Part shown: positions 1-64,000 of the stretch, one piece after another
Layout: each line of letters opens with the position of its first letter
Numbering within the stretch: position 1 is the first letter of the stretch
NCBI GenBank assembly: GCA_003152105.1
Contig: PLZJ01000002.1
Coordinates: 848,112-912,111, forward strand
From: Candidatus Levyibacteriota bacterium
GTDB lineage: Bacteria; Patescibacteriota; Microgenomatia; Levybacterales; UBA12049
Reading direction: 5' to 3'
DNA length: 64,000 nt
Made by a program: the position numbers and the translations under genes
Notes under the pieces: model-generated
The model's database searches: none
Seen by the model: only the letters and a program-made list of their open reading frames with translations
What the model was told of the DNA's origin: nothing

Positions 1-166
1 CAAATGCGTTTGTTAGGTTTTTGGATAATGAAATTAATTTGTCTTGCGATCGTGCAACGAGTGCTACTTTTGCACCTTTTTTATCTAAAAGTTCTGCAGT
101 TGCTCGACCTATTCCTGAAGAGGCTCCTGTCACTATTGCTATTTTATCTTTATAATTCATATTGTG

Positions 167-1681
167 TTAAACAAAACCGGGAAAGAAATCTTTTTTAATT
201 TGCTTTTCAGAAATTCCCATGCTACGAAGTGTTTGATCATATGCGTCAATCATAACATGTGGACCAGACAAGAAAAAGATTCTGTCTTTATAATCGGGAA
301 TTTCTTGTGTAATCATATTTTGATCTATTCTACCCAATCTTCCCGCCCAGCTTGTTAAGACAGCTTTTGTGTCAGTTAAGGTGTAAATAACCTTAATTCC
401 TAATTCTTTTTGAGCCATAGTAAATATATCACTATATACAATTTCATCTTGCGTTTTATTCGAGTACAAAAGGGTAATCGTTCTTTTTTCTTTTGTATCC
501 AACAAATATTTAATCATACTTCTAAATGGGGTAATACCAATGCCTCCTGCAATAAACACTAATTTTTTTGATGAATCTTTTGGAAGTGTAAAATCACCGC
601 TTAATTGGGCACCAATAATGGGAGTTTTATTATCCATCAAAAGCATTGCTTTTTTGTATGAACTCCCATTTTGATAAAATTTTACACCAAGTTTAATCTC
701 ATCTTCAGTAGGTGAGGAAGCAATAGTAAAATATCTCCTATTTCCACGACTATCAGTGTGTTTATGGGCAAAAGTCCATTCCATATATTGACCTGGAGAA
801 AAAGCCAATTTTTTGCTTGGCAAAAACAAGAATTCAAATATATCTGGAGCAAGTCTTATTTTTTGCTGCAGTGTAGAAAATATTTTAAATTTTGGAGAAA
901 CAAAATAGGCGTATATATTACCAGCAATAAGTGCCAATTCTGGTGTTGTATAAAAACTACCAATGTGGAATTGAGGCGCAAATAATATACCAACAATGAT
1001 GCCATATATTGCCTGTAATTTTTTGGTTGGAGGTGTTGTTAATGGTTCTGTTAGCATAACAAATGCAAAAAAGCATAGTGCAGTTGATAGGATAGTCTCT
1101 TTTAAAACAAGCAAAATATTACTCCCATTTACTACACTAAAACCTAAAATTGTTAGGAGTGTTGCAATGAAAAAATAGAATACCAAATCAAAACGTCTAA
1201 TTTTTCTCACTATTAAAAAACCAAGAAGCACAAAGGGCAGCATTGGCATAGTTCCAATCCACCAACTCGCAGATCCGTTAAATCCTATGGCCGTCAAAAC
1301 AACAGCTATTGCAACAGGATTGAAAATATGTTTTTTGTGAATTGTTAAAATATACTTTGAGGCAATTGAAAGCACTCCAGCAAAAAAGTACAGAGGTAAA
1401 TCTGAGAAAGATTTTATTGGCGAAATAATAAGAGAAAGTATTAACGCGGTAATGTATACAGATTCAACATTGGTTGGAACTGTATAAACATAAGAAAAAA
1501 GTTTGTTAGTCACCCAACATATAGCGGTAAGCAGTGAAGCTGATATGACAAGAAGCAATGGATTAAAGGGAAGTATGCCAAATATGCTATAAACAAACGC
1601 AACAAACAGTAGATACAATAAAAAATATAGTACTAATCGATACATTGTTATCGTATTTAATATGTCATCAATAAATTTCAT
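167..1681 (-). CDS. Membrane-anchored FAD/NAD(P)-binding oxidoreductase (ferredoxin-NADP reductase-like C-terminal domain fused to a polytopic N-terminal membrane domain)
   Basis: ~240-aa hydrophobic N-terminus with multiple predicted TM helices. C-terminal FAD-binding motif RRYFTIASSP (compare RLYSIASS) and NAD(P)-binding GxGxxP motif FIAGGIGITPF. Ends 3 bp from the FMN-binding protein gene. Confidence 0.6.
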   Translation of the reverse strand: MKFIDDILNTITMYRLVLYFLLYLLFVAFVYSIFGILPFNPLLLVISASLLTAICWVTNKLFSYVYTVPTNVESVYITALILSLIISPIKSFSDLPLYFFAGVLSIASKYILTIHKKHIFNPVAIAVVLTAIGFNGSASWWIGTMPMLPFVLLGFLIVRKIRRFDLVFYFFIATLLTILGFSVVNGSNILLVLKETILSTALCFFAFVMLTEPLTTPPTKKLQAIYGIIVGILFAPQFHIGSFYTTPELALIAGNIYAYFVSPKFKIFSTLQQKIRLAPDIFEFLFLPSKKLAFSPGQYMEWTFAHKHTDSRGNRRYFTIASSPTEDEIKLGVKFYQNGSSYKKAMLLMDNKTPIIGAQLSGDFTLPKDSSKKLVFIAGGIGITPFRSMIKYLLDTKEKRTITLLYSNKTQDEIVYSDIFTMAQKELGIKVIYTLTDTKAVLTSWAGRLGRIDQNMITQEIPDYKDRIFFLSGPHVMIDAYDQTLRSMGISEKQIKKDFFPGFV

Positions 1682-1683
1682 AC

Positions 1684-2223
1684 TTAGCTTTTTGCCTTAT
1701 TTAAGGCAGTTTGTAATGATTGCATGAATGCTTGACTAGAATCGGTAGCACCAGAAACGATATCTACATTTGCACTTTGCGCTTGTATTGCTTCTTGAGA
1801 GAGCAGTGGATCAGCTTGAGAATTTATAGCAACTGAAGTTCCCCGATCATTTGGATACTGCAAAAATTGAACGCTCGTAATTTTCCCATTGGAAATAGTT
1901 GCTTGTACTTGAATGAGCCCATAAAATGCATCTTCACTATCTCCAACAAACGTTCCATCTTTGTATGGAGAATTATTTTTAGGTTTTGGCGTAGGTGAAG
2001 GAGGTTGTGTTGCAGTTAGCGCTTGACTAACTTGCCCATTAGATACAGGTGTAGTAGGAGGAGAAGTAACAGTAGGTATACTGGTAGATATAGTAGGACT
2101 TGGATTAGTACTTATCGCTTTTGGGACAATAATTGGCAAAGCCTTATATCCAAACACTCGCTCATAGAATGAATACATAACAAATAGCATAATGACTGTT
2201 AATGAAAGAAGTATTTTTTTCAT
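1684..2223 (-). CDS. FMN-binding domain protein (extracytoplasmic, covalent-FMN acceptor type)
   Basis: N-terminal signal/anchor helix and Pro/Thr/Ser-rich linker. Carries the conserved DIVSGATDSS motif, which is the flavinylation-site consensus (SGAT) of NqrC/RnfG-type FMN_bind domains. Overlaps the ApbE gene by 4 bp. Confidence 0.6.
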   Translation of the reverse strand: MKKILLSLTVIMLFVMYSFYERVFGYKALPIIVPKAISTNPSPTISTSIPTVTSPPTTPVSNGQVSQALTATQPPSPTPKPKNNSPYKDGTFVGDSEDAFYGLIQVQATISNGKITSVQFLQYPNDRGTSVAINSQADPLLSQEAIQAQSANVDIVSGATDSSQAFMQSLQTALNKAKS

Positions 2224-2999
2224 AAAGTTGTATATTTATGCTTATGTGAATTTATATGATTGCGTGTGTAGCGATTAAACCCACTAGTAAATGTTGCAAT
2301 ACCATTTTTATCTATCATATACGCTTCGAAGCCCGGAAGATTTTCAAAAAAAATAATTCCATTTCTTTGCATTGCAAATGCTGCAGTTGCAAATCTATCT
2401 GCTTCAAGCACATTAGGTCCAATAACCGTAATGCTAACAATATCATCAAGCGAATCAGTTACCTGTAATGGATTATATATGTGTGTACCCCGAATATAAT
2501 TTCCGGATGTTGCTACGCCTTCATTTGCTATTTGTATTACTTTGATAATTTCATTAGTGTTAAATGGATTTTTAATTCCTACTGACCAGTTATTTCCATT
2601 TGTATTTTTACCATTAACCTGAATATCCCCACCTGCGTCAATATAAAAATTCTCAAATCCCATTTTCCGAAGCATTTTTGAAGCATTATATATTGACCAT
2701 CCTTTTACCACTCCAGAGGGATCTACTATTCCGTTATGTACTATATTAAAATATCCAAATGTTTCTTGATTTGTTTTCTCCGCAAGTTGAAGTATCTCCT
2801 GCATATCTTTGCTATAAGCATTTTCTTTTAATTTGTCATAATTTATAGCAGAAATTTCGCTCGTTTTTTTATATGTACTAAATTTATTGTCGACAGAATC
2901 AAAATAATTGAAAATTTGAAGTATTGAAGAAGCACTAGATCCCTTATCTAAAATTTCTATGGTAATTGGCATACCCATAATCCATTTCGTTTTTTTCAT
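2220..2999 (-). CDS. apbE: ApbE-family FAD:protein FMN transferase
   Basis: Motifs DPSGVVKGW and YIDAGGDIQVNG are typical of ApbE flavin transferases. Operonic with the FMN-binding acceptor protein. Confidence 0.7.
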   Translation of the reverse strand: MKKTKWIMGMPITIEILDKGSSASSILQIFNYFDSVDNKFSTYKKTSEISAINYDKLKENAYSKDMQEILQLAEKTNQETFGYFNIVHNGIVDPSGVVKGWSIYNASKMLRKMGFENFYIDAGGDIQVNGKNTNGNNWSVGIKNPFNTNEIIKVIQIANEGVATSGNYIRGTHIYNPLQVTDSLDDIVSITVIGPNVLEADRFATAAFAMQRNGIIFFENLPGFEAYMIDKNGIATFTSGFNRYTRNHINSHKHKYTTL

Positions 3000-3075
3000 A
3001 TATCTATATTAAATCATACTTTGTAATACTGAAAGTAAACTGAGGAAATGGTAAGAATATATTTTGTAAATGAAG

Positions 3076-3558
3076 TTACTTTTTTACACTTTTACCTTTA
3101 ACCTTTTCGTTCTTTTTATTCAAAACGATATAAAAAACTATTGCAATAATAATTGCAGCAAAAGAAAGCAATGAACCAAGTGGTATAGTGAAGAATCCAA
3201 ATAAAAGCAGTTGTTGAGTAGTGCAAGGAGCTGTTAGCGTACAAGGAGATATTACTTCTGGAATAATTTTGTAATATAACAAATTGTGATAAACAGCGAT
3301 TAAAAATCCACTAAAAGCCAGGGGGAGAGCATAATAAATAGCGTCAGTCTTTTTTTTAAGAAATCCTGTTAAAAAAATAAAAGGGAGAGGATACATAAAT
3401 ATCCTTTGATACCAACATAGCGCACAAGGAACAAAATGAGCGATTTCGCTAAAGTAAAGGCTCATTAGAGTAGCTATTGTTGCAATGCAAAATGAAAAGT
3501 ACTGAAGATAAATAAGATGTTTTTTTAAAAAACTCATGAATATAATTCTATTATACAA
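3076..3558 (-). CDS. dsbB: Disulfide bond formation protein B (DsbB/BdbC family)
   Basis: 160 aa with 4 predicted TM helices. CALCWYQR CxxC motif in the first periplasmic loop, plus a second Cys pair (CTLTAPC). Confidence 0.7.
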   Translation of the reverse strand: MYNRIIFMSFLKKHLIYLQYFSFCIATIATLMSLYFSEIAHFVPCALCWYQRIFMYPLPFIFLTGFLKKKTDAIYYALPLAFSGFLIAVYHNLLYYKIIPEVISPCTLTAPCTTQQLLLFGFFTIPLGSLLSFAAIIIAIVFYIVLNKKNEKVKGKSVKK

Positions 3559-3592
3559 AAAATGTCACATTTAACAACAGCGGTAAATGAGG

Positions 3593-4960
3593 CTATATAA
3601 ATAGGGAAACAATCGTTGCTATACCAGAAATTACCATAAATATTGTTGTTAACCAACCAATCATTGCGATAAAAGGCGGATTGACAAGTTCTTTTACCAC
3701 TTTTTTGCTGCTTGTCATTTGTACAATTAAGAAAAGTATTACTGGTGCGACTAGTCCATTTGCTACGGCTGAATAAATAAGCATTTTTATTGGATCAAAT
3801 CCTACAAAATTTAATGATAGACCTATTACCATTTGTAAAATAATAATGCCATAAAATGCTCGTGCATCCTTTAACTTTCTATATAATCCCTGTTTCCATA
3901 AAAAACTTTCAGAAATAGTATATGCAGCTGAACCTGCAAGTACAGGAATTGCAAGTAAGCCCATTCCTACAATTCCAAGACCAAATAGTAAAAACGCATA
4001 TTGCCCTGCGAGTGGTCGAAGCGCTAGTGCTGCCTGTGCAGCTGTTGAAATATTTTTAATACCATGCGTGTAAAGAACTGCAGCACATGTTGCAATAATA
4101 AAAAACATGACTGCATTTGAAAGAAACATTCCTGACCAGACATCTATTCTCATTTTTCGAATTTCTTTTTTTGAAACACCTTCTTGTCGAAGACGAATAG
4201 ATGTTTTTCCATGGAGTATTTCTTCTTCCACCTCATGAGAGGTTTGCCAAAAAAATAAGTAGGGAGATATTGTGGTTCCGAGTATGGCAGTAATTAGAAA
4301 AAATTGACCTTTTGAAAATGTAAGAGAAGGTATAACTAAATGATAAAATAACTGTTTTGGATCAATACCAACAATTAGTGCTGTTATTACATAAGAAAAT
4401 AATACAAGTACTAAATATTTTAAGTATTTAGCATATCTCTCATAAGGAGTAAATATCTGAACAAGTAGAACAAAAAGTGTAAAAAATATCGCAAGCACTG
4501 CAAAATTAAATTGTGGAGCAAATAATTTAACTCCCTCAGCCATTGCCCCTAAGTCTGCACCAATGTTTAGCGTATTTGCAATGAAAAGCAGTATTCCGCA
4601 TGTATAAAGAACCCATTTGGGATAATTTATACGTATATTTCCCGCAAGTCCTCGTCCAGTCATAAGCCCAATTCGGGCACACATTTCCTGTACAACAGCC
4701 ATTAACGGAAATGTGAATAATGACAACCATAACAATTGAAATCCGTATTGTGCACCGGTTTGAGAGTAGGTTGCAATCCCTGAAGGATCATCATCAGCTG
4801 CCCCTGTAACTAGTCCAGGTCCTAAACTTGTCCAGTAACCGTGTGCTTTCTTAACTTGCTTATGAGAAAGCGCAGAATCAGTAATTTTTTTTCCCGCATC
4901 AATACTTTTTTCGAGCATGAAAGAAGGTGCTTCTGCAATTTTTTCAATAGTATTGTCCAT
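3593..4960 (-). CDS. NRAMP-family divalent cation transporter (non-canonical metal-site residues)
   Basis: TM1 signature GPGLVTGAADDDPSGIATYS (NRAMP DPGN-like). ~11 predicted TM helices. The TM6 region TISPYLFFWQTSH lacks the canonical A-M-x-P-H. Confidence 0.75.
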   Translation of the reverse strand: MDNTIEKIAEAPSFMLEKSIDAGKKITDSALSHKQVKKAHGYWTSLGPGLVTGAADDDPSGIATYSQTGAQYGFQLLWLSLFTFPLMAVVQEMCARIGLMTGRGLAGNIRINYPKWVLYTCGILLFIANTLNIGADLGAMAEGVKLFAPQFNFAVLAIFFTLFVLLVQIFTPYERYAKYLKYLVLVLFSYVITALIVGIDPKQLFYHLVIPSLTFSKGQFFLITAILGTTISPYLFFWQTSHEVEEEILHGKTSIRLRQEGVSKKEIRKMRIDVWSGMFLSNAVMFFIIATCAAVLYTHGIKNISTAAQAALALRPLAGQYAFLLFGLGIVGMGLLAIPVLAGSAAYTISESFLWKQGLYRKLKDARAFYGIIILQMVIGLSLNFVGFDPIKMLIYSAVANGLVAPVILFLIVQMTSSKKVVKELVNPPFIAMIGWLTTIFMVISGIATIVSLFI

Positions 4961-5004
4961 ACTATAATTAAAGAGTATATTTTTTAATAAAGCAAGAAAG
5001 AGTA

Positions 5005-7554
5005 TTAATTAACAGGTTTAATAGCGTGAATATTCATTTTGTAATACCAAACTTTTGCTATATCTAAGGCAATAAAATAAACAACGGTTATAACAAGTAT
5101 ATAAGAAAATGTCGAAAAAGAAAGTGAAGTAAATGAAAATAGATGCGCAATAGATGGCACGTAGACAAATACTATTGCCAGTAAAAATACAAAAACTGTT
5201 GAAATAGTTAAAAGAAATGATGGGTTTTTTCCTTTCCAAAAATAATCAGTATTACGAATAGAAAATATAACTATTAATTGTATAAATGTTAAAAATAAGA
5301 AAATACTGCTTTCTGTTACATTTGATACGCGCAGATGGGTAGTGGCAAAAAAAATAAATTCAAAAAACATTGTCAAACTTCCAAGTAATAATGAAATAAA
5401 CATTAATGAATGGATATTAAAAAGTTGTGGTTTTCTAACTTGGTAATTATTTATATTATCAGAGTAGATAAAAATATGAGGTAAATCAGTAATAAGACTT
5501 GTTAATAAGAGTTGTACGGGAAGTAGTGGCAAAGCAGACGAGAGCAAATATAATCCGGCCAGTGCAAAGAAATTCCCGAAATTACCAACCATAGTATATT
5601 TAATATACTTATTAATATTCACAAAAACTCCTCTGCCTGCCTTAATACCATTAATAATAACTTCTAAATCACTTCGAAGAAGAAGTATTTCAGCACTATC
5701 TTTTGCCACATCAGATGCACTTGAAACGGCAATCCCAACATCTGCAAGTTTAAGTGATGGGGCATCATTAATACCATCACCTTGATAACCTACAACAAAC
5801 TGTTTTTTGAGCGCTTCGATAATTGCATATTTTTGAATGGGAGTTACCTGTGCAAATATAGGATTGGCTATTACAGCATTAGAAAAATCTTCTGGGTTCA
5901 TTTTCTGTAATTCTTCACCTGTATATATCTTATCTGTTGACTTTAGTAAACCTACTTCATTTCCAATAAATCGCGCTACATCTTTACTGTCTCCAGTTAA
6001 AATCTTAATTCCTACTCCTAAGCGCTGTGCAAGCTCAATGGTTCTTTTTGAAGTTGGTCTAAGAGGATCTACCAATTTTGCATATCCTAAAAATTGAAGC
6101 TTGTTTTCATGCTTTAGTATTGAAAAGTTACCTTTATATGCAATTTGCTTATATGCTATGCCAATATTTCTCATTCCTGACTTACTATCTAAACTAAGTT
6201 GCTTATGAATACTATGTTTTTTTGTATAGTTACTCAAAGTGAGTAATGTTTCTGTAGCGCCAATTACTACCAAGTAATATTTTTTGTCTTTTATATCTTG
6301 TATTATCAACCTTCTTCTTCTTGCTTCAGGATCAAATGATAAATCCTCAATTTGTTTAAATCGTTTTGCCTGTTCTTGAGTTTGATTATCTATATATGTT
6401 TTAAATGCATGATCATACGGATCTCGCAAGTGATTTTTTTTCTCGTTTGCAAATGCAATTGCAGCAATTGCAAATTCTTGAAATAATTTCGAATTCTCAG
6501 AAACAATTTCATTTATGCTAATTGCATTTTGTGTGAGTGTGCCTGTTTTATCGGTACATAGTAATGTAATATTTCCTAAGTCTTCAAGTGAAGAAAGTCT
6601 TTTAACAATTACATGTCGTTTTGCAAGATGAAGAGCACCTTTAGCAAGTGTAACGGTTGCAATGACTGGCAACGCTTCTGGGATTACCGCAATTGCTAAT
6701 GCAATAATAAAGAGAAAGTAGGTGGAAATATGACCTAAATCATGAGTAATTAATAATTTCGCGATAAATATTATAAGTAGTGTAAATAACGTGATGCGCA
6801 TTAAATAAGAGCTAAATAGTGAAAGAGATTTTTCATATTGGGTAATTTTACGAGTATTCGTAGAAAGCACTGCAATTGCACCAAGTTCTGTAGCTCCTCC
6901 CGTTGCATAGACAATGCCAATTCCCTCTCCCTGTTCGATAATGCTGCCTGCAAAAAGCAAATTAGCATAAGCTTTGCCATTTACAGTTGTACTATTTTTA
7001 CTACTTAGCTTGGAAACATTTGTTGACTCACCTGTTAACTGTGATTCGTTAACACTTAAACTATCTGAAGATAATAATCTAACATCTGCTGGAACTATAT
7101 CTCCTTCTTTGACAATAACAATATCTCCAGGAACTAGTACTTTTTCGTCGATTAGTACGTTTTTATTATCTCTTTTAACCAGTATTTCATGGCTAATTAA
7201 TTTTGAAAGTTCTTCAACTGCTTTTTCGCTTTTAAATTCTTGGTAAAACCCAAGTAGTGCATTTATAAAAAGTATTGCAATAATAACTAAACTATCTGAA
7301 TAGTCTCTCAGTAAAAACGATAGAAGAGCTGCTATTAACAATAAATAAATAAGTGAACTTGCAAATTGTTTTAATAATAATTGGAGTATATTAGTTTGTG
7401 TTTTTTTGAATACATTTTGACCATAAAAATGCAGTGCATTTGTTACTTGATCAATGGAAAGACCATTTTCATTCGAATGAAAATGAGCATATAACTGGTC
7501 AAGCGTACTTTTCGAAGCAATATCTTTATGCATATAATAATCATACATCAGCAA
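5005..7554 (-). CDS. Cation-transporting P-type ATPase (P2/P3-type, Mg2+/Ca2+-like)
   Basis: Phosphorylation motif CTDKTGTLT, hinge GDGINDAPSLKLADVGIA and TM4 PEALP motif. 849 aa. Confidence 0.85.
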   Translation of the reverse strand: MLMYDYYMHKDIASKSTLDQLYAHFHSNENGLSIDQVTNALHFYGQNVFKKTQTNILQLLLKQFASSLIYLLLIAALLSFLLRDYSDSLVIIAILFINALLGFYQEFKSEKAVEELSKLISHEILVKRDNKNVLIDEKVLVPGDIVIVKEGDIVPADVRLLSSDSLSVNESQLTGESTNVSKLSSKNSTTVNGKAYANLLFAGSIIEQGEGIGIVYATGGATELGAIAVLSTNTRKITQYEKSLSLFSSYLMRITLFTLLIIFIAKLLITHDLGHISTYFLFIIALAIAVIPEALPVIATVTLAKGALHLAKRHVIVKRLSSLEDLGNITLLCTDKTGTLTQNAISINEIVSENSKLFQEFAIAAIAFANEKKNHLRDPYDHAFKTYIDNQTQEQAKRFKQIEDLSFDPEARRRRLIIQDIKDKKYYLVVIGATETLLTLSNYTKKHSIHKQLSLDSKSGMRNIGIAYKQIAYKGNFSILKHENKLQFLGYAKLVDPLRPTSKRTIELAQRLGVGIKILTGDSKDVARFIGNEVGLLKSTDKIYTGEELQKMNPEDFSNAVIANPIFAQVTPIQKYAIIEALKKQFVVGYQGDGINDAPSLKLADVGIAVSSASDVAKDSAEILLLRSDLEVIINGIKAGRGVFVNINKYIKYTMVGNFGNFFALAGLYLLSSALPLLPVQLLLTSLITDLPHIFIYSDNINNYQVRKPQLFNIHSLMFISLLLGSLTMFFEFIFFATTHLRVSNVTESSIFLFLTFIQLIVIFSIRNTDYFWKGKNPSFLLTISTVFVFLLAIVFVYVPSIAHLFSFTSLSFSTFSYILVITVVYFIALDIAKVWYYKMNIHAIKPVN

Positions 7555-7759
7555 GAATTCTAATTACAATCGATGACAAGGAATTTTTGCACATTGACAG
7601 GCTTAGCTATGAGTTCTACAATTTAAAAAGAGGGAAAACAGGAGAAGAAAAATAATGGAAGACGACGATTATTACCGTAAAGTAAGTTTTGTTTTTATCT
7701 GTTACTAAGTCTACGTTATTATTTTTCTTCCCCCCTTTTTCTGTATTGGAGATAGTAGT

Positions 7760-8947
7760 ATGTTGTATTTATCTCAGCTTTTGAAAAAGAAAATTTTTTA
7801 TGGAAACACTTCACTAGTTAGTATTAGTGATTTTACTGTGTCTGGCGATCCAAAATCTCCATATATAACAAATCTTTTAGTTAAAAAATCGAGAAAGAAA
7901 TACTTAATTCCCGCAGATTCAGTTACTTACGATCAGGTGCAAAATCGTTTTACTGCTAAAAAGGAGGAGCTTGATTTTAAAGAAAGTAATGATACATATT
8001 TTTATCTTGTTGAAGATTTGTTAGATAAACAAGTAATAGACATAACTGGTAAAAGATTAGTTCGAGTAAACGACATAATACTTGAAGTAAATGGGAAATT
8101 AAAAATTACTGGAATTGATATTGGACTGTCTGGCATTACCAGAAGACTTGGGCTTAATTTTCCAAAACGAATCATCACGATTCCTTGGTCAGTAATTGAA
8201 GCATTTGATTATCAAACTGGAGATGTAAAAATAAAATTAAGTGAAAGTAAATTAAACACCCTTCATCCTGCTGAACTGGCTGATATTTTAGAAGAAGTTG
8301 GAACAAAAGAAAGAGAAGGAATAGTTGAAATTTTAGATGCAGAACAAGCTGCTTCAGCTATTGAAGAGGCAAATGAAGATACACAAGAAGCAATTATTGA
8401 GCATCTACCAACACCACAGCTTGAAAAGGTTCTTGAAAAAATGCGTACATCAGAAATTGCTGATGTTATTGATGAAGTGAATGAACATACATTTAAAAAA
8501 ATCTTGAAAATTCTTGGAAATGATCGAGCAAAAAATGTCGAAAACTTATTACGATTTCCAGACGATTCTGCAGGAGGGTTAATGCATTTATCCTTTTATA
8601 AGGAAAAGGGGGACAAAACAATTGGTGAAGTATTAGGACATCTTTCAAAAATTAAAGTACAACCCGAAGCAATTGTTGTTATTGATGATAATGATCTGCT
8701 TTTAGGTCAAGTACATGCTAATGAATTAATTAATATTGATCCCAATCTTCCCCTTAATAAACTCGTCACAACTTCTTACTCAGTTGATCAATATGCATCC
8801 TTTTCCTTAATACTTCGAAAATTCGCTGAATATAATCTTCGCGTTCTACCGGTAATTGATGAAAACAATAAAGTAATTGGAGTAATAACAATTGACGCAG
8901 TACTTCATAGGATAGAAGAGGAAAAAGAACATGCTGAGACGCTTTAA
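7760..8947 (+). CDS. Stand-alone MgtE cytosolic module (PRC-barrel-like N-terminus + MgtE-N domain + CBS pair) with no channel domain
   Basis: Acidic MgtE-N-like helical region (AELADILEEVGTKEREGIVEILDAEQAASAIEE...) followed by a CBS-pair-like region. No TM segments. The stop overlaps the start of the downstream NRAMP gene. Confidence 0.65.
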   Translation: MLYLSQLLKKKIFYGNTSLVSISDFTVSGDPKSPYITNLLVKKSRKKYLIPADSVTYDQVQNRFTAKKEELDFKESNDTYFYLVEDLLDKQVIDITGKRLVRVNDIILEVNGKLKITGIDIGLSGITRRLGLNFPKRIITIPWSVIEAFDYQTGDVKIKLSESKLNTLHPAELADILEEVGTKEREGIVEILDAEQAASAIEEANEDTQEAIIEHLPTPQLEKVLEKMRTSEIADVIDEVNEHTFKKILKILGNDRAKNVENLLRFPDDSAGGLMHLSFYKEKGDKTIGEVLGHLSKIKVQPEAIVVIDDNDLLLGQVHANELINIDPNLPLNKLVTTSYSVDQYASFSLILRKFAEYNLRVLPVIDENNKVIGVITIDAVLHRIEEEKEHAETL

Positions 8948-10175
8948 ATATCAACTAATTCGAATTGCCCCCATTTTACTCGTAATAGGTCCTGGCATCA
9001 TATCAGGTTCTGTTGATAATGATGCGGGAGGAATAACAACCTATTCAGTCGCAGGTGCACAATTTGGAACCACACTTCTTTGGGTGTTATTTCTAACAAC
9101 ATTTTCACTTGCAGTAACGCAGGAAGTAGGGGCAAGACTTGGCATTGCAACAGGAAAAGGTCTTGCTGCATTAATTCGAGAAAAATTTGGGGTTCGATGG
9201 ACTACGTTTATCATGATAGTTCTCCTAATAGCAAATTTAGGTACAATTGCTGCTGAATTTGCAGGTATTGCTGCAGCTTTACAAATAGTTGGTATGAGTA
9301 AATTCATAAGTGTTCCACTCGCAGCAGTAATCATATTTTTGCTCGTTACAAAAGGAAGTTTTAAAAGACTGGAGAAAATATTCTTAGTAGCATCGGCATT
9401 TTATATAGTGTATGTAATCTCTGCATATCTTGCACATCCTAACTGGACTAACGCATTTAAAGATCTGGTTATTCCAACATTTTCAGCAAATAAAGCGTAT
9501 TTATTAACACTTATTGCAGTCATAGGAACTACTATAACGCCATGGGGTCAATTTTTTATACAAGATTATGTTGTTGATAAAAAACTTTCAAAAGAGGACA
9601 TGAAAATTGAAAGAGGAGATGTGTTTTTTGGATCATTTATCACAAATATTATTTCGTTTTTTATCATAGTTGCTTGTGCGGCAACGCTATATACTCATGG
9701 AAGAGTAATTCAAGACGCAGCAGATGCAGCCGTTGCTCTTCAACCGTTTGCAGGACATTTTGCAACGATTTTATTTGGTCTTGGTCTCTTTAATGCTTCA
9801 ATATTTGGTGCTGCACTCGTTCCAATTTCAACATCCTATGTTATTACTGAAGCATTTGGTTTTGAATCTGGTCTTGATCATGGTTTTTCAGAAGCACCGG
9901 AATTTTATGGTTTATTTGCATTTTTATTAATTATCGGAGGCTTACTCGTTGTCCTTCCATTCCTGCCACTTCTTACTATTTTATTTGTAAGTCAAGCAGT
10001 GAATGCAATACTCCTTCTCCCCATATTTATATTTCTCTTACTTCTTTCAAATGACAGTAAATTATTAAATGGGTATTCAAACGGGAAATTTGTAAATACT
10101 ATCCTTCTTGTTACTATGTTTGCATTAGCTATTGCTTCAATTGCCTACTTTATTTCAATTTTTGTAACATTTTAA
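8931..10175 (+). CDS. NRAMP-related transporter (short, non-canonical; candidate NRMT-like Mg2+ transporter)
   Basis: GPGIISGSVDNDAGGITTYSVAGAQFG aligns to NRAMP TM1 but has DNDAGG instead of DPGN. Polytopic. Translationally coupled to the MgtE-N/CBS protein. Confidence 0.65.
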   Translation: MLRRFKYQLIRIAPILLVIGPGIISGSVDNDAGGITTYSVAGAQFGTTLLWVLFLTTFSLAVTQEVGARLGIATGKGLAALIREKFGVRWTTFIMIVLLIANLGTIAAEFAGIAAALQIVGMSKFISVPLAAVIIFLLVTKGSFKRLEKIFLVASAFYIVYVISAYLAHPNWTNAFKDLVIPTFSANKAYLLTLIAVIGTTITPWGQFFIQDYVVDKKLSKEDMKIERGDVFFGSFITNIISFFIIVACAATLYTHGRVIQDAADAAVALQPFAGHFATILFGLGLFNASIFGAALVPISTSYVITEAFGFESGLDHGFSEAPEFYGLFAFLLIIGGLLVVLPFLPLLTILFVSQAVNAILLLPIFIFLLLLSNDSKLLNGYSNGKFVNTILLVTMFALAIASIAYFISIFVTF

Positions 10176-10178
10176 TAA

Positions 10179-10709
10179 CTACTCTTTCTCATACACATTT
10201 TTATGTAAAAATCGAGAAAGAGCAAACGCTACACCATGTTCAACACCACTTGCTCTTGTAACATATTCTTTTGTCATGATGCCAAACATACCAATTCCTG
10301 AACCAATTTTGGTAGTTCCAAATAATTCGTCAATTGCTTCTTCTAAATTTTTACCTTTTTTAATATTATTTATGACTATATTTGGCAACACAAGACCGCC
10401 TGAAGATCCAATACCTATTGCTCCTTTTTTATCTGTTATAACTACAAGTGATCGCTCCATCCAACCAAAAGTATATTCATGTAGTCCACCTTCAATTCCT
10501 ACTCCGTAAGTTGCTCCTTTAACTTTTTTAAGTGCCTCTTTTGCTCTTTGATAAGCTCCCTTATATATTTCTTCATCACTTAATGGCTGATCTGAAACTC
10601 CTGAAGAAACTGTTACTCCTATCACTTGACACTTACCAAACTGCTTAGTAAAAACCTTCTTTACAGGTTGAGTTTTAGTTGGATTAATTGATCCGACTGC
10701 AATTATCAT
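10179..10709 (-). CDS. yjjX: Inosine/xanthosine triphosphatase (YjjX/DUF84 non-canonical NTPase)
   Basis: 176 aa. The N-terminus MIIAVGSINPTKTQPVKKVF and overall pattern match the YjjX family. Confidence 0.55.
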   Translation of the reverse strand: MIIAVGSINPTKTQPVKKVFTKQFGKCQVIGVTVSSGVSDQPLSDEEIYKGAYQRAKEALKKVKGATYGVGIEGGLHEYTFGWMERSLVVITDKKGAIGIGSSGGLVLPNIVINNIKKGKNLEEAIDELFGTTKIGSGIGMFGIMTKEYVTRASGVEHGVAFALSRFLHKNVYEKE

Positions 10710-10800
10710 TTACGTCAGTATAGCAAAAACTCGTAGTCAAAAAGCGCATAATTCTATTAGACATTAGATATTGATGACTGTATACTAAATAGAGAATTAT

Positions 10801-11598
10801 ATGAATGACACGATCGTACAAGTTACGGGACTCACCAAAAAATTTAAAGATTTCACTGCAGTTGATAATATTACATTTTCAGTTCCAAAGGGAGAAATAT
10901 TTGCGTTTTTGGGACCAAATGGTGCAGGAAAAACAACCACAATTAAAATGCTCACTACGCTGCTTCTTCCTACTTCTGGGACAATTCTGGTAAATGGTCA
11001 TAATGCAGTAACTGATCAACATGACGTTAGAAAATCCTTTGGCATTGTGTTTCAAGATCCAAGTTTGGAAGATGAATTAACGACATACGAAAATATGGAA
11101 TTTCATGGCGTTTTATATAGTATTCCAAAAGAGGAACGAAAAATCAGAATTAAATCACTTCTCACATTCGTGGAGCTATGGGATAGGAAAGATAGCTTAG
11201 TTAAAACCTTTTCAGGTGGAATGAAAAGAAGATTAGAAATTGCCAGAGGTCTTCTTCATCATCCAAAAATATTTTTCCTTGATGAACCAACACAAGGACT
11301 TGACCCGCAAACAAGAAATCATATTTGGAGTTATCTTAAAAATTTAAGTAGCAAAGAGGGGATAACAATTTTTTTTACTACGCACTATTTGGAAGAAGCA
11401 CAAGAATATGCAGATAGAATTGCGATAATGGATCATGGACATATCGTTACTGAAGGAACATTAAAAACATTACTCAAACAAACAAAAAAAGCAACACTTG
11501 AAGAAGCATTTTTATCACTTACAGGAAACGATATACGTGAAGAATCCGCAAGTGGAATAGACGCATTAAGGCGTCATAGACAAATGAGAGGAAGATAA
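10801..11598 (+). CDS. ABC transporter ATP-binding protein
   Basis: Walker A GPNGAGKTT, ABC signature FSGGMKRRLEIARGL and Walker B FFLDEPTQGLD. Confidence 0.85.
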   Translation: MNDTIVQVTGLTKKFKDFTAVDNITFSVPKGEIFAFLGPNGAGKTTTIKMLTTLLLPTSGTILVNGHNAVTDQHDVRKSFGIVFQDPSLEDELTTYENMEFHGVLYSIPKEERKIRIKSLLTFVELWDRKDSLVKTFSGGMKRRLEIARGLLHHPKIFFLDEPTQGLDPQTRNHIWSYLKNLSSKEGITIFFTTHYLEEAQEYADRIAIMDHGHIVTEGTLKTLLKQTKKATLEEAFLSLTGNDIREESASGIDALRRHRQMRGR

Positions 11599-11603
11599 AT
11601 ACT

Positions 11604-12347
11604 ATGAATGCAATATACATACTATGGCTTCGTGAATTAAAAAGATATTTTCGTTCACGATCACGAATGATCGGTTCTTTAGGGCAACCATTATTGTTTT
11701 TGCTGGCCCTCGGATTTGGACTCGGACCAATTTTTCAAAAAGCAGGACAGGGAAGTTATTTTCAGTTCCTAGGACCTGGTGTAATTTGCATGAGTATTCT
11801 ATTTACTGCTATATTCTCGGGTATTCAAGTTATTTGGGACAAACAATTTGGTTTCTTAAAAGAAACTCTTGTTGCACCAATACCAAGATTACATATTATG
11901 CTTGGAAAAACTCTAGGAGGTGCTACGATTGCAACATTTCAAGGAATAGTTGTCTTTTTCTTAGCAGTACTATTTGGTTTTAGACCAGAGCTAACGCTCC
12001 TTCCACTTACTGTTTTGTATATGCTTCTTGTTGCAGTATTTTTTACTGGTCTTGGCATTACTATTGCTTCACTACTTGAAGATATTAACGGATTTCAAAT
12101 AATTATGAATTTTTTAGTACAACCATTATTCTTTCTTTCAGGCGCGCTTTTTCCACTTAACAATTTACCAAAAGCAATTAGCATAGTAACATCCTTTGAT
12201 CCGTTAACATATGGAGTAGATGGGATTCGAGGAACGCTTATTGGAGTTTCGCATTTTGGTTTAATGCTCGATTTTATTACTCTTGTTGTGCTTACACTTT
12301 GCGTTCTAACTATTGGTGCATATTTCTTCTCAAAAATCCAAATATAA
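11604..12347 (+). CDS. ABC-2 type transporter permease
   Basis: 247 aa with 6 predicted TM helices. Immediately downstream of the ABC ATPase. Confidence 0.7.
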   Translation: MNAIYILWLRELKRYFRSRSRMIGSLGQPLLFLLALGFGLGPIFQKAGQGSYFQFLGPGVICMSILFTAIFSGIQVIWDKQFGFLKETLVAPIPRLHIMLGKTLGGATIATFQGIVVFFLAVLFGFRPELTLLPLTVLYMLLVAVFFTGLGITIASLLEDINGFQIIMNFLVQPLFFLSGALFPLNNLPKAISIVTSFDPLTYGVDGIRGTLIGVSHFGLMLDFITLVVLTLCVLTIGAYFFSKIQI

Positions 12348-12381
12348 GCAATTTCTCCTAGTCATGGTGTTATACTAATGA

Positions 12382-12618
12382 TTGCAAGCTAAAACTTATA
12401 TGTCAAATCTCTCAGCGTTAATTATTGCCGTAACCATTACCTTTTCTCCTTTTGCTGGGATTATTGCATTTCTTGTAACGTATGACGAATATAAACACCA
12501 TTTTGTAAAAAGAGACGCAAGAAAACAAGCACTTAAAATGGGGCTATTTAGTTTATTTGTTTTTTTAGCAGTAGGACTTATATCAGGATATGTTTTTAAT
12601 CAATACGTGAACCACTAG
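12382..12618 (+). CDS. Small membrane protein (2 TM), hypothetical
   Basis: 78 aa with two hydrophobic helices. Follows the ABC-2 operon. Confidence 0.35.
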   Translation: MQAKTYMSNLSALIIAVTITFSPFAGIIAFLVTYDEYKHHFVKRDARKQALKMGLFSLFVFLAVGLISGYVFNQYVNH

Positions 12619-12719
12619 ACATTACTTCTTCATTGCCCTAATGTGATTTTAAAATTGAAAGTAAGATTAACATTATATGTTAATGTGTGAAGAATTTATT
12701 TATTTTTTATAAAGTAGTT

Positions 12720-12763
12720 AGGAGGAGGCATTTTTTGTTTTTTAGACATTGATGCCTCCTCCT
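12720..12763. terminator. Putative bidirectional intrinsic terminator hairpin
   Basis: 12-bp perfect stem AGGAGGAGGCAT/ATGCCTCCTCCT with a 20-nt loop. A T/A-rich tract follows on the minus strand, after the stop of the 12798..13415 gene. Confidence 0.4.
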
Positions 12764-12797
12764 GTAACCTACAGATTCTTATTCGATATGATTTCTC

Positions 12798-13415
12798 CTA
12801 GAGACTGTGTTGTTGCTGTTTTGCAAAGGCTGGGTTAACCACGCGTATGGGAATCCTGTTATAGATTCCATACTTGCTGTTTTGCAAAGGCTGGGTTAAC
12901 CATGTAGATTGGTTGCTGGCACATTTTGCCGACAGTGTGATGGCCCACTCAAGGTAGAAGTTTTGCTTTCCTTGATTTCCGTTGTTCAGTGGATTAGGTT
13001 GTACCTCGAGCAACAGATTGGGATCGTTCGAAGGCGGAGGATTGGGAAATCCAACAACATCTTCCTGGACGCCGTGAACGTTAGGGTTAAAGTCATTGTG
13101 CAGCTTGCGTGTCTGCTTTGGATCCAGACCCTGAACGTAGTTGAAAAACAACAACTTCTGATGGGCGCCCGGTGCTTGAAGACTTGAAAAGCAGTATGTT
13201 TCGAATATCTGGAAGCCAACAGTACACTCATCAGTGCCAACATTGGTGACTGAGACTTCGGTCGTGGATACGGGATTGACTGTGATCAAGCATGGATTGT
13301 TGGGATTGTTGGGATTTGCTGATGCAATTCTTTCGCCTGACAACATAGAACCGAGTCCGATTATTGACAGAACGAGAAAGCTTGCAAGCAGAATCCGAAT
13401 TCGTCTTGACTTCAT
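12798..13415 (-). CDS. Secreted hypothetical protein inside a GC-rich island
   Basis: N-terminal signal peptide MKSRRIRILLASFLVLSIIGLGSMLSG and an Asn/Pro-rich mature region. Local GC is clearly higher (~45%) than the surrounding ~33%. Confidence 0.45.
   Translation of the reverse strand: MKSRRIRILLASFLVLSIIGLGSMLSGERIASANPNNPNNPCLITVNPVSTTEVSVTNVGTDECTVGFQIFETYCFSSLQAPGAHQKLLFFNYVQGLDPKQTRKLHNDFNPNVHGVQEDVVGFPNPPPSNDPNLLLEVQPNPLNNGNQGKQNFYLEWAITLSAKCASNQSTWLTQPLQNSKYGIYNRIPIRVVNPAFAKQQQHSL
12813..12902. repeat. Two identical 29-nt direct repeats (TTGCTGTTTTGCAAAGGCTGGGTTAACCA) separated by a 32-nt spacer
   Basis: Exact copies at 12813-12841 and 12874-12902. They lie in different reading frames of the overlapping ORF. 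Geometry is CRISPR-like (29/32) but only two units are present. Confidence 0.6.
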
Positions 13416-13740
13416 GAAACCTAACTCCTTGTGATATTTGTGTGAATCCTGAAACTTCGAACAAAAACTACCCTATCACATTCTCACCTCCATAGTGAAT
13501 TGCAAATTGTAACGGCCTACAAGAATAAAAATATCGATAAGAACTGTATGTTAAAGATCAGCAACGAATTGCCTAGTATACTGAAAGCTATTTTCAGCAC
13601 AAAAGCAACTTGCTGTGAAAAGTAGAGGCAGGTAATGAAAACCCAAAGGTTTTTAAACTTTTCTAATGTATATTATATCGGAAAAAAGTAGTGAAATCAA
13701 ATATTATAGGGTATTGCTGAGTCTATGTTTGTTCTGATTA

Positions 13741-14160
13741 CTAAACAAAAAAGTGGATAATTATAGCTGCTGCTTCAAGACAAAAGAAGGAAGCACCTGC
13801 TTGTACAGCAATTTTTTTAACAATCCATTTCTTTTCAGTACCCCCAAAAATAACAGCGCTTACTTGTGTTGGTACTACAAATCCAATCCAAAAGAAAATC
13901 GCGAGTGCATATATATTCCAGTTATGAGGTAGATAGACAATAAATATGTATAAAACTACTGTGGTAATAAGCGTCATAAGTGCCTGCAATGCATAATAAG
14001 GACCCATTTCTTTCATCATTTTCTGTTGTACTTCCTTAGGAAGCTTATCAAAACCGTGAATTCTTCCCCAAAGTTTTCCGAAAAGAAAACTATACCAAAC
14101 AGCACCAATTGCAAACTGAACAACTCCCGCGAGTATTATTGGTACGAAATTAAATTGCAT
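13741..14160 (-). CDS. DUF1761-like integral membrane protein
   Basis: 139 aa with 4 TM helices. Pattern MQFNFVPIILAGVVQFAIGAVWYSFLFGKLW. Confidence 0.45.
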   Translation of the reverse strand: MQFNFVPIILAGVVQFAIGAVWYSFLFGKLWGRIHGFDKLPKEVQQKMMKEMGPYYALQALMTLITTVVLYIFIVYLPHNWNIYALAIFFWIGFVVPTQVSAVIFGGTEKKWIVKKIAVQAGASFFCLEAAAIIIHFFV

Positions 14161-14321
14161 AATAAATATATAGTAGAGCTTTTATTTTTACATTGCAATA
14201 TGTATTTTGGGCACTTATACCCTCAAGGCACGGATGGATAAAATTGATGATTCTCTTTGAAGATTGATGGATGACAAAAATTTTATTTGACAATATGTTT
14301 AGAGTGAAATATAATTGAAAA

Positions 14322-15617
14322 ATGGAACAGTCAGTTAATGAACAATCTCAACCAATAGAGGCAGTAAATCAACCACAAAATTATGAAACCCACAATTCTA
14401 TTAAGAAGCATATTCCAATAGTCTTAATTGTACTAATTGTAGTTATTGCAGGCACATTTACTATTTTTGCATTGACAAAGAAAAACTATATTCCAAATCC
14501 TCTAAATATTAGTTCAAATCAGCATATAAAATCTAGAAATATACTTCTTGTTAAGGAAAATACAAACTCAAGTGGAGGGGCTACAAATTTTGAAATTGAT
14601 AGTTACAATCTAGAAACAAAAAAAATAAATAAACTTAAATCTTTACCGCTTCAAATAGGTTTGCAGTTAGAGGCGAAAGTATCTCCCGATGGAAATAAAT
14701 ACTACTATTTTGGCAACAATGCTACCCCAAACTCGTCAAGTCATCTACCAACTCAGACTATAACTGTTACCAATAAAGCCGGAGTAACTAAAACTTATAT
14801 AATATCAGGTAACTATCAATTTGGATTCAATGCAGGAAGTATCATATCAGGTAGTCCTTTATCTGATGGGTATTGGTCACCAGATAGCAGCAATATTGCA
14901 TTTGTATTAAATGGGTCGGATAGCAAAAATTCTACTGGAGGAATGAAGATTGAACTTATAAACACTAACTCTGGACAAGTTAGCGATGTTTTTAAAAGCT
15001 CTGACAATCCAGCATTTACTAACCCTTCAAGTTTTAACTCCCCAAGTTCACTAATAGGTTGGCTTGGAAATAATAAATTGCTTGTTACAAAAGTAGCTGT
15101 TGGTAACGAACCTGGAGTTTCTCCAACAATAGATTTTTATAGTATTGACATTAATACCAAACAAATACAAAAACTGTTTTCGCATACAGCAGATATCTCT
15201 TATGGATCTGTTATTTCTCTAAATGGAAATCAAGTATTTTTTGGTTTTTCAAACTTTGCTGAAAACAGTGCTTTTGGAGAGTATAATATTTCCTCTCAAA
15301 AATATTCACCCCTTGTTTCAAATAGCGTTGTAGTAGTTAGGCATCCAACAATATCTGATGATGGAACTAAGTTGTTGTATGTTGAAACCTCAAGTACAAG
15401 TACAGGTGGTTCAATATATAAATTTCATATTTACGACATTGCGACTTTAACAGATCAAATCATTAATATACCCAAAAATGTATTTTGGGTGAATGAATTA
15501 TTGCCCGATAATAAAACATATATTATGCAAACAGGGGAAAACTCAATTATTTATGATAGCCAAAACAATCAAACACAAAATCTAGATGGTTTTGCAATTG
15601 GATCAGGTTATTTCTAA
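14322..15617 (+). CDS. Membrane-anchored extracellular hypothetical protein (beta-rich, possibly propeller-like)
   Basis: Single N-terminal TM helix after a polar leader. Ser/Asn/Gly-rich repetitive beta-like segments. Confidence 0.45.
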   Translation: MEQSVNEQSQPIEAVNQPQNYETHNSIKKHIPIVLIVLIVVIAGTFTIFALTKKNYIPNPLNISSNQHIKSRNILLVKENTNSSGGATNFEIDSYNLETKKINKLKSLPLQIGLQLEAKVSPDGNKYYYFGNNATPNSSSHLPTQTITVTNKAGVTKTYIISGNYQFGFNAGSIISGSPLSDGYWSPDSSNIAFVLNGSDSKNSTGGMKIELINTNSGQVSDVFKSSDNPAFTNPSSFNSPSSLIGWLGNNKLLVTKVAVGNEPGVSPTIDFYSIDINTKQIQKLFSHTADISYGSVISLNGNQVFFGFSNFAENSAFGEYNISSQKYSPLVSNSVVVVRHPTISDDGTKLLYVETSSTSTGGSIYKFHIYDIATLTDQIINIPKNVFWVNELLPDNKTYIMQTGENSIIYDSQNNQTQNLDGFAIGSGYF

Positions 15618-16249
15618 ACTCTCGTCTAAAGGTTGTTACTGCCAAGTTAAAATACATATGTTTATTGATTACTGAGTATTTTTAATAAAAGTGGTCTTCT
15701 TTCAAATAATTTTATGAGGTATTTGTTTATTTTTATTGTAACAATTCCATTTATGCCAACCCCAACCGTATTTAGATATACTCCGTTATCTCTTTAAAGG
15801 TAGGTCGTACAAAATATTCTTTTTTAGCTTCAAAATTGATGAAAAATTGTCACCGACATCGGGGACAATATCGAAGACAATTTAGTATTAGGGGTTAATA
15901 CTGTTTTTTGATATGTTCTGTGGCTAAAACATTCAAAAACTTTCTCTCCTATTATTAATATATATACATATATTAGAAGAGAAAGTTTTGAGATATAGTA
16001 GCTTCTAAAATGCTTAAAAACAGTCTAAGATATCGAACACTAATTTAGCAATAAATCAGCGACATAGAAAATAGTATTGTTAACGATTTCAATACTTAGG
16101 TTTTTCTATGATACAATTCTTTTATGAATAGAAAGTTAAGTAAAGTGGTCAAGAAAAGGAAGATTAAATCTCCAACTAATCTAAATGCTGAAATTGAAAA
16201 AAAAGATTTCTTTGCACTTCTTAAAAAAGCAGTAAGCAGAAAGGCTTCT

Positions 16250-17215
16250 TAATTTTAGTATCTATTATCTAAGCTTTTAATACTCTTACCTCGGCTACTT
16301 GCCTAAGCAGTTGATCAAACATATTTTCTTTTAAGCTCCTATGGTTATATCTCCAAGCATATTCATCAGCATAGGTTTGTAAATATTTCTTAGATACTAT
16401 TCTGTATACTCCATAAACACCACGTTTTAGTATTGACCAGAAGTTTTCTACATTTTGTGTATGAATAGTGCCTTTCACATATTGCTTAGCTCTATGATTA
16501 ACTGATAGATGTTCATACCCATATTTATATAGCTGGGTATATCCTCTCCACTCATCTGTTATTACTTTAGCTTTTGGATTAATATGTTCCTGTACTTGGT
16601 TAAGTAGTGTCCATTTACCGGTATTAGGTATGTGCTTAAGATAAATTTTTTTATTTTCTGACTTTCCTTTAGTTGATTCGTTTCGCTTTACCATTCCAAG
16701 TATTATTTCTTTTTCTTTCCCTTCTATCCCTTGTCTCCATTTATGTGCTCTGTTTATTCCTTTTCCTCCCATAAATGTTTCATCAACTTCGATTGTTCCA
16801 TCAGAGAATGAAGTCGATGGTTCTGCCATTAACTTTCGTATTTGTTTAAACATTCTATGTGCAGTCTTGTACGTTACTCCTAGTTCTCGCTCAAGTTGTT
16901 TTGCAGATATACCAGACCTTGTATGAGTCATTTGAAACATGGCATAAAACCAAAATTGAAGAGGGGTTGTTGTTTTTTCAAAGATAGTTCCAGCAAGAGG
17001 AAATACTTGATATCTACAGATACCACAGGAATATGCAGTACGACCATTTATTTTGTAAAAAGTAGTTATCTTTTGACAGCTTGGACACGTTATTCCATTT
17101 GGCCATCTGATATTTTTTATTTCATCGAGACAAGTATTTTCTGTGGAGTATTTTTGAAGAAATATTTTGAGGGTAAACTTTTGTATCATAGCCTTATATT
17201 AACACACATTTACCG
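16250..17215 (-). mobile_element. IS1595-family insertion sequence (boundaries approximate)
   Basis: Single transposase ORF. Terminal inverted repeats could not be defined by eye. Confidence 0.45.
16269..17189 (-). CDS. IS1595-family (ISXO2-like) transposase
   Basis: N-terminal transposase zinc-ribbon CPSCQK...CGICRY followed by a DDE_Tnp_IS1595-like region. Confidence 0.8.
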   Translation of the reverse strand: MIQKFTLKIFLQKYSTENTCLDEIKNIRWPNGITCPSCQKITTFYKINGRTAYSCGICRYQVFPLAGTIFEKTTTPLQFWFYAMFQMTHTRSGISAKQLERELGVTYKTAHRMFKQIRKLMAEPSTSFSDGTIEVDETFMGGKGINRAHKWRQGIEGKEKEIILGMVKRNESTKGKSENKKIYLKHIPNTGKWTLLNQVQEHINPKAKVITDEWRGYTQLYKYGYEHLSVNHRAKQYVKGTIHTQNVENFWSILKRGVYGVYRIVSKKYLQTYADEYAWRYNHRSLKENMFDQLLRQVAEVRVLKA

Positions 17216-17268
17216 TGTTGTCAAGGGATAAGTGCCGTATTTTGCGGTTTTTATGCTACTATTTTAGT

Positions 17269-18270
17269 ATGGAACCGCAAGAATCACTGGTTGGCATACA
17301 TGATGAAAATCTGGCAGTACCGTTTCCTCTTGTAAAAGAATTGTTTGATGAAGGAGAAAAAACCTTCGGAGGTCCTTATAACAGTAGCTCAGGTGAATAT
17401 TTTAATACCAAAGAAGTTCCTAGTAGAACAAAACTTGCTTCAAAATATACTCCATTAACACTTGGGCATGACGCATCGAGTTATTATTTAGCATATTATG
17501 AAGATAGACAAAGTAGTTATTTTTCTGAAGATACTCAAGGAAGAGAAGTATGTATTTCTACACAGCCTGGATCTTATACGGACAATAGTAAAATGCAAGC
17601 ACTTACCTATAGTGAAAAAAAGGACGGCATGTATCTGCTAGTTAGTGAGACAATTGGTGCAAGAGCCCATGAAGATTTTGATGATAATGGCCAACAAGGA
17701 TTAGTTGAACCATCTGGTCACATGCGAGCAAAATATAAGCTAATAACGCCACTTAAAAAAGATTTAGTCGAACTTTCTGCAAGTCGAGTCGATGAGGTAA
17801 TGTTTGAAAATCAAGGGGAGAGACAACCAGGTAGATGGACAAGGAATTTACGAATTGATGCAGCAACTAATACCACAGATTACGGCGAGTTATACATATT
17901 AAATAGGTCAAGCAGTCCAGGTGATGAGTCAAGAGCTGATGTTAAATTTATGGCAAAAGGAGATATCGCAGAACCACAAGAGGTAATTGTTCAGTTTGGT
18001 TTTGGACCCTCAGAACTTGGAAAAACAGTTATGGAAGATAAAGATAAAAATGTACGCGTCATAGTACAAAATGGACATGAAAAAGATTTAGCAATTTTGC
18101 AAAGTGATCCCAATTTCACATTTTTAACTGATTCGGAGCTTAAAGGTGATGAAGTGCTAGCGTTTTTACAAGAAAGAATAAGACTTATGCAGCTTCAGTG
18201 GGATCAACCACAAAGCATCTATGCAGCAACTATTGGATCAGCAGATACTAAAGCATTAACAAGTAAATAA
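17269..18270 (+). CDS. Hypothetical protein (GC-richer gene adjacent to the IS)
   Basis: Long ORF. Preferred ATG at 17269 (MEPQESL...) over the upstream GTG at 17215. No recognisable motifs. Confidence 0.4.
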   Translation: MEPQESLVGIHDENLAVPFPLVKELFDEGEKTFGGPYNSSSGEYFNTKEVPSRTKLASKYTPLTLGHDASSYYLAYYEDRQSSYFSEDTQGREVCISTQPGSYTDNSKMQALTYSEKKDGMYLLVSETIGARAHEDFDDNGQQGLVEPSGHMRAKYKLITPLKKDLVELSASRVDEVMFENQGERQPGRWTRNLRIDAATNTTDYGELYILNRSSSPGDESRADVKFMAKGDIAEPQEVIVQFGFGPSELGKTVMEDKDKNVRVIVQNGHEKDLAILQSDPNFTFLTDSELKGDEVLAFLQERIRLMQLQWDQPQSIYAATIGSADTKALTSK

Positions 18271-18386
18271 CCAATAATATTCATTTGCATCCTCTTAAAA
18301 AAATTACTATATATTTTTAATATTATAGATGTGAGTAAACATATTCTCTAAACTCTCTGTATAGAATAAGCAAAGAAATTTACCTC

Positions 18387-18415
18387 TTGACATATTATAC
18401 TTATACATATATTAT
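18387..18415 (+). promoter_or_regulatory. Sigma-70-like promoter (TTGACA-17-TATTAT) with start codon 7 nt downstream
   Basis: TTGACA at 18387-18392, a 17-nt spacer, TATTAT at 18410-18415, ATG at 18422. Confidence 0.45.
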
Positions 18416-18421
18416 ACGTTT

Positions 18422-18931
18422 ATGCCAAATAAAACAATTTACGTCAGCGAAAAAGATTCTCATTTGTTTGAGCAAGCAAAAAGTATTGCTGGCGAAGCGC
18501 TATCCTCTGTCATTGTTCGATCACTTAGTGAATTTGTCACTCGAAATCAAAATAAGAAAAAGGGCATGAAAGAAATAGCATTAAAAGTTGGTTTAAGTGG
18601 AACAGAACGCGAACAAAGATTTATTGGAACTCTAATTGGTAAATGGGATGGTTTTAGTGATGATAAGCAGTGGTATCAAAAAGCTACTATATTTCTTACA
18701 CAAAAAGGGAATTGGGTAGTCTTTTTAGAAACAGTATGTAAAGCAAGTCTTTTTACTAATAAGAACGAATGGAAGGCAAGTGGTGATTACCTTATAAATC
18801 CTAAAAAAAGCGAACTGCATATCGTTAAAAACCCAAATGACCTTAAAAATGTATTACCAAAATCGCTTCTATCAACGCTTATCGAATACACAAAACAAGT
18901 TGAAATTCCAATAGAATATCTTGATATTTAA
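18422..18931 (+). CDS. EXLDI-family protein (C-terminal E-x-L-D-I motif)
   Basis: 169 aa ending ...IEYLDI. Size and terminal motif match the EXLDI family as I recall it. Confidence 0.45.
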   Translation: MPNKTIYVSEKDSHLFEQAKSIAGEALSSVIVRSLSEFVTRNQNKKKGMKEIALKVGLSGTEREQRFIGTLIGKWDGFSDDKQWYQKATIFLTQKGNWVVFLETVCKASLFTNKNEWKASGDYLINPKKSELHIVKNPNDLKNVLPKSLLSTLIEYTKQVEIPIEYLDI

Positions 18932-18944
18932 AAGGAGGTGAATT

Positions 18945-19127
18945 ATGAGTCTTGAAGATAAACATTTTCAACATGTAGCAAAAATGAAAGCACTCGTTGA
19001 TAGAGATAATTGGACTAGTTGGGATTCACCTATTGGTCTTACCATATTCTTTGTTGGTGGAGTAATGAGCTTGATAGGACTAGCTGTTTTTGGTATTTTA
19101 ATAAAATTTCTCTTCTTAATGAAATAG
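18945..19127 (+). CDS. Small membrane protein, hypothetical
   Basis: Strong SD AAGGAGGTG 6 nt upstream. 60 aa with one TM helix. Confidence 0.4.
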   Translation: MSLEDKHFQHVAKMKALVDRDNWTSWDSPIGLTIFFVGGVMSLIGLAVFGILIKFLFLMK

Positions 19128-19208
19128 GTATTCATAGATACATTTAGTAAGGTAATTCATATTAAATCGTTTATATAGTTCTTACTGTGTTACACTTATT
19201 TTAAGACT

Positions 19209-20018
19209 ATGTATCCTCATTTGTTGTTTGAATTTTGTATTCTGTTAGCTTTAGCAGTTATAGGCAGCATAGCAATTCTGCCATATAGTTTGCGGCTGCT
19301 TAGTGAATCAAAAAAGAAAAAGCCAATAAAAATGTCTCCAAAAGCGCTTCTTCTCCTGTCAGTACTTCAAAATGCTGTTGTATTTGCAATAGTTATTGGT
19401 ATCGGACTTTATGTGGGTCATCAAATTGGGCTTGGTACACGCCTAATCGACGAAGTTATATCAGGTGGGTCAATGCAACAAATTATTATAATAATTTTTA
19501 CCGCATGTATTTGTGGGATTATAGGAGGAGTTTTATTAATGCTTCTTGATTTGTTATTTCTACCGCATTTCCCAGAAAAACTTCTTACGACTGCGTTAAA
19601 AACGACACAATGGGAAAACTTTACTGCCTCATTTTATGGAGGCATAAACGAAGAACTATTCATGCGTCTTTTTGGCGTATCTCTAGTAGCATGGATCATG
19701 TCAAGAATTTTGCATATGACAAATGGGTTATCTACAACGGCGGATTTTTGGATAGCAATTATTATTATGGCAGTGCTGTTTGCAATAGGACATTTGCCGA
19801 CATTAAAAAATCTATTAGGAACAATTACTCCTGTAATGTTTTTAAGAAGTATGTTGCTCAATACTCCTATTGGACTTTTATGTGGCTGGATATTTTGGCA
19901 TTATGGAATTGAAGCAGCTATTATAACGCATTTTGTAGTAGATATTATTTATCATGTAGGCGGAACCTATGTTGTACGCAGTAAATACGCAAAATTCTCG
20001 GACAAATCTTCAATTTAG
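19209..20018 (+). CDS. CPBP-family intramembrane metalloprotease (CAAX protease/bacteriocin-processing family)
   Basis: EExxxR motif (GINEELFMRLFG) and FxxxH motif (LFAIGHLP). Polytopic. Confidence 0.7.
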   Translation: MYPHLLFEFCILLALAVIGSIAILPYSLRLLSESKKKKPIKMSPKALLLLSVLQNAVVFAIVIGIGLYVGHQIGLGTRLIDEVISGGSMQQIIIIIFTACICGIIGGVLLMLLDLLFLPHFPEKLLTTALKTTQWENFTASFYGGINEELFMRLFGVSLVAWIMSRILHMTNGLSTTADFWIAIIIMAVLFAIGHLPTLKNLLGTITPVMFLRSMLLNTPIGLLCGWIFWHYGIEAAIITHFVVDIIYHVGGTYVVRSKYAKFSDKSSI

Positions 20019-20119
20019 TTTCTGTTAAAAGCTTTTCTTACATCCTTATTACCAAAATTTTAATTTTATCTAACTCTTGAGATATACCATAGATCCAGAA
20101 GAAGAAAGGAGGTGATAAA

Positions 20120-20317
20120 ATGAATGATACTAAAGTTAAAGGAAGTAATTTAACTGAAGAAGATCGAAAAAAAGGAGGGGAACATTCTCATAACGAATCC
20201 TCTTCCAATGAAAGTTCTTCCGGCATAAAAGGAGGTCAATCCTCAAATGAAGGGCAGGAATGGCAAAATGATCCTGGAAATAATGCCCAAGTAGATAAAG
20301 AAGAGGATCAAATTTAA
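20120..20317 (+). CDS. KGG-repeat stress-induced small hydrophilic protein (YciG-like)
   Basis: SD AGGAGGTGA upstream. KGG repeats (RKKGGEHSH, IKGGQSS) in a low-complexity acidic/polar 65-aa protein. Confidence 0.5.
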   Translation: MNDTKVKGSNLTEEDRKKGGEHSHNESSSNESSSGIKGGQSSNEGQEWQNDPGNNAQVDKEEDQI

Positions 20318-20409
20318 TATCTTGGGAAGAAAAGTTTCATTTTTCTTCCCTGAACTTATCAATAATTATTATAACTGTTGCACGAGAAATATTTGTTTCG
20401 TTTGCATTC

Positions 20410-21045
20410 TTAAACTCTTAGCTGATCAACTTTGAGTTTCTCAAAGAGTTCGTAGGTTGCAATTATTACACCACTGCTAGTAACTTTTGAGCTTACTACA
20501 TTAAAACGTTGAGGAGTGGTTCCTTCTGCAAATAATCTTTTGCCTGAACCAATTGTAACGGGAAATGTCCAAATATGCATTTGGTCTATGAGATTATTTT
20601 TAAGAAGTGTTTGTATAAGATTACCGCTTCCCCAAACCCATAGATCAGGAGCATCCACATTTTTGAGTCTTTTTAGTTCTTTTACTACGTCTCCGCTAAC
20701 AAGCTCGGAATTGTTCCAAGTAAGCTTAAATGGTTTATGTGAAACAACATATTTTTTTGAACTATTGAATGGCTTTCCAATATGGGGCTCTTCTTTGTGA
20801 TGAGGCCAGTAAGCTGCAAAAATATCATAGGTTCGTCTTCCTAATAGTAGTTCAAAAGGAGTAGTCATGAATTTGTTCATAATAGTATTCCCTTCGTTAC
20901 CCCAATCAAAACCCATTTGCCAACCTCCATATGCAAATCCATTTGAAGTATCTTCCTCAGATCCACCTGGAGCTTGCATAACGCCATCAAGCGTAAGAAA
21001 TGTTGTTGTAATAATTTTTCTCATATAATAATCGTACTTTATCAC
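20410..21045 (-). CDS. Dihydrofolate reductase-like protein (RibD C-terminal domain family)
   Basis: MRKIITTTFLTLDGVMQAPGG... is typical of RibD_C/YwjB-type reductases. Confidence 0.6.
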   Translation of the reverse strand: MIKYDYYMRKIITTTFLTLDGVMQAPGGSEEDTSNGFAYGGWQMGFDWGNEGNTIMNKFMTTPFELLLGRRTYDIFAAYWPHHKEEPHIGKPFNSSKKYVVSHKPFKLTWNNSELVSGDVVKELKRLKNVDAPDLWVWGSGNLIQTLLKNNLIDQMHIWTFPVTIGSGKRLFAEGTTPQRFNVVSSKVTSSGVIIATYELFEKLKVDQLRV

Positions 21046-21094
21046 ACCAAAAATTTAATGTAAATCTTTATTTCGGAGTTTATGTAATAGTTAC

Positions 21095-21688
21095 TTAACA
21101 GTGACCCTGAGGAATATTTATGGTGATATGAGTAAAATTAAATGAGGATAAAATTGAAGTAAGTTGGGATTTTGCGTTAGCTGAGGCATTATTTAATATA
21201 CCTTCTTGACATGCTGCAGCTTTAATGGTGCTTTGTGCACTCGCAAGAGCTTCTGTTTCTAAATTATTATTAAATGGCACTAACAATCCTTGATTACGAT
21301 CATAAACTTCTGTCTTTGAATTATCTATCGACGACGAGAGTATCACTGGAGAAGAAAGCGTAATCGTTATACTACTACCTGTAATTGCTATATCATTTTT
21401 AGAAAATTTTGATAAATCAAATCCTGCTATTACTTCTCCATGAGCTACAAGTAGAATCCTATTACCAAACAGAAACTGTTGAAAAACGTTTCCATTTGTT
21501 CCCGTATCAATTACTTTCTCAATGGTAAAAGAAGCAGTTTCCCAACGATTCAAGCTTTTCATTTCCTGCACAACAGCAGTTGTATTATCGGCAGTAATTG
21601 TTAATTCATGAATAAGTACAACCGCACCTATTGCTAAAAATATTAGAATTAAAGTAACAATTAAATATTTCAGTCTATTCATAAACAT
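21095..21688 (-). CDS. DUF4230-like membrane-anchored protein
   Basis: N-terminal TM helix and the ILLVAHGEVIAGFDL motif. Confidence 0.35.
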   Translation of the reverse strand: MFMNRLKYLIVTLILIFLAIGAVVLIHELTITADNTTAVVQEMKSLNRWETASFTIEKVIDTGTNGNVFQQFLFGNRILLVAHGEVIAGFDLSKFSKNDIAITGSSITITLSSPVILSSSIDNSKTEVYDRNQGLLVPFNNNLETEALASAQSTIKAAACQEGILNNASANAKSQLTSILSSFNFTHITINIPQGHC

Positions 21689-21835
21689 TGTAAATGAATT
21701 ATATCAGAAGTTATAACGTTCTAGGAGGGAGTTAAAAATTAAATTGATGTAATAGGCGAAATTTACTTACTGGCACTGGTTAATTTTGTTGGAACTTTTT
21801 AGTTATCTCGAGTGGCAGATTAATATCAGAATGAA

Positions 21836-22369
21836 TTAAAATGGATAACCTTTTAACCCTTGTATTCCCTTAAGAACTGATATCTCTCCCATTATCGGGT
21901 ATACATGCCCACTAATTAAGTTAGCGATAAACTCATAAACTTTTCTTGTTCCCATACCAAATGCACTCATATCAATCTCTTTTTTTAAATCCTCGTCTGT
22001 TAAAGATGCGAGATACGTTTCACTCTCTGCAAAAACTCTCTTTGCATATTCATTGAATTGTTTTAGATCTAATTTTACTTCTTTCAACCATTTAGGATAA
22101 GCTACTTGCCAATCAATGGGCTGTATTTCACTTGCACCAGTTTTTCCTTTAAAATCAGCTTCCATTAAGGGTTTAGTGTTCATTAAGAAATTGTGGATAA
22201 ACATATCTTCTGAGAATACCAAATGGGCATAAGTTCCAGCAATTGGATTAGCTTTTCCAGGAGGCATGAAATGGGCTACCTCATCAGTTACACCTTCCAT
22301 AGTTTGCTCAAGAGCAGCATGTGCAGCTTTTAATTGATTTAAAAGAATATGAGATGCAAAATTTTTCAT
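21836..22369 (-). CDS. DinB_2 (DinB/YfiT-like) four-helix-bundle protein
   Basis: Family-like pattern with His residues spaced as in DinB_2 metal-binding proteins. Confidence 0.5.
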   Translation of the reverse strand: MKNFASHILLNQLKAAHAALEQTMEGVTDEVAHFMPPGKANPIAGTYAHLVFSEDMFIHNFLMNTKPLMEADFKGKTGASEIQPIDWQVAYPKWLKEVKLDLKQFNEYAKRVFAESETYLASLTDEDLKKEIDMSAFGMGTRKVYEFIANLISGHVYPIMGEISVLKGIQGLKGYPF

Positions 22370-22505
22370 AGTAATATTATAGCAGTTTGAATTAAAACAT
22401 AGTCAAACCATTCTTAATCAATTTTTGAATATTTTTGAGCCTAATATTGTTGAAGAGTTTGAGCTGGCCATCGTGGATATATGGATACTTTTATAGTAAC
22501 ATTTT

Positions 22506-23483
22506 CTAATGTTCTAATATTTGTAGATTAGATCTATTGTTAACTTGTAGTTTGGCAGTGCCCCCGATTGGAAATGTTATCTGGGGAAATGTATGACCGA
22601 AGTCAACGTTTCCAATTATAGGCATACTTCTTAATTCTTGTTTTGTAGAAATTATCTGTTTTAAAATTTCATAAGTAATTTTACTTTTCTTCTGAAATCT
22701 GCCAAATACAATCCCTTTAACGCCTGGAAAGGATCTATCTAGAATTATTGACTGAAGTGTTGTATCTATATGCATTGCGTCTTCTTCGTAATCATCTTCA
22801 AGAAATAATATGCTGTCATTCATATTTGGAAAGTAATCTGATCCTTTAAGAAGGGCAAACATTGTCATATTAGCTCCTAATATTTTTGCACTTACGCTAC
22901 CTTCATGAAATAACCAATGCCCTTCGCTTTTATTAATCTTAGCTTCCTTATCTTCGTCTTCCCAATCTGCCCACTCATTGTTTGCTGCAACTTCAAAAAC
23001 ATCCTCTTTTATTAAGCATTTCTTAAGATATTCAATAGTGTAATTGGAGAAATATTTTTGTCCTAGTGTATGTATGCCTGGGCCAGAGTAGGTAACTAAT
23101 CCAGTTTTAGCATAGATAGCGTTATTTAAAGTAGTAATATCTGACTTTCCGCAAAATATTTTTGGATTGTTTTTAATCAAATCCCAATTTAGTTGATTTA
23201 GAAGTTGATTGCTGTTAAAACCACCGGTTGCGCATATTATGCCTTTTACGTTCTCATCTGAAAACGCGTCATGAAAATCTTCAACTCTTGCTTGAACTGA
23301 AGTGGAATAAAAATTGTCCTCTTCATTAACATACTTACCATAGGTAATTTTAAAACCTAGATTTGTTAACAGCTTTATTGCATGTTTCTGCTCTGATATA
23401 GATACTACATTTAATGACATTGAGGGGGCAATAATTCTTACTTCATCTCCTTGCTTTAGTTTGGAAGGAAAAATAGTTTTCAC
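22506..23483 (-). CDS. LD-carboxypeptidase (peptidase S66; LdcA/MccF-like)
   Basis: N-terminal GDEVRIIAPS and catalytic serine motif GKSDITTL (GxSDxT). Confidence 0.7.
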   Translation of the reverse strand: MKTIFPSKLKQGDEVRIIAPSMSLNVVSISEQKHAIKLLTNLGFKITYGKYVNEEDNFYSTSVQARVEDFHDAFSDENVKGIICATGGFNSNQLLNQLNWDLIKNNPKIFCGKSDITTLNNAIYAKTGLVTYSGPGIHTLGQKYFSNYTIEYLKKCLIKEDVFEVAANNEWADWEDEDKEAKINKSEGHWLFHEGSVSAKILGANMTMFALLKGSDYFPNMNDSILFLEDDYEEDAMHIDTTLQSIILDRSFPGVKGIVFGRFQKKSKITYEILKQIISTKQELRSMPIIGNVDFGHTFPQITFPIGGTAKLQVNNRSNLQILEH

Positions 23484-23559
23484 AATATAATTATATCAGA
23501 GGTTTTGAAGACCAAGCAGGATGCTAAAAATTAGATTGTTAAATCATGCTAAATTAGTT

Positions 23560-23593
23560 GCTGGCACTGGTGGACTATGTAGGAACTTTTTAC
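23560..23593. repeat. Dispersed ~35-nt intergenic repeat, consensus GCTGGC-N4-GTGGAC-N3-TGTAGGAACTTTTTA (best copy)
   Basis: Related copies at about 21769-21802, 22463-22496, 24797-24830, 25757-25790, 26487-26520 and 31168-31205. Confidence 0.55.
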
Positions 23594-23612
23594 AGGAATA
23601 ATTTTCTAACAG

Positions 23613-24125
23613 CTATTTCTTTGTAGTTTGTACTTTCGTTTTCTCTGTGCAAACACCAACAACTAGTAACCATGCTCCTGTAATAGTGTAGGCGAGTAAG
23701 ATAATCATCGCTATTGCAGCTATGTATAAACCAAGCATAGATCCTAATGTAAATAATAATGCACCTAGTATTTCAACTACATACAACCCTGTTCCAACAA
23801 CAATGCGGTTAACCCCTAAAGTAAGTAGGTTTATTCCCCGTTTTTTTACTTCCACAATACCTTTCACATAAATATATCCTGCGAAGATTGAAACAATTAA
23901 CCACTCAAGTCCGAATACTTGGTAATGCTGATCTCCGATTAACCCGAAAGCACAGATCACAAATATTGCAGTAAAACCAGCAAGTGTGCCTATTGCGCGA
24001 TTTCTGTGCGTTAAGTCCTTTACTATTGTCTCAAGGTTGAGTGACAATGCAACAAATACTAAACCTGTTAGTGCTGCAGCTCCGCCTCCAACCATAACAA
24101 AAAAATTTTGCCAATGTTCTATCAT
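23613..24125 (-). CDS. Polytopic membrane protein, hypothetical
   Basis: 170 aa, ~5 TM helices. Confidence 0.4.
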   Translation of the reverse strand: MIEHWQNFFVMVGGGAAALTGLVFVALSLNLETIVKDLTHRNRAIGTLAGFTAIFVICAFGLIGDQHYQVFGLEWLIVSIFAGYIYVKGIVEVKKRGINLLTLGVNRIVVGTGLYVVEILGALLFTLGSMLGLYIAAIAMIILLAYTITGAWLLVVGVCTEKTKVQTTKK

Positions 24126-24206
24126 ATGTATATTATAGCAATTTTTACTAATTACTTACACAATATTTCTTGACTTAAAATACTTTAAGTTGTTAATATA
24201 TGTCTT

Positions 24207-24599
24207 ATGAATAAACAACCAACTCAGATTAATGACATTCCCGCACAACAAGGATCCTCAGATAACTTTACAGGTACAACTCATATTCAATCCATTTCGG
24301 CTTCAGAAGATGGTTGCACTATGGTAGCTCGAGTTACTTTTGATAAAGATGCACGGACTTTTTGGCATACACATGGTGGTGAGCAAGTACTGTATTTTCT
24401 TGAAGGTAATGGAAGAGTAGAAATTGAAGGGCAGGGAATAATCGATGCAAATGTTGGTGATATTGTACGAATTCCTCCAAAGACCAGACACTGGCATGGT
24501 GCACACCCAACCGAAGAAGATAACATGACCCATCTAGCAATTGTAAATAATGGTGTTACCTGGCTTGAGCCAGTTCCAGAGGAAGTATATCGAGCATGA
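24207..24599 (+). CDS. Cupin-domain protein
   Basis: Cupin motifs HTHGGEQVLYFLEGNG ... IPPKTRHWHGA. Confidence 0.6.
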   Translation: MNKQPTQINDIPAQQGSSDNFTGTTHIQSISASEDGCTMVARVTFDKDARTFWHTHGGEQVLYFLEGNGRVEIEGQGIIDANVGDIVRIPPKTRHWHGAHPTEEDNMTHLAIVNNGVTWLEPVPEEVYRA

Positions 24600-24727
24600 A
24601 CCCAGCATACATTTAGGATATGACACCTCTCTAAGTATCGAGAAAAACAGTGAGATAAAACAGATAGCTATTACACACAAGATGCCATTCTTTGATCTGT
24701 AGATATTTAGTCTACTCTGAACCCGCA

Positions 24728-24779
24728 GTTCGAATCCAGACACCAGTTTGTAAGCAAAATGATAACTCTTGAGGCTAAA
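24728..24779. repeat. Companion repeats CAGTTCGAATCC(A/G)GAC and TTGAGGCTAAA
   Basis: GTTCGAATCC at 24728-24737, 25690-25699 and 26462-26471. TTGAGGCTA at 24769-24779, 25677-25686 and 25737-25750. They do not fold as tRNA T-arms. Confidence 0.5.
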
Positions 24780-24876
24780 TTATAGCAAAAATAGAAGCTG
24801 GCGATTGTGGACTTTGTAGGAATTTTTTATCATCAGAATCTTTACCAATTCAACTTTGTTTTGGCTCAGTATTAAA

Positions 24877-25659
24877 TCAAGCAACGACATTCATCTCTGA
24901 AACTTTAGTACCATTGTTTACTCCATAATAGGCTTGTTTTTTGCTCAGTACGTTTGTTGCAGGAACAAATCGTTTCTGTCTTCTTCTTACTTCTTGGTCG
25001 AAATTAGCGCTTGTAGTGTAAATACTGGGAAATAAACCTTGAGTGGTATTTGTTGGGTTCATCGGATCAAAAAGAAGCTGATGTTCACCCTGTGGTATAA
25101 CAATAAAACTATGTTCTTCTGCAAATTCGAGTTGTTTGTCCCAAAGAACAGCACCACTAAAATACCGTGATTCTACACCTTCTTGTTGCAAATAATACTG
25201 CGCTAATGCAGCTATCTCTGCGCATGCCACTGTATTATTAGCAAATAATTCGCTTAACTTAACCTCACCATTTTTTGCTTTTGAATAGGCTTGTTGTCTC
25301 GCGGGTTGCACTTCTAATGAGGATGGATATCTTTTTTCTAATATTTTTGTAAATGAAAATAAGTAAGCAAACAATTTTTCATCTAATCCGATTCCTTGAG
25401 AATCTAACCATTTTTTAAGCTCAGGAAGATTATATATACCTGTATTATCATGCATTTCTTGTAATACTTCCTGAAGGTTTTCAAAATCTCCAACGACTGA
25501 AATATCCATTTCATTAGTAAAAATACTTCCTCCTCCAACTGGAATTAGTGAGTTGTTATCTAACCTTGGTGCTTCAAAGCTTTTGCCAAATAACTTTTCT
25601 ATAGCAACTGTAGGTGTTGGTTCTTGTCCAGGATAACTCTCTTTAATGTCTCCATCCAT
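24877..25659 (-). CDS. Hypothetical protein
   Basis: Long ORF with no confident motif. Flanked by dispersed repeats. Confidence 0.4.
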   Translation of the reverse strand: MDGDIKESYPGQEPTPTVAIEKLFGKSFEAPRLDNNSLIPVGGGSIFTNEMDISVVGDFENLQEVLQEMHDNTGIYNLPELKKWLDSQGIGLDEKLFAYLFSFTKILEKRYPSSLEVQPARQQAYSKAKNGEVKLSELFANNTVACAEIAALAQYYLQQEGVESRYFSGAVLWDKQLEFAEEHSFIVIPQGEHQLLFDPMNPTNTTQGLFPSIYTTSANFDQEVRRRQKRFVPATNVLSKKQAYYGVNNGTKVSEMNVVA

Positions 25660-25871
25660 AATAAAAATTATAACACTTTGAGGCTATCAGTTCGAATCCG
25701 GACTGGGTCATGCCATTTTTTTCTAAATTATGACGGTTTTTGAGGCTAAAAATGCAGCTGGCGGACATAGACGCTATTCGAACTTATTGGTTACAAAATA
25801 ATGATAACTTCTATATTCCAAACTATATGTAATGCTGGCCATACTGGGCTATATCTGAGCTTTTTGTGCTG

Positions 25872-26243
25872 CTATTTAAAGTTTTTCCAGACTGGTCTTA
25901 TCGCCAAATATAAAATGCCAAGCATAACAATATTGACTACTAAAACCATTAACATACTGATAATTATTTGGTTTACATTGGAAACAATCTGAAATTCATT
26001 AAATCCAGTAACCAGAAAAATTACTATTGCTGAGGATAGTAATAGCGTGACCCCTATCTTTTTCCATCTTAGTAACTGGATAACTGACCATACCTGTACA
26101 AAACCAGCAACAATTCCCAAAAGGCTTATATAGTTCTTCGTAAGACGTATCATAGGAAGATATGTGAGGGAATCAGCAGTGAGTGCAATAGAAAATAGAA
26201 GTATTACAATGAGCCATATTGTTAAAAATTTTGGTCTTTTCAT
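25872..26243 (-). CDS. Membrane protein, hypothetical
   Basis: 123 aa, 4 TM helices. Confidence 0.35.
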   Translation of the reverse strand: MKRPKFLTIWLIVILLFSIALTADSLTYLPMIRLTKNYISLLGIVAGFVQVWSVIQLLRWKKIGVTLLLSSAIVIFLVTGFNEFQIVSNVNQIIISMLMVLVVNIVMLGILYLAIRPVWKNFK

Positions 26244-26247
26244 CTTT

Positions 26248-26433
26248 CTATTTATTTGCTTTCTTACCTAGACCAGCATAATAGCCTGCAAAAAACAAGA
26301 AAATACTAGTTGTTATTAATGGCAAAACGATAAAAATATGACTAGTTGAAGGATTAGCAATTAATGGGACACTACTAGCATCAGTAATTACTGCAAGTAC
26401 TACAAATGCTATCATCTTTCGTTTATTATTCAT
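26248..26433 (-). CDS. Small membrane protein, hypothetical
   Basis: 61 aa with two hydrophobic segments. 4-nt gap to the next gene. Confidence 0.3.
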   Translation of the reverse strand: MNNKRKMIAFVVLAVITDASSVPLIANPSTSHIFIVLPLITTSIFLFFAGYYAGLGKKANK

Positions 26434-26662
26434 ATTTTTATTATATCACTTTTGAGAAAAGGTTCGAATCCGGGTTGGGTTACTTAGCTGGCGAGATTGC
26501 CCTAGGATGGCTCCAAATTCTTCCAAGCATAGTACTAATGTACGAGAACTTGAAGAATTTGAACCTACATTATTGACTTTTCCTCTAGTTTTTAGTAAAA
26601 TACTACTATCATTAGGGGGAAACGAACATATGACTACGTGTTATATGCAACGCCTCCCATTT

Positions 26663-27187
26663 TTAATGTTTATACTCTAATTTCTTTTTATCAAACACAA
26701 TAAATATTTTATATTTTTGAAATTGTTTTAGCAAAGAAGACTCATTTTTTGCATTAGGTATAATGATTTTTGATAGCTTTTTAGTCTTTTCTAAATATTC
26801 ATGAAGGCAATAAAAATCTCCATCTCCCGAAACAATAACCGCTTTGTCGTATTTTGAATACTGAATAGCAACTGCATGTAATACTAATTCAGCATCAACG
26901 TTTCCTTTAGGTTTACCTTGACTATCCTTAACTGTTGGTTTGAAAACTAGGTCATAGCCGTATGCCTCAAGACGCTTATATAAGGTTTCATTAGTTTTTA
27001 TATAGCCAATGAACAAAATAGCTTTTTTAACATGGAATTTATCAGTTAAATATATTCTAAACTTTCTGTAATCAAGTTTCCATCCAGAATATATTTTTTT
27101 GTTATTTTTAAAAATATCCTTACTAGTACCTAAATTTAGATTTTGGCTGTCAATAAAAGCATATGTAATATTTTTCTTTGAGTTCAT
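26663..27187 (-). CDS. NYN-domain (LabA/MARF1-like) putative ribonuclease
   Basis: YAFIDSQNL, GNVDAELV and VSGDGDF motifs are typical of NYN/PIN-like domains. Confidence 0.6.
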   Translation of the reverse strand: MNSKKNITYAFIDSQNLNLGTSKDIFKNNKKIYSGWKLDYRKFRIYLTDKFHVKKAILFIGYIKTNETLYKRLEAYGYDLVFKPTVKDSQGKPKGNVDAELVLHAVAIQYSKYDKAVIVSGDGDFYCLHEYLEKTKKLSKIIIPNAKNESSLLKQFQKYKIFIVFDKKKLEYKH

Positions 27188-27193
27188 AGATTC

Positions 27194-27772
27194 TCATGAT
27201 TTACTAATATTTTCTGGTTCTTCTTTTGCAATACTATCTAAAAAATCTATATATTTACGTAAAATTGCAATTTCTTTCTTTGTAATATCTGTAGGTAGTA
27301 AAATTATTGCTTTAGTGTTCTCTCTTAACGGTAATTCAAATTTAGTAGTTTTATTACTTGACAATTCAACTTCATCTTTCTCTATATTTTGATCAACATT
27401 TTCAGGAGTCAATTCTTGAATTTTGGATTGATCATTTTTTTTCTTTCTCACAGTTATTTTAGGATTCCAAGAATTCATACCTGTAGGATTTAAACCATAT
27501 CTTTGGAAATCGGATATTGCTTTTTTAACTCTACTCTTATAGGTCTCCACTGATGATACTGTTACAGATGAAGTATTTTTTTGATAATAGGTATGAAATA
27601 TTTGATTAATGTTTTCTAATAATTTATCTATGGATGCTTTTTCTTCTTCGTTGAGCTCTGGTTCTATTTTATTTAGAGCTAAGCGTAGGTTTTGTGCGGT
27701 TGCAGGTAGATACTTACGACTCTTTTCTGCGGCTTCGATAAATGTATAAAGTGACTGAATATTGTTATGCAT
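27194..27772 (-). CDS. Hypothetical protein
   Basis: Long ORF co-directional and nearly abutting the NYN gene. Confidence 0.4.
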   Translation of the reverse strand: MHNNIQSLYTFIEAAEKSRKYLPATAQNLRLALNKIEPELNEEEKASIDKLLENINQIFHTYYQKNTSSVTVSSVETYKSRVKKAISDFQRYGLNPTGMNSWNPKITVRKKKNDQSKIQELTPENVDQNIEKDEVELSSNKTTKFELPLRENTKAIILLPTDITKKEIAILRKYIDFLDSIAKEEPENISKS

Positions 27773-27915
27773 AAAAATGCTGTATCAAATTTCCTGACGC
27801 TTGTCAAGACCTAACAGATTTAAATTAGTGAGAAAAATAGCTTTGATATAGAATATTCGTCAATTAAATCAAGAATATTGTACAGATATTAGACAGCTTA
27901 TTGAAAAATAAATAA

Positions 27916-28536
27916 CTATGCCCTTTCTTTTCCAACCTTTATTTCATATGGAATGATATTTTGTTTTTCCTTAAGCCTAAGCTCTGAGGAAACTACTAAT
28001 CTTGTCGCTTCACCATTTCCCATTGACCTACCCAATTCGGCATCTTGCTCAGGATTTGTAAGTTGATGCAGTAACACACCACTTTCCTCACCATGCATAA
28101 CAATACCAATCGTTTTATTCGAACTTGCTAATACTAACTCCTGAAAAGTTTTCCATATGCGCTCACTTACCTCGCGCAAAGATTCATCAGTAAATATTTC
28201 TTCTTCAGATTTCAATTCACTTACGGGTCGACCTCTCCAAGTGGGGTACTTAAGACCTCTTAATCCATCTACGTATAAAATAGGAGGATTTCCTACTTCT
28301 TTGCTTACTAAATATGCTGACTGACGAGCACGAAGTAGTGGACTTGTATATATTTCATCGAATTTAACACGCTGCTTAGATAACTTTTGCCCTAAATTCC
28401 TCATTTGCTGACGACCTATACTACTAAGTAATACCTCAGGTCCATAAATAGTAGGCTCACCTTGTGTAATAGGTAAATCAATATGGCCATGACGGATAAG
28501 ATAAACCGTTGTATCCATTGAGAAGCAGTATAGCAA
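27916..28536 (-). CDS. Histidine phosphatase family protein (phosphoglycerate mutase-like)
   Basis: RHG motif YLIRHGH near the N-terminus. Confidence 0.7.
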   Translation of the reverse strand: MLYCFSMDTTVYLIRHGHIDLPITQGEPTIYGPEVLLSSIGRQQMRNLGQKLSKQRVKFDEIYTSPLLRARQSAYLVSKEVGNPPILYVDGLRGLKYPTWRGRPVSELKSEEEIFTDESLREVSERIWKTFQELVLASSNKTIGIVMHGEESGVLLHQLTNPEQDAELGRSMGNGEATRLVVSSELRLKEKQNIIPYEIKVGKERA

Positions 28537-28571
28537 AGTTTAGAAGCTAAATCAACTATAGGACTAATTGC

Positions 28572-28643
28572 TGCGGAGCTAGGATTCGAACCTAGAGTCG
28601 CGCTGATCCAAAGTCAGGCGTGTTGCCATTACACCACTCCGCA
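28572..28643 (-). tRNA. tRNA-Gln: tRNA-Gln (anticodon UUG)
   Basis: Minus-strand sequence UGCGGAG..CCUGA CUUUGGA UCAGC..CUAGG UUCGAAU CCUAG CUCCGCA folds as a cloverleaf. U1:A72 pair is typical of bacterial tRNA-Gln. Perfect 5-bp T-stem with T-loop GTTCGAATC. Anticodon loop CUUUGGA gives UUG. CCA is not encoded. Confidence 0.75.
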
Positions 28644-28704
28644 TTGTCATCGTATTATAACAAATCTAGCCTTATTATAGGTAGTGTATAAATTTGAGTT
28701 TAAG

Positions 28705-29745
28705 TTATGTAGTTTTTACCAATTTGTAATAACTGGATTTGGTTATTCCAAACTTTTTTACTAAACCTTTAGTAACTAATGAAGAAAGTAACTGATGAGC
28801 CTGTTGTCTAGTTACTTGTAATTGATCTTGTATATCATTTGTTTTTATTGCTTTTTTCTCTAGTAGAATTTGCAATACTTCTTCTTCTCTATTTGTAACA
28901 AGTACTCTTTTTTCGCCTGTTATCTCGTCAATTGACGAATTTTTAAGTTCATTAATTCTGGCAAGAGCTGCTTGTAATGAATGTGAAATACCTTCTAAGA
29001 AATAAGCTAGCCATTTTGTTTCATCTCCATTGTCGGCTTTATGAAGCATATCTGAATACTGTGTTCTATCAATATCATAATAATCATCTAGTATAAAATA
29101 CTTTGCGACCTCATAGTGCTTTAATAAGAGAAAGTAGGTGGTTAGAATGCGAGCGAGTCTACCATTTCCATCAAAAAATGGATGGATATAGACAAACTGG
29201 TGGTGAAGTATGCCTGCACAAATTATTGGGTGAAGATTTCCCTGATCTTGAACCCATGCAAATAAATCCTCTAGTGCTTTTTCTATTTCAGCTTTGGTAT
29301 GAAATGGAGGATTGTGTTTGATCACGATTTCAGTCTTTGTTTTATGACCTACAAAAACACCACTATTCCTAAATACACCGCTTTCTTTATCAATACCTTT
29401 CATTAGTTCTTTGTGTAATCGAAGCGTTAAACTCGTGGTTAATGGTTCTTTTTTTCTTGCCAGGCCAAATATTGTTGTAAGAACTGAGAAATAGTTTTTG
29501 ACTTCTTTTTCAGATTTTGTTACTGGTATTGTGTCATTTAATATAATATTTGTGACGTCTTGGGGAGATAAAGGGTTACCTTCAATACTTGTTGAATAGT
29601 GTGTAGCTAGTATTTGATTCTCTTGGGTTAGCTTTAGTAAAATCGAAGGCCGTAAATCCTCAGAGGATAATTGTCCATATAATCGCTCTATGCTAGCTAA
29701 ATTATTTACTATATCAATAGTATAATGAAATCGCGGCTCTTTCAT
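28705..29745 (-). CDS. Fic-family protein (AMPylator) with C-terminal wHTH
   Basis: Canonical Fic motif HPFFDGNGRLARIL. N-terminal inhibitory-helix-like motif TSIEGN. Confidence 0.85.
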   Translation of the reverse strand: MKEPRFHYTIDIVNNLASIERLYGQLSSEDLRPSILLKLTQENQILATHYSTSIEGNPLSPQDVTNIILNDTIPVTKSEKEVKNYFSVLTTIFGLARKKEPLTTSLTLRLHKELMKGIDKESGVFRNSGVFVGHKTKTEIVIKHNPPFHTKAEIEKALEDLFAWVQDQGNLHPIICAGILHHQFVYIHPFFDGNGRLARILTTYFLLLKHYEVAKYFILDDYYDIDRTQYSDMLHKADNGDETKWLAYFLEGISHSLQAALARINELKNSSIDEITGEKRVLVTNREEEVLQILLEKKAIKTNDIQDQLQVTRQQAHQLLSSLVTKGLVKKFGITKSSYYKLVKTT

Positions 29746-29769
29746 AGCTAAAGTATACTATAATTTATA

Positions 29770-29912
29770 TTATTTGTCAATATAATTGTAAACCTATTTG
29801 TCAATAGTGTGGATATTTTAATTGTAAACCTATTTGTCAATATAATTGTAAACATGATTAGTATATATAGAGCACTCATATAAGCCTAGATTGTTTACGA
29901 TAATTTGTCAAT
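29770..29912. promoter_or_regulatory. Iteron-like direct repeats (TTTGTCAAT / AATTGTAAAC units) in the divergent Fic-MFS intergenic region
   Basis: TATTTGTCAATATAATTGTAAAC exact at 29771-29793 and 29831-29853. AATTGTAAACCTATTTGTCAATA at 29784-29806 and 29818-29840. A further GTTTAC...TTTGTCAAT at ~29893-29910. Confidence 0.5.
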
Positions 29913-29973
29913 TAATAATCAAATACAATTATAAAGTCTCCTCTTAAACTCTGCTACAATTACATATAAGTAT

Positions 29974-31155
29974 ATGTCCTTACAAAAAAATATTCGATTA
30001 TTGACATGGTTTAATTTTTTTACTGATTTTAAAATGTATGGTCCAATTGCAATAATATATTTCTCGCATATCTCTCATTCCTATGCTTTAGGGGGATTAG
30101 TATTTTCTATAGCATATATCGTCTCAGCGCTATTTGATGTACCTACGGGGATATTTGCTGACAGAATAGGAAGAAAAAAAACTATTATTCTTGGGGCGGT
30201 TTTTGCAGCTTTATTTGTAATTTTTTACGCAATAGGTCTAAATTTCTGGTTACTTGCTGTAGGAGCCTTTTTTGAAGGATTATCGCGTGCCTTTTATAGT
30301 GGAAATAATAATGCATTGCTTCATAATATGTTGTCCGATGAAGGCATGGAGCATGATTATCATGTATATCTTGGTAGATTGACTTCATGGTTTCAAATAG
30401 CTCTTGCTGTTTCAGGCTTACTTGGAGCATTTATAGCAAACTTTTCATTCCCACTTGTTATGTGGTTATCGGTAATACCTCAAGTTGTATGTTTGTATAT
30501 TAGTTTTCAAATTACGGATCGAAGTAATAACAAAATATCGGAAACTTCGGTAATACAAGATTTAAAAAGAGGATTTGCAGCTTTTAAAAATAATGCAAAC
30601 TTAAGACTACTTACTATTTCAAGTATATTAGATTATGGATTCGGAGAAACATCCTATCAGTTCCAGGCAGCATTTTATAACACAATTCTGCCAATTTGGG
30701 CAGTTGGGATTGCAAAAACATTATCCAACATAGGTGCTGCAATAGGTTTTAGATTTAGCGGATGGGTAATTAACAAACTTGGAGCAATAAACACTCTCTT
30801 TTATGGTGAAATATACGGTAAATGTGTTGCATTTTTCTCTCTTATAGTTATTACCAAGCTGTCTCCATTTCTTATGTCTACAAGTTCCATCTTTTTTGGC
30901 ACGGGTTCAATTGCTGAAGCATCTCTTATGCAAAAAGAGTTTAGTGATCAGCAACGAGCAACTATGTCATCCCTAAATTCTTTTGCTGGTAGTTTATTTT
31001 TCGGGATCCTCGTATATTTAATTGGTTTTCTTGCAGATAAGTTTGACCCTAGAAATGCTCTTTTGCTTCTACAAATTGGGTCATTATCAGTCCTTTATAT
31101 ATTATGGAGATTATTTAAGCAAAATAGGAATATTTCAAAAATACACTTAGAATAG
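29974..31155 (+). CDS. MFS transporter
   Basis: 12 predicted TM helices. MFS motif A-like IFADRIGRKKTIILG. Confidence 0.7.
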   Translation: MSLQKNIRLLTWFNFFTDFKMYGPIAIIYFSHISHSYALGGLVFSIAYIVSALFDVPTGIFADRIGRKKTIILGAVFAALFVIFYAIGLNFWLLAVGAFFEGLSRAFYSGNNNALLHNMLSDEGMEHDYHVYLGRLTSWFQIALAVSGLLGAFIANFSFPLVMWLSVIPQVVCLYISFQITDRSNNKISETSVIQDLKRGFAAFKNNANLRLLTISSILDYGFGETSYQFQAAFYNTILPIWAVGIAKTLSNIGAAIGFRFSGWVINKLGAINTLFYGEIYGKCVAFFSLIVITKLSPFLMSTSSIFFGTGSIAEASLMQKEFSDQQRATMSSLNSFAGSLFFGILVYLIGFLADKFDPRNALLLLQIGSLSVLYILWRLFKQNRNISKIHLE

Positions 31156-31258
31156 TAATTATAAAATGCTGGAGCGGCGGACTCAAATTATTTGGAACCG
31201 CTGCTTAGCCATTTTAACAAGTTAATGGAGGCTTATCAAGCATTATCCAAGGAGGATA

Positions 31259-31717
31259 ATGATGAATAATTCCTTCAAATCCCAGTTATTTGATGAAAAA
31301 ACGTTCTATCCTACTTTTCTCCAAGATTTATATCATAGCAAAGAAGAGGTAATAATTGAAAGTCCTTTTATTACAACAAGTAGAGTTAATCAGTTTTATA
31401 CAGTTCTTAACACACTTTTACAAAACAGCGTAAAGATTTACATTATTACTAAAGCTCCTGAGCAATATGACAACCTCATAATGAAACACCAAGCTCAAAT
31501 TGCTGTACATAATTTTGAATGTATGGGCGTACAAGCTTTACTGGCTACAAATAATCATCATCGCAAGCTTGCAATTCTAGATAGAAAAATACTTTGGGAA
31601 GGTAGTTTAAATATACTTTCTCAAAATAATAGTAGAGAAATAATGAGAAGAATAGATTCAAATGAGGTTACTAAAGAAATGATTAAATTTACTAAGCTTA
31701 TTAAAATTATTTCATGA
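31259..31717 (+). CDS. Phospholipase D-like (HKD) domain protein, Nuc-like small nuclease
   Basis: HxKx4Dx6GSxN motif HHRKLAILDRKILWEGSLN. Confidence 0.6.
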   Translation: MMNNSFKSQLFDEKTFYPTFLQDLYHSKEEVIIESPFITTSRVNQFYTVLNTLLQNSVKIYIITKAPEQYDNLIMKHQAQIAVHNFECMGVQALLATNNHHRKLAILDRKILWEGSLNILSQNNSREIMRRIDSNEVTKEMIKFTKLIKIIS

Positions 31718-31841
31718 AGTTAGTCTTAAAAGCGAAAATGTGCAACACACGGATTTATCGGATTATAATCACTGAGTTGGATAAAATAGGAAGATTAGCA
31801 TGAATTAACAGCGCAAAGTAATTAAGTGATATAATGATTTT

Positions 31842-32387
31842 ATGATTGTGCGTTTATTAACATTTCCTCTTTTACTTTTAGCTCTTAGCATATTTTTTTC
31901 TACTCCTACAAATGCACAAATGATGGGTAGTTACAATAATCCATCGATTACAGTTAGTCCCAAAGATATTCAGCAACAGCAACTAGATGAAGCACAAGGT
32001 AAACAGCTCCTAACTCAATTGCAAAGCAATCAATTAACTTGTCAAAAACTAAGTAGTACAGACTTTGAAAAAATAGGTGAATATGCTATGAGCCAAAAAT
32101 TCAATAATACTAACACCCATATTCAAATGAACAACAATATCAAGGGTATGATGGGAAATAATGGAGAAGAGAATATGCATATCAAAATTGGACAACAAGC
32201 GAGTAATTGTTATCCAAATATGAAAGGAGGTGGATATCATATGATGGGTTGGGGTAATGGAGGAAACATGATGTATGGAAATGGATTTGGAGCATTTGGA
32301 ATTATATTTTCACTGTTTTGGTTAGTTGGTTTTATTGACCTAGTTTTACTAGGACTTTGGCTTTATAAACAGTTAAAGAAAAAATAA
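31842..32387 (+). CDS. Secreted Met/Gly/Asn/His-rich protein with C-terminal TM anchor
   Basis: Signal peptide. Met-rich low-complexity region (MMGNNGEENMH, GGGYHMMGWGNGGNMMYGNG). C-terminal hydrophobic helix. Confidence 0.45.
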   Translation: MIVRLLTFPLLLLALSIFFSTPTNAQMMGSYNNPSITVSPKDIQQQQLDEAQGKQLLTQLQSNQLTCQKLSSTDFEKIGEYAMSQKFNNTNTHIQMNNNIKGMMGNNGEENMHIKIGQQASNCYPNMKGGGYHMMGWGNGGNMMYGNGFGAFGIIFSLFWLVGFIDLVLLGLWLYKQLKKK

Positions 32388-32388
32388 A

Positions 32389-32910
32389 ATGAAGAATAAA
32401 AAGCTGTTTATCATAGTCATTGCAGTTATTCTTGTAATTGTAGGTATTGCTTCATATTTTATCTACCACAGACTACAGCCTCAAGCTAAAATACATTATC
32501 ATGCTGGGTTTGCGGTATTTAACAACAATCAAAAGATAGATTTTTCCAATATAAAATACATGTATGAAAAACCATGTACTTTAACTGGTAAAGCAACTGA
32601 AACAGATTCTAATAACCAATTAGAAAAAGCACACCTACATGATCAGGTTGGAGACGTAGTTCACATTGAACAAGCTGGGGCACTATGGAAAGACTTATTC
32701 ACGAACATTAAATATCCACTTGATTACGCTAAAACTCAAGGATATATTAACCATATAAAGATAACCAATTATCAAAACCAAGCTATTCATAATAATGATG
32801 TATTAGTTGTTTTTCAGGGAAGTAATAATATATCAAAAGATTTACCTCAAGAACCCACAGTCGCGTATATTGATAGAATGGCAAAAAAAAGTACATCTTG
32901 TAGTGATTAA
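32389..32910 (+). CDS. Membrane-anchored hypothetical protein
   Basis: N-terminal TM helix. 2-nt gap to the upstream gene. Confidence 0.4.
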   Translation: MKNKKLFIIVIAVILVIVGIASYFIYHRLQPQAKIHYHAGFAVFNNNQKIDFSNIKYMYEKPCTLTGKATETDSNNQLEKAHLHDQVGDVVHIEQAGALWKDLFTNIKYPLDYAKTQGYINHIKITNYQNQAIHNNDVLVVFQGSNNISKDLPQEPTVAYIDRMAKKSTSCSD

Positions 32911-32918
32911 TTTATCAT

Positions 32919-34070
32919 ATGAATGTTATATTCCAAATACTTTATGTATCCTTCTCAATGTTTTGGGAAGTTCTCTGGCCACTCATTCTAGGGTTTGCCC
33001 TCTCAGGAGTAGTGCAAGCCGTTGTATCTCATAAAGCCATAGCAAAGAAACTTGGAGGCAATTCGACTCGTAATCTTTCTTATGCTACTCTTTTTGGAAT
33101 TGCATCAAGTTCCTGTTCCTATGCCGCAATAGCACTTGCTCGTTCCCTTTTCCAAAAAGGTGCCTCTTTTACTTCAGCAATGGTATTTGAACTTGCCTCA
33201 ACTAATCTTGTTATCGAACTTGGCATTATTCTTGTAGTTCTTTTAGGATGGCAGTTTATGGCAGCAGAATTTGTGGGTGGAATCATAATGGTAATTCTTA
33301 TTGCATTAATCTTTCGCTTAACACTTACTCCAAAACTTATTAAGCTTGCACAAAACCATGCTGCAAAAGGAATTGCGGGAAAAATGGAAGGGCATGCAGC
33401 TATGGATATGAGTGTATCAGGAAACGGTACATTTCTACAAAAGTTACTAAGTAATAAAGGATTTACAGCGATAAGTGAATACTTTGTTATGGACTGGGTA
33501 TCAGTTTGGATTGATATAGCTCTTGGCTTTCTTGTTGCAGGAGCTCTTGCAGTGCTAGTTCCCCACGCATTTTGGCAGGCATTTTTCTTAACTGGACATC
33601 CAACACTTGCAAAAATTGAAGGCCCGCTTGTTGGGCCACTTGTTGCGATAATTTCCTTTGTCTGTTCAGTTGGTAATGTACCACTGGCTGCAGTACTTTG
33701 GCAAGGAGGCATTAGTTTTGGTGGGGTAGTGAGTTTTATCTTTGCAGACCTTATTGTACTTCCTGTTCTTGATATTTACCGCAAATATTACGGATGGAAA
33801 GTAATGAGCTACATACTTATTACTTTTTATATCACTATGGCGGCAGCAGGATATATCGTTGAGTTTCTTTTTGAATCACTCCACATTATTCCAACAAATC
33901 GTCATGTTGCTATTCTTACCGAAGGTATACACTGGAATTATACTAGCTATTTAAATATTGTTTTTCTTGTTTTCGCTGCAATTCTTTTTGTTCGATTTGT
34001 TAAAACTGGAGGAATTAAAATGCTATCAATGATGGATAAAACTGAATTGAAAATGGAACACAAGCACTAA
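32919..34070 (+). CDS. Predicted permease (DUF318/ArsP-like family)
   Basis: Polytopic. Conserved Cys-containing helix IASSSCSYAAIALA. Confidence 0.5.
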   Translation: MNVIFQILYVSFSMFWEVLWPLILGFALSGVVQAVVSHKAIAKKLGGNSTRNLSYATLFGIASSSCSYAAIALARSLFQKGASFTSAMVFELASTNLVIELGIILVVLLGWQFMAAEFVGGIIMVILIALIFRLTLTPKLIKLAQNHAAKGIAGKMEGHAAMDMSVSGNGTFLQKLLSNKGFTAISEYFVMDWVSVWIDIALGFLVAGALAVLVPHAFWQAFFLTGHPTLAKIEGPLVGPLVAIISFVCSVGNVPLAAVLWQGGISFGGVVSFIFADLIVLPVLDIYRKYYGWKVMSYILITFYITMAAAGYIVEFLFESLHIIPTNRHVAILTEGIHWNYTSYLNIVFLVFAAILFVRFVKTGGIKMLSMMDKTELKMEHKH

Positions 34071-34168
34071 TGTTGTTAAATAACTATACTATGAGCTTGA
34101 TACCGGTATGACTGTGAGCCTAGTAAAAACCCTGATTGTTTTATATTTAAAATAACTAAATCAATTTT

Positions 34169-34384
34169 TCAATAGTTAGTTATTTTTGAAACTTCTACTC
34201 CGAGAGCATTTGCAATTTTCTGTAGCTTCTCACTTGAAGTTGTTACTTCACCTCGCTCAATTACAGCAAAGTAATTAGTATTCATACCAGCTTTTTTAGC
34301 GATCTCATCTTGAGTTTTCCCAGACTCTTCTCTTATTAACTTGATTCTATTTCCTACCCCAATACTGAACTTTGTACTAGTCAT
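34169..34384 (-). CDS. XRE-family helix-turn-helix transcriptional regulator
   Basis: 71 aa with an HTH_3-like pattern (IKLIREESGKTQDEIAKKAGMNTNYFAVIERGE). Confidence 0.75.
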   Translation of the reverse strand: MTSTKFSIGVGNRIKLIREESGKTQDEIAKKAGMNTNYFAVIERGEVTTSSEKLQKIANALGVEVSKITNY

Positions 34385-34420
34385 ATCTCGATATTATACC
34401 AAAAAAGTATTTTTTACAAT

Positions 34421-35041
34421 TTAAGGATCTCCCTCAATAAAAGTTCTCGGATTTACGGGTATATTAAATACGTCAATTTCAAAATGTAAATGTGGTCCTG
34501 TTGCCCAACCTGTTTCCCCCTCTTTTCCTATAATTGTCTGCCCTGCAACCACTTTATCTCCTTTTTGAACGTTTCTTTCACTTAAATGCCCATAAAGTGA
34601 GACTATATTATTCCCATTATCAATAACAATATGATTTCCATACCCCCAGTTAATCTCATCTGAATAAATAACAGTCCCACTTATAGCAGCAACAATTGGA
34701 GTGCCTTCAACATTTGCGATATCTATGCCTGTATGAAGAGGTTGGTATGGTAGGTCATTTGCACCAAATTCAAGCGTTACAACTCCATGTAATGGCCAGG
34801 TAGAGGTAATAGGAACAGTTGCTATAACTTTGCCAGTTATGGGATCATGGATATCAACATTATGTGTGTGAGTATCTTGACTTACTAATTGATCAGAAAC
34901 AATCTGTATACCTGCATTAGTTAAAATAAAAATAGAAAAAATAGGAATGGTAAAAAGAAGGATAAAAGTTAAACTGACAATTTGGAATTCACGCTTAAGA
35001 GAGTGAATTGCCATTATGCTTTTTAAAAGATTAGGATTCAC
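34421..35041 (-). CDS. M23-family peptidase (LytM-like), membrane anchored; probable T4SS cell-wall hydrolase
   Basis: HTGIDIA (HxxxD) and HLHFEI (HxH) motifs. N-terminal TM. Overlaps the VirB4-like gene. Confidence 0.8.
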   Translation of the reverse strand: MNPNLLKSIMAIHSLKREFQIVSLTFILLFTIPIFSIFILTNAGIQIVSDQLVSQDTHTHNVDIHDPITGKVIATVPITSTWPLHGVVTLEFGANDLPYQPLHTGIDIANVEGTPIVAAISGTVIYSDEINWGYGNHIVIDNGNNIVSLYGHLSERNVQKGDKVVAGQTIIGKEGETGWATGPHLHFEIDVFNIPVNPRTFIEGDP

Positions 35042-36851
35042 GTATTACTTGCCTCTCAGAAGGATCTGTAGTAATGAGAGGATGCTCTTTTTCAGCTGCA
35101 ACTACTTTTATTGCAACGTGATTTTGATCAGCAATAATTAGCGCTTCACCCTTGTCGCAAGTTAATAAGAACTTTTGTTCATACTCAGATAAATTAAATT
35201 CTTTGGCTACATTTGTAATAGTGGTGGTGTCTTGACGCATTAGTATTCGAAGAGAACTTTGCGAAGCAATTGCTTTACCGTATTCATTATTTAAAAAGTC
35301 ATTTGCCTGCTGTGAAATAATAGAAACCCCTAAATAGTACTTTCTTGCTCGTCTTACAAGTCCTGCAACAAATCTAGCGCTTTCCTGGTGCTCAAGTAGC
35401 ATCCATCCCTCATCAATTACAAGTAAACGCTTGGCAATGTTACTTTTTACCTGGTTATAGACAAAGTTGGAAAGTACAACCATCATTATTTGCCTCAATG
35501 ACTCTGGTAAATCTTTAATATCAAAAATGATTAATCTGTTATTTAATTTAATATTTGTTTTACTATCAAATACACTCGAGAGTGACCCTTTGACATATTT
35601 TTCAAGTCTTGAGCAAAGATCTTTTTCCTTGAGCTCTTTAAGCGTTTTGTAAAGGTCTTTAAGAAGTGGATACTCTTTACCCTTTTTAGCTCCATTTAAT
35701 GAAAAACCCAACTTTTTGTACGTTTGTATAATCGCTCGGTCAAGTACTGCCTTTTCATTAGGGGATAATCCCTCTGCCATAAGAGAAATGATTTCAGTTA
35801 AATCTTGAATATGCATTGACAAAGTTTCATCTTGCGTTAAAGAAAGATCAAAGGGATTGATCTTTTCATTAGATTTTGCAGAAAGTTTTATATATGTTCC
35901 GTTTACTGATTTTGTTAATTGTGCATATTCGCGCTCCGGATCAATAACAATTACTTTAGTTCCTTGCATGAGCTGTCTTAAAATCTCAACTTTGGCTGTA
36001 TATGACTTTCCAGACCCGGATTGAGCAAAAATTATCGAATTAGCGTTGTGTAAAGAAAACCGATCAAGTATGACAAGCGAGTTATTTGATCTGTTTATTC
36101 CATAGAGTATTCCTTTGTCTTGTACAAGTTCTGAGGAAACAAATGGAAAAGTTAAAGCTGCAGTAGAACTATCTAAATTTCTTTTTTGGTTTAGCGCGTT
36201 ATCAGCCCTTGGAAGTACTGAAGTTAAACCGAGTAACTGTTGAAATGTTGCAGTTTTGGTGTAAAAAAGGCGTGTTGCCATAACAGTATTAAGTAGTTTT
36301 GTCTTTTTGTTGAGTTCATTTAATGAATCGGCAAAAAGTGCGATGTAAATCGACACCTGAAAGAGTTTTTCTTGACCTCGAAGTATTTTATTTTTAAGAT
36401 CAACAGCAGATTGAAGTGGATCTAAAATTTCTGTTCCTACAATACTTCCATTCTTTGTTCGTGCGCGCTTAATTGATTCAAACTCAGTAATCTTCCTGGT
36501 AAGTTTTGGAATTGCACTTGATGCTTCAATTTGTTCTATATGGTAAGAAATATCAGCATTATGATTAAAATTAATCAGCATGTTTAACCAACCAGAAGTT
36601 GCGTTGTAGGGGTAACCCGAAATAAATAATACTCTAATGTATTTATCATCAATGTAGAGGTAACTTTTCTCATTTAGGAGTCCTGAGTAGGAAATGTGAT
36701 CGATTATATCTTGTGTTCCAAATTCAAACTTTAAAGCCTCTATCTTGGCTTTCTTATTCTTTCTTCTTTTCTTTAACTTTTTGGTAACTTTGTTAAAGTT
36801 ATTAAAGCTTGAATAGATGTTTGTATAAATGTTAGATATTAGTTGATCCAT
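35031..36851 (-). CDS. VirB4-like conjugative transfer ATPase
   Basis: Walker A AQSGSGKSY, VIDPEREY and Walker B LLVIDEGWML. Sits in an operon with T4SS membrane components. Confidence 0.75.
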   Translation of the reverse strand: MDQLISNIYTNIYSSFNNFNKVTKKLKKRRKNKKAKIEALKFEFGTQDIIDHISYSGLLNEKSYLYIDDKYIRVLFISGYPYNATSGWLNMLINFNHNADISYHIEQIEASSAIPKLTRKITEFESIKRARTKNGSIVGTEILDPLQSAVDLKNKILRGQEKLFQVSIYIALFADSLNELNKKTKLLNTVMATRLFYTKTATFQQLLGLTSVLPRADNALNQKRNLDSSTAALTFPFVSSELVQDKGILYGINRSNNSLVILDRFSLHNANSIIFAQSGSGKSYTAKVEILRQLMQGTKVIVIDPEREYAQLTKSVNGTYIKLSAKSNEKINPFDLSLTQDETLSMHIQDLTEIISLMAEGLSPNEKAVLDRAIIQTYKKLGFSLNGAKKGKEYPLLKDLYKTLKELKEKDLCSRLEKYVKGSLSSVFDSKTNIKLNNRLIIFDIKDLPESLRQIMMVVLSNFVYNQVKSNIAKRLLVIDEGWMLLEHQESARFVAGLVRRARKYYLGVSIISQQANDFLNNEYGKAIASQSSLRILMRQDTTTITNVAKEFNLSEYEQKFLLTCDKGEALIIADQNHVAIKVVAAEKEHPLITTDPSERQVIRES

Positions 36852-37446
36852 AGTTTGTTATTTTACCTATTGCCTCAGCGGACAATGGTTGTATTTTGTT
36901 TTGTACTTCAGAATAGAAGGAATAAAACATTTGCAATATTTCTAAGTTTTCCAAAGGCCTGGCACGCATTCCCATTTTCTCAATGCCCTTAATAACAATG
37001 TCTTGCGTAACTTGTAGCTGCTCTTTTATTAAAGAAAAATCACTATTATCAGTAGGGCTGTAGGGAATAATAATATAAAACCTTCTGGACAGTATTTTGT
37101 TTCCAGAAACTAGTGACTTAATAAACTCCCTGTAATTTTGGATTTGTTTTTTAAACACCTGTTCTTTTTCGTTTTGTTCAGAAAGCTTTAACTCATCTAA
37201 ATACATATCAATATCTAGTTCTCTAATTCGAACTAGAATCTGTAGTCGTGAAGGAAGGGAGTTTAAGAAGTTTTGAAAGTTTTCAAGCAACGCATCTTGT
37301 TCCTCATCGCTTTTAAGTTCAAAATTAACAGATGATGTTTCAAGTAACACGCAGTATGTGTTTTTAGGAAGAACTAAGATATTGTCCCTAACTTCCTTAA
37401 TTTGTATTTGCGATCTTGATGATAATAAATTAGGCAATAGTGGCAC
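36832..37446 (-). CDS. Hypothetical protein; possibly the N-terminal domain of a split VirB4
   Basis: 204 aa. Overlaps the start of the VirB4-like gene by 20 nt. The combined length (~810 aa) matches full-length VirB4. Confidence 0.35.
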   Translation of the reverse strand: MPLLPNLLSSRSQIQIKEVRDNILVLPKNTYCVLLETSSVNFELKSDEEQDALLENFQNFLNSLPSRLQILVRIRELDIDMYLDELKLSEQNEKEQVFKKQIQNYREFIKSLVSGNKILSRRFYIIIPYSPTDNSDFSLIKEQLQVTQDIVIKGIEKMGMRARPLENLEILQMFYSFYSEVQNKIQPLSAEAIGKITNYGSTNI

Positions 37447-37921
37447 GAATTACTCCTTTCTTATCCGGTATAAGACGAACTTCTTTTCCTTCTATAAATA
37501 ACCGCTCAAAAGCTAATTGGTCAGTTGGAGAATATATTACTTCCTCGACTTCTTTTTCCTTCTTTGCTTTTTTGGTCTTTTTCTTAATTTCATTTTTAAG
37601 GAAACTTAAATCACGCATTGAAGTATCATTTTTGTTAAATAAGTACATTCTTGGAGACAAATAATAAATAGCAATAACAAGTAACCAGTTAAAAATGACT
37701 CTTCCTTTAAGACGAAGTGAGAGAATAAATAGTATTCCTGGAACTAGAATGATAAGTGGTATTTTGTATGGTTCAAGCTCCATGCTTTTAGGAAGAACTG
37801 TATAAATCCCTGCACCTGAAAACAAAGCTATGGTTAATAGAGATATTTGCAGCATTGATAAGTTACCGGCAATTTTATCTTCAACTGTTGTAATTTGAGC
37901 AGGTACTACTGTTGTTTTCAT
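37430..37921 (-). CDS. Small 2-TM membrane protein (VirB3/PrgI-like candidate)
   Basis: Two adjacent TM helices followed by a Lys-rich cytosolic tail. Operon position between the VirB6-like and VirB4-like genes. Confidence 0.35.
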   Translation of the reverse strand: MKTTVVPAQITTVEDKIAGNLSMLQISLLTIALFSGAGIYTVLPKSMELEPYKIPLIILVPGILFILSLRLKGRVIFNWLLVIAIYYLSPRMYLFNKNDTSMRDLSFLKNEIKKKTKKAKKEKEVEEVIYSPTDQLAFERLFIEGKEVRLIPDKKGVIRATIA

Positions 37922-39216
37922 ATAGCAACCCTCCTGGCAGGTTTTTTAACTGGCTCAGATGTTCCATAACTATCTTCCGTGTTTTCTTCTTTCTTAGCAG
38001 ATATTACATTAATAAGTTGTGAGCCTACTGCTTTGAACGCACCATTAACTGATGTGTAAAAAGCCATTTGTCCAAGCACTCCTGGAATTTTAAGAAGCGA
38101 AAAGAAAATTCCAACAGCAATAAGAATTGATATTAATGAATTGGTTCCACTTTGCGAAGAAACTGTTAAAAATGAAGACGCCAGTTGAATAGTAACTACA
38201 TGGATAAATACAGTAAAAATGGTTACCATATATGATTTAGCAGCAATCTTTGCAAAATCAGAAGTTCCAGGAAGCGCCCACATGAGAAAAATAAGAGGAG
38301 ATAAAACTGCACCCAGTGAAATGGTTATTAATCTTCCTATGTAATACAAGAGAAGAATAATTGTTAATATAATAAACAGTAGCATAAAAATAAGTGTAAT
38401 TAAGGGAGTGTTATTGGAAACAATAGTTGTTGGATCAAAAGCAGAAAGTACCCAAGCTCCTGTTATTCCACCAGTTGCATTTAAAACTGCCTTAATCATT
38501 GTGTTGCAAAGTGTAATTATCCGATCAATTAAAAATATGGATATGTTTGCTCCAAGAAACGCTAGGACGATCCTACTCATTACTTGTTTTAAATCTATAT
38601 CTTCATATCCAAAAGCTGAGGCACTCATAACATGAAATCCTAAAAGCGCAATAATTACGGCAAATAGCGAGTCGGTAATACCAAGAATAACCAACCAAAA
38701 GTTAAATACAACAGAATTTGTTGCAAGTTGAGGAGTTGTGGTTAAAAAAGTTATAACTCCATCAACAAGTGGTTTTGTTGCTGATTGGATAACATTTTGC
38801 AGTACGCCAACAAACGCGTCAATTAAGACCTGTGCAAGCCCTCCAGAGGGAGTTGCGGGCTGAATTGGAGTAAGTGATAGTCCACCTGTGTTAGAAGGTG
38901 AAATAGGTGTTTCAAACGCATGAGAAAGAATTGCAGTTATTGTTCCAGCACCGATAATAAAGACAAGACCAATTAAAGCGTTTCTAATTGTCTTTTTTGC
39001 TTTGACCAGGTTTTCTGGATTTCCAGACGAGGTTATATATGAATAACCACCCTTAACAAGAAACAGTCCTGATACAAAAGTACCAAGAAGCGTTAATGTA
39101 CCAAGTAAATCTGTTGTATATGGTTGTACGTCTGCGTTAGTTATGGCCATTGCATGAGATGGTACAAGAAGTAATCCTGCCCACAACACGGATAAGATAA
39201 GTAAAAACTTTTTCAT
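37918..39216 (-). CDS. VirB6-like polytopic T4SS membrane protein with an N-terminal pilin-like domain
   Basis: Signal peptide plus many TM helices. N-terminal ~100 aa (KGGYSYITSSGNPENLVKAKKTIRNALIGLVFIIGA) is paralogous to the upstream 110-aa pilin-like protein. Confidence 0.5.
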   Translation of the reverse strand: MKKFLLILSVLWAGLLLVPSHAMAITNADVQPYTTDLLGTLTLLGTFVSGLFLVKGGYSYITSSGNPENLVKAKKTIRNALIGLVFIIGAGTITAILSHAFETPISPSNTGGLSLTPIQPATPSGGLAQVLIDAFVGVLQNVIQSATKPLVDGVITFLTTTPQLATNSVVFNFWLVILGITDSLFAVIIALLGFHVMSASAFGYEDIDLKQVMSRIVLAFLGANISIFLIDRIITLCNTMIKAVLNATGGITGAWVLSAFDPTTIVSNNTPLITLIFMLLFIILTIILLLYYIGRLITISLGAVLSPLIFLMWALPGTSDFAKIAAKSYMVTIFTVFIHVVTIQLASSFLTVSSQSGTNSLISILIAVGIFFSLLKIPGVLGQMAFYTSVNGAFKAVGSQLINVISAKKEENTEDSYGTSEPVKKPARRVAI

Positions 39217-39228
39217 AATGTTTGTTTA

Positions 39229-39561
39229 TTACTGTCCACTGCTACCAAATGCAGTTGTTGCAACACCTTGAACAATATTTGTTAAAACCAGTGCGCCAAT
39301 CGCAATTGCCAGACCAATAACTGAGAAAAAGATAGTTTGCTTAGATCTATCCAATCGTTCTGGATTACCAGTACTAGTTATATATCCGATACCACCAATG
39401 ACAATAAAAGTAACTGCAACAACTGTTGCGATAGTTACTAAAATACTTGTAATTGATTTGATAAAGGATTCTACTTTTGTAACATCACCTGAGTCGGCAA
39501 ATACAGGATGTACAAGTGCAAAGAAAAGAATAATAGAATTTAAGATAAGGGCTTTTTTCAT
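39229..39561 (-). CDS. Pilin-like protein (VirB2/TrbC-like)
   Basis: Signal peptide and two hydrophobic helices with the motif GGIGYITSTGNPERLDRSKQTIFFSVIGLAIAIGA. First gene of the T4SS operon. Confidence 0.5.
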   Translation of the reverse strand: MKKALILNSIILFFALVHPVFADSGDVTKVESFIKSITSILVTIATVVAVTFIVIGGIGYITSTGNPERLDRSKQTIFFSVIGLAIAIGALVLTNIVQGVATTAFGSSGQ

Positions 39562-39611
39562 GCGTCACCTCCTGTTCTTTGTAGGTTTAATTTAGAAAAT
39601 TGGTATAAAAA

Positions 39612-39631
39612 AAGCGGCAACCGTGCCGCTT
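39612..39631. other. Perfect 8-bp/4-nt-loop hairpin (AAGCGGCA-ACCG-TGCCGCTT) in a divergent promoter region
   Basis: A-run on one side and T-rich on the other. Lies between divergent operons, so a simple terminator role is not obvious. Confidence 0.4.
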
Positions 39632-39800
39632 GTTTAAAGTAGTTTTTAATAATTGAGCAGATGCTAAGCAATACAAAGTCCACTTTCATGTATCACTCCA
39701 CACCTGCTTCTAGGACAGTATCAAAGTTGTGCAGACTATATCACTAACTCTAAGGCTTTGCAATAGGGAAAATACTTAGCTAACTTGATATAATACGACC

Positions 39801-41570
39801 ATGCAAATTAACAAGTTTAATGAATTAATTGAGGAGATTGAACGCAGTTCGTTTTCCGTAAAATACGATTTCGAAATAGCTAATTTGTTCAATAATCTAA
39901 TTGAAAAATACCCAACAAATTTTACTCCTGAGCAAATACAACAATTAAAATGGGAGTTCCTTCTGTTTCGTCTTATGACAAAAAATAGCTTTGCTGCTGA
40001 CGGACTTCGTACTGATCGTTTTGTTCCTATGGCAACTTACAATAATGGAGCTATTTTCCCTGATCCAAACTCTTTTTCTGATGAGGCATTGGTATATTTT
40101 GAAAAGAGAGCGAAAGATTCTAAGAATCCTATTTTAACAACTCGGTATCTTGATTTTCTCTGGGAAAAATCAAAATCAAAGAAGAAGCACATTTTTGCTA
40201 TTGAAGCTATTGAACAATACCTATTAACAGTGGATGCTTATGACAATGAAGATGTTGTTTTTGAAAAACTAGATGGACTTCAGAGAGCAACTGAACTATG
40301 TCTTATTCTTGAAGGTAAATCAAAAAAGAAACCTCTAACTGAAAAGTTAGTAATTAGGCTCAATGAACAAATAAATGTAACAAATGAAAAAAAGAATTTC
40401 CGTTGGTTTCTGGAAATGTTTGAACTAGTAATTGCATTAAAACAGTTTTATACAGAAAAACAAATCAAAGAATTTATAAAGTTATGCGAAGAAAGCGCAA
40501 GACAATATCATAAAGATCAGAATTTTCATCTCCAAAGGTCATTTTTAGAGTTGAAATCTAAACTAGGAAAACTACTTAGATCATCAGATGCTATTAAAAA
40601 TGATGTTGATGAGCAAATAGGACTGTCTTTAATAGCTGAAGCTGAAGCAAAATCAGGAAGCGGTTTAGTTAAGGCTCACTTCCTGCAAGAAGCAGTTGAG
40701 CATTATAGAAAACTCGGTAATAAGAAAAAGGTAGAAGAACTCATAACTCAAATAAAAGAGGCCACTGGCCAGGCTATAAAAAATAAAGAATTTAAACACT
40801 TCTCCTCAACAGTTGAATTAAAAAAAGAGGATGCAGAGTCTATGAAAAAAAGCTTAGGAACTGGAAAGGACGTACCCCAAAACATGGGAACACCTCCCAA
40901 TTTTTTTCCGAACTGGAATCATGCAATCAAACTAACTGAAGACCTAAGTAAAAAATATGTCGTCTCACATTTGTTTCCAATAGTGCATTATGGAGAAAAG
41001 TATCCAGTCGGAAAACCTCAAACCTCAGAGGAAATCCACGAAGATCAAGTAATGCAGAATTTCAAGATTTCTGCGCAGCTTGCAATACACTGGCTTACAA
41101 AATTCTTATCAGAGCTTATTGAGGAAAAGAAAGTTAACATAGAAGACTTCAAGGATTTTTTTGCATTATTGAAAGAAATAGACAATGATACATATGAGAC
41201 TGTTTTAGAGGGACTTGATTCATACTTTGATGATGACCATTTTCGTGCAACAACTATTCTTGCACCACAATTAGAAGATATCCTTAGAAAATTACTTGCT
41301 GTATTTGGTGGACAGACTACAAAAGCTAATACCACAGCTTTCGAGGAAAAAACACTTGGAACGGTTCTATCAGAATTAAAACCAGCAATATCAGAACCTA
41401 TATATTACTACATTAGCTGGGTTATGAAAGATTACCGTGGACTCAATCTAAGAAATAATGTTGCTCATGGCTTTTTTAAAAAAAGACAAGGAAGTCCGTT
41501 CTATTCAACTGCTCTTCTTCATATATTTTGTCTGCTGATTGCTAATACAAAGGTATCTGTCAAAAAATAA
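39801..41570 (+). CDS. Large alpha-helical protein with C-terminal HEPN-like R-x4-H motif (Abi-like candidate)
   Basis: 589 aa. C-terminal LRNNVAHGFF fits the HEPN Rx4-6H signature. Otherwise predicted helical with no other motifs. Confidence 0.4.
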   Translation: MQINKFNELIEEIERSSFSVKYDFEIANLFNNLIEKYPTNFTPEQIQQLKWEFLLFRLMTKNSFAADGLRTDRFVPMATYNNGAIFPDPNSFSDEALVYFEKRAKDSKNPILTTRYLDFLWEKSKSKKKHIFAIEAIEQYLLTVDAYDNEDVVFEKLDGLQRATELCLILEGKSKKKPLTEKLVIRLNEQINVTNEKKNFRWFLEMFELVIALKQFYTEKQIKEFIKLCEESARQYHKDQNFHLQRSFLELKSKLGKLLRSSDAIKNDVDEQIGLSLIAEAEAKSGSGLVKAHFLQEAVEHYRKLGNKKKVEELITQIKEATGQAIKNKEFKHFSSTVELKKEDAESMKKSLGTGKDVPQNMGTPPNFFPNWNHAIKLTEDLSKKYVVSHLFPIVHYGEKYPVGKPQTSEEIHEDQVMQNFKISAQLAIHWLTKFLSELIEEKKVNIEDFKDFFALLKEIDNDTYETVLEGLDSYFDDDHFRATTILAPQLEDILRKLLAVFGGQTTKANTTAFEEKTLGTVLSELKPAISEPIYYYISWVMKDYRGLNLRNNVAHGFFKKRQGSPFYSTALLHIFCLLIANTKVSVKK

Positions 41571-41636
41571 TTATGAATTGCATGATAAGTTTGATGTTAT
41601 AATTAACTAGATTACAAGTGTTACAAATTAACAATA

Positions 41637-43211
41637 ATGAAAATTTCTTCCTTATTTCAATCAAAAAAACCAGTAGTCACTGAAAAAGTAGAGCCAATCC
41701 AAAAAGAATTTGTTCAAGTCGAACAAGTTTCCCCTCAAGTAAATAAAGAATCGCAGCTTAGAACGGAAAAATTAGTCTCTGATGCATCAAAACCTAGGGG
41801 AGGTGTATGGAAATATCCACCATTATCATTATTGAGTGATGAAGAAGCTAAACCAACTACACTCACAACAGATGTTAAAAATTATGCGAGAATCATTGAA
41901 TTAACTGCAGAAGTTTTTGGTTTAGATTCAAAAGTAATTGAACTAAATATAAATAGGTTTACAATACAGTTCTTGTTAGAAATGTCAGATATTAAGGAAG
42001 CATCAAAATATATTTCTTTAACAAATGAGTTTGCATATGCTTTAAATTTTCAATCTGAAAAGGTACAAGTTTATGAAGTAATTGAGGAAAAGACAAATTT
42101 AATAGCTGTTGAGTTACAAATAGGTAGCATTACATCTCCTTCATTAAAAACAGTATTATCATCTACTGTAAGTCAAAAAAGTAAATCTAAACTTACTGTA
42201 TTTTTAGGATTAGACAAAAATGCTCATATATTTGCTGCTGATATTAAACTTATGCCCCATATGTTAATAACTAGTATGGTAAATGATAGCATTACTAATT
42301 TTTTTAATTCAATAATTATGTCACTTCTATTTAGAGCATCACCAGCTGAAGTAAAGTTGGTTCTAATTGATACAAAACGCGTAGAACTTAATTCATTTAA
42401 TGGAATTCCCCACTTAATGACTCCAGTTATTGTAGAACCTGAAAAGGTGCTTTCGGCACTTAAATGGTCTATGGGAGAGATGGATAGACGCTTTAAGGCC
42501 TTCTCCGAGAATGGAATAAGAAATATTGAAGAATATAACGAACTAAATGGTTATCAGGCCTTACCATATATTTTAATCATGATAAATGAATTTGCTGAAA
42601 TGGCTGCATATGCACCTATTGAATTAGAGGATGCTTTAATAAGAATTGCAAAAATGGGACATTCTACAGGCGTTCATTTAATTATTGCTACACAAAATCC
42701 CCATAACAAAATTTTTAATAAACTTCTGCAAGCACCAATTTCTGTTAAAGTAGTAGTCAATAAGTCTTCTCAAGATAATAATTCAGTTAATAATTATGAA
42801 TTAGTCTATTCAGATTTAGTACATTCAAAACCAGTATTTATATTTAATACATCAGTTAAAGAAAGCGAGATTAAAATGCTTATTGAATTTTTAAGAATGC
42901 AAGGTAGTCCAGTTGAATATACAGAAGAAGTTTTAACAAAACCGGTAGTTGCAAGAAAAGATAATGGAAATACCTCGGTAAGCAGTAGAGATGCACTTTT
43001 TGAAAATGCTGTTAGAGTAGTTTGTCAGCATGACCGAGCTTCTGCATCTCTTTTACAAAGAAGACTTCAGGTTGGATATTCAAGAGCAGCCAAAATTTTA
43101 GATGAACTTGAAGAAGCAGGAATTGTTGGTCCGGGAGACGGAGCAAAACCACGAGATGTATTAACTCAAAATGCAGAAGCTAAAATAGCACAACTAAATA
43201 AAAATGAATAA
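41637..43211 (+). CDS. FtsK/SpoIIIE-like protein with degenerate ATPase motifs and an intact gamma (wHTH) domain
   Basis: Aligns along FtsK alpha/beta/gamma. Walker A replaced by ITSMVNDSIT. Walker B DE becomes NE (LIMINEFAEM). Arginine finger ATQRP becomes ATQNP. Gamma domain SASLLQRRLQVGYSRAAKILDELEEAGIVGP is conserved. Confidence 0.8.
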   Translation: MKISSLFQSKKPVVTEKVEPIQKEFVQVEQVSPQVNKESQLRTEKLVSDASKPRGGVWKYPPLSLLSDEEAKPTTLTTDVKNYARIIELTAEVFGLDSKVIELNINRFTIQFLLEMSDIKEASKYISLTNEFAYALNFQSEKVQVYEVIEEKTNLIAVELQIGSITSPSLKTVLSSTVSQKSKSKLTVFLGLDKNAHIFAADIKLMPHMLITSMVNDSITNFFNSIIMSLLFRASPAEVKLVLIDTKRVELNSFNGIPHLMTPVIVEPEKVLSALKWSMGEMDRRFKAFSENGIRNIEEYNELNGYQALPYILIMINEFAEMAAYAPIELEDALIRIAKMGHSTGVHLIIATQNPHNKIFNKLLQAPISVKVVVNKSSQDNNSVNNYELVYSDLVHSKPVFIFNTSVKESEIKMLIEFLRMQGSPVEYTEEVLTKPVVARKDNGNTSVSSRDALFENAVRVVCQHDRASASLLQRRLQVGYSRAAKILDELEEAGIVGPGDGAKPRDVLTQNAEAKIAQLNKNE

Positions 43212-43383
43212 ATTAAATCAATCTGTAAAAATAGATTATTGTGAGAAATGCGAAAAAGATACAGAGATGTATAAGGAAGTAGCAAATAATATTATTGATG
43301 AAACCGTACTTGCTTATGACTATCCAAACACAACAAGTATAACCTTAACTTGCAAAGTATGCGGTACTGTAAGGTGGGAATAA
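43205..43383 (+). CDS. Small zinc-ribbon protein (CxxC...CxxC)
   Basis: 59-aa ORF MNKLNQSVKIDYCEKCEKD...LTCKVCGTVRWE. Its ATG overlaps the FtsK-like stop and it ends 5 nt before the Mrr-like gene. Below the size cutoff of the ORF track. Confidence 0.35.
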
Positions 43384-43387
43384 ATAA

Positions 43388-44140
43388 ATGACTAAAATAA
43401 TAATTACTGAAAACACTGAACTTCAGAAAATTGTAAATGATTATCAAAATTACATAGAAAAATTTTGTGAACTTTCAGAAAGAAGTGCATCCTATCTTGA
43501 TGAGTGGGGAGATGAAAATCTTGATTCCTTATCTCAATATAAAAAGGAGTGTGTTATTAGAATTGCAAGAAAAGTATACGATAATGAACGGTTCACACCT
43601 ATTAAAGCCAAACTTGATTATCTTATAAACTGCTGGTTTGATATTGATAATCAGAATGAATTAAAAATAATAGTTAACACAAAAGCCCCATCATGGGTAC
43701 AAAGCTTATTTAATGATTATTTGCCTCAAGAGTTTAGTGAGTATCACAAAAAAAGAAAAGAAAATCCGCAAGATCTTGTACCAGATTTAAATAAAATGAC
43801 TGGCGTAGAATTTGAAAATTATGTTGCAAATTTGCTCAAGCAGATTGGATATAATGTTTCAGGAACCTCAGCAACTGGAGATCAAGGTGCAGACTTGATT
43901 GCCACTAAAAACGATAAAATTTATGTAATACAAGTTAAAAGATATTCAGGAACTGTAGGTAATAAGGCAATACAAGAAGTAGTAGCTGCAAAGAAATATT
44001 ATAATGGAGATGTTGCAGCTGTAGCCACAAATTCATCTTTTACTCCATCAGCAGTTAAACTAGCAAAAATTAACAATGTCATTCTATTACCTGAATCATC
44101 TTTTCAGTCTATTGATGCCTTTTTAAATAATAAATTTTAA
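43388..44140 (+). CDS. Mrr-like restriction endonuclease domain protein (Mrr_cat C-terminal domain)
   Basis: C-terminal GVEFENYVANLLKQIGYNV...GDQGADLIA...IYVIQVKRYSG matches the Mrr_cat PD-(D/E)xK fold. Confidence 0.7.
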   Translation: MTKIIITENTELQKIVNDYQNYIEKFCELSERSASYLDEWGDENLDSLSQYKKECVIRIARKVYDNERFTPIKAKLDYLINCWFDIDNQNELKIIVNTKAPSWVQSLFNDYLPQEFSEYHKKRKENPQDLVPDLNKMTGVEFENYVANLLKQIGYNVSGTSATGDQGADLIATKNDKIYVIQVKRYSGTVGNKAIQEVVAAKKYYNGDVAAVATNSSFTPSAVKLAKINNVILLPESSFQSIDAFLNNKF

Positions 44141-44161
44141 ACAGTTCTACTTGAAATATGG

Positions 44162-45412
44162 TTAGTCGTACAAATCTTTCAATTCCTTCACATTTCCCCC
44201 AAAAGCAACTCGGTCAAGGATAAGATCATTCATTCCCATCATAAGAGCGGGAGTAATAACAAATTCTCCATATCTGTCATTAATATTATCAATAGCTAGT
44301 GCAGCTTTCCTTTTTTTCCCCTCATCAAGGTCAAAAAGAGATGGTTGTGATTTTCCGGATGGAGTAAATGCATAACAGGTGACGCTAAGTTTAGAAACTG
44401 GTTTAAGTTCTGGTTGCTGGTTAAAAACAAGTTGCACTCGCTCATATAGTTCAGTTGTTGTAAACATTTCCATATCTTGCAGTCTGCCTCTGTGCCAATG
44501 CGACCAATCTGAGTAAACGCAGGAAACATGTACACCATGTGCAGTCCATCCCTGACTTCGAAGTCGTCTTCCCATTTTTTCTGTTAATTTCATAAGTAGC
44601 ATTGAAAGCATGCGTTTATCTGTTGTTGCTTTTGGGAGCGCATATTGTTGCCCAATACTTTTTGTCTGAAATTCTACCTCATCAACTTCGTACCCTCTTA
44701 TTCGGTAATACCAATCTCTACCGCATTTACTTCGAAATACTTGTTTCTCAAGAAGATCTACTGGAGCGTTGAGAAAATCTATCGGTGTAAAAATACCATG
44801 CGCATTAAGCCTTGCTTCAAACCTGGTATTAATTCCATTGAGGTCAACAAGCGTGACGATTTTATATACATCAAGTAAATTCTCATGTGTTATGACATCT
44901 AGTCCGTCCGGTTTATGAAGTGAAGCAGCAAGTTTTGCAAGAAATCTGTTTGTTCCTATTCCTATATTGCAACTCATCCATTCTCCAATTTCTTCTCGTA
45001 TCCTTTGCTTTATTTCCTTCCCTATTGCAATCAGATCTGGTCTAAGTCTTTGAACGCTTTCCAAATTAACAACTACTTCATCAATTGATTTTGGAGTAAC
45101 ATCCGGTGAATACTCTCTAAATATTTTGTTAAATTTTGTATATACATCCCGGTAGAGTGTAGGAGTTGGTGTATGGACGTTAACTTGAGGATAAAGTAGT
45201 TTTGCCTCTCTTACAGACATTCCTGTTTTAATACCATATCGCTTGGCTTCAATACTTGGTGCAACAACGCAACCGGCAGGAGAATCGTAAGCCGCAATAA
45301 CAAGTGGCTTTCCCCTGTAATGAGGATTAGCCTGTTGTTCACATGTTGCAAAACAAGAGTTTAAATCGACATGCATAACAAGTGGAGTATTTCGGTTGAT
45401 TGGTAAATCCAT
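44162..45412 (-). CDS. umuC: Y-family DNA polymerase (UmuC/UvrX-like, error-prone)
   Basis: N-terminal MHVDLNSCFATCEQ and overall Y-family pattern. Confidence 0.85.
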   Translation of the reverse strand: MDLPINRNTPLVMHVDLNSCFATCEQQANPHYRGKPLVIAAYDSPAGCVVAPSIEAKRYGIKTGMSVREAKLLYPQVNVHTPTPTLYRDVYTKFNKIFREYSPDVTPKSIDEVVVNLESVQRLRPDLIAIGKEIKQRIREEIGEWMSCNIGIGTNRFLAKLAASLHKPDGLDVITHENLLDVYKIVTLVDLNGINTRFEARLNAHGIFTPIDFLNAPVDLLEKQVFRSKCGRDWYYRIRGYEVDEVEFQTKSIGQQYALPKATTDKRMLSMLLMKLTEKMGRRLRSQGWTAHGVHVSCVYSDWSHWHRGRLQDMEMFTTTELYERVQLVFNQQPELKPVSKLSVTCYAFTPSGKSQPSLFDLDEGKKRKAALAIDNINDRYGEFVITPALMMGMNDLILDRVAFGGNVKELKDLYD

Positions 45413-45413
45413 A

Positions 45414-45674
45414 TTAATTACTTATCCCATCTGAAACTTCTTCTAAATTCCAAGAAAGATTAAATGTGTCAAAGCGAAGTCTAAAATAAAACTTGTTTGA
45501 ACTTACGTGAAAGAGATGATGCACTGTTCCGCCTACTTTTTCTCTATGTACGTAAGCTAGTTTTTCAATCTTGTAATCTTTTCCATTCCAGCGAATACGA
45601 GCCGGGAATAATTTATCTCCCATCTTTTTAAACACACCAATGACTTCAACTTTTTCATTGATTTTCTCAAGCAT
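45414..45674 (-). CDS. yolD: YolD-like protein (UmuD-analogous accessory of Gram-positive Y-family polymerases)
   Basis: 86 aa immediately upstream of the Y-family polymerase gene, with YolD-like size and pattern. Confidence 0.5.
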   Translation of the reverse strand: MLEKINEKVEVIGVFKKMGDKLFPARIRWNGKDYKIEKLAYVHREKVGGTVHHLFHVSSNKFYFRLRFDTFNLSWNLEEVSDGISN

Positions 45675-45684
45675 AGAATATCTC

Positions 45685-46260
45685 CTATCGGTATCTTCTG
45701 AGTGATGAAACTACCACACCGCCAATAGTTAGCGAATATTTTGGTTCAATTGGCTGATATTTTGGATTAGCAGGAATAAGCCTTACTTTTCCGTTTTTCA
45801 ATTCATAGTATTTAAGTGTCCATTCATTATCAACAAGTGCTGCAACAATATCATTTGTACGAGGTTGTAAATCAAGATCAACTACAACTCGGTCTCCGTC
45901 ATAAAGTCCAGCACCAATCATAGAATCTCCAGACACTGTTAAGATAAAAGAAGAATTTGGGCTATGCACTAAATATGTATCTAAAGAAAGTTCTTCAACT
46001 ACTTCATTTGCAGCATCTTGTGGAAATCCTGCCTTAATCATTCCGTATGAGCGAAGAGTTAACGATAAATTTTTAGGAAGTAATCTTCCGTTTTTATCTT
46101 TTTCAATAATTCCTTCTTTAATTAACTGGTGTGCAAGATAAAACGCAGAACCTTTTGTTTTGTAATGAAACATTTTTCGAAGTTCCTCATAGGAGGGCAT
46201 TCTGTTATGAGTTTTATAAAAGTATCTTAACCTTTCAATTGCTAGTTCTTTTTCTACCAT
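45685..46260 (-). CDS. lexA: LexA-like S24 peptidase repressor
   Basis: N-terminal wHTH. Ala-Gly cleavage site (MIKAGFP). Ser-Lys dyad motifs GDSMIGAG ... NEWTLKYYE. Confidence 0.85.
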   Translation of the reverse strand: MVEKELAIERLRYFYKTHNRMPSYEELRKMFHYKTKGSAFYLAHQLIKEGIIEKDKNGRLLPKNLSLTLRSYGMIKAGFPQDAANEVVEELSLDTYLVHSPNSSFILTVSGDSMIGAGLYDGDRVVVDLDLQPRTNDIVAALVDNEWTLKYYELKNGKVRLIPANPKYQPIEPKYSLTIGGVVVSSLRRYR

Positions 46261-46273
46261 ACTAATTTTTAGT

Positions 46274-46294
46274 TATAATTGAACGATCGTTCAA
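46274..46294. promoter_or_regulatory. Cheo-type SOS box TTGAACGATCGTTCAA with adjacent TATAAT, in the divergent lexA-like/plus-operon promoter region
   Basis: Perfect palindrome GAAC-gatc-GTTC at 46281-46292, 21 nt upstream of the lexA-like start. TATAAT at 46274-46279. Confidence 0.75.
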
Positions 46295-46368
46295 AAGTCA
46301 AGGGATTATACGAATATAAAGCGAACGTAAAATCATGGTTTATAAACTTTAGTGGTATAATTGCAATT

Positions 46369-47121
46369 ATGAAAACTGAAGTTCAGGCTGAAATGGCAGC
46401 AATATTACACGCATATAACTCAAACTATGATGGGGGGGAAGATGATGTTTTGGTTGCAACTCCTGACGATAACACGAAAATTGTTGCTGAGTATATCAGA
46501 ATGAGATTATTGCCGGCAGTGCATAAAGCATCTGAATTTGAAGCCACATTTGATAGCACAGTTATTTGGCCGGAACAAGAATTAGCTGACTATGACAGGG
46601 ATTTAGAAGCTATTAGAGCAATGACAAAAAAACAAAGGGTTAGTTTGGATGATCAATTGCTTGAAATAAGTGGTCGCAAAAGGGATAGAGGTGGAATAAT
46701 GGTGCTAAGATCATCGCATGGCGATCAGGTTGCAGGATTTGCAATTGATTCACATACTTTAAAATCTGCAGAAACACAGGGTTTTGGCCTTCATGCATTG
46801 GCCGCAATGAACCTGAGCGCTGAATTAGATGACCTTGAAGATTATGACAGAGAAACTGTCGGAGTTATATTACGGGGGAATATCTTTTTTGATGTTGAAG
46901 GATTTAAGACCCCCATTGTCCAGTTATTTCTTCCGTGGCCGGTTCAAGATCATTCAGAATTTGATCCTCAGTTTCAACGAGTTGGTTCTCATTTAATTTC
47001 TCAGAGAAGAATGATTCCAGTTGATTATGATTGTAATCTGGTAGACGGGACCTTTTCATTTAATGGAGCTGATAGATATGAAGTTAAACCACTCAAGACA
47101 ATTAAGCAGCTAATTAAATAA
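46369..47121 (+). CDS. Hypothetical protein, SOS-box-proximal
   Basis: Preferred ATG at 46369 (MKTEVQAEMAA...) because the track's TTG start at 46279 lies inside the SOS box. No motifs recognised. Confidence 0.4.
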   Translation: MKTEVQAEMAAILHAYNSNYDGGEDDVLVATPDDNTKIVAEYIRMRLLPAVHKASEFEATFDSTVIWPEQELADYDRDLEAIRAMTKKQRVSLDDQLLEISGRKRDRGGIMVLRSSHGDQVAGFAIDSHTLKSAETQGFGLHALAAMNLSAELDDLEDYDRETVGVILRGNIFFDVEGFKTPIVQLFLPWPVQDHSEFDPQFQRVGSHLISQRRMIPVDYDCNLVDGTFSFNGADRYEVKPLKTIKQLIK

Positions 47122-47153
47122 CACGCGCTGTTTGATATAATAACCCTAACAAT

Positions 47154-47831
47154 ATGTGCGGACGATACGGATTTACCAGTGAAATTGCAGATGTAAAAAC
47201 CAGATTCGATATTGAAAGATGGTTAGATAAAATTTATGATAAGGAAGAACTCTATAATATCGGTCCGGGTACTAGAAATCCAGTAGTAGTCAGACGATCT
47301 CCAAATTCAGGTCTTCTTATGAAATGGGGTTGGACATGGGATGTGCCGTGGATGGAAAAGCCACTATTTATTATTAACGCCAGAAAAGACAAGCTTACTA
47401 CCTCGAAAGCATATAAAAAGCCATTTTTATTTCAGCGTTGTATTATTCCTGCAAATTTCTTTTATGAATGGAAAGCAATAGGTAAAGAGAAATATCCGTA
47501 TCTTTTTAAGTGTAAAGATCAAAAATTATTTGGTTTTGCAGGACTTTACTTTACGGAAAAAGACGCAGAAGGTAAAGAAGCAGAATATTATGTAATCATT
47601 ACAACCGATGCAAATGAAATTATGCAACCAATACATCACCGAATGCCGGTTATTTTGGATAAGGAGGATGAAGACACATGGTTAAACCCTGACAATGTAG
47701 AACAGGAACAGCTTTTGCCCCTACTTAAACAATACTCATCGGACAAAATGGAATGTTACCCTGTTTCGCAAGCAGTTAATTCTACTAGAAATGATAATGG
47801 AGACTTAATAAAACCTATTGATAGTAAATAA
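47154..47831 (+). CDS. SOS response-associated peptidase (SRAP/YedK/HMCES family)
   Basis: Hallmark N-terminal MCGRY (Cys2 nucleophile), SRAP-like length and pattern. Confidence 0.85.
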   Translation: MCGRYGFTSEIADVKTRFDIERWLDKIYDKEELYNIGPGTRNPVVVRRSPNSGLLMKWGWTWDVPWMEKPLFIINARKDKLTTSKAYKKPFLFQRCIIPANFFYEWKAIGKEKYPYLFKCKDQKLFGFAGLYFTEKDAEGKEAEYYVIITTDANEIMQPIHHRMPVILDKEDEDTWLNPDNVEQEQLLPLLKQYSSDKMECYPVSQAVNSTRNDNGDLIKPIDSK

Positions 47832-48279
47832 TATGGCCCGAATTGTTAGAAATTCAACATGGGATGAAGTTAAAAGACACTTAGAAAATATTGATGCAAC
47901 TGGTCTTAATGATGGTTACCCAAGAAACGATCCTTTATTCAATTTATTAAGTTCACTTTTTACCTCCTGGAATTTTTGTGAACTAACCGAAAATGAATTC
48001 AATAGCTTATTGATTCCTCAAGATCCACATATATTACTAAAAGATAAAGACCTAAATGATATTGAAGGTGAAGATAGTAATTTCGTTGTACAAAAATATC
48101 ATAATGATTTAGTAAATGGGGATAGTTTACCTACAATTGTCATTAGAGAAAGATTTCCAAATAATTTAGTTGATTGTTCTTTTTATATAGAGGACGGTGC
48201 TCATAGAGCTTTAGCCTTAAAAAAATTTTATTTAACTAATAGTTATATACCCGTCAATGCTTTTATTGGTTATTTTTAA
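47818..48279 (+). CDS. Hypothetical protein (possible ParB/Srx-like fold)
   Basis: The motif EDGAHRALALKK is reminiscent of ParB-like nuclease domains. This is weak evidence. Confidence 0.3.
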   Translation: MIVNNMARIVRNSTWDEVKRHLENIDATGLNDGYPRNDPLFNLLSSLFTSWNFCELTENEFNSLLIPQDPHILLKDKDLNDIEGEDSNFVVQKYHNDLVNGDSLPTIVIRERFPNNLVDCSFYIEDGAHRALALKKFYLTNSYIPVNAFIGYF

Positions 48280-48286
48280 ACTTAGA

Positions 48287-51200
48287 TTAAACAGGTGCAT
48301 CTTCCCAAAGCTTTCTTAATTCTTCATTAATTTGTAATTTTTTTACGGCTTTATCCAATATCTGCCTTACTCTTTCTCTCGTAAGACCTCCATAAATTTC
48401 ACCTATAGCTTCTAAAGTCATTGGTTCATCGCTTCCGATACCATGTCTCATTTTGAGCATTTCTAACTCTCTTTCCGTCAATAACCCTCCTACAATACCC
48501 TCTATTTGCTCAATATTATCATCGTCTGTTGCACCAGGCTGGTAATCTTCGTAGTTATCTGCAACAAATTCTCCAAGAGTTGTTTCTGTATCTGATCCAA
48601 TTGGCCTATCCAGAGATGCCACTCTAGTAACTTTTCCTTCAAACAAATCCATAACAATATCAATTCTTTCTAGCTGTGCTTCTTCCAATAAGCTTCTTAA
48701 CTCTTTTTTAGTTGGAGATCTATTTTCCCGTACTTCGAACTCAGTCACGATTTTCATAGCTTTTCCATATACTTCTCGCGCATGGATAGGAATTCTAATC
48801 ATACTTCCGTCATTTTTAACTGCCCTATCAATACTTTGAGCTATCCAAGGAGTAGCATACGTTGAAAACTTATTTCCTGTATGATAATCGAATCCTTCAA
48901 CTGCTCTTTTTAAACCAAAATAACCCTCTTGAACTCTATCTTCTATGGTTAAAGCATGATACTTTTTAGCGATATGAATCACTAATCTAAGATTACATAA
49001 AGCAACAAGTTCTTCAATAGATTCACCATCTCTAGAGACATTTGCAAATAATCCTTCAGATTTTGGTCTGATTGTTTTTAAAAAGTCAGTATCTTGGAAA
49101 AGACTATCAATAGTTTTTCCTTCTTCCAAAAGTTTGAATATAATATTCTCCTGTTGTCTACTCAGTAGTGGATATTGTGCGGCTTGCGTCATGTATCTTC
49201 GGAAAGAGTCAACTTCCTCAAAACTCATTCCATTAAAATCTTCAGTTGAAAAAACCACTACGTCTTCACCATCGGACTCATAAGAATTTCTTTCTCTTTC
49301 TGCCGTACCATTTCCTCTAAATCTTGAAGAAAATTGCTGTCTAACACTATTTGGTTCTGGTGGCTTATTTGATTTTACTTGCGACAATTCATCCCTTAAT
49401 ATTTGCATACCATGTTCGTTAGCTGTAAATATCTGTCTTCGTCCAACATTACTCTTTGTAATATACTGTGGATGACTTACGGCTAGCTCATTTAAGCGTT
49501 TATATATTGCAGATCCGGTTCTTAAACCAAATTCCCGTGCTAAATCAAATATTGGTACTTGAGTGAATCCATCTTCAACACTACTACCGTATTCCACCTG
49601 TAAAGTGGTTAAGAGTTGAGGCGCTATGAACCATTGCCATCCTTTTTCACTTCTTCTAACTGAATCTGGGTCAGCAGCCTGTAGCTCTTTTAACCTTTTA
49701 TATATCCTGCTTCTCTTTCCTTCGCCAACTTGCTGAACTAATTCATTTATTGGAAGAGGTATTAACCCTTCAGGAGCAGCTAATCCTCTAATTCTATCCA
49801 GCAAAAGTTCATATCCTTCTGCTGATATATAATTAGATCTATTTATGCTTTTAAAATGTTGTGGATTTTCTTCATGCAAAGCTCTTAAGTGATACAATAC
49901 TCTGCTTGATTCCATTCCGAATTCAAACGCTATGTCATTGGGAGTAAATCTTTGAAATCCTTCTGGAATATTAATTGCTTGCTCTCTTTCTTCAGCGTAT
50001 CTGTTTATTACTTCCATTACTTCTTCAAGATTTGTTATAACTTTCAGTCCTTCTATATGAATTAAAGGGGAAGATCCTCTAAAAGAACCCGAATATGTTC
50101 GTCCTGTAAATTCTTTGGCTTTTTTCGGAGCAAATGCAGTGCCTGCAACTTCAGCAAAAGTTAAAGCTCGGCCCTTTGCATGCTTATTTTCATCAACGAC
50201 ATCAATAATGATTGCTTCCTTATCAGGATTATTAGGATCAAGCCTCAACACTCTTCCTCCTCTTTGAATTGCGTTTACTTTTGACAAAGTCGGTGCAAGA
50301 TTAATCAGCAAGTTAGCATTAGGTGCGTCAATACCTTCTGCTAAAAGTTTTTTGCTTAGTAAAACTTTAATCTTTCCACTTTTAAAATCATCTAAGTATT
50401 GTTTTCTTGTTCTTTTATCAAGCCTCCCATGAAACGCTCTAGCTTCTATTCCTTCTGCACGAAACATCTCTTCAAGTTCAATAGCATGCTTAACTGATAA
50501 AGTAGTTATAAAAGCGGAGGAATCTGGGAAATGATTTTTATATATGTCGACTGCTGCTTGATTTCGCTTTGCAATATTTAATGCCCTCTCAAGTTGTTTT
50601 GGGTCATACTCACCAGTTGAAGAGATAATTGGAACCTGTGACATATCTATATCGGTTTGAGCAATAAACACCTTAAATGGAGAAATTAATCCTTCTTCAG
50701 CAGCTTCTTTAATTGTTACATAATGCATTTTCTTCTCAAGAAGTAAACCTACATGCTTATCGGTTGAATACTCTGGTGTAGCGCTAAGACCCAACTTAAT
50801 AGCTCCCTTAAATTGCCTTATTGCATCCATTCGAGCTGGTGTTAAAGCCTTATGAGCCTCATCACATATTACAAATCCGTAATCTGATGGATTAATGGTG
50901 CCTTCTTTTACGCCTTTTAATAGGTAATCATATGTTGTTATCGTAACATCTCGATCTAACTGCTTAACATGAGTGTAGGCCAATCCGGTTGGTATATTAG
51001 GAACAAACTGTGTAAATGTATCCTGCATTTGCTGTACTAAATCTTGAGTTGGAGTTATTATCAATGTTTTGGCTCTTAAAGCTTTTACCATTTCTGCAGC
51101 TAATACAGACTTTCCAGTTCCTGTAGGAAATTCAATATAGCCTTCTGTTGAACCCTCAGCTAAATTCGATCTAATATCTTCAAATACCGTAAACTGATGC

Positions 51201-51550
51201 TCTCTTAAAACCCTATCAACATCTCCAATTTTATGTGCTGCAATATAATCATCAAGATTTGCTAGAGCTAATTTTTGCTGTATCTCAGAAGCCATTTCGT
51301 CAGTTAAACTTCCATCCTTACGAGTAAGCCTAACTAATTGGGGGTATAGAGATACTCTGACAGGATATCGAGTTTCCAATTCATCCTGGGGAAATGCAAC
51401 CAAACTATCTATTCCGTCTATTGAATCATGGACGGCGGGTAACAAATTTTGGCCTACATTTTGTTTCACGAATGTATTTACTTCTCGCAATTGTCCAGCA
51501 AGCTCGGTAGTGCTTTTTGTCCTTGATGTTTTAATTTCAGTTTTTACCAT
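48287..51550 (-). CDS. Fusion protein: SF2 DEAH helicase + tandem wHTH-like repeats + complete sigma-70 (regions 2-4) domain
   Basis: Walker A PTGTGKS, DEAH VICDEAHK, LSATP and motif VI QRGGRVLR. C-terminal sigma region 2/3 KFSTYATPWIAQSIDRAV and MIRIPIHAREV, region 4.2 TLEAIGEIYGGLTRERVRQILDKAVKKL. Confidence 0.8.
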   Translation of the reverse strand: MVKTEIKTSRTKSTTELAGQLREVNTFVKQNVGQNLLPAVHDSIDGIDSLVAFPQDELETRYPVRVSLYPQLVRLTRKDGSLTDEMASEIQQKLALANLDDYIAAHKIGDVDRVLREHQFTVFEDIRSNLAEGSTEGYIEFPTGTGKSVLAAEMVKALRAKTLIITPTQDLVQQMQDTFTQFVPNIPTGLAYTHVKQLDRDVTITTYDYLLKGVKEGTINPSDYGFVICDEAHKALTPARMDAIRQFKGAIKLGLSATPEYSTDKHVGLLLEKKMHYVTIKEAAEEGLISPFKVFIAQTDIDMSQVPIISSTGEYDPKQLERALNIAKRNQAAVDIYKNHFPDSSAFITTLSVKHAIELEEMFRAEGIEARAFHGRLDKRTRKQYLDDFKSGKIKVLLSKKLLAEGIDAPNANLLINLAPTLSKVNAIQRGGRVLRLDPNNPDKEAIIIDVVDENKHAKGRALTFAEVAGTAFAPKKAKEFTGRTYSGSFRGSSPLIHIEGLKVITNLEEVMEVINRYAEEREQAINIPEGFQRFTPNDIAFEFGMESSRVLYHLRALHEENPQHFKSINRSNYISAEGYELLLDRIRGLAAPEGLIPLPINELVQQVGEGKRSRIYKRLKELQAADPDSVRRSEKGWQWFIAPQLLTTLQVEYGSSVEDGFTQVPIFDLAREFGLRTGSAIYKRLNELAVSHPQYITKSNVGRRQIFTANEHGMQILRDELSQVKSNKPPEPNSVRQQFSSRFRGNGTAERERNSYESDGEDVVVFSTEDFNGMSFEEVDSFRRYMTQAAQYPLLSRQQENIIFKLLEEGKTIDSLFQDTDFLKTIRPKSEGLFANVSRDGESIEELVALCNLRLVIHIAKKYHALTIEDRVQEGYFGLKRAVEGFDYHTGNKFSTYATPWIAQSIDRAVKNDGSMIRIPIHAREVYGKAMKIVTEFEVRENRSPTKKELRSLLEEAQLERIDIVMDLFEGKVTRVASLDRPIGSDTETTLGEFVADNYEDYQPGATDDDNIEQIEGIVGGLLTERELEMLKMRHGIGSDEPMTLEAIGEIYGGLTRERVRQILDKAVKKLQINEELRKLWEDAPV

Positions 51551-51780
51551 ATTTATATTCTATATTTATACAAAAAATAATCTTTCGGTGAAAGAGTATT
51601 TTACCATTTATAGCCTGACATTACAACCTATAGGATAATTTGTGTTCACTTTTAAATACTTTCGACTTATCTAAATAATTATAAGTGCATAATGTAAAGC
51701 TATTATCAATGAATCTATTGCTAACCCAACTTCTTACTATAAGTTGTTTTTGCCTTCATTTTCTGCTATAATTAACGCTT

Positions 51781-54700
51781 ATGACAAGCAACATTGAGTC
51801 TCTTAACATTCCTGAAGCTAAAGCAGCAGCTACTCTTGCAGAAAGTGCAATTATAGAAGAGCAAAAACCAGTACTAACCGAGGTAAGAACAAATGAACTT
51901 CTCGCAAGAGCAACGGGTTTATTACATATGTATGATGATTTTATAAAATCCCTGCCTCTAAAAGGAAGAGATTATTTCGCATTACCCAATCTCCCTCAGA
52001 GCATCGAAGACGCACATAGAGAATTTTCGGAGGAAGATACCATTGATACTACAAATATGTTAATAAACACTCCTTTTATTAATGAAGCACTACAAACACA
52101 TCATCCCAAAGCAGTTGGCATGTTTTTACGAGGAGTTATGACTGTAAACAAGGAGGCTGCAGATAAAGGACTTAGCCAAACTCCTATTGAGATTGAAGAT
52201 GAGTCATTCGAAGATCAATTAACCAATGTTCTTATACTTCAAATTGCAAATTATCCCTCTTTATACCCAGCAATTAGACCGCACGCATTTAGTTTGGTTA
52301 AAGATTCAGAACAAATTGAAGAATCTGAAAAGGAAGAAAAAAGGAGACTTTATGACCTTGTGAGCAAAGTTGAAGGAAGAGCTGGAATGAAGCTATTCGG
52401 AATGGGATATTATACGGGTACTACTCGTGAGCTTTTTAATCACATGAACCAACGCGCATTCTTACATGAATTTGGTGAGGAACAAATTGTTGCTTTACAG
52501 GCAGCATTTTCTGATCCTGAATATCTTGATCCATATGGTGTGGGAGAAAAAAATAGTCATGCCTTAGCTGGTATTGGACTTATTGCGGCATCAAAAAAAG
52601 CAGGCGCTCCCATTGATGCTTCAGTGGTTTCCCAAATGGAAGAAAGACACGGGGAATGGTTTAACTCTAGATTAAAGTATATCTTTGCCACTGATCCAAA
52701 AACTTCAAACATTGACCCCTATATTGAAGAATTGCTTGCCAGACCGCTTAACAAGAATCAATCAGAAAGCATTTTATACCTTGCTTTAACAAATGGAACT
52801 TCAATTCATCCCGACTCATATGCCGCAGAAACAATAAAAGAGTCAGGCTTACCGCTTGAGCAAGTTTTTACACTTACCAAAGTAGCTCTTGATGCAACAA
52901 ACGGCAACATAGAAAGATTAAATCCCGTCATACATGAATTACTTCAAGGATCAAGTGAAGGTGAACTTTCAAAAAAAGCTATATCTTCGCTTGTCTACGC
53001 CTGTATTGGATTTGATGTTGATATACCTAATTTCTTGCAACCCTCTATTAAACAGCATTATTCTCAAGTTGCAGAAGGAATATTAACCGATAAACCTAGG
53101 CGTACATACACAAAAAATGATGATACACTTGACTATCCAGTGCATCCTATATACCGTCTATTTTCGGAAGGATTACAAGCGCTACCAAAAAGTATTGCTG
53201 ATGTGTTTAGTCAGGATGAGATAAATCGAGATGAGATCGCAACACAAATTATGACCCATCTTTTTAAAGATGGATTCTATACCCATTATTTTGATCCAAT
53301 TCTCTCTCAAGAATATCCGACTGCAACCTTGAGTATTAATGAATTAGATGGGAAACTTTGGCAACTTGTTCATCCTGATATTTGGAATCTTCTAAGAGAA
53401 GCAGATACGGTAACTTTGCTTAATGTTATTAAAGATGTTTTACCTGGTGGGATGGTACAACTTATTAAATATCCAAAAGGAACAGAGATATATGGAACAA
53501 GTAATGTTTCGATAGACGCTTGTTTGCCTCCTGATCTTTTTGAAGCAATAGCAAAGCTTCATATAGAAACTGCAACTGAAAATGATAATATTTCTTGGGC
53601 AGATAATGTAGTTTTTGAAAAAGGTCTACCAAATGGTAAATCTAAGGAAACTCCAAAACCATATACACAACTGATGGATTTCTCTCAAAGAATATGGAGA
53701 CATATACAATCTGACCTTATTAGTAAAAACATCTCCAAAAGTATATTTAACAGGCTATGGAAGCTACCAAATGAATCTGGTATTGGACTTGAGATATTTG
53801 ATCCGGAACTAAAAGATTGGATAGTAATACCAGGAAAAAGTCATATAGATCAAGAAGGTTATCCCGATGATATCAAACTTGTCATTGCAAATCCTGTAAG
53901 CTACCTAGAAAAATATTTAGCTTTTTTGGGAAATATACGCTATAAATATAGCGGGTGGTATCAATCAATTGATGCCTTTAATATATGGAGAAATGCAACT
54001 CCATGGGATTTTTTGCACCCTGAACAATATTTAGATCATCAGACGTTTCAAAGTAATGATAAAACCTTTCATCACCTTGAGCATTGGACAGAAATACTTC
54101 AAGCACGGGAACTTGGTGAAACACTAAAGGTTAGATATAGTGAAGAAGGTGGTTTTACTGAAAGCCAGCATGATCTTCTTTTTACGCTTTCCGCTTTGGA
54201 AGATCCAACGGACACTGATCAACTACCGTCTGTTAGATACGGACTGATTGATCAAAACACTGCGGTAGTTTATGCAATTCAAATGCCATTAATTGATAGA
54301 ATGGCTCCAAGCAATGTAAAAGTAGCGCTTGAGCGTCAAAACAATTTCTTAAAATATTACACAAATTTCGCAAAAGCTGCAGTAGATCACGATGAGTTTT
54401 TTACTAGCATTGCTGGGGACATATCCGAGGTTATCTTGCATCCTCCAGAAGATTTAGACTTCAATGAGTATGTAAGGCATATCTCTGCAAAAATTCTTAA
54501 AAACAATGGCGTCAAATCATACACAGAACTACAGCGAAAATATCAACCCTATTTGAAACAACCAAATAAATCAGAAGACATAGGGAAATCATACGTCGCA
54601 AATATAATACTTAATTTAGTCTATGGAATTGAGATGTTTGATAAAGCCTCAAGTATTTCACCGCTTTTTGAAGAACGTTCAGAAAGAATGAAACGGGTTA

Positions 54701-55074
54701 ACGTTTTATTCGCAAACGAAAGAAAAAATGGTAACTCGCAAAGTAGGAATATTCCTTCAGGTCCAGCGCTAAGTCTTGCTTTATTTTGTATTCTCGCTAA
54801 AACACATGGCGTCACAAGAATTCAAGTTCCAACCTACTTCCCACGACGACTTCACGATGATCCAGAAACAGATCAAAGAATACTTCAGCAAATGACAAAA
54901 ACAATTGAAAGTGTTACTAATTTAATTGATGGTGTATCAATTTCTTCTTTCCCCGATGATTCGGATGGCTCATTTTACCTTGGAATTGAAGGAGAATTAT
55001 CAAGTACAAATGAGACTCTTTCAAACGCGATTAAAAATATTTCTGCAGTTTCTCATGATAGAGGAAGCAACTAG
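51781..55074 (+). CDS. Large (1097 aa) hypothetical protein divergent from the helicase-sigma gene
   Basis: Uninterrupted ORF with no recognisable motifs. Confidence 0.5.
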   Translation: MTSNIESLNIPEAKAAATLAESAIIEEQKPVLTEVRTNELLARATGLLHMYDDFIKSLPLKGRDYFALPNLPQSIEDAHREFSEEDTIDTTNMLINTPFINEALQTHHPKAVGMFLRGVMTVNKEAADKGLSQTPIEIEDESFEDQLTNVLILQIANYPSLYPAIRPHAFSLVKDSEQIEESEKEEKRRLYDLVSKVEGRAGMKLFGMGYYTGTTRELFNHMNQRAFLHEFGEEQIVALQAAFSDPEYLDPYGVGEKNSHALAGIGLIAASKKAGAPIDASVVSQMEERHGEWFNSRLKYIFATDPKTSNIDPYIEELLARPLNKNQSESILYLALTNGTSIHPDSYAAETIKESGLPLEQVFTLTKVALDATNGNIERLNPVIHELLQGSSEGELSKKAISSLVYACIGFDVDIPNFLQPSIKQHYSQVAEGILTDKPRRTYTKNDDTLDYPVHPIYRLFSEGLQALPKSIADVFSQDEINRDEIATQIMTHLFKDGFYTHYFDPILSQEYPTATLSINELDGKLWQLVHPDIWNLLREADTVTLLNVIKDVLPGGMVQLIKYPKGTEIYGTSNVSIDACLPPDLFEAIAKLHIETATENDNISWADNVVFEKGLPNGKSKETPKPYTQLMDFSQRIWRHIQSDLISKNISKSIFNRLWKLPNESGIGLEIFDPELKDWIVIPGKSHIDQEGYPDDIKLVIANPVSYLEKYLAFLGNIRYKYSGWYQSIDAFNIWRNATPWDFLHPEQYLDHQTFQSNDKTFHHLEHWTEILQARELGETLKVRYSEEGGFTESQHDLLFTLSALEDPTDTDQLPSVRYGLIDQNTAVVYAIQMPLIDRMAPSNVKVALERQNNFLKYYTNFAKAAVDHDEFFTSIAGDISEVILHPPEDLDFNEYVRHISAKILKNNGVKSYTELQRKYQPYLKQPNKSEDIGKSYVANIILNLVYGIEMFDKASSISPLFEERSERMKRVNVLFANERKNGNSQSRNIPSGPALSLALFCILAKTHGVTRIQVPTYFPRRLHDDPETDQRILQQMTKTIESVTNLIDGVSISSFPDDSDGSFYLGIEGELSSTNETLSNAIKNISAVSHDRGSN

Positions 55075-55240
55075 AATGGAAAGTAGCATGCTTCAATAAT
55101 AGGTATCTTTGTCTAATTTAATTTTATTTTCCTCTTTTTGTTTTGGGCTAAGCTTTTTTAAACTTTTATCGATTTTTTGAAGTAACTCAAAAAATGCAAT
55201 TAAGTTTTTCATCTCTTCTTCTGATTGTATTTTCATTTTG

Positions 55241-56023
55241 TTATTCAACCTTATTCCAAATATTTACATTATTTTCCCCACCATTTAACACCTTAAATTT
55301 AGTTGACAAAAAAATCGAGGGATTATCTTCCATTCGCTTATTAAGTAAATCTTTTGCATAATGATAGATATGTCTTTTCTTGTTTTCCGTGGAACAAATA
55401 AAAAGAACTGAAGGTAACTCTTCTTCTGTGTTCTCCTCCCATTCCCTAGAGTCGGCGTAGCTTAAATATTTTCGTATTCTAAACCTCAAAACTCCAGCTG
55501 GAATAAATTCGTCATAATATTCAAGTAAATATCTTCTAGTTTCTTTTGGAGTTTTTATTGAAATATATGCAGCAGGTAGCGGATCTGGAAAATAATCAAA
55601 AAGTGAAAGATCATTTTGGGAATAAAACAAAAGTTTTTCATTTTTCTTTAGAATTGATAAAAAGTATATATAAATATCGACAATGGATGAGCAGTAATTT
55701 ATGAATCGCTTAGTTACTGTATCTCCTTTGTAGGCAGTATTTAGTGCTTTTTCGTTCTTCTCACCTTTTTGACGTAAGTACGCCCTGCCAGCTTTGGTTA
55801 AATAAATGATGCGATGTTCAGTTTTCTCAATAAATGTTGTTTGTTTGATAGTATTTATTAATCCTTGTTTTTTAAGTTTTGTTATTCTCTCGTTTATTGT
55901 ATCTGAGTATTTGTTTTTGTTTATTTTTTGTAATTGATTAGTTTTTATGTATCTAAATTTTAGTACTAATTTTAATAGTTCATTTTCTTTATTTGTTATC
56001 TTTACTGTCTTTATATCTTCCAT
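55241..56023 (-). CDS. Replication-relaxation (Replic_Relax) family-like protein
   Basis: N-terminal wHTH pattern ITNKENELLKLVLKFRYIKTNQLQKI is typical of the Replic_Relax family found on Gram-positive conjugative elements. Confidence 0.45.
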   Translation of the reverse strand: MEDIKTVKITNKENELLKLVLKFRYIKTNQLQKINKNKYSDTINERITKLKKQGLINTIKQTTFIEKTEHRIIYLTKAGRAYLRQKGEKNEKALNTAYKGDTVTKRFINYCSSIVDIYIYFLSILKKNEKLLFYSQNDLSLFDYFPDPLPAAYISIKTPKETRRYLLEYYDEFIPAGVLRFRIRKYLSYADSREWEENTEEELPSVLFICSTENKKRHIYHYAKDLLNKRMEDNPSIFLSTKFKVLNGGENNVNIWNKVE

Positions 56024-56150
56024 ACTTTTACTCCATTTCCTTCCTCTTATATAATATATAAGAATATATAGTTAGACTTTTTATTTAATTTAGCCTCACT
56101 TCTTATTAAATTTATCCTTCTACCGCAAAGGGTATTTTTAGTATCCTAAA

Positions 56151-58811
56151 TTATTCTCCCGGAGCAGATTTTTTACCCTTTTTATCGCTAGTTTTTGGTG
56201 CCTTATAGTTACTCATATCAATTAGTGGTTGCTCTTCCTCATCTTCTACATACTCTCTTCCATAGTTTTGTCTGGAGGCTTCAATAAACCGACTTATCTT
56301 TTCTTTGTCCTTTTTAATCTCATGCTTTAATGTTATTCCGGAAAAGGCTTCCTCAGGTCTTGCACCTGTCATTTTCATATAGAAGTGGTAATTAGGTAAA
56401 TTCAATAAGTCGCTTATTTCAATATGTGGAGCAAACTGCTCAAGCATGAACTCTGCATCTCTTTTTCCTGCCAACTGAAAGGAAATGACATTTGCTGTAT
56501 TACCAAGCATAATATTATTAATCTGCATATCTTTTTGCTGGGAAAGAGATTGTTCAGCTGCAATTGGGTGAATACCATATTTCCTGCCCTGCGTAAACAA
56601 TTTTACAAACTGTGGCATGGCAAAGGTCTGGAATTCATCAATATATAAATATAACGGATTTCTCGCTTCTAAATCTTTTCTGATTCTTCTTTGTGCTGCT
56701 TGATAGATTAAAGACAAGATCATTGTTCCAATAAGTTGCGTATTATCATCTCCTAACTTTCCCTCGGAAAGATTACAAATAACTATTTTCTTATTATCTA
56801 GTACCTCATCAAAATTAATTGTTGAGTGATAATCCTTAAGCATTCGTTTTACCATATCAGCTCGTGCAAACCTATCTAGTTTTATAGTAACGCCTTTAAT
56901 CATTGATACTGCCTGATATGAACCAGCTTTACCAAAGATATTTTTCCAGAAGTTTTTTAAATCCTCGTCCTTTAAATTGCCAACAACACGCTGAAGATAA
57001 ACAGGATCTGAGAGTAGCTTATTTAGCGTAAAAAGGGTTCTATCTTTCACTGTAAATGCTGTGTATATTGCATTTCTTAAATGTCCTTCAATTCTTGTTG
57101 CATTACCATCGTCATTGTTAAATAGTCTTCTAAAAACAGTTATTAATCCCTCACACCGAAGATCCTGTTCTAGCTTAAGTTCGGTTCTGCTTAACCCCTC
57201 AGGAAGTTCAAGTAAATTAATACTAATTGGTCTATTAAGATCCATAGGGTTAATATAGATAAGATCATTAATTCGCTCTTCTGGGATAATATTTATTACC
57301 TCTTCTGATAAGTCACCATGCGGATCTATTAAACAAACACTTTCTCCTTTTAAGATGTTATCTCTTATCATATTAAACATAATTGTTGATTTTCCTGTTC
57401 CCGTTTTTCCAACAATAATTGTGTTTTGTTTCATCTTTTTATCTGTTAAGCCAATAGGAGTTAAAACTCCGCCAAATGTATTTACTCCAAAGACAACGTC
57501 TTGCTTTTCATTTTTTTGCGATAACGGCGCTGAAAGCTCTTTATATAACGACTTTGAAATGTTTTCTGTTTGGGAAAGATCTGAATAAGGGAAGTGATAT
57601 AGGGAGGCAATTTCTGAAACAGAAAGAAGCGATTGGCTTGTATTGTTTACCAACGACAATAACCTAAATTGAAAAACAAGGCTTCTAATCTTATCAATTA
57701 AAATTGGAGGAAAGTTTTTCCTTTGTGTAATTTCTTGGTACTTTGAAAACTTATATGGATTAAATGATGCTTTTATACCATTAATTCTTTCTTTTTCCTC
57801 CTTTTTACTGTCAACTATTATAAGTGCCCGAATTGTTGTTTCAAAAAGCTCCTCATCTATTTTTTCCTGAATTTTTTTATTCATCTCACTTTCTGCTTCT
57901 GTAATTGACCTTTCCGGTCTTTGAAGACCTACAGAAATTGAGCTCTCATAAGTTCGCTCATAAGTTTTTCTTCTTGGAGTAGAATGCAGATTTTGAACTG
58001 CCCAGATAAGATGTTCTCCAACTTTATTTATTAACTCACCAAGTAAGAATAGAAAGAAGGTAAATATCTTTACATACTTTGGATATTCCCTTTTACTTAG
58101 GTATGCAACTACGTTTTCATTATTAATAATCATATTCCCTATTTTTATTACTTCCTTACTCATTGTTGGAGAAATGACTATTTGAAGAGCTATTAGTTCA
58201 TTTTTGTTAAGTTTTGTCATCATACCTGTAATATATGAGACAGGGTCGTGTTGTAACAGTGATTGATGTTTATTAAGTGGTAAACCCCATCTTCCTTTTA
58301 AACCAAACTCAACTATTTTTGCTTTACTTGATCTTTCTGGTATATAGTCTTCTGCCTCATTTACTTCGACAAACTGCAGATATGTAGTTATTTGTCTTTT
58401 AATATTACTTACATCTGTTTTTGGAACTCTAATTAAATACCTTATTCCTTGATTTTTAGAGGATACAAGTTCTAGAGAATACAGTGATTTTTTATTCTTA
58501 AAGAAGTTAAATATTGACCTGTCATGCCCAAGGCTATGAATAACCGAAAACAGTTGTTTTGTTGAATAAATTGTTTTTTCAGTTTTAGATGGAGGTACGA
58601 GTTCTAAAAGAATTGTTTCTTGCTTGAATTGCTTTCGAATAATATATATAGTCCAAGCTATACAAAGGGTAATAACTATATAGGGAATAAAATATATGTA
58701 AAAGGGTATTTGCGGACTCATATGGTTAATAAAAGGAGAGAGAAAGCTTATATGGGAAAGTAAGCCATGAAATACATTCCAAAATTCTAAATCATGATAA
58801 CTTTTAATCAT
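56151..58811 (-). CDS. Type IV coupling protein-like ATPase (VirD4/TraG/PcfC-like)
   Basis: Two N-terminal TM helices. Walker A IVGKTGTGKST with LIDPHGDL. Walker B LYIDEFQTF. Confidence 0.6.
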   Translation of the reverse strand: MIKSYHDLEFWNVFHGLLSHISFLSPFINHMSPQIPFYIYFIPYIVITLCIAWTIYIIRKQFKQETILLELVPPSKTEKTIYSTKQLFSVIHSLGHDRSIFNFFKNKKSLYSLELVSSKNQGIRYLIRVPKTDVSNIKRQITTYLQFVEVNEAEDYIPERSSKAKIVEFGLKGRWGLPLNKHQSLLQHDPVSYITGMMTKLNKNELIALQIVISPTMSKEVIKIGNMIINNENVVAYLSKREYPKYVKIFTFFLFLLGELINKVGEHLIWAVQNLHSTPRRKTYERTYESSISVGLQRPERSITEAESEMNKKIQEKIDEELFETTIRALIIVDSKKEEKERINGIKASFNPYKFSKYQEITQRKNFPPILIDKIRSLVFQFRLLSLVNNTSQSLLSVSEIASLYHFPYSDLSQTENISKSLYKELSAPLSQKNEKQDVVFGVNTFGGVLTPIGLTDKKMKQNTIIVGKTGTGKSTIMFNMIRDNILKGESVCLIDPHGDLSEEVINIIPEERINDLIYINPMDLNRPISINLLELPEGLSRTELKLEQDLRCEGLITVFRRLFNNDDGNATRIEGHLRNAIYTAFTVKDRTLFTLNKLLSDPVYLQRVVGNLKDEDLKNFWKNIFGKAGSYQAVSMIKGVTIKLDRFARADMVKRMLKDYHSTINFDEVLDNKKIVICNLSEGKLGDDNTQLIGTMILSLIYQAAQRRIRKDLEARNPLYLYIDEFQTFAMPQFVKLFTQGRKYGIHPIAAEQSLSQQKDMQINNIMLGNTANVISFQLAGKRDAEFMLEQFAPHIEISDLLNLPNYHFYMKMTGARPEEAFSGITLKHEIKKDKEKISRFIEASRQNYGREYVEDEEEQPLIDMSNYKAPKTSDKKGKKSAPGE

Positions 58812-58892
58812 GCCACTTATATTAAGGGCAGATTAATTTCACTGCAAAGTATATCACACTAATGCAAATTATGTCAGTATTCATATTTGTGC

Positions 58893-58934
58893 TTGACAAC
58901 TATCGAGATCTAGATATATACTATCTATATCTAG
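58893..58934 (+). promoter_or_regulatory. TTGACA -35 element followed by a palindromic operator ATCTAGATATA-N7-TATATCTAGAT, upstream of the recombinase operon
   Basis: TTGACA at 58893-58898. 11-bp inverted repeat arms at 58908-58918 and 58926-58936 (approximate). Confidence 0.45.
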
Positions 58935-58952
58935 ATAGAAGTTGGGTGGACT

Positions 58953-59315
58953 ATGAATACAATAGGTGTGGAGCAAACAAGATTAATAAAAGAAGAGGAA
59001 ATACTACAGCCAGCAAGTAAGGTTTTAAATAATGCTTCGCTACAAACTACTGTTAATCAACTTTCTTCTGAAAAAAATAGCCTCACAATAAAAGATACGT
59101 TAGATCAATTGTTCCCCGAACAGAAATATGAGGACAAAAAAATACAGCAAGTAAAACAAACCCTAGGAGATATCGCGACCACACTTTCAAATGATTATCT
59201 AAGAGATATCGCTACTGAGGTACAGTTCTTATCAGAAACTTGGCTAGATGAATTTGAAAGAGAAATATTTAACGGATTAACTCTAAATGAATTGCTACAT
59301 GAAAAAGGAGGTTAA
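58953..59315 (+). CDS. Hypothetical protein preceding the serine recombinase (candidate directionality/regulatory factor)
   Basis: 120 aa. 3-nt gap to the recombinase gene. Confidence 0.4.
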   Translation: MNTIGVEQTRLIKEEEILQPASKVLNNASLQTTVNQLSSEKNSLTIKDTLDQLFPEQKYEDKKIQQVKQTLGDIATTLSNDYLRDIATEVQFLSETWLDEFEREIFNGLTLNELLHEKGG

Positions 59316-59318
59316 ACT

Positions 59319-60959
59319 ATGGATTTGAAAAATCGTCAGTATGCTGATGGAAAAAGAGCTGTTATTTACTTAAGAGTTTCAACTGAGGAACAGGTTGATA
59401 ATTTTTCACTAGATACACAAGAAGATATATGTCGGAAGGAAGCTGAGAAAAAAGGTTATGAAGTAATTGATATTTTTAGAGAAGAAGGAAGATCTGCAAA
59501 AAATATTGTTGGCAGACCTGTACTTATAAGTCTCCTCGAGTATTGCCGAAAAAATAAACAGAGGATACAGGCAGTCTTCGTCTATCGCATAGACCGAATA
59601 TCTAGACAAACTGCTGATTATTTAGCGATTAGAAAGAAACTACTTGAAAATGACGTAACAATTATATCCGCCACAGAACCAACTGGAGATTCTCCCACTG
59701 AAAAACTTGTAGAAACAATTCTCGCTGGATTTGCGCAATTAGATAATGATATTCGGTCTGAAAGGGCTAGAAATGGTCTTAGGGCAAGATTTAATTCTGG
59801 TTTACTAGGTGGAGGTACTGCGCCGCTTGGATATATATTCCAATCTGGATTCGTGGTAAAAGATCCAAAAACATGGGACAGAGTTAAAGAAGCATGGGAT
59901 TTAATGGCAACTGGTACAAAAAGTACCAGAGATATGGCTCTCATAATGAATAAATGGGGCTTACGAGAAACACGAAGACATAAAGAATATGAACTGCGAG
60001 CACAAACTACTTGTGGAATTTTTAGATTAAAATTTTATGCTGGTTTTCTTACATCCAAGAGATATCAACAAGAGGTAAAAGGGCAACATGTCCCTATGAT
60101 TACTGAAGAACAATTTTATAAAGTCCAGGCAATAATAGATGGCAGAAAAACTACTAAAATACCTTTAGCTCGAAGGACTTTTGAGAATACGGACTTTCCT
60201 CTTAGAAGAATTGTAAAATGCGCGAAATGCGGAATGGGATTAACCGGCTCATGGAGCACAGGAAGACATGGCAAAAAATATGCACATTACTTTTGTTCAA
60301 GTAAGTGTAATTATAAATGTATTCCAGTAAAACTTATGGAAGACGAACTTATTAAAGCTCTAAAAAGAGTTCAGCCTAAAAAAGAAACACTCAAACTATT
60401 TATAGATTCTATATTTCGAATTTATAATCAACGGCTATCAAGATTAACAAAAATAAAAAATGATGCAGATTCTGAAATAGAACGACTTAAGGCACTCAGA
60501 AAGGCAGTTGTTGAAAAAAATCTAGAAGGTGTTTATTCCAATGAGGTATTTAAAGAGCAAAACAGTATTATCGAAGAGAAGATAACAATGGCATATATAG
60601 TAAAAGATGATGCTAACTTAGAAAAGTACAATGTAAATGCATTAACTGATTTTATTAAAACCATTCTGGCAGATCTGGGAGAAACATATAGAAGATCAAG
60701 TATTGGACAGCTAAAAGTACTCCTGGGTTCCGTGTACCCTGGTGGAATCGCTTGGGACTATTCTGGTACATTGGACCCCTCGATTAGCCCGATATATCAA
60801 CATATTCGAACGTTTTCGAATGAGGTCATCCAGTCTGGAGCGGTGAATGGGACTCGGACCCACGACCTTCTCGTTGAAGGCGGTATGTTCCGCACAAAGA
60901 GACTTCTTTTCAAAGCTATAATATCATCGTGTTACCATTTAGTAAATATGACAAAGTAG
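59319..60959 (+). CDS. Large serine recombinase (integrase)
   Basis: Resolvase catalytic N-terminus AVIYLRVSTEEQ ... VYRIDRISR. Recombinase domain and zinc ribbon CAKCGMGLTGSW...HYFC. Coiled-coil region. Confidence 0.9.
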   Translation: MDLKNRQYADGKRAVIYLRVSTEEQVDNFSLDTQEDICRKEAEKKGYEVIDIFREEGRSAKNIVGRPVLISLLEYCRKNKQRIQAVFVYRIDRISRQTADYLAIRKKLLENDVTIISATEPTGDSPTEKLVETILAGFAQLDNDIRSERARNGLRARFNSGLLGGGTAPLGYIFQSGFVVKDPKTWDRVKEAWDLMATGTKSTRDMALIMNKWGLRETRRHKEYELRAQTTCGIFRLKFYAGFLTSKRYQQEVKGQHVPMITEEQFYKVQAIIDGRKTTKIPLARRTFENTDFPLRRIVKCAKCGMGLTGSWSTGRHGKKYAHYFCSSKCNYKCIPVKLMEDELIKALKRVQPKKETLKLFIDSIFRIYNQRLSRLTKIKNDADSEIERLKALRKAVVEKNLEGVYSNEVFKEQNSIIEEKITMAYIVKDDANLEKYNVNALTDFIKTILADLGETYRRSSIGQLKVLLGSVYPGGIAWDYSGTLDPSISPIYQHIRTFSNEVIQSGAVNGTRTHDLLVEGGMFRTKRLLFKAIISSCYHLVNMTK

Positions 60960-61001
60960 AAGAAGTGCTTAAAACCGAGAACTGAAATAAGTTTTCTTAG
61001 C

Positions 61002-61030
61002 TTGACAAGTGAACGATCGTTCTATATAAT
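61002..61030 (+). promoter_or_regulatory. Sigma-70 promoter TTGACA-17-TATAAT with an SOS box (GAACGATCGTTC) in the spacer
   Basis: TTGACA at 61002-61007, GAACGATCGTTC at 61011-61022, TATAAT at 61025-61030. The box core is identical to the one at 46281-46292. Confidence 0.75.
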
Positions 61031-61036
61031 CAGTTT

Positions 61037-62068
61037 GTGAGGGTAAATTTAGAAACAGCAATATCGCGCATACAAGATTTTCATAAAAGTAATGGAAGAG
61101 TTCCTACATATAAAGAGCTTGCAAAAATGTTTGGCTTCGCTTCTAAAAATTCCAGTTTTCAACTCGTTAAAAAATTGATAGCGCAAGATGTCTTAGAGAA
61201 AGATAAAACAGGAAAAATAGTGCCAAAAAATCTTTTCAAAATACCTCATCCTGAACTAACCAAGGCAAGAATTACTTCTACTGATTTGAAATCAATTCTT
61301 GATGATTTATTAGATGCGACACACGCCCTAGCCGAAGCTCATCCATGTCCACACAATACTGAAGACAAATTTCTTCGAGTGTTGGAAGCAACATATAGAA
61401 GAGATACATTCACTATGTTGGCAATCTCCTATCTCTCGCAAAAACTTCCACTTGCTGATAGTGCTGTGGATTTGGTACGAAAAGTCATTGAAGATACCAT
61501 TTCAATTGAGTATATGATTGCAAAAGGGAAGCAAGAAATGGCAGAAAAATTCCAAAAATTCATGTGGATACAAATTCATCAGAATAAGGAGTTTTTGAAA
61601 ACAACGGGAGCGAATTTTGAAGCTTTGGGTATTGCTCAAAAATCAGAGGAATTAGAGAGAAAATACCAAGAAGTTCAAGGAGACTTTATTCACGCACCAA
61701 CGCAAACAGATTTGAGATCATGGATCGGAAACGATGCAAAAGATGTAGAGGACATGCTTAGACAATTAAAGCAGATGGGCAAAATGAATGATTTTGATGT
61801 AAGTAGAACAGCAATCGGGTATGTACGAGCTTGTTGGAAAAATCATTTTAATCCATATGATGTGATGGCATATCTTACAAACGACTTACTAGAAGCAAGT
61901 ACTCAGGAAGCAATGAATCATGCGCTAATTTTTGCAGCAACCTGCCATTATAGATTAACAACTCGATACATTGATCAAATACGAGAAACAACACATGACA
62001 ATAATCAATTTGAGCATGTCCATAAGAAGATTGACGTAATTTGGCAACGACTTAATCCTAAAGATTAA
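61037..62068 (+). CDS. LexA-DNA-binding-domain paralog fused to an uncharacterised C-terminal domain (no S24 peptidase)
   Basis: N-terminal ~70 aa align to the lexA-like N-terminus (LETAISRIQDFHKSNGRVPTYKELAKMF against KELAIERLRYFYKTHNRMPSYEELRKMF; ...EKDKTGKIVPKNL against ...EKDKNGRLLPKNL). GTG start right after the promoter. Confidence 0.55.
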   Translation: MRVNLETAISRIQDFHKSNGRVPTYKELAKMFGFASKNSSFQLVKKLIAQDVLEKDKTGKIVPKNLFKIPHPELTKARITSTDLKSILDDLLDATHALAEAHPCPHNTEDKFLRVLEATYRRDTFTMLAISYLSQKLPLADSAVDLVRKVIEDTISIEYMIAKGKQEMAEKFQKFMWIQIHQNKEFLKTTGANFEALGIAQKSEELERKYQEVQGDFIHAPTQTDLRSWIGNDAKDVEDMLRQLKQMGKMNDFDVSRTAIGYVRACWKNHFNPYDVMAYLTNDLLEASTQEAMNHALIFAATCHYRLTTRYIDQIRETTHDNNQFEHVHKKIDVIWQRLNPKD

Positions 62069-62080
62069 TAAAGAAAACTT

Positions 62081-64000
62081 ATGTTATTTTCTAGTGATGC
62101 AGCAATCAAGTCAAAAAAAGAAGATGCTCTTAATCGAGCGACGTTTTCAGAACACCTGGGTAACGCAATTCTTGATTGGACAAAAAAAGAAACAATGGTA
62201 CTAGGTTTATATGGAGAATGGGGGACAGGGAAAAGTTCCATTATAAATTTAGCACTAGAACATATTAACAATAAAACTAAAAACGATGGAGCAAGTGAAC
62301 CAATAATTTTTCGCTTTAATCCTTGGAATTTTACTGAACAAAATCAATTAGTTACAATTTTCTTATCTGAATTATCAAAAACAATAGGGTTTCAAGGAAA
62401 ATCTGAGCAAGCTTCCTCCGTAGGTAAAACGCTTATCTCATACAGTAAATTTTTTACACCGTTGTCTATTCTTGCAACACTGTTTCCACAGTTCGCACCA
62501 TTAATGAAATTGCCAGAAGAAACATTAAGAGGAATTGGTGATGCTGCAAAACAATGGGCTGAACTAAATGAAAAAGACTTACAAGCTTTGAAATCTGAAC
62601 TCGATAATCAAATTGTCAAATTGAATCGAAAGATAATAATAGTTATTGATGATATTGATAGATTAAATAAACTAGAAATTCGTCAAATATTCCAATTAGT
62701 AAAAATGAATGCCAATTTTCCAAATACAATCTATATACTTTCTTTAGATGATCAAAAGGTAGCAACTTTATTAACAGAAGATAAATTCCCAGGCAAAGAC
62801 TATCTTGAAAAGATCGTACAGGTACCTTTTCATGTACCTGCAATCGAGAGGAAAAGAATTGAAAAAATTCTTTTTAATGAACTCAATTCAATAATAAAAC
62901 CTCTGCAATCAAAGGAGACTCCTTTTGATAGGAAAAAATGGCAAGATATTTATTTTGAAGGATTAAGTGGATTATTCCCTTCATTGCGAAGAGTTAAAAG
63001 ATTTATTAACGGCTTATGTTTTACTATAACAATTGTTCCAAATGAAATAAACGTTATTGATTTCATTGGAATAGAAGCAATTCGTGTTTTTTTCCCTGAA
63101 GTATATACAAGAATTGCAAAAAATAAAGCATTATTTGTTGGTGATGATTTCTCATTTAATGAAGACGATCGAAAAACTAAAATCGAAAAACTCCAAAAAT
63201 TAATTGAAGTTGCTCCTGAACCTGATAAGAAATATCTAACTAAAATAATCTATCAACTTTTCCCTCAATTTACAAGCAATTATGGCTCTGAATGGCAAGA
63301 CATTTGGGAAGGTAAAAAATTAATTTGTTCGAGATATAGATTTGATAGTTATTTTTTTCTTTCAGTTCCAGAAGGACATTTATCGCAACAGAGAATTGAT
63401 CATCTATTATTACAAGCATCAAATAGAAATGATCTTGAAAAATCATTAATTGCGCTTATAAAATCAAAAAAAATAAGAAAATTTTTAATAAGAATCCCTG
63501 ACTTTAAAGAAAGAATATTGGAGAAAAATATACCTAATTTCATTATCGCTATTTTTAATATCGCAGACATACTTCCTCAAAATAGAGAAAATGATTTGGA
63601 CTTTGGTGCAACAATGGAAGCAACAAGAATCGCATATCAACTATTAAATAAAATTCAAGATGAAAAGAAGAGGCAACGAATTGCTACTAAAGTGATACGC
63701 GAAACTTCGGGAATAATTGCTCCTATAGAATTCCTATCTTATGAGGTAAGTAGAATGAAAAAAAATGAGGCTACGAGATTAATCAAGGACGATAAAGTGG
63801 TTGAAAAACTCGTACTGATTATGAGCAATAAATTGAATAAACGAGCCAAGGAAGATAACCTAAAATCAATCCCTAGTTTAACGACTGTTCTTCGGATATG
63901 GAAGGGTTGGGGTGGCGAAGATAATGCAAGAGAATTAATAACTTATTTGCTTAAAAATAATGGTGGTATTGGAAGAATTTTAGAAGGATTCAGTTGGCAA
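62081..64000 (+). CDS. KAP-family P-loop NTPase (partial, continues past the window end)
   Basis: Walker A LYGEWGTGKSS and Walker B IIVIDDIDR. The ORF is open to the window edge and absent from the ORF track because no stop occurs. Confidence 0.7.
   Translation, partial: MLFSSDAAIKSKKEDALNRATFSEHLGNAILDWTKKETMVLGLYGEWGTGKSSIINLALEHINNKTKNDGASEPIIFRFNPWNFTEQNQLVTIFLSELSKTIGFQGKSEQASSVGKTLISYSKFFTPLSILATLFPQFAPLMKLPEETLRGIGDAAKQWAELNEKDLQALKSELDNQIVKLNRKIIIVIDDIDRLNKLEIRQIFQLVKMNANFPNTIYILSLDDQKVATLLTEDKFPGKDYLEKIVQVPFHVPAIERKRIEKILFNELNSIIKPLQSKETPFDRKKWQDIYFEGLSGLFPSLRRVKRFINGLCFTITIVPNEINVIDFIGIEAIRVFFPEVYTRIAKNKALFVGDDFSFNEDDRKTKIEKLQKLIEVAPEPDKKYLTKIIYQLFPQFTSNYGSEWQDIWEGKKLICSRYRFDSYFFLSVPEGHLSQQRIDHLLLQASNRNDLEKSLIALIKSKKIRKFLIRIPDFKERILEKNIPNFIIAIFNIADILPQNRENDLDFGATMEATRIAYQLLNKIQDEKKRQRIATKVIRETSGIIAPIEFLSYEVSRMKKNEATRLIKDDKVVEKLVLIMSNKLNKRAKEDNLKSIPSLTTVLRIWKGWGGEDNARELITYLLKNNGGIGRILEGFSWQ

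Follow-up and report, generated by a model that had tools for sequence, protein, structure and literature searches.

An NRMT-type permease gene overlapping the gene of a stand-alone MgtE-like sensor-domain protein with tandem PRC barrels

The locus lies in a 64,000-nt stretch of DNA (referred to as the window) from a Patescibacteria-like host with a small genome, and it comprises four genes that share one 205-nt divergent control region (Table 1). The 414-aa permease gene and the accessory gene that precedes it constitute an ordinary NRMT operon, here in a CPR copy, while a second NRAMP-related permease (NR2) and a P-type ATPase are encoded on the opposite strand. All four open reading frames were found where an initial annotation had placed them, and its gene-by-gene description was largely borne out: Pfam detected the MgtE_N, CBS, and Nramp domains that it had named, the accessory stop overlaps the permease start, and we read the same motifs, namely, DNDAGG in TM1 of the 414-aa permease, DDDPSG with a non-canonical TM6 (GTTISPY) in the 455-aa protein, and PEALP and DKTGT in the 849-aa ATPase.

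Table 1. Features of the locus, with positions numbered within the window.
Feature	Position	Strand	Basis
NR2, second NRAMP-related permease, 455 aa, distinct subfamily	3593..4960	-	Pfam Nramp, E 1.7e-83
P-type ATPase, 849 aa, MgtA-like; 44 nt upstream of NR2, same strand	5005..7554	-	Pfam; PEALP, DKTGT
Promoter-like site, TTGACA-17 nt-TACAAT, ~137 nt upstream of accessory gene	7594..7622	+	sigma-70-like consensus match only
Leader (tentative); predicted pairing of purine tract 7625-7652 with pyrimidine tract 7722-7742	7625..7742	+	Fold prediction
17-codon leader mini-ORF MEDDDYYRKVSFVFICY (tentative)	7655..7708	+	Read from sequence
Accessory protein, 395 aa: two PRC barrels, MgtE_N, CBS pair, no membrane domain	7760..8947	+	Pfam, PDB sequence match, AlphaFold/Foldseek, homologs
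Tandem PRC module, residues 1-165 (barrel 1, ~1-66; barrel 2, ~83-163)	7760..8254	+	Pfam, homolog alignment, model
MgtE_N helical domain, residues 168-269, acidic	8261..8566	+	Pfam, E 1.2e-21; pI 4.48
CBS pair, residues 271-386, then acidic tail EEEKEHAETL	8570..8917	+	Pfam, Foldseek matches to CBS pairs
17-nt overlap, accessory stop/permease start	8931..8947	+	Read from sequence
NRMT-type NRAMP-related permease, 414 aa	8931..10175	+	Pfam Nramp (PF01566), E 4.6e-91; best PDB match EleNRMT 7qia, E 1e-97

The closest solved relative of the 414-aa permease is EleNRMT of Eggerthella lenta (PDB 7QIA; Ramanadane et al. 2022, PMC8806188), against whose E value those of canonical NRAMP structures were 1e-22 or weaker. 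The two proteins have the same fold and the same site (D55, G58, E133, T224, W229, and Q379 in EleNRMT numbering). In 54 partner permeases these residues are conserved, as is the Thr227 of the window permease. Identity between relatives of EleNRMT and the window permease is about 40%. The published NRMT signature is DxxG in place of DxxN in TM1 and TxxA/T in place of AxxM in TM6 (PMC8806188). In the window permease, TM1 carries D-A-G-G, invariant in the 54 partners, and TM6 reads GTTITPW and thus TxxT. Two positions differ from EleNRMT: residue 227 is Thr rather than Ala, which is within the published consensus, and residue 234 is Ile rather than Asn. The proton-pathway histidines of TM6b are replaced, by Trp229 and Ile234, and Glu133 and Gln379 are kept. 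We rejected a canonical Mn2+/Fe2+ NRAMP (MntH) assignment for both permeases of the locus, since their sites read DAGG/TTITPW and DPSG/TTISPY instead of DPGN and A-x-x-M-P-H, and their NCBIfam MntH and nramp scores fell far under the cut-offs. Alignment of the metal-site residues therefore agrees with the initial annotation that both are non-canonical, but it assigns an NRMT-type site to the 414-aa permease and not to NR2. EleNRMT, an importer characterized in both structure and function, transports Mg2+ and Mn2+ without H+ coupling; its Thr224 is important for Mg2+ (PMC8806188), and its Q379A mutant is strongly impaired. By analogy with EleNRMT, we infer that the 414-aa permease would transport Mg2+ without H+ coupling. 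EleNRMT-type proteins are uncoupled transporters, and the term "channel" used in the initial annotation does not apply to them.

The accessory protein had been described as an acidic MgtE N-terminal domain and CBS pair without the MgtE pore, and each line of evidence agrees. Pfam called CBS at E = 6.4e-10, with two CBS stretches when the C-terminal part was scanned alone. The NCBIfam mgtE model (TIGR00400) was matched only at its cytosolic positions, 19 to 256 of 450 (103 bits; cut-off, 232.75), and Pfam gave no match in this protein to the pore domain PF01769, the chain ending 9 residues past the CBS match. The cytosolic domain of Thermus thermophilus MgtE (PDB 2YVY/2YVX), likewise an acidic N domain plus CBS pair of the same fold, aligned to the protein (2yvy, E = 6e-22) and is collinear with it over MgtE residues 14 to 255. 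The AlphaFold model of the accessory protein (pLDDT 85) matched MgtE cytosolic-domain structures in a Foldseek search (E about 1e-17). Homologs numbered 3496 at E<=1e-5, and the 120 listed were 372 to 411 aa long with essentially the same architecture. Compared with T. thermophilus MgtE, however, the accessory protein lacks the plug helix and pore, carries an extra N-terminal tandem PRC module, and does not keep most of the Mg2+ ligands and ATP-site residues. The only acidic Mg2+ ligand kept at its aligned position is Asp95 of the Mg6 site, which corresponds to Asp235 and is nearly invariant in the family. MgtE residues Glu59, Asp91, Asp226, Asp247, and Asp250 align with Ser, Ser, Asn, Ala, and His, respectively, and the acidic tail falls near Glu258/Asp259. 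At the ATP site, Arg187, Asp188, and the ATP-stacking Phe227 are replaced by Asn, Glu, and an almost invariant Leu.

The initial annotation overlooked the tandem PRC module, although it named the MgtE_N and CBS domains correctly. Pfam recognized barrel 2 at residues 83 to 163 (E = 1e-7), and barrel 1 is collinear with an Eggerthellaceae homolog whose residues 2 to 70 are assigned to PRC by Pfam (E = 8e-12). A model of residues 1 to 165 (pLDDT 83, pTM 0.78) was best matched by the archaeal tandem PRC-barrel proteins CdpB1/CdpB2 (PDB 8QZO; E = 1.7e-5, TM 0.58 to 0.61); at about 11% identity, and with neither MgtE_N nor CBS in CdpB1/CdpB2, this is a resemblance of fold only. Conservation within the accessory protein is highest in the PRC module (block 80-151), whose invariant block reads FYLxEDLLDKQVIDxxGxRxVRVND...IDxxxxGxxRRL...PW..EAFDY. 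Our search of the open-access literature on NRMT operons found no mention of PRC barrels in the accessory protein. The same arrangement of tandem PRC, MgtE_N, and CBS is fused to the MgtE pore domain (PF01769) in proteins of about 600 aa (P0383, P0456, and P0503), whereas in the window the module is free and paired with an NRAMP-fold permease. These fusions tie the module to control of a Mg2+ pathway.

On the explanation favored below, the accessory protein would regulate the permease. It could instead help in assembly or stability, handle metal as a chaperone or cytoplasmic acceptor of the imported ion, or respond to adenine nucleotides or energy state through its CBS pair. A metal chaperone was raised as an alternative by Shin et al. 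(PMC4072509), CBS pairs commonly bind adenosine ligands, and MgtE itself binds ATP; moreover, conservation peaks in the PRC module and not in the metal-binding part, and the structural matches of that module (CdpB1/CdpB2, CdvA, the reaction-centre H subunit, and RimM with protein S19) were all solved within protein assemblies. We nevertheless consider a role other than gating quite improbable: the ATP-site residues of MgtE, including Phe227, are not conserved, and the module is fused elsewhere to MgtE pores, in which the homologous domains act as a Mg2+-dependent gate.

Free-standing MgtE sensor-domain genes are genuinely and very widely paired with genes for NRAMP-related permeases. Among 59 related loci in which this could be tested, 58 have the permease gene directly behind the accessory gene, a check on co-occurrence that the initial annotation had proposed. 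This order, usually with overlap, is kept across Patescibacteria and Actinomycetota, and of 72 non-redundant related loci, 61 show an overlap between the two genes, with 14 nt the most frequent length. The GAAGAGGAAAAAGAA codons within the acidic tail also form a Shine-Dalgarno-like run; judged from the sequence, conservation of the tail may reflect use of its codons as a ribosome-binding site for the permease. Hundreds to thousands of sequences from various phyla share the PRC, MgtE_N, and CBS architecture, and relatives 91 to 93% identical to EleNRMT carry the same upstream gene. EleNRMT was studied without its accessory protein. The essentially ever-present accessory gene is found in the same clade as this transporter, whose structure was determined in the absence of the accessory protein. 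Transport studies on NRMT alone, this suggests, may miss its regulation.

The arrangement is also not new, and the initial annotation's view of it as unusual does not stand. Such "mgtE-nramp operons" have been known since 2014, when cytoplasmic feedback regulation was proposed for them (Shin et al. 2014, PMC4072509). In NrmT-clade operons such as that of Clostridium acetobutylicum (Ca_c0685), a stand-alone gene for the MgtE N-terminal domain adjoins, and is co-transcribed with, the gene for an NRAMP-related Mg2+ transporter; wherever the gene order was given or examined, the MgtE-domain gene comes immediately first. Some members of the family, close relatives of the window among them, are under M-box control, which Shin et al. 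used as a marker of Mg2+ specificity, though not a universal one (PMC4072509). In contrast to the C. acetobutylicum operon, that of the window lacks an M-box, resides in a Patescibacteria-like host, and has one accessory gene where C. acetobutylicum has it split in two. The Acidobacterium capsulatum pair ACP2976/ACP2977 (Shin et al. 2014), likened here by its description, combines an accessory protein and NrmT without an M-box, as in the window. The gene pair and sensor hypothesis having been in print since 2014, our finding as stated changes little; its value is a sharper question on the role of the accessory protein.

Upstream of the pair, the promoter-like site is the best sigma-70-like match in 3000-10900 (11 of 12 positions), and TTGACA-N17-CTACAAT is common to the window and its closest relative, L018, at the aligned position. 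The leader that follows has a predicted fold energy of -34.2 kcal/mol (z, -2.4), and L018 has similar purine and pyrimidine tracts. A mini-ORF beginning M-(L)-(E/N)-(E/K/D)-D-D sits at the same place in the M-box-less loci L018, L019, and L098, a sample of four with the window that cannot separate a peptide from an RNA motif; no consensus structure was found across the four M-box-less leaders. The window leader matched neither the M-box nor any other Rfam family, even at E up to 5. An M-box Mg2+ riboswitch (108 to 115 bits) does lie directly upstream of the pair in four close relatives (L020, L021, L022, and L099), whose accessory proteins are 56 to 58% identical to that of the window and whose partner permeases, in the three aligned, are 71 to 73% identical. 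The link of the gene pair to Mg2+ is supported by this riboswitch, which precedes the same operon in these relatives.

We think it probable, reasoning largely by analogy, that the pair encodes an NRMT Mg2+ importer with a coupled feedback protein, an explanation that takes in the view of NR2 and the ATPase given below. The permease would import Mg2+, and some Mn2+, down the membrane potential, and the accessory protein would be made in step with it through translational coupling and sit on its cytoplasmic face. At high cytosolic levels of Mg2+, or of some other ligand bound by the acidic N/CBS module, the accessory protein would lower uptake, as the MgtE module does in cis. The window genome lost or never had the M-box, so protein-level control would be its main brake. 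Against this explanation stand the non-conservation of most MgtE Mg2+ ligands in the accessory protein, the possible ribosome-binding use of its acidic-tail codons, and the M-box-less leader. The first and last of these favor a reading in which the pair mainly takes up Mn2+ or another transition metal, with an accessory protein sensing that metal instead of Mg2+. EleNRMT carries Mn2+ as well, and the A. capsulatum NrmT rescued a Mn2+ uptake mutant, correcting a Mg2+ transport defect only at low-millimolar Mg2+. Two further results speak against the feedback explanation: co-expression of the A. capsulatum accessory protein in Bacillus subtilis did not improve rescue, the permease behaving as a Mn2+ transporter (PMC4072509), and Mg2+ transport by the NrmT of C. 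acetobutylicum took place in the absence of the accessory gene (PMC4072509). We judge a Mn2+ system to be unlikely, however, given the M-boxes before the same operon in four close relatives and a permease site that matches that of Mg2+-competent EleNRMT, Thr224 included.

For the feedback explanation, the near-constant pairing and overlap, the presence of the accessory gene in the EleNRMT clade, the conserved PRC module, and the MgtE-pore fusions turn the idea of a direct protein-protein regulatory complex into a concrete proposal that can be tested. A bolder version, which we hold to be improbable, would make the accessory protein an obligate trans-acting cytoplasmic gate that docks via its invariant PRC barrels on the permease, and perhaps on NR2, with the acidic leader ORF and hairpin replacing the riboswitch as RNA-level Mg2+ control in lineages losing the M-box. 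If true, the permease would be the first LeuT-fold carrier whose control is exerted by a sensor module taken over from an unrelated Mg2+ channel.

The two minus-strand genes, which we take to be co-transcribed in the window genome, were presented in the initial annotation as parts of a three-transporter cation cluster. The best PDB match of NR2 is EleNRMT (E = 7e-46), and NR2 is 32% identical to the 414-aa permease. Its site reads D-P-S-G, Asp, G-T-T-I-S-P-Y, and Ala at 379, and both Ser227 and Ala379 recur in every one of 120 homologs. NR2 has the DxxG of NRMT but not its TM6 motif (TxxS instead) or Gln379, and we therefore class it as NRMT-related and not as NRMT; by its residues, it is a paralogous subfamily with an altered metal site. 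An Ala occurs naturally in NR2 at the position where EleNRMT requires Gln. The ATPase aligned end to end with MgtA (8uy7), its best solved relative (E = 1e-105, versus 3e-95 for Ca-ATPase). We did not assign it as MgtA (P-type IIIB), since it scored 467 bits with TIGR01524 (cut-off, 610.75) and 474 bits with the H+ pump model, also under that model's own cut-off.

That the two permeases and the ATPase form one co-evolved, co-regulated cation uptake island would fit the shared control region, the kinship of the ATPase to MgtA among solved structures, and the NR2-type genes that flank the pair, in several orientations, in 8 of 55 loci. We find this very unlikely: NR2 also occurs alone, apart from the pair (L017), its site differs exactly where the EleNRMT mutant is impaired, the ATPase falls short of the family cut-offs for Mg2+ and H+ pumps alike, and no P-type ATPase homolog adjoins the pair in any of 79 related loci. 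The cluster of the initial annotation thus recurs in its second NRAMP but not in its ATPase, whose adjacency is peculiar to the window genome. The NR2 subfamily is very conserved and is common in Patescibacteria.

We recovered the four ORFs of the initial annotation at the same coordinates. One of them encodes a 395-amino-acid accessory protein that had been described as an acidic MgtE_N domain followed by a CBS pair, without the MgtE pore. Pfam searches confirmed both domains (MgtE_N, residues 168 to 269, E = 1.2e-21; CBS, E = 6.4e-10), and the calculated pI of the MgtE_N part is 4.5. They also revealed a PRC barrel at residues 83 to 163 (E = 1e-7) that had been overlooked. The NCBIfam mgtE model matched only at its cytosolic positions 19 to 256 of 450 and scored 103 bits against a cutoff of 233. 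Alignment to solved structures showed that the protein is collinear with the cytosolic domain of Thermus thermophilus MgtE (E = 6e-22). Its C terminus lies nine residues past the CBS match, and it therefore has neither the plug helix nor the pore; the absence of the pore had been proposed. An AlphaFold model (25 homologs, pLDDT 85) matched MgtE cytosolic domains (E of about 1e-17). The search returned 3,496 homologs at E ≤ 1e-5; the best 120 of these are 372 to 411 amino acids long and have essentially the same architecture, and 117 carry a precomputed PRC hit. Where a source is named among these 120, it is mostly Patescibacteria, Levybacteria, or Saccharimonadales; together with the G+C content of 33% here, this makes a Patescibacteria-like host probable.

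Features of the window and of related loci (L0xx)
Feature	Position	Strand	Remark
NR2, second NRAMP-related permease	3593-4960	-	455 aa; Nramp, Pfam E = 1.7e-83
P-type ATPase	5005-7554	-	849 aa; Pfam
Promoter-like site TTGACA-17-TACAAT	7594-7622		best of region by consensus match
17-codon leader ORF MEDDDYYRKVSFVFICY	7655-7708	+	inside predicted tract hairpin 7625-7742
Accessory protein	7760-8947	+	395 aa; PRC + MgtE_N + CBS
NRMT-type permease	8931-10175	+	414 aa; Nramp, Pfam E = 4.6e-91
IS1595-family transposase	16269-17189	-	
tRNA	28571-28643		
TraG/VirB4-like ATPase	35031-36851		
TrbL/T4SS pilin	37918-39216		
FtsK-like	41637-43211		
Coupling protein	56151-58811		
Large serine recombinase	59319-60959		
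M-box aptamer, L020	6732-6903		
M-box aptamer, L021	6742-6913		
M-box aptamer, L022	1673-1843		
M-box aptamer, L099	5765-5934		
Mini-ORF, L018	about 960-1005		
Mini-ORF, L019	about 6900-6960		
Mini-ORF, L098	2735-2791		

The partner of the accessory protein is a permease whose top solved relative, by far, is EleNRMT, the Mg2+/Mn2+ transporter of Eggerthella lenta (PDB code 7QIA; E = 1e-97); canonical NRAMPs matched at 1e-22 or weaker. The defining features of NRAMP-related Mg2+ transporters (NRMTs) are a helix 1 motif DxxG and a helix 6 motif TxxA/T, as opposed to DxxN and AxxM in transition-metal NRAMPs (Ramanadane et al. 2022, PMC8806188). Aligned with EleNRMT, the permease reads D-A-G-G in helix 1 and G-T-T-I-T-P-W in helix 6, which bears out the noncanonical metal site noted earlier. 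It retains Glu133 and Gln379, a Trp replaces the first proton-pathway histidine, and the NRMT site residues are kept across 54 partner permeases from related loci. By every sequence-level criterion examined, the protein would thus be classed as an NRMT. EleNRMT transports Mg2+ and Mn2+, not Ca2+, without H+ coupling (PMC8806188).

The two genes overlap by 17 nucleotides (nt) (8931 to 8947), in line with the stop/start overlap reported initially. We retrieved 79 nonredundant loci via the accessory protein; in 59 of them, the sequence continues for 900 nt or more past the accessory gene. An NRMT gene lies directly 3′ of the accessory gene on the same strand in 58 of these 59, and the genes overlap in 61 of 72 nonredundant loci, most commonly by 14 nt. 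The sole locus without an intact downstream NRMT is L086 (208 to 4124), where accessory and NRMT copies are fragmented and inverted on one 4.5-kb contig, reflecting either decay or misassembly. Another locus, L096 (7001 to 10804), has two NRMT genes in tandem after the accessory gene. Eggerthellaceae proteins 91 to 93% identical to EleNRMT are likewise preceded by a gene for a 450-amino-acid PRC+MgtE_N+CBS protein, which aligns with accessory residues 1 to 388 (27% identity, E = 3e-50); the pair spans more than one phylum. Such pairs have been named "mgtE-nramp operons," many of them under M-box riboswitches, and the MgtE fragment has been speculated to provide cytoplasmic feedback regulation or to act as a metal chaperone (Shin et al. 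2014, PMC4072509). The initial observation is thus borne out and its interpretation is supported in part. The suggestion that the pairing is an unusual system did not hold, as both the pair and the feedback idea are already found in that study and the arrangement is very common. The pair described here is a typical example of an operon type that is already in the literature and very widespread, to which a tandem PRC module, PRC-MgtE fusions, and an NR2 subfamily are useful additions.

The first of these additions occupies the N-terminal 165 residues. Barrel 2 was called by Pfam directly on the window sequence. Profile comparison of the two barrels by hhalign gave no significant internal duplication (E = 0.25), and barrel 1 was instead assigned through the Eggerthellaceae homolog, in which Pfam calls it at E = 8e-12, and through a structure search. 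A model of residues 1 to 165 (pLDDT 83, pTM 0.78) gave the tandem-PRC proteins CdpB1/CdpB2 as its top structural match (E = 1.7e-5, TM score of about 0.6), ahead of single PRC barrels. This region forms two PRC barrels. Conservation in the family peaks in this PRC module rather than in the metal-binding part, with an invariant block FYLxEDLLDKQVIDxxGxRxVRVND...IDxxxxGxxRRL...PW..EAFDY. A profile of the module retrieved 725 cluster representatives at E ≤ 1e-10, mostly 390 to 440 amino acids long. Some matches are about 600 amino acids long and carry the MgtE pore domain PF01769 after PRC+MgtE_N+CBS (homologs P0383, 46.5 bits; P0456, 37.2 bits; P0503, 35.7 bits). Thus, PRC barrels are not NRMT specific. 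One sensor module is found in two settings, fused in cis to a Mg2+ channel or supplied in trans beside an NRAMP-fold carrier, and we take this to favor a regulatory action on the transport protein. Among the open-access papers searched, none dealt with PRC barrels together with MgtE, or with a CBS domain and magnesium.

Experimentally defined MgtE sites were mapped through the alignment with the T. thermophilus protein. Asp95 of the Mg6 site is retained as the nearly invariant Asp235. Glu59, Asp91, Asp226, Asp247, and Asp250 are replaced by Ser, Ser, Asn, Ala, and His, respectively. At the ATP site, Arg187, Asp188, and Phe227 correspond to Asn, Glu, and Leu, and the aligned residues give no support to the idea that the CBS pair has kept the ATP binding seen in MgtE. 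An acidic tail near the Glu258/Asp259 positions is conserved; this conservation is ambiguous, because its codons (GAAGAGGAAAAAGAA) also make up the ribosome-binding site for translation of the permease. Given this mixed retention, the MgtE mechanism cannot be transferred residue by residue, and an MgtE-type sensor mechanism is plausible. The most likely reading is that the accessory protein would act in trans as a Mg2+-responsive brake on the NRMT, which would be an uncoupled importer under its control. The grounds for this reading are homology, the coupling of the two genes, the riboswitches of related operons, and the MgtE variants that carry the module in cis. In the sole published coexpression test, the accessory protein had no added effect on Mg2+ rescue (Shin et al. 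2014, PMC4072509).

The riboswitches occur in four close relatives (L020, L021, L022, and L099), where a full-length M-box aptamer (108 to 115 bits) immediately precedes the accessory gene. Their accessory proteins are 56 to 58% identical to that of the window, and the permeases of L020 to L022, the three that were aligned, are 71 to 73% identical. These M-boxes provide independent support for a role of the clade in Mg2+ homeostasis. An alternative reading, in which the pair serves Mn2+, is suggested by the A. capsulatum pair, which lacks an M-box; the M-box upstream of the same operon in four close relatives argues against this. In the window, neither an M-box nor any other Rfam family was found at gathering thresholds, nor at E values up to 5 over 2900 to 11000, and loci L018 (the closest relative), L019, and L098 have no M-box match either. 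Transcription from the promoter-like site would produce a leader of about 137 nt, in which a purine tract (7625 to 7652) and a pyrimidine tract (7722 to 7742) are predicted to form a hairpin (−34.2 kcal/mol, z = −2.4). The mini-ORF within this hairpin has counterparts at the same place in the three M-box-less relatives, all beginning M(L)(E/N)(E/K/D)DD. RNAalifold found essentially no structure shared by the four M-box-less leaders (4 pairs at −0.3 kcal/mol), so that the hairpin is confined to the window and L018. We regard the mini-ORF as a lead that may represent a peptide or an RNA motif, indistinguishable with four sequences. In most of the more distant relatives (about 40 loci, among them L009, L032, L053, and L076), a strongly conserved GGGTTGACA-N17-CTACAAT lies in the 45 nt that precede the accessory gene. 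Its end is about 7 nt from the ATG and there is no Shine-Dalgarno sequence, a pattern that suggests leaderless transcripts for these operons. In L092, L094, L095, and L096, a cobalamin riboswitch lies a few kilobases downstream on the opposite strand.

NR2 is 32% identical to the NRMT, and its top solved relative is likewise EleNRMT (E = 7e-46). The family is very conserved (120 homologs, 69 to 81% identity, several labeled Patescibacteria), and its fixed site consists of D-P-S-G, Asp/Asn for Glu133, and G-T-T-I-S-P-Y, with Ser at the Met/Ala227 position; the noncanonical site first noted in this protein was thus borne out. Site residues rule out a canonical Mn2+/Fe2+ NRAMP for either permease. 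Where EleNRMT has Gln379, all 120 NR2 sequences carry Ala, and the EleNRMT Q379A mutant is strongly impaired (Ramanadane et al. 2022, PMC8806188). This fixed, different site and the mutant phenotype argue that NR2 forms a subfamily related to, and separate from, NRMT. Of the 55 loci long enough to show a neighbor, 8 have NR2 beside the pair, in varying orientations (directly divergent from the accessory gene in L018); NR2 is also found alone.

The neighboring 849-amino-acid protein is a P-type ATPase, as Pfam and an end-to-end alignment with MgtA (8uy7; E = 1e-105) agree, with PEALP in helix 4 versus PEMLP in MgtA. It scored equally on the NCBIfam H+ pump and Mg2+ pump models, under the cutoff of both. 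The ATPase gene shares its strand with NR2, which begins 44 nt after it, and cotranscription of the two is probable. No homolog was found in the 79 related loci, which rules it out as a conserved partner. Of the cation cluster proposed initially, the NR2 linkage is therefore recurrent, whereas the ATPase adjacency is particular to this genome. Pfam detected no further Mg2+ transporter (CorA or MgtE) in 20 of the 27 ORFs of at least 200 amino acids in 14000 to 64000 or in the ORFs of the first 11 kb.

NR2 is followed on its own strand (167 to 3558) by genes for a DsbB-like protein, ApbE, an FMN_bind protein, and a fusion of a membrane NQR2/RnfD-like protein with an FAD/NAD-binding reductase domain. 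Farther away, a block of conjugation-type genes (about 34400 to 62100), taken with the large serine recombinase and the tRNA, looks like an integrated conjugative element. The minus strand at 48287 to 51550 encodes an unusual fusion, a 1,087-amino-acid SNF2/ResIII helicase joined to sigma-70 regions 2 and 4.

What the first reader, a model, noticed from the sequence alone, without database searches (positions are those of the whole stretch)
21769..31205. Dispersed ~35-nt intergenic repeat family (seven copies in 10 kb) with companion GTTCGAATCC and TTGAGGCTA motifs
Copies at ~21769, 22463, 23560, 24797, 25757, 26487 and 31168 share GCTGGC-N4-GTGGAC-N3-TGTAGGAACTTTTTA. An example is GCTGGCACTGGTGGACTATGTAGGAACTTTTTAC against GCTGGCGATTGTGGACTTTGTAGGAATTTTTTAT. 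Three copies are preceded by TTGAGGCTAAA and/or CAGTTCGAATCC(A/G)GAC. They sit in nearly every intergenic gap of a run of small unrelated accessory genes (DinB_2, LdcA-like, cupin, NYN and others) and once after the MFS gene. A similar TTGCTGGCAC also occurs at 12903. Candidates are a REP/MITE-like element, a shared regulatory site, or recombination junctions marking serial gene-cassette insertion.
Basis: seen in the sequence. Interest (0 to 1): 0.55.

Follow-up and report, generated by a model that had tools for sequence, protein, structure and literature searches.

The report
Gene-cassette array anchored at tRNA-Gln
The repeat is real: it is a sharply bounded 34-base sequence that ends each unit in a row of swappable accessory-gene cassettes lined up behind a glutamine tRNA gene, an integron-like arrangement seen in many uncultured ultra-small bacteria but lacking the usual integron enzyme and hairpin sites.

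Summary
Four of the seven copies are solid (21769, 22463, 23560, 24797). Copy 25757 is a probable diverged member. Copies 26487 and 31168 share only GCTGG.

The unit is a 34-nt block, GCTGGCaCTGGTTGACTATGTaGGAACTTTTTAT. A degenerate pattern of it matched 45 metagenome stretches with unrelated flanks, against about 0.2 expected. It forms co-oriented arrays of up to 8 copies.

In 80% of cases it lies 0-60 nt after the stop codon of a gene on the opposite strand. It has no hairpin.

In five independent loci, including this window (tRNA-Gln 28570-28643), the array starts exactly at the 3' end of a tRNA-Gln gene. Near-identical contigs differ by whole units, and homology breaks at the GCTGGC edge. 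One cassette is first after tRNA-Gln in one contig and internal in another.

Cargo includes toxin-antitoxin pairs, GNAT acetyltransferases, methyltransferases and RibD_C. No recombinase lies nearby.

Best reading: a site-specific cassette platform, integron-like in logic but not an integron, in Patescibacteria. The enzyme is unknown. The TTGAGGCTA box is a real companion at a fixed offset. The tRNA T-loop fragments are real but unexplained.

The parts
28570..28643 (-). tRNA-Gln(UUG) gene. Its 3' end (...CCGCAGC) abuts the first unit of the array. Proposed primary insertion site.
   Evidence: ARAGORN and Rfam tRNA at 59 bits. A tRNA-Gln heads arrays in the same relative orientation in L009, L023, L039 and L003/L049.
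21769..21802 (+). Copy c1: ACTGGCACTGGTTAATTTTGTTGGAACTTTTTAG. Ends the DinB_2 cassette. Most distal good copy.
   Evidence: PWM 38 bits and nhmmer 31 bits, E 5.5e-8. Gene stop codon at 21836.
22463..22494 (+). Copy c2: a degenerate copy with a 1-nt deletion. Ends the LD-carboxypeptidase cassette.
   Evidence: Gapped alignment score 23; 0.45% of random windows score as well. Gene stop codon at 22506.
23560..23593 (+). Copy c3: GCTGGCACTGGTGGACTATGTAGGAACTTTTTAC. The best copy. Ends the 170-aa membrane-protein cassette.
   Evidence: PWM 60.9 of a maximum 63.7 bits; nhmmer 45 bits, E 2.5e-12.
24797..24830 (+). Copy c4: GCTGGCGATTGTGGACTTTGTAGGAATTTTTTAT. Ends the 260-aa cassette.
   Evidence: PWM 37.5 bits, nhmmer 20.7 bits. 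Exact match to the corrected pattern.
25757..25790 (+). Copy c5: probable diverged copy GCTGGCGGACATAGACGCTATTCGAACTTATTGG. Ends the 123-aa/61-aa pair.
   Evidence: Score is marginal. It shares the GCTGGCGGAC subtype with the L005/L023 junction copy. A TTGAGGCTA box lies at 25740, about 17 nt to its left.
26487..26495 (+). Copy c6: GCTGGCGAG only. Possibly a remnant at the expected unit boundary. Not supported by sequence.
   Evidence: Scores at chance level. Position only: 4 nt after a tRNA-like fragment and at the boundary of the NYN unit.
24769..24777 (+). TTGAGGCTA box, a companion element to the left of the 34-nt block. Further exact copies at 25678-25686 and 25740-25748. Variants lie 14-17 nt left of c1 (AGGCGAAA) and c3 (ATGCTAAA).
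   Evidence: Across unrelated contigs the box lies 12-15 nt left of the block in 11 of 57 copies, against 1% background.
24725..24747 (+). tRNA-like 3' fragment: T-loop GTTCGAATCC plus T-stem and acceptor-like tail, not derived from tRNA-Gln, antisense to the cassette genes. Others at 25687-25710 and 26460-26483.
   Evidence: The same arrangement, 67-69 nt left of the block and preceded by CAG, occurs in L009 and L026. No complementary 5' half of the T-stem is present.
21836..28536 (-). Cargo genes, each with its own TGnTATAAT element 6-9 nt before the start codon. They are DinB_2, LD-carboxypeptidase S66, a 170-aa membrane protein, cupin (+ strand), 260 aa, 123 aa plus 61 aa, NYN, 192 aa and a histidine phosphatase.
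   Evidence: Pfam. Promoter table. Units defined as block plus right-hand cargo tile 21769-28569 without remainder.
20410..21688 (-). DUF4230 and RibD_C genes beyond the last block. Either the distal flank or an old unit without a block.
   Evidence: Pfam. RibD_C homologues are cargo next to the block in 8 loci. The DUF4230 upstream region is 72% identical to the upstream region of the carboxypeptidase cassette (D2).

Best explanation
The 34-nt block is the terminal recombination site of mobile gene cassettes stacked head-to-tail downstream of a tRNA-Gln gene.

**Unit structure.** Read in the direction of the genes, each unit is: a short leader (often with a TTAGCCTCAA box and its own leaderless promoter), the cargo gene(s), a stop codon, then ATAAAAAGTTCCTACATAGTCAACCAGTGCCAGC.

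**Inferred mechanism.** A site-specific enzyme, not encoded next to the array, joins DNA immediately after the terminal ...CAGC. That tetranucleotide also ends the tRNA-Gln gene (...GCAGC or ...CCAGC). Cassettes can therefore be inserted behind the tRNA or behind another cassette, giving co-oriented arrays, and can be lost or swapped as whole units.

**Shown.**
- The conserved block has sharp edges.
- It lies next to stop codons.
- It forms arrays.
- A tRNA-Gln heads the arrays.
- Homology breakpoints fall at the block edge.
- The same cassette occurs at different array positions.

**Inferred.**
- Movement is by site-specific recombination.
- The tRNA-Gln end is the entry site.
- The enzyme acts in trans.

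The window's own array, with mixed good and decayed copies, looks old.
For: **The block is real and widespread.** A degenerate pattern worth about 23 specified bases gave 48 exact matches in 45 metagenome stretches. My rough estimate of the chance expectation is about 0.2. The unspecified positions are also conserved and the flanks are unrelated. No phage or viral contig matched.

**Arrays.** Copies are co-oriented and spaced 350-1700 nt apart. L007 has 8 and L010 at least 7; L025, L048, L005 and L023 also carry several.

**Position relative to genes.** The right-hand neighbour is a convergent gene in 28 of 35 cases. Its stop codon lies a median of about 24 nt away and is sometimes inside the block.

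**tRNA-Gln.** Seven of nine independent tRNA genes found in block-bearing loci are tRNA-Gln. In the window, L009, L023, L039 and L003/L049 the tRNA is immediately followed by the first cassette, in the same orientation.

**Breakpoints.**
- L007 and L010 are 100% identical over 5.7 kb, then diverge exactly at ...CAGC|. Different block variants lie on the diverged side.
- L005 and L023 are about 99% identical in their shared flanks but hold 3.3 kb against 2.0 kb of different whole units between block edges.
- L005 and L014 share a block plus a kinase gene, with homology starting at the block's first bases.

**Same cassette, different positions.** One cassette (78% identical) abuts tRNA-Gln in L039 and is internal in L007/L010. 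Its limits are at CAGC| on both sides.

**Cargo.** It is typical of cassette arrays: Phd/ParE, GNAT acetyltransferases, methyltransferases, RibD_C, GIY-YIG.

**Local, not dispersed.** Long contigs of 1.0 Mb, 392 kb and 91 kb each gave a single matching stretch.
Against: - No recombinase was found in the window's array or beside any array. Pfam scans covered most ORFs. A phmmer search with XerD found nothing in 384 kb.
- The only recombinases in the window are a large serine recombinase 30 kb away, inside a conjugative-element-like region, and an IS1595 transposase.
- The block has no dyad symmetry, unlike most recombinase core sites.
- There is no direct evidence of excision, such as circular forms or empty sites.
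- The exact crossover cannot be placed more finely than the shared GCTG.
- In L034 and L035 the tRNA-Gln and the block are arranged differently.
- Some partial copies sit in promoters, so a regulatory role is possible.
Confidence: 0.6

Rival explanations
1. The block is a cis-acting expression signal that simply travels with genes. It could be a protein-dependent terminator, a 3'-end element, an operator, or the -35 plus spacer of a promoter. The apparent cassette modularity would then come from homologous recombination between the conserved 34-nt blocks and the conserved tRNA gene after DNA uptake.
For: - The block contains TTGACT followed by exactly 17 nt to its edge.
- In L005 (1456-1486, gene start 1501), L023, L009 and L049, a forward-oriented, often partial copy is followed by a -10 element and a leaderless start about 12-15 nt later.
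- About 20% of copies have a right-hand gene running in the same direction.
- A 34-nt identity is near the minimum for RecA-mediated exchange.
Against: - There is no conserved -10 after the block in the convergent majority.
- There is no hairpin or terminator.
- The block is confined to one locus per long contig and is absent from the other 57 kb of this window. A general signal should be everywhere.
- In the L007/L010 junction the two block variants are very different, yet homology still breaks at the block edge.
- The L039 junction joins a cassette to a tRNA end that shares only CAGC with the block. Homologous recombination cannot create either junction.
Confidence: 0.17
2. The units are non-autonomous transposon-like elements with one conserved end. 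A transposase encoded elsewhere, such as an HUH or DDE enzyme, would mobilise them and insert them 3' of a CAGC target. This is cassette mobility by a transposition mechanism rather than by a recombinase.
For: - The conserved sequence sits exactly at the terminus of the unit, as in transposon ends.
- The site is asymmetric.
- The 4-nt sequence CAGC is shared by the target and the element end, reminiscent of IS200/IS605 target rules (my knowledge).
- An IS1595 transposase lies at 16269-17189.
Against: - There are no subterminal hairpins.
- There is no second inverted end.
- No transposase recurs near arrays.
- No block-like sequence flanks the IS1595 gene.
- The strict association with one tRNA species is more typical of integrases.
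Confidence: 0.15
3. The similarity is a chance or compositional resemblance among AT-rich intergenic regions.
For: Copies 26487 and 31168 and the 12903 sequence are at chance level.
Against: - No shuffle of the window reaches 8 bits, while the real copies score 37-61 bits.
- 45 metagenome stretches matched.
Confidence: 0.01

Closest known systems
Integrons, including chromosomal integrons and integrase-less attC clusters (CALINs)
   Same: - Tandem, co-oriented array of small, functionally unrelated accessory genes.
- Each unit ends in a recombination site placed right after the stop codon.
- Toxin-antitoxin, acetyltransferase and methyltransferase cargo.
- Whole-unit gain, loss and reshuffling between strains.
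- One array per genome with a fixed entry point.
   Different: - No intI or any tyrosine recombinase nearby.
- The site is conserved in sequence rather than in structure. It is 34 nt, with no R''/L''-L'/R' palindrome and no hairpin.
- The entry point is the 3' end of a tRNA-Gln gene rather than attI.
- Cassettes carry their own leaderless promoters instead of relying on Pc.
tRNA-anchored genomic islands and integrative elements, including Prochlorococcus tycheposons (from my knowledge of Hackl et al. 2023; not read here)
   Same: - Accessory DNA accumulates in tandem at the 3' end of a specific tRNA gene.
- Many units lack their own integrase.
   Different: - No direct repeats of the tRNA-Gln 3' end separate the units.
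- Units are single genes of about 0.6-1.2 kb.
- The boundary is a dedicated 34-nt site that shares only CAGC with the tRNA.
Xer-dependent modules: IMEX arrays at dif, and pdif modules of Acinetobacter plasmids (my knowledge)
   Same: - Small modules bounded by short conserved sites.
- Moved by a recombinase encoded elsewhere in the genome.
- Tandem arrays at one chromosomal site.
   Different: - Xer sites are 28 nt with two inverted 11-nt arms around a 6-nt centre, and the crossover is central.
- This block has no dyad symmetry and no TTATGTnAAnT arm, and the break is at its edge.
Shufflon sfx sites of Rci recombinase (my knowledge)
   Same: An asymmetric site in which only the arm on one side of the crossover is conserved.
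   Different: - Shufflons invert segments between inverted sites within one gene.
- Here the sites are direct and the units are independent genes.
- No Rci-like gene was found.
REP/BIME and MITE repeats
   Same: Short intergenic repeats, often just after genes.
   Different: - Those are palindromic or have terminal inverted repeats.
- They occur in both orientations.
- They are dispersed genome-wide.

Membership tests
Integron | Integron integrase gene (intI) next to the array | tested here: not met
   Pfam scans covered 57 of the 60 window ORFs of at least 100 aa and neighbours of tRNA-Gln in other loci. A phmmer search with E. coli XerD gave no hit in 384 kb.
Integron | attC sites: imperfect palindromes (R''-L''...L'-R') that fold as single-strand hairpins, with RYYYAAC and GTTRRRY cores | tested here: not met
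   Folding of 8 block-plus-flank segments on both strands gave z-scores from -1.1 to +1.8 and no hairpin over the block. GTTGACT and TAGGAAC occur, but in GTT...AAC order and only 3 nt apart (sequence inspection).
Integron | Co-oriented cassettes, each an ORF followed by a 3' recombination site, varying between strains as whole units | tested here: met
Integron | Mostly promoterless cassettes expressed from a common Pc promoter | tested here: not met
   Every first gene of a window unit from c1 to c5 has its own TGnTAnnWT element 6-9 nt before the start codon. This rests on sequence only; expression was not measured.
tRNA-integrating island / tycheposon-like element | Insertion at the 3' end of a tRNA gene | tested here: met
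   tRNA-Gln abuts the first unit in the window, L009, L023, L039 and L049.
tRNA-integrating island / tycheposon-like element | Direct repeats of the tRNA 3' segment bounding each inserted element | tested here: not met
   The 23-nt 3' end of the tRNA-Gln has no second copy in the window with up to 3 mismatches. The T-loop fragments present are on the opposite strand and their acceptor-like tails do not match that of tRNA-Gln.
tRNA-integrating island / tycheposon-like element | Element-encoded tyrosine integrase | tested here: not met
REP / BIME | Palindromic unit forming a stem-loop, genome-wide dispersal, both orientations | tested here: not met
   No hairpin. Copies are confined to 21.7-25.8 kb of the 64-kb window and all lie on one strand.
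MITE | Terminal inverted repeats and target-site duplication around a short non-coding element | tested here: not met
   Copies are direct and separated by genes. No inverted partner lies at unit ends in the window.
Xer (dif-type) site | Two inverted 11-nt arms around a 6-8-nt centre, with a central crossover | tested here: not met
   No dyad symmetry (sequence inspection). Homology breaks at the block edge, not its centre.
CRISPR array | Repeats of 25-40 nt separated by spacers of similar, regular length | tested here: not met
   Spacing is 350-1800 nt and filled with genes.

The most novel reading that the evidence does not exclude
A previously undescribed cassette-capture system is widespread in Patescibacteria. 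It uses a linear, sequence-specific 34-nt site instead of attC hairpins. The 3' end of tRNA-Gln serves as its docking site. The recombinase is encoded elsewhere in the genome or on a helper element and may be of a new kind. This would be an independent invention of the integron principle in ultra-small symbiotic bacteria.
Probability: 0.45. Interest if true: 0.85.

Novelty: new variant of a known kind. Interest (0 to 1): 0.72.

Why it matters
**If true, what it would change**

Patescibacteria have tiny genomes and depend on host cells. How they acquire and exchange accessory functions is poorly understood.

- A dedicated cassette platform at tRNA-Gln would be a defined route of gene flow. The cargo seen here includes toxin-antitoxin pairs, acetyltransferases, a microcin-immunity-like peptidase family, and even enolase and peptide deformylase copies.
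- It would show that the integron logic of stockpiling single-gene cassettes at one site has arisen with different parts.
- The 34-nt site is a simple probe. It can recover cassette pools from metagenomes and can be used to look for the missing enzyme by co-occurrence.
- The site and enzyme could become a tool for the few cultivable Saccharibacteria.

Tried and rejected
no match; the spacing is off by one.
- **sigma-54 promoter (TGGCAC-N5-TTGC):** the spacing is 2 nt short (inspection).
- **ECF-type promoter (GGAAC -35):** no conserved -10 at the required distance.
- **Intrinsic terminator, REP or attC hairpin:** no structure on either strand.
- **Rfam:** only the tRNA-Gln was found. No family matches the block or the T-loop fragments.
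- **tRNA fragments as direct repeats of tRNA-Gln (classical attL/attR):** wrong strand and wrong sequence.
- **tRNA fragments as a retro-element primer-binding site:** no CCA and no match to a complete tRNA 3' end.
- **Fragments as the -35 of the cassette promoter:** TTCGAA lies 17 nt before TATAAT at two window sites, but not in L026, so this is left open.
- **dif/Xer, lox/FRT and Ter-site resemblances:** partial string similarities only, with no dyad symmetry.
- **Search for the enzyme:** Pfam and NCBIfam on window ORFs and about 190 ORFs from related loci, PDB sequence searches of two unknown neighbours, and phmmer with XerD and the window's serine recombinase. Nothing recurrent was found.
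- **IS1595 ends:** no block-like inverted repeats.
- **Viral contigs:** no copy.
- **Literature:** searches by sequence string and by topic found no description.
- **Close relatives of this genome:** the eight window proteins found in the collection are all singletons at 90% identity (two others were not in it), so strain-level comparison had to use other contigs.
Full report
**1. Observation**

The consensus as written (GCTGGC-N4-GTGGAC-N3-TGTAGGAA) has no match in the window, even with three mismatches. With N2 it matches 23560 and 24797 exactly; none of 100 shuffles gives a match. The repeat finder recovered a 42-nt family at 21760, 23551 and 24788. It also found an adjoining 67-nt similarity between 21697-21763 and 23489-23555, so two intergenic gaps are about 75% alike over about 105 nt.

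Scoring against a profile built from independent copies (see section 2) gave these results:

| Copy | Position | Result |
|---|---|---|
| c3 | 23560 | 61 bits PWM, 45 bits nhmmer |
| c1 | 21769 | 38 and 31 bits |
| c4 | 24797 | 37.5 and 21 bits |
| c2 | 22463 | needs a 1-nt gap; 0.45% of random windows score as well |
| c5 | 25757 | marginal, 7.8% |
| c6, c7 | 26487, 31168 | chance level |
| – | 12903 | chance level |

No shuffle of the window exceeded 3.7 bits. So four copies are solid, one is probable, and two are not members. All real copies are on the + strand. Each lies 8-81 nt from the stop codon of a minus-strand gene.

**2. The block is not private to this genome**

I scanned public metagenome contigs with CTGGCNNNNGTKRAYNNTGTWGGAAYTTTT, which is worth about 23 specified bases. 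It returned 48 exact matches in 45 stretches. My rough estimate of the chance expectation is about 0.2.

The unspecified positions are conserved as well. Conservation starts and stops abruptly, giving GCTGGCaCTGGTTGACTATGTaGGAACTTTTTAT, with no information in the 60 nt on either side.

An HMM of the block finds arrays of co-oriented copies spaced 350-1700 nt apart: 8 in L007, at least 7 in L010, and several each in L025, L048, L005 and L023. A scan of viral contigs found none.

The scan of reference genomes used a narrower variant and gave two hits. One, at GC 58%, is chance. The other (CAYYSJ010000001.1, 421 kb, GC 36%) is a true array.

Long contigs of 1.0 Mb, 392 kb and 91 kb each gave a single matching stretch. 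In this window the block occurs only between 21.7 and 25.8 kb. The element is therefore local, not dispersed.

**3. Anatomy**

Taking the block in its + orientation, the gene to its right is on the opposite strand in 28 of 35 informative cases. Its stop codon lies a median of about 24 nt away, and in several cases it lies inside the block's TTTTTAT end.

Read in gene sense, a unit is: leader, gene(s), stop codon, ATAAAAAGTTCCTACATAGTCAACCAGTGCCAGC.

Neither strand of the block and its flanks folds better than shuffled sequence; z-scores range from -1.1 to +1.8. No consensus promoter or terminator coincides with it. Rfam has nothing for it.

Each first gene of a window unit from c1 to c5 has its own TGnTATAAT-type element 6-9 nt before the start codon. 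This leaderless layout is common across the whole window.

**4. The tRNA**

The window has one tRNA gene, tRNA-Gln(UUG), at 28570-28643 on the minus strand. This is the same strand as the cassette genes, and its 3' end points into the array.

tRNA scans of the related loci found nine independent tRNA genes. Seven of them are tRNA-Gln. In L009, L023, L039 and L003/L049, as in the window, the tRNA is followed at once by the first cassette gene in the same orientation and then by the block in reverse complement. L034 and L035 have a tRNA-Gln near a block but in other arrangements.

All these tRNA-Gln genes end in ...(G/C)CAGC. The gene-sense block ends in ...GCCAGC.

**5. Evidence that units move as units**

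- L007 and L010 are 100% identical over 5.7 kb and then diverge. The break falls exactly after ...CAGC. On the diverged side, L007 has a good block and L010 a very degenerate one.
- L005 and L023 are about 99% identical in two segments that bracket 3.3 kb in one and 2.0 kb in the other. Both stretches are made of different whole units. On the left, the flank is identical for 129 nt and the block that follows has two differences. On the right, homology resumes at the first bases of a degenerate block.
- L005 and L014 share a block plus a kinase gene running the same way, with homology starting at the block's left edge.
- A cassette encoding an M78-like protein (78% nucleotide identity) is the first unit after tRNA-Gln in L039 and an internal unit in L007/L010. 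Its homology begins right after ...GGCAGC of the tRNA in one, and right after a decayed block in the other. It ends at GCCAGC in both.

Homologous exchange within the block cannot create the last junction, or the L007/L010 one.

Defined this way (block plus everything to its right, up to the next block), the window's units tile 21769-28569 and end exactly at the tRNA-Gln 3' end.

**6. Cargo and host**

Window cargo is DinB_2, an S66 LD-carboxypeptidase, a membrane protein, a cupin, NYN, a histidine phosphatase and several unknowns.

In related loci the commonest families among 150 ORFs are GNAT acetyltransferases, methyltransferases, RibD_C and histidine kinases. Phd/ParE pairs, GIY-YIG, NUDIX, peptide deformylase and enolase also occur.

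The window comes from a 1.14-Mb metagenome scaffold. The eight window proteins that were found in the collection are singletons at 90% identity. The best named relatives of its P-type ATPase are from Patescibacteria and Saccharimonadales. RibD_C relatives include Levyibacteriota and Patescibacteria. The host assignment is therefore an inference from homologue names, genome size and the type IV secretion genes. It is not a phylogeny.

**7. What is missing**

No recombinase lies in or beside any array. The searches were:
- Pfam on nearly all window ORFs and on neighbours of five tRNA-Gln heads.
- NCBIfam on ten unknown proteins.
- PDB sequence searches of two unknown neighbours.
- phmmer with E. 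coli XerD over 384 kb.

None gave a tyrosine recombinase. The window has a large serine recombinase at 59319-60959, but it belongs to a conjugative-element-like block 30 kb away. It also has an IS1595 transposase at 16269-17189, whose surroundings hold no block-like repeat. The enzyme is unknown, and so is the chemistry.

**8. Companion motifs**

The TTGAGGCTA box is a real companion. A box of the form RGGCTAA lies 12-15 nt left of the block in 11 of 57 distinct copies, against 1% background. Variants are present at c1, c3 and c5. In gene sense it is the first feature of the next unit. It may be the other half of the site; that is inference.

GTTCGAATCC is a tRNA T-loop. At 24728, 25690 and 26462 it is followed by a T-stem and acceptor-like tail but has no 5' partner. 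It lies on the strand opposite the tRNA-Gln, and its tail does not match tRNA-Gln. The same arrangement occurs in L009 and L026, 67-69 nt left of the block, usually preceded by CAG and followed by TTTGTAAG. These fragments are part of a shared leader module of some cassettes. Their origin is unexplained. The 25687-25704 fragment also forms a 7-bp hairpin.

**9. Interpretation**

The best-supported reading is a site-specific cassette platform, with confidence 0.6. It works like an integron but fails the membership tests:
- no intI
- no attC hairpins
- no common promoter

It also fails those of classical tRNA islands, because no tRNA direct repeats bound the units.

Rivals:
- *An expression signal spread by homologous recombination (0.17).* This is kept alive by forward-oriented partial copies that sit as -35 plus spacer before leaderless genes in L005, L009, L023 and L049.
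- *Transposase-driven one-ended elements targeting CAGC (0.15).*
- *Chance (0.01).* Excluded for c1-c4.

**10. Novelty**

I found no description in the searchable literature, either by sequence string or by topic. That library is incomplete, so prior description cannot be excluded.

I rate it a new variant of a known kind. The logic is that of integrons, but the site, the anchor and presumably the enzyme are different.

Noticed in passing
window 34421-62068: A region that looks like a conjugative element. It holds an M23 peptidase, a VirB4/TraG-like ATPase, a TrbL-like protein, FtsK, a relaxase-like protein (Replic_Relax), a coupling protein and a large serine recombinase (59319-60959). A LexA-like S24 peptidase, DinB polymerase and SRAP cluster lies inside it.
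   Followed up: partly
window 48287-51550 (-): A 1087-aa protein that fuses an SNF2/ResIII helicase with sigma-70 regions 2 and 4. This is an unusual domain combination. The next gene (51781-55074, 1097 aa) has no family match.
   Followed up: no
window 29771-29853: Exact 23-24-nt direct repeats (TAATTGTAAACCTATTTGTCAATA and overlapping register) in the 228-nt gap between the divergent Fic/wHTH gene and the MFS gene. They are probably operator or promoter repeats. This gap lies just upstream of the tRNA-Gln.
   Followed up: no
window, whole: Many first genes have a TATAAT-like element, often TGnTATAAT, only 6-9 nt before the start codon and no Shine-Dalgarno sequence. This suggests widespread leaderless mRNAs. 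Genes inside operons do have AGGAG.
   Followed up: partly
window 16269-17189 (-): An IS1595-family transposase (zinc ribbon plus DDE) a few kb beyond the distal end of the array. No clear terminal inverted repeats were found around it.
   Followed up: partly
window 25687-25704: CAGTTCGAATCCGGACTG, the T-loop fragment, is itself a 7-bp inverted repeat (z = -2.4). It sits with TTCGAA exactly 17 nt upstream of the TATAAT of the 260-aa gene. The same spacing holds at 26462.
   Followed up: partly
L049 (CAYYSJ010000001.1, 41830-62435) and L011: Housekeeping-type genes occur as array units: peptide deformylase and NUDIX directly after tRNA-Gln, and enolase with the block overlapping its stop codon. 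The MAG holding L049 is labelled Gammaproteobacteria, yet its array is of the type found here in contigs whose named homologues are Patescibacteria, at GC 36%. The label may be wrong.
   Followed up: no
L009 2978-3002, L026 761-783 and 1391-1406, L048 3583-3597: A second variant of the block (CAcTaGTGTACGAyGTAGGAACTTTT) lacks the GCTGGC end. It occurs in the opposite orientation and lies directly in front of a -10 element and a gene start. In L009 it lies 14 nt after the tRNA-Gln.
   Followed up: partly
window 3593-10175: A cluster of metal-transport genes: two Nramp paralogues, a P-type ATPase and an MgtE-N/CBS protein. L009 carries a 70%-identical Nramp gene close to its tRNA-Gln array.
   Followed up: no

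Follow-up and report, generated by a model that had tools for sequence, protein, structure and literature searches.

The interval from 39,801 to 44,140 of the 64-kb window (i.e., the whole stretch of DNA analysed here, which is part of a Patescibacteria chromosome of ~1.14 Mb) is best explained as two units that are independent of each other and share an integrative conjugative element (ICE): a HEPN gene (g1) standing alone, and a 'captured FtsK' nuclease module (g2, g3 and g4) that would be cargo of the element. A probability of roughly 0.55 is assigned to this reading as a whole. What is conserved across loci is only a rare pair, formed by a catalytically dead FtsK (g2) and an Mrr-like nuclease (g4).

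Organization of the locus

The host is a tiny-genome (CPR) bacterium with a Levybacteria-like chromosome. The four plus-strand open reading frames of the preliminary description are present at the positions given below, and the public gene call of the source contig contains the same four genes. The 8-nt overlap between g2 and g3 reported there is found as well, whereas the two gaps, reported as 67 and 5 nt, measure 66 nt (g1 to g2) and 4 nt (g3 to g4). The features of the interval are the following:

39786..39794, plus strand: extended -10 promoter-like box TGATATAAT, ending 6 nt 5' of the g1 start codon
39801..41570, plus strand: g1, 589 aa, DUF7380 + DUF4209 (C6orf70-type HEPN), PADLOC candidate PDC-S39 (Pfam and PADLOC matches)
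41451..41468, plus strand: HEPN Rx4H motif RNNVAH, g1 residues 551-556, within the DUF4209 match
41595..41603, plus strand: extended -10 promoter-like box TGTTATAAT, in the 66-nt gap between g1 and g2
41637..43211, plus strand: g2, inactivated FtsK (iFtsK), 524 aa, paralogue without membrane anchor, consisting of alpha, dead beta motor and gamma (Pfam domains, motif losses)
42273..42296, plus strand: destroyed Walker A, GTTGSGKS to SMVNDSIT (motif comparison)
42582..42599, plus strand: degenerate Walker B, IDELAD to INEFAE (DE to NE)
42687..42704, plus strand: lost Arg finger, ATQRPS to ATQNPH (QRP to QNP)
42987..43190, plus strand: FtsK gamma winged-helix domain, intact (Pfam FtsK_gamma, 89.5 bits)
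43204..43383, plus strand: g3, 59-aa CxxC...CxxC zinc ribbon, lineage-specific insertion between g2 and g4 (open reading frame, motifs)
43388..44140, plus strand: g4, 250 aa, helical N-domain + Mrr_cat PD-(D/E)xK nuclease (open reading frame, Pfam)

The domain assignments of the preliminary description (a HEPN-like protein with Rx4H motif, a dead FtsK with intact gamma, a zinc ribbon, and Mrr_cat behind an unmatched N-domain) agree with these features, and so does the location that it proposed, on a conjugative element between T4SS genes and an SOS module. The region around the cassette resembles an ICE and contains T4SS genes, a T4CP (coupling protein), a relaxase-like gene (a weak Replic_Relax match below the Pfam cut-off) and a large serine recombinase. 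It is flanked upstream by T4SS genes on the minus strand and downstream by a Y-family polymerase, an S24 LexA-like gene and SRAP. Among the genes of the cassette and the scanned flanking genes, no methyltransferase or classical R-M partner was detected.

The HEPN gene

Concerning g1, its match to the PADLOC candidate PDC-S39 is nearly full-length (E=1.3e-46, residues 71-562) and is accompanied by Pfam matches to DUF7380 (34.3 bits, cut-off 27) and DUF4209 (45.9 bits, cut-off 22.3, residues 491-576). With this C6orf70-ERMARD type architecture and its Rx4H motif, g1 exhibits no notable difference from PDC-S39 and is a divergent CPR member of it, separate from the conserved pair of g2 and g4. For the DUF4209 family, a catalytically active HEPN RNase is predicted, and its occurrence in R-M-related operons has been reported (PMC3710099); no experimental validation of PDC-S39 was found in the literature searched. 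Distant homologs of g1 stand alone in unrelated contexts, and plasmid-borne homologs show 21-25% identity. A TGnTATAAT box is situated before g1 and another before g2; TGNTATAAT occurs only 6 times on the plus strand of the 64-kb window, and from the window's own frequency the chance of such an extended -10 box in a 66-nt stretch is ~0.006.

The inactivated FtsK

In g2, the domains FtsK alpha, FtsK_SpoIIIE and FtsK_gamma are found, the N-terminal membrane domain is absent, and the motor carries an 11-residue deletion in addition to the lost catalytic motifs; the genuine ftsK lies elsewhere in the same genome, beside the genes for RNase J and PNPase. In all full-length iFtsKs, the transmembrane domain is absent, and so are the lysine of Walker A, the DE of Walker B and the Arg finger. 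They form a clade (200/200 neighbour-joining bootstraps) that is nested in Levybacteria-type FtsK and shares the N-terminal truncation, changes in the alpha domain and deletions at the same site of the motor domain. In a profile search of 5.8 billion proteins, five iFtsKs (851-965 bits) stand apart from canonical FtsK (at most 684 bits).

Between iFtsK orthologs, dN/dS amounts to 0.21-0.33 overall, to 0.2-0.3 in the motor and to 0.08-0.33 in gamma, with a near-neutral or weakly constrained N-terminal linker (0.4-1.7). The iFtsK is a pseudo-enzyme whose catalytic motifs are gone, yet which is under purifying selection.

The nuclease and its pairing with the iFtsK

The Mrr_cat domain of g4 (residues 134-239; 93 bits, cut-off 21) has a PD-(D/E)xK fold, and its catalytic residues are invariant in the family, including the D...QxK site. 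It is preceded by a helical N-domain (approximately residues 8-132) with the signature KFxE.AER...DEWGDE; no family match was obtained for this region, which is a novel, previously undescribed domain. The nucleases linked to an iFtsK possess no N-terminal extension, whereas the other members of the family mostly have a transmembrane helix or a CxxC motif.

A g4 ortholog is situated directly downstream of the iFtsK in all nine iFtsK loci (the window, L003, L093, L094, L095, L096, L021, L033 and L032), and where the junction was read base by base, the two genes overlap by 4 nt at one extreme and are 42 nt apart at the other. Conversely, an iFtsK lies upstream in 6/6 of the g4 homologs with at least 60% identity for which the context was available. 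The iFtsK clade is small (about nine loci, most of them on short contigs, apparently from one narrow lineage), such that the co-occurrence could partly reflect shared ancestry instead of repeated selection. In L032, the iFtsK is a truncated copy of 321 aa with degenerate Walker A and B, in which the dead motor is kept and gamma is lost; gamma is thus not strictly required.

FtsK gamma and this nuclease also occur fused, in two independent fusions with opposite domain orders: In P0136, P0137 and P0139, gamma is followed by a coiled coil, the N-domain and Mrr_cat, with an additional clear N-terminal transmembrane helix in P0137, and in P0191 Mrr_cat is followed by a C-terminal gamma. The two fused genes that were looked up (P0137 and P0191) stand alone.

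The zinc ribbon g3 (CEKC at residue 13, CKVC at residue 50) has no counterpart at the five orthologous junctions of iFtsK and nuclease that were read base by base. It is probably an accessory; in other members of the g4 family, N-terminal CxxC motifs resembling a zinc ribbon are fused to the nuclease.

Comparison with known systems

The statement of the preliminary description that no named defence system matches the cassette is only partly true: g1 corresponds to PDC-S39 in the PADLOC search, in which g4 is matched at the level of the nuclease domain only, and the pair of g2 and g4 has a conceptual relative in the HerA/FtsK capture systems. These DndH-related counter-invader systems (Nucleic Acids Res 2024, PMC10853773) include FtsK-alpha versions derived from cellular FtsK and coupled to restriction endonucleases and winged helix-turn-helix domains; they are proposed to direct a nuclease to the DNA of invaders, with DNA pumping as the core of the model. 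Shared with them are a module of the HerA/FtsK class acquired from another source, its coupling to an active endonuclease of restriction type and to a winged-helix DNA-binding domain, and the location on mobile DNA. Despite this similarity, there are several differences: The FtsK motor is catalytically dead here, such that DNA pumping cannot occur; a full alpha-beta-gamma body with canonical gamma is retained as a protein of its own; its partner, a small Mrr_cat protein, has a novel helical N-domain; and an Orc/Cdc6 ATPase, an iREase or a component like DndF/G was not found among the genes scanned.

With Mrr and the Type IV restriction endonucleases (PF04471), g4 shares the catalytic domain and its active site, the attachment of a module for DNA-binding specificity and the lack of a cognate methyltransferase nearby, whereas the winged-helix reader Mrr_N is replaced by the unrelated helical N-domain and the reading of DNA is apparently outsourced to FtsK gamma, in trans or fused. 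Cellular FtsK/SpoIIIE, unlike g2, possesses the membrane domain and intact ATPase motifs and is not encoded on a mobile element. A precedent for the recruitment of a catalytically inactive FtsK ATPase domain into a conflict system exists in the inactive FtsK and MinD/ParA 'effector' domains of NTP-dependent conflict systems (eLife 2020, PMC7159879). There, however, the inactive FtsKs are effector domains of ternary STAND/NTPase systems in multicellular bacteria, whereas in the present locus a STAND NTPase is absent and the inactive FtsK accompanies a nuclease.

Alternative explanations

In the reading of the preliminary description, the four genes would form one co-transcribed defence system, with the HEPN RNase, the dead FtsK, the zinc ribbon and the Mrr nuclease acting together. 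Their common direction, their tight spacing and the reported occurrence of DUF4209-family HEPN genes in R-M-related operons agree with this, and the search for a terminator between g1 and g2 found none, so read-through co-transcription could take place. The gap contains its own extended -10 box, however, g1 belongs to a separate PADLOC candidate with stand-alone distant homologs, and different genes are found upstream of the iFtsK in L003 (a small terminase-like gene and a 326-aa open reading frame) and in L096 (a TrpR-like HTH gene). Above all, homologs of g1 and g3 are missing at every other iFtsK-nuclease locus and throughout the 103 other fetched loci (tblastn of 91 of them, gene lists for the later ones): The four genes co-occur in none of the 104 loci but the window, and only g2 and g4 recur together, which makes a single module very unlikely. 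The view that g2 is a decaying duplicate of ftsK, accidentally adjacent to g4, could appeal to the loss of all catalytic motifs and to the fact that g2 is as close to canonical Levybacteria FtsKs (44-52% identity) as to other iFtsKs (41-46%). It is refuted by the data on selection and co-occurrence, i.e., by the low dN/dS and the adjacent nuclease in 9/9 loci, and is further opposed by intact reading frames in at least six orthologs at 41-46% identity, by the monophyly and shared changes of the clade, and by the position of g2, which is the sister of the host gene in 0/200 bootstraps.

That g2 to g4 are a housekeeping part of the conjugative element and not defence cargo is possible, though rather doubtful. 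The nuclease would then process DNA while the element is transferred or becomes established, or would exclude or kill competing elements, and the dead FtsK would anchor it on DNA, on the host FtsK or at the division site. The family is repeatedly found in ICE/IME-like regions with T4CP, relaxase, Rep and recombinases, and in L026 the g4 homolog adjoins the same pair of Y-family polymerase and 86-aa gene as is present in the window, which suggests a common ICE backbone. Mrr_cat homologs, with similarity confined to the domain (34-37% identity, residues 62-242), occur on 370 plasmids of PLSDB, of which two thirds are conjugative or mobilizable; one on a Priestia plasmid overlaps a DUF3991-TOPRIM gene near a MobP2 relaxase, and such genes are common in the transfer regions of Firmicutes plasmids, which fits a role related to conjugation better than one in defence. 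On the other hand, the immediate neighbours of 75 non-redundant loci of the g4 family are nearly all different, with iFtsK and serine recombinases alone recurring, and the many relatives in large Acidobacteriota contigs have nearly always locus-unique neighbours within four genes; such variability agrees better with cargo than with a fixed core function. Relatives adjoin recombinases, RepSA, T4CP, toxin-antitoxin genes and a Pycsar-like pair, and in L006 the homolog is clustered with an SLFN_AlbA_2 gene, such a pair and toxin-antitoxin genes. It is unlikely that the iFtsK itself is the functional centre, manipulating host chromosome biology by activating Xer-type recombination through gamma, by binding host FtsK-orienting motifs or by poisoning FtsK hexamers in a dominant negative manner, such that inheritance of the ICE is favoured and the nuclease serves as addiction or toxin partner. 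In E. coli, FtsK gamma reads KOPS and activates XerD, and residues 463-502 of g2 retain 90% identity to gamma of the host FtsK although synonymous sites are saturated (pN=0.07, pS=0.59); the segment of residues 223-302 in the motor is 75% identical to the host FtsK, and host-like interaction surfaces may therefore be kept. Yet the ICE carries a large serine recombinase and no Xer-dependent system, L032 is paired despite the loss of gamma, and an antitoxin-like partner is not evident. The fused relatives dispense with the motor and always keep the nuclease, which marks the nuclease and not FtsK as the core.

Proposed mechanism

In the preferred reading of two units, g1 would be a stand-alone HEPN of the DUF4209/C6orf70 type, presumably an RNase of abortive-infection type. 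The effector of the captured-FtsK module would be g4, an Mrr-type PD-(D/E)xK DNA endonuclease with an intact predicted active site. Across the wider family, this nuclease core may be delivered by interchangeable N-terminal modules (membrane anchor and coiled coil, zinc ribbon, or FtsK-gamma winged helix), whereas in the small CPR clade the delivery module would be provided in trans by the iFtsK. The latter originated from the cellular FtsK by loss of the membrane anchor and all ATPase motifs, and with its constrained alpha/beta fold and highly conserved gamma it may act as a non-pumping DNA-binding scaffold, possibly still as a ring. In a putative complex of the two proteins, gamma would read the DNA and position or license the nuclease on its target, and g3 would be a local add-on that stands in for the zinc ribbons found elsewhere as fusions with the nuclease. 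The module would thereby cut incoming or competing DNA and may thus serve in defence.

Organization and setting of the cassette

The cassette (window 39801-44140) consists of four open reading frames on the plus strand, as the preliminary description had it, and the public gene calls for all four are identical in the source contig, a 1.14-Mb metagenome scaffold (ENA ERZ28653421, WOOD18-1 scaffold_5), whose FtsK is nearest to Levybacteria/Patescibacteria proteins in a protein search.

Genes of the cassette
39801-41570, plus strand: g1, HEPN-like gene, ORF of 589 aa
41637-43211, plus strand: g2, dead FtsK, ORF of 524 aa
43204-43383, plus strand: g3, zinc ribbon, ORF of 59 aa
43388-44140, plus strand: g4, Mrr_cat nuclease, ORF of 250 aa

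A spacer of 66 nt separates g1 from g2, whereas g2 and g3 overlap by 8 nt and g3 is followed after 4 nt by g4. The motif TGnTATAAT occurs six times on the plus strand of the window, once 15 nt before the start of g1 (at 39786) and once inside the 66-nt gap between g1 and g2 (at 41595). As this rare motif precedes each of the two genes, separate promoters are argued for, yet a terminator searched for between g1 and g2 was not found.

Upstream of the cassette, on the minus strand, genes for a VirB4-like ATPase (window 35031-36851), TraC-like, PrgI-like, TrbL-like and pilin-like proteins and an M23 peptidase are situated. Downstream follow genes for a Y-family polymerase, for an S24 protein resembling LexA and for SRAP, and farther downstream those for a coupling protein of 886 aa and for a large serine recombinase (59319-60959); a Replic_Relax match on this side is weak (22.2 bits, under the cut-off of 25.3). 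Since genes of T4SS type, a coupling-protein gene and a recombinase gene surround it, the cassette lies within an element resembling an integrative and conjugative element (ICE). Its general character as conflict cargo on such an element is supported. A methyltransferase domain is absent from the cassette and the scanned neighbours (Pfam) and from the precomputed Pfam list, in agreement with the view that a classical restriction-modification partner is missing.

Further features of the window
28570-28643: tRNA-Gln
28705-29745: Fic/DOC protein fused to a TrmB-type winged helix, following the tRNA-Gln
44162-47831: SOS-like block of Y-family polymerase, 86-aa ORF, S24 LexA-like protein, 280-aa protein of unknown type and SRAP
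47818-48279, plus strand: ORF of 153 aa with an 'EDGAHR' motif recalling ParB/sulfiredoxin-type domains, no Pfam match
48287-51550, minus strand: protein of 1087 aa with a ResIII/SNF2-type helicase core (ResIII, Helicase_C) and C-terminal sigma-70 regions 2 and 4, an unusual fusion inside the ICE
51781-55074, plus strand: ORF of 1097 aa without Pfam match, between the helicase-sigma gene and a relaxase-like gene

The polymerase and small-ORF pair of the SOS-like block is also found at another fetched locus (L026, 5811-7052), where it adjoins a stand-alone, longer g4 homolog of 292 aa. The presence of this pair in both suggests a common ICE backbone.

The inactivated FtsK paralogue

The product of g2 exhibits matches above the respective Pfam cut-offs to the alpha domain (PF17854, 23.7 bits), the FtsK_SpoIIIE motor or beta domain (PF01580, 135 bits) and the gamma domain (PF09397, 89.5 bits) of FtsK. 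In alignment with canonical FtsKs, Walker A (GxxxxGK[ST]) is lost, SMVNDSIT standing in the place of GTTGSGKS; Walker B (hhhhDE) is lost as well, with INEFAE for IDELAD (DE to NE), and so is the arginine finger, with ATQNPH for ATQRPS (QRP to QNP). Eleven residues of the motor are deleted, and the N-terminal membrane domain responsible for septum targeting is missing, such that around 170 canonical residues are gone and the alignment starts at the linker. Domain searches and this alignment agree in all substantive points with the preliminary description of the components.

In a search with g2 alone, canonical FtsKs of 44-50% identity dominate and the top match is the genuine ftsK of the same genome, which has a housekeeping setting next to the genes for PNPase and RNase J. 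The reading of g2 as a singleton copy of the host gene, to which this search led, was overturned by the neighbourhoods of the g4 homologs and by a profile search. Around 100 homologs of g4 were found in a protein search, and every close homolog placed on a contig is directly preceded by an FtsK-like gene lacking the membrane domain. These genes and g2 are here called iFtsK (inactivated, anchor-less FtsK paralogues); they adjoin an Mrr_cat nuclease in nine of nine loci.

iFtsK genes upstream of g4 homologs in the fetched loci
L003: 519 aa
L093, L094, L095: 531-545 aa
L096: directly upstream of the g4 homolog
L021, L033: on cut contigs, gamma domain visible
L032: 321 aa, motor only, Walker A (GGKDQERT) and Walker B degenerate

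Judged by these motifs, the full-length iFtsKs are all catalytically dead, though in different ways: among the orthologs Walker A reads GTTDSGIS, GTTDYGIF or ASNVTELV and Walker B NG, DG or FE, and the arginine finger is missing throughout the alignment. They have in common the point of N-terminal truncation, the motif EFAYAL as a derived feature of the alpha domain, insertions at one alpha-domain position and deletions at one site of the motor domain. In neighbour-joining trees the clade is recovered in 200 of 200 bootstraps, nested within Levybacteria-type FtsKs; the sequences thus compared indicate that the iFtsKs are related by descent. Duplication within the genome, which would make g2 the sister of the host FtsK, was obtained in none of 200 bootstraps. 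With a profile made from five full-length copies, just five of 5.8 billion proteins were retrieved at 851-965 bits, and canonical FtsKs came next with scores of at most 684 bits. The clade is tiny and apparently restricted to one lineage of uncultured CPR bacteria.

Concerning selection, dN/dS between iFtsK orthologs amounts to 0.21-0.33 overall, which rules out a pseudogene; the dead motor gives 0.2-0.3 and gamma 0.08-0.33. The N-terminal linker (0.4-1.7) is the sole near-neutral or weakly constrained region. For the g4 orthologs a value of around 0.14 was found. Between the iFtsKs of L095 and L096, synonymous divergence is 0.66 in gamma versus 0.07-0.16 elsewhere in the gene, and this gamma domain looks as if it had been exchanged through recombination.

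Within gamma, g2 and the host FtsK share 90% protein identity over residues 463-502, whereas the synonymous sites there are saturated (pS 0.55-0.75). Owing to this saturation the likeness is to be ascribed to constraint and not to recent conversion; recent gene conversion between the two gamma domains was rejected on the grounds that pS is 0.55-0.8 along the entire gene, gamma included.

The nuclease family

The C-terminal half of g4 matches Mrr_cat (93 bits, Pfam), whereas the N-terminal half matches no family and has no winged-helix reader of modified DNA of the Mrr_N type. The catalytic residues of Mrr_cat (E, D, QxK) are conserved, with E143, D165, D169, Q182 and K184 invariant in 35 homologs. 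When 35 family members were searched with PADLOC, only matches at the level of Mrr_cat were obtained (ZorD, PDC-S02, mREase_IV). The family is uncharacterised and combines a new helical N-domain with Mrr_cat in roughly 50-60 sequence clusters.

Three members (P0136, P0137 and P0139) carry gamma, a coiled coil, the N-domain and Mrr_cat in one polypeptide, collinear with the gene order iFtsK to nuclease; P0137 has an additional clear N-terminal membrane helix. In P0191, Mrr_cat is followed by a C-terminal gamma, and as this domain order is the opposite one, the fusion is considered an independent event. The two fusion proteins placed on contigs, P0137 and P0191, stand alone without an FtsK neighbour. 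The iFtsK-linked nucleases possess no N-terminal extension, and most other members start with a hydrophobic helix and a lysine-rich coiled coil, with a Zn-ribbon-like CxxC or with a degenerate winged helix. Most simply, the N-domain and Mrr_cat can be read as an effector that stays constant and is combined with a variable delivery or targeting module, iFtsK being one such module acting in trans. The N-terminal delivery modules of the family are interchangeable, being a membrane anchor, a zinc ribbon or FtsK-gamma.

The HEPN-like gene and the zinc ribbon

The g1 protein belongs to a candidate defence family of PADLOC, PDC-S39, matching PDLC05012 over nearly its full length (E=1.3e-46, residues 71-562 against profile positions 73-578 of 615) and PDLC05011 (E=3.5e-44). 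In Pfam it exceeds the gathering scores of the HEPN family DUF4209 (45.9 versus 22.3 bits) and of DUF7380 (34.3 versus 27 bits), and the DUF4209 match contains the HEPN motif Rx4-6H in the form RNNVAH (residues 551-556). Matches to Csm2 (E=0.02-0.09) are weak and were dismissed as noise. DUF4209 corresponds to the C6orf70 HEPN family of Anantharaman et al., which is predicted to be catalytically active and was noted in operons related to restriction-modification (PMC3710099); a literature search for an experimental study of PDC-S39 or DUF4209 found none. Distant plasmid homologs of g1 stand alone, beside integrases and toxin-antitoxin genes.

Homologs of g1 and g3 were found neither by tblastn in 92 loci nor in the gene lists of later-fetched loci; the set of 5.8 billion proteins was searched with g2, g4 and the iFtsK profile. 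As far as upstream sequence exists, iFtsK is preceded in L003 by a 326-aa ORF and a small-terminase-like gene in the place of g1, and by a TrpR/YerC-like HTH gene in each of L094, L095 and L096. The proposal that the four genes form one system is therefore not supported, given that only the iFtsK-nuclease pairing is conserved. An architecture of two units, PDC-S39 and iFtsK-nuclease, is well supported, and annotation or cloning should handle the cassette accordingly as these two.

In a single subclade, the HTH gene (L096, 682-966; L094, 2-115; L095, 1-60) directly precedes iFtsK and may regulate the module; in the window its place is taken by g1.

No family match was obtained for the small protein g3, which contains two CxxC pairs. 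Base-by-base reading of five orthologous iFtsK-nuclease junctions gave distances between a 4-nt overlap and 42 nt, too short to accommodate g3; g3 is hence an insertion specific to the genome of the window. As other members of the nuclease family bear N-terminal zinc-ribbon-like motifs, g3 plausibly has an accessory role similar to theirs.

Genomic contexts of the relatives

Among the neighbours situated up to four genes from the nuclease at 75 non-redundant loci, recurrence is confined to iFtsK (at 7 loci) and serine recombinases (at 5), and all others are unique to their own locus. In the CPR-like subset the neighbours include resolvases, recombinases, integrases, a RepSA-type Rep, coupling proteins and toxin-antitoxin genes. 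The pattern is one of mobile-element cargo or of a defence island, and it leaves room for a role of the nuclease in the biology of the element itself.

In L006 (9039-11588), an SLFN_AlbA_2 gene and a Pycsar-like pair of PycTM and cyclase are situated immediately 3' of the g4 homolog and, together with DUF433/DUF5615 toxin-antitoxin genes, form a compact cluster resembling a defence island on a mobile element of CPR type.

Mrr_cat homologs of g4, similar at the domain level, are found on 370 PLSDB plasmids, two thirds of which are conjugative or mobilizable, and such genes are frequent on conjugative and mobilizable plasmids of Firmicutes. In the Priestia megaterium plasmid pBM-Cp-1-5 (L097, 6169-7756), for example, an Mrr_cat gene annotated as 'restriction endonuclease' and a DUF3991-TOPRIM gene overlap, with a MobP2 relaxase lying a few kb away.

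Comparison with captured HerA/FtsK systems

The organization of the iFtsK-nuclease module is nearest to the published concept of HerA/FtsK capture, i.e., counter-invader systems that have repeatedly acquired HerA/FtsK domains, some of them with FtsK-alpha and derived from cellular FtsK; the captured domains are coupled to active REases and winged helices and are supposed to localise on invader DNA and to pump it toward the nuclease (PMC10853773; PMC12839542). Inactive FtsK domains have been noted in other conflict systems (PMC7159879). No direct description of FtsK-gamma/restriction fusions or of a dead FtsK in Patescibacteria was obtained in a literature search.

As in the systems of PMC10853773, the paralogue stems from within cellular FtsKs, here of Levybacteria type, and consistently adjoins a nuclease; gamma in g2 is a winged helix (wHTH), and the setting is ICE-like. 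Despite this general similarity there is a fundamental difference: an ATPase-competent pump is missing, as the full-length iFtsKs lack Walker A, Walker B and the arginine finger, and the truncated copy of L032 is degenerate. An Orc/Cdc6 AAA+ ATPase with inserted iREase and DndF/G-like partners were not found either (Pfam; cassette and 20 flanking proteins). Since its motor, to judge from the motifs, cannot hydrolyse ATP, the module would miss the mechanistic core of capture, and for this reason a scaffold is preferred over pumping.

Under the scaffold model, iFtsK, possibly still oligomeric, would bind DNA via gamma and would then recruit or license the Mrr-type nuclease, such that incoming or competing DNA is cut. 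To this explanation as a whole we assign a probability of roughly 0.55, the doubt mostly concerning the defence role and less the two-unit architecture. Beyond the observed architecture, pairing, inactivation, selection and fusions, the module would be expected to form a complex, to target DNA and to confer a defence phenotype.

A more specific idea, which is rather improbable, is that gamma of iFtsK reads the polar, chromosome-orienting (KOPS-like) motifs of the host, which would signal self versus non-self or topology and in this way license or block the nuclease; it is proposed because this gamma is held almost identical to that of the host FtsK. If true, it would constitute restriction that discriminates DNA by motifs of chromosome architecture and not by modification, and its minimal, membrane-anchored form would be represented by the TM-gamma-nuclease fusions.

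The novelty consists in a rare, lineage-restricted iFtsK-nuclease variant of a known theme, within a broader uncharacterised nuclease family with a new N-domain; the pseudo-FtsK and the gamma-nuclease fusions come as a surprise and lend themselves to testing. If the scaffold model is right, a mobile element has domesticated a core DNA pump of cell division, which no longer acts as an enzyme and serves a restriction-type nuclease as a scaffold that reads DNA, and the theme of HerA/FtsK capture would extend to a pseudo-enzyme form. With this locus, a concrete example that can be cloned is available from the little-known repertoire of defence and mobile elements in Patescibacteria.
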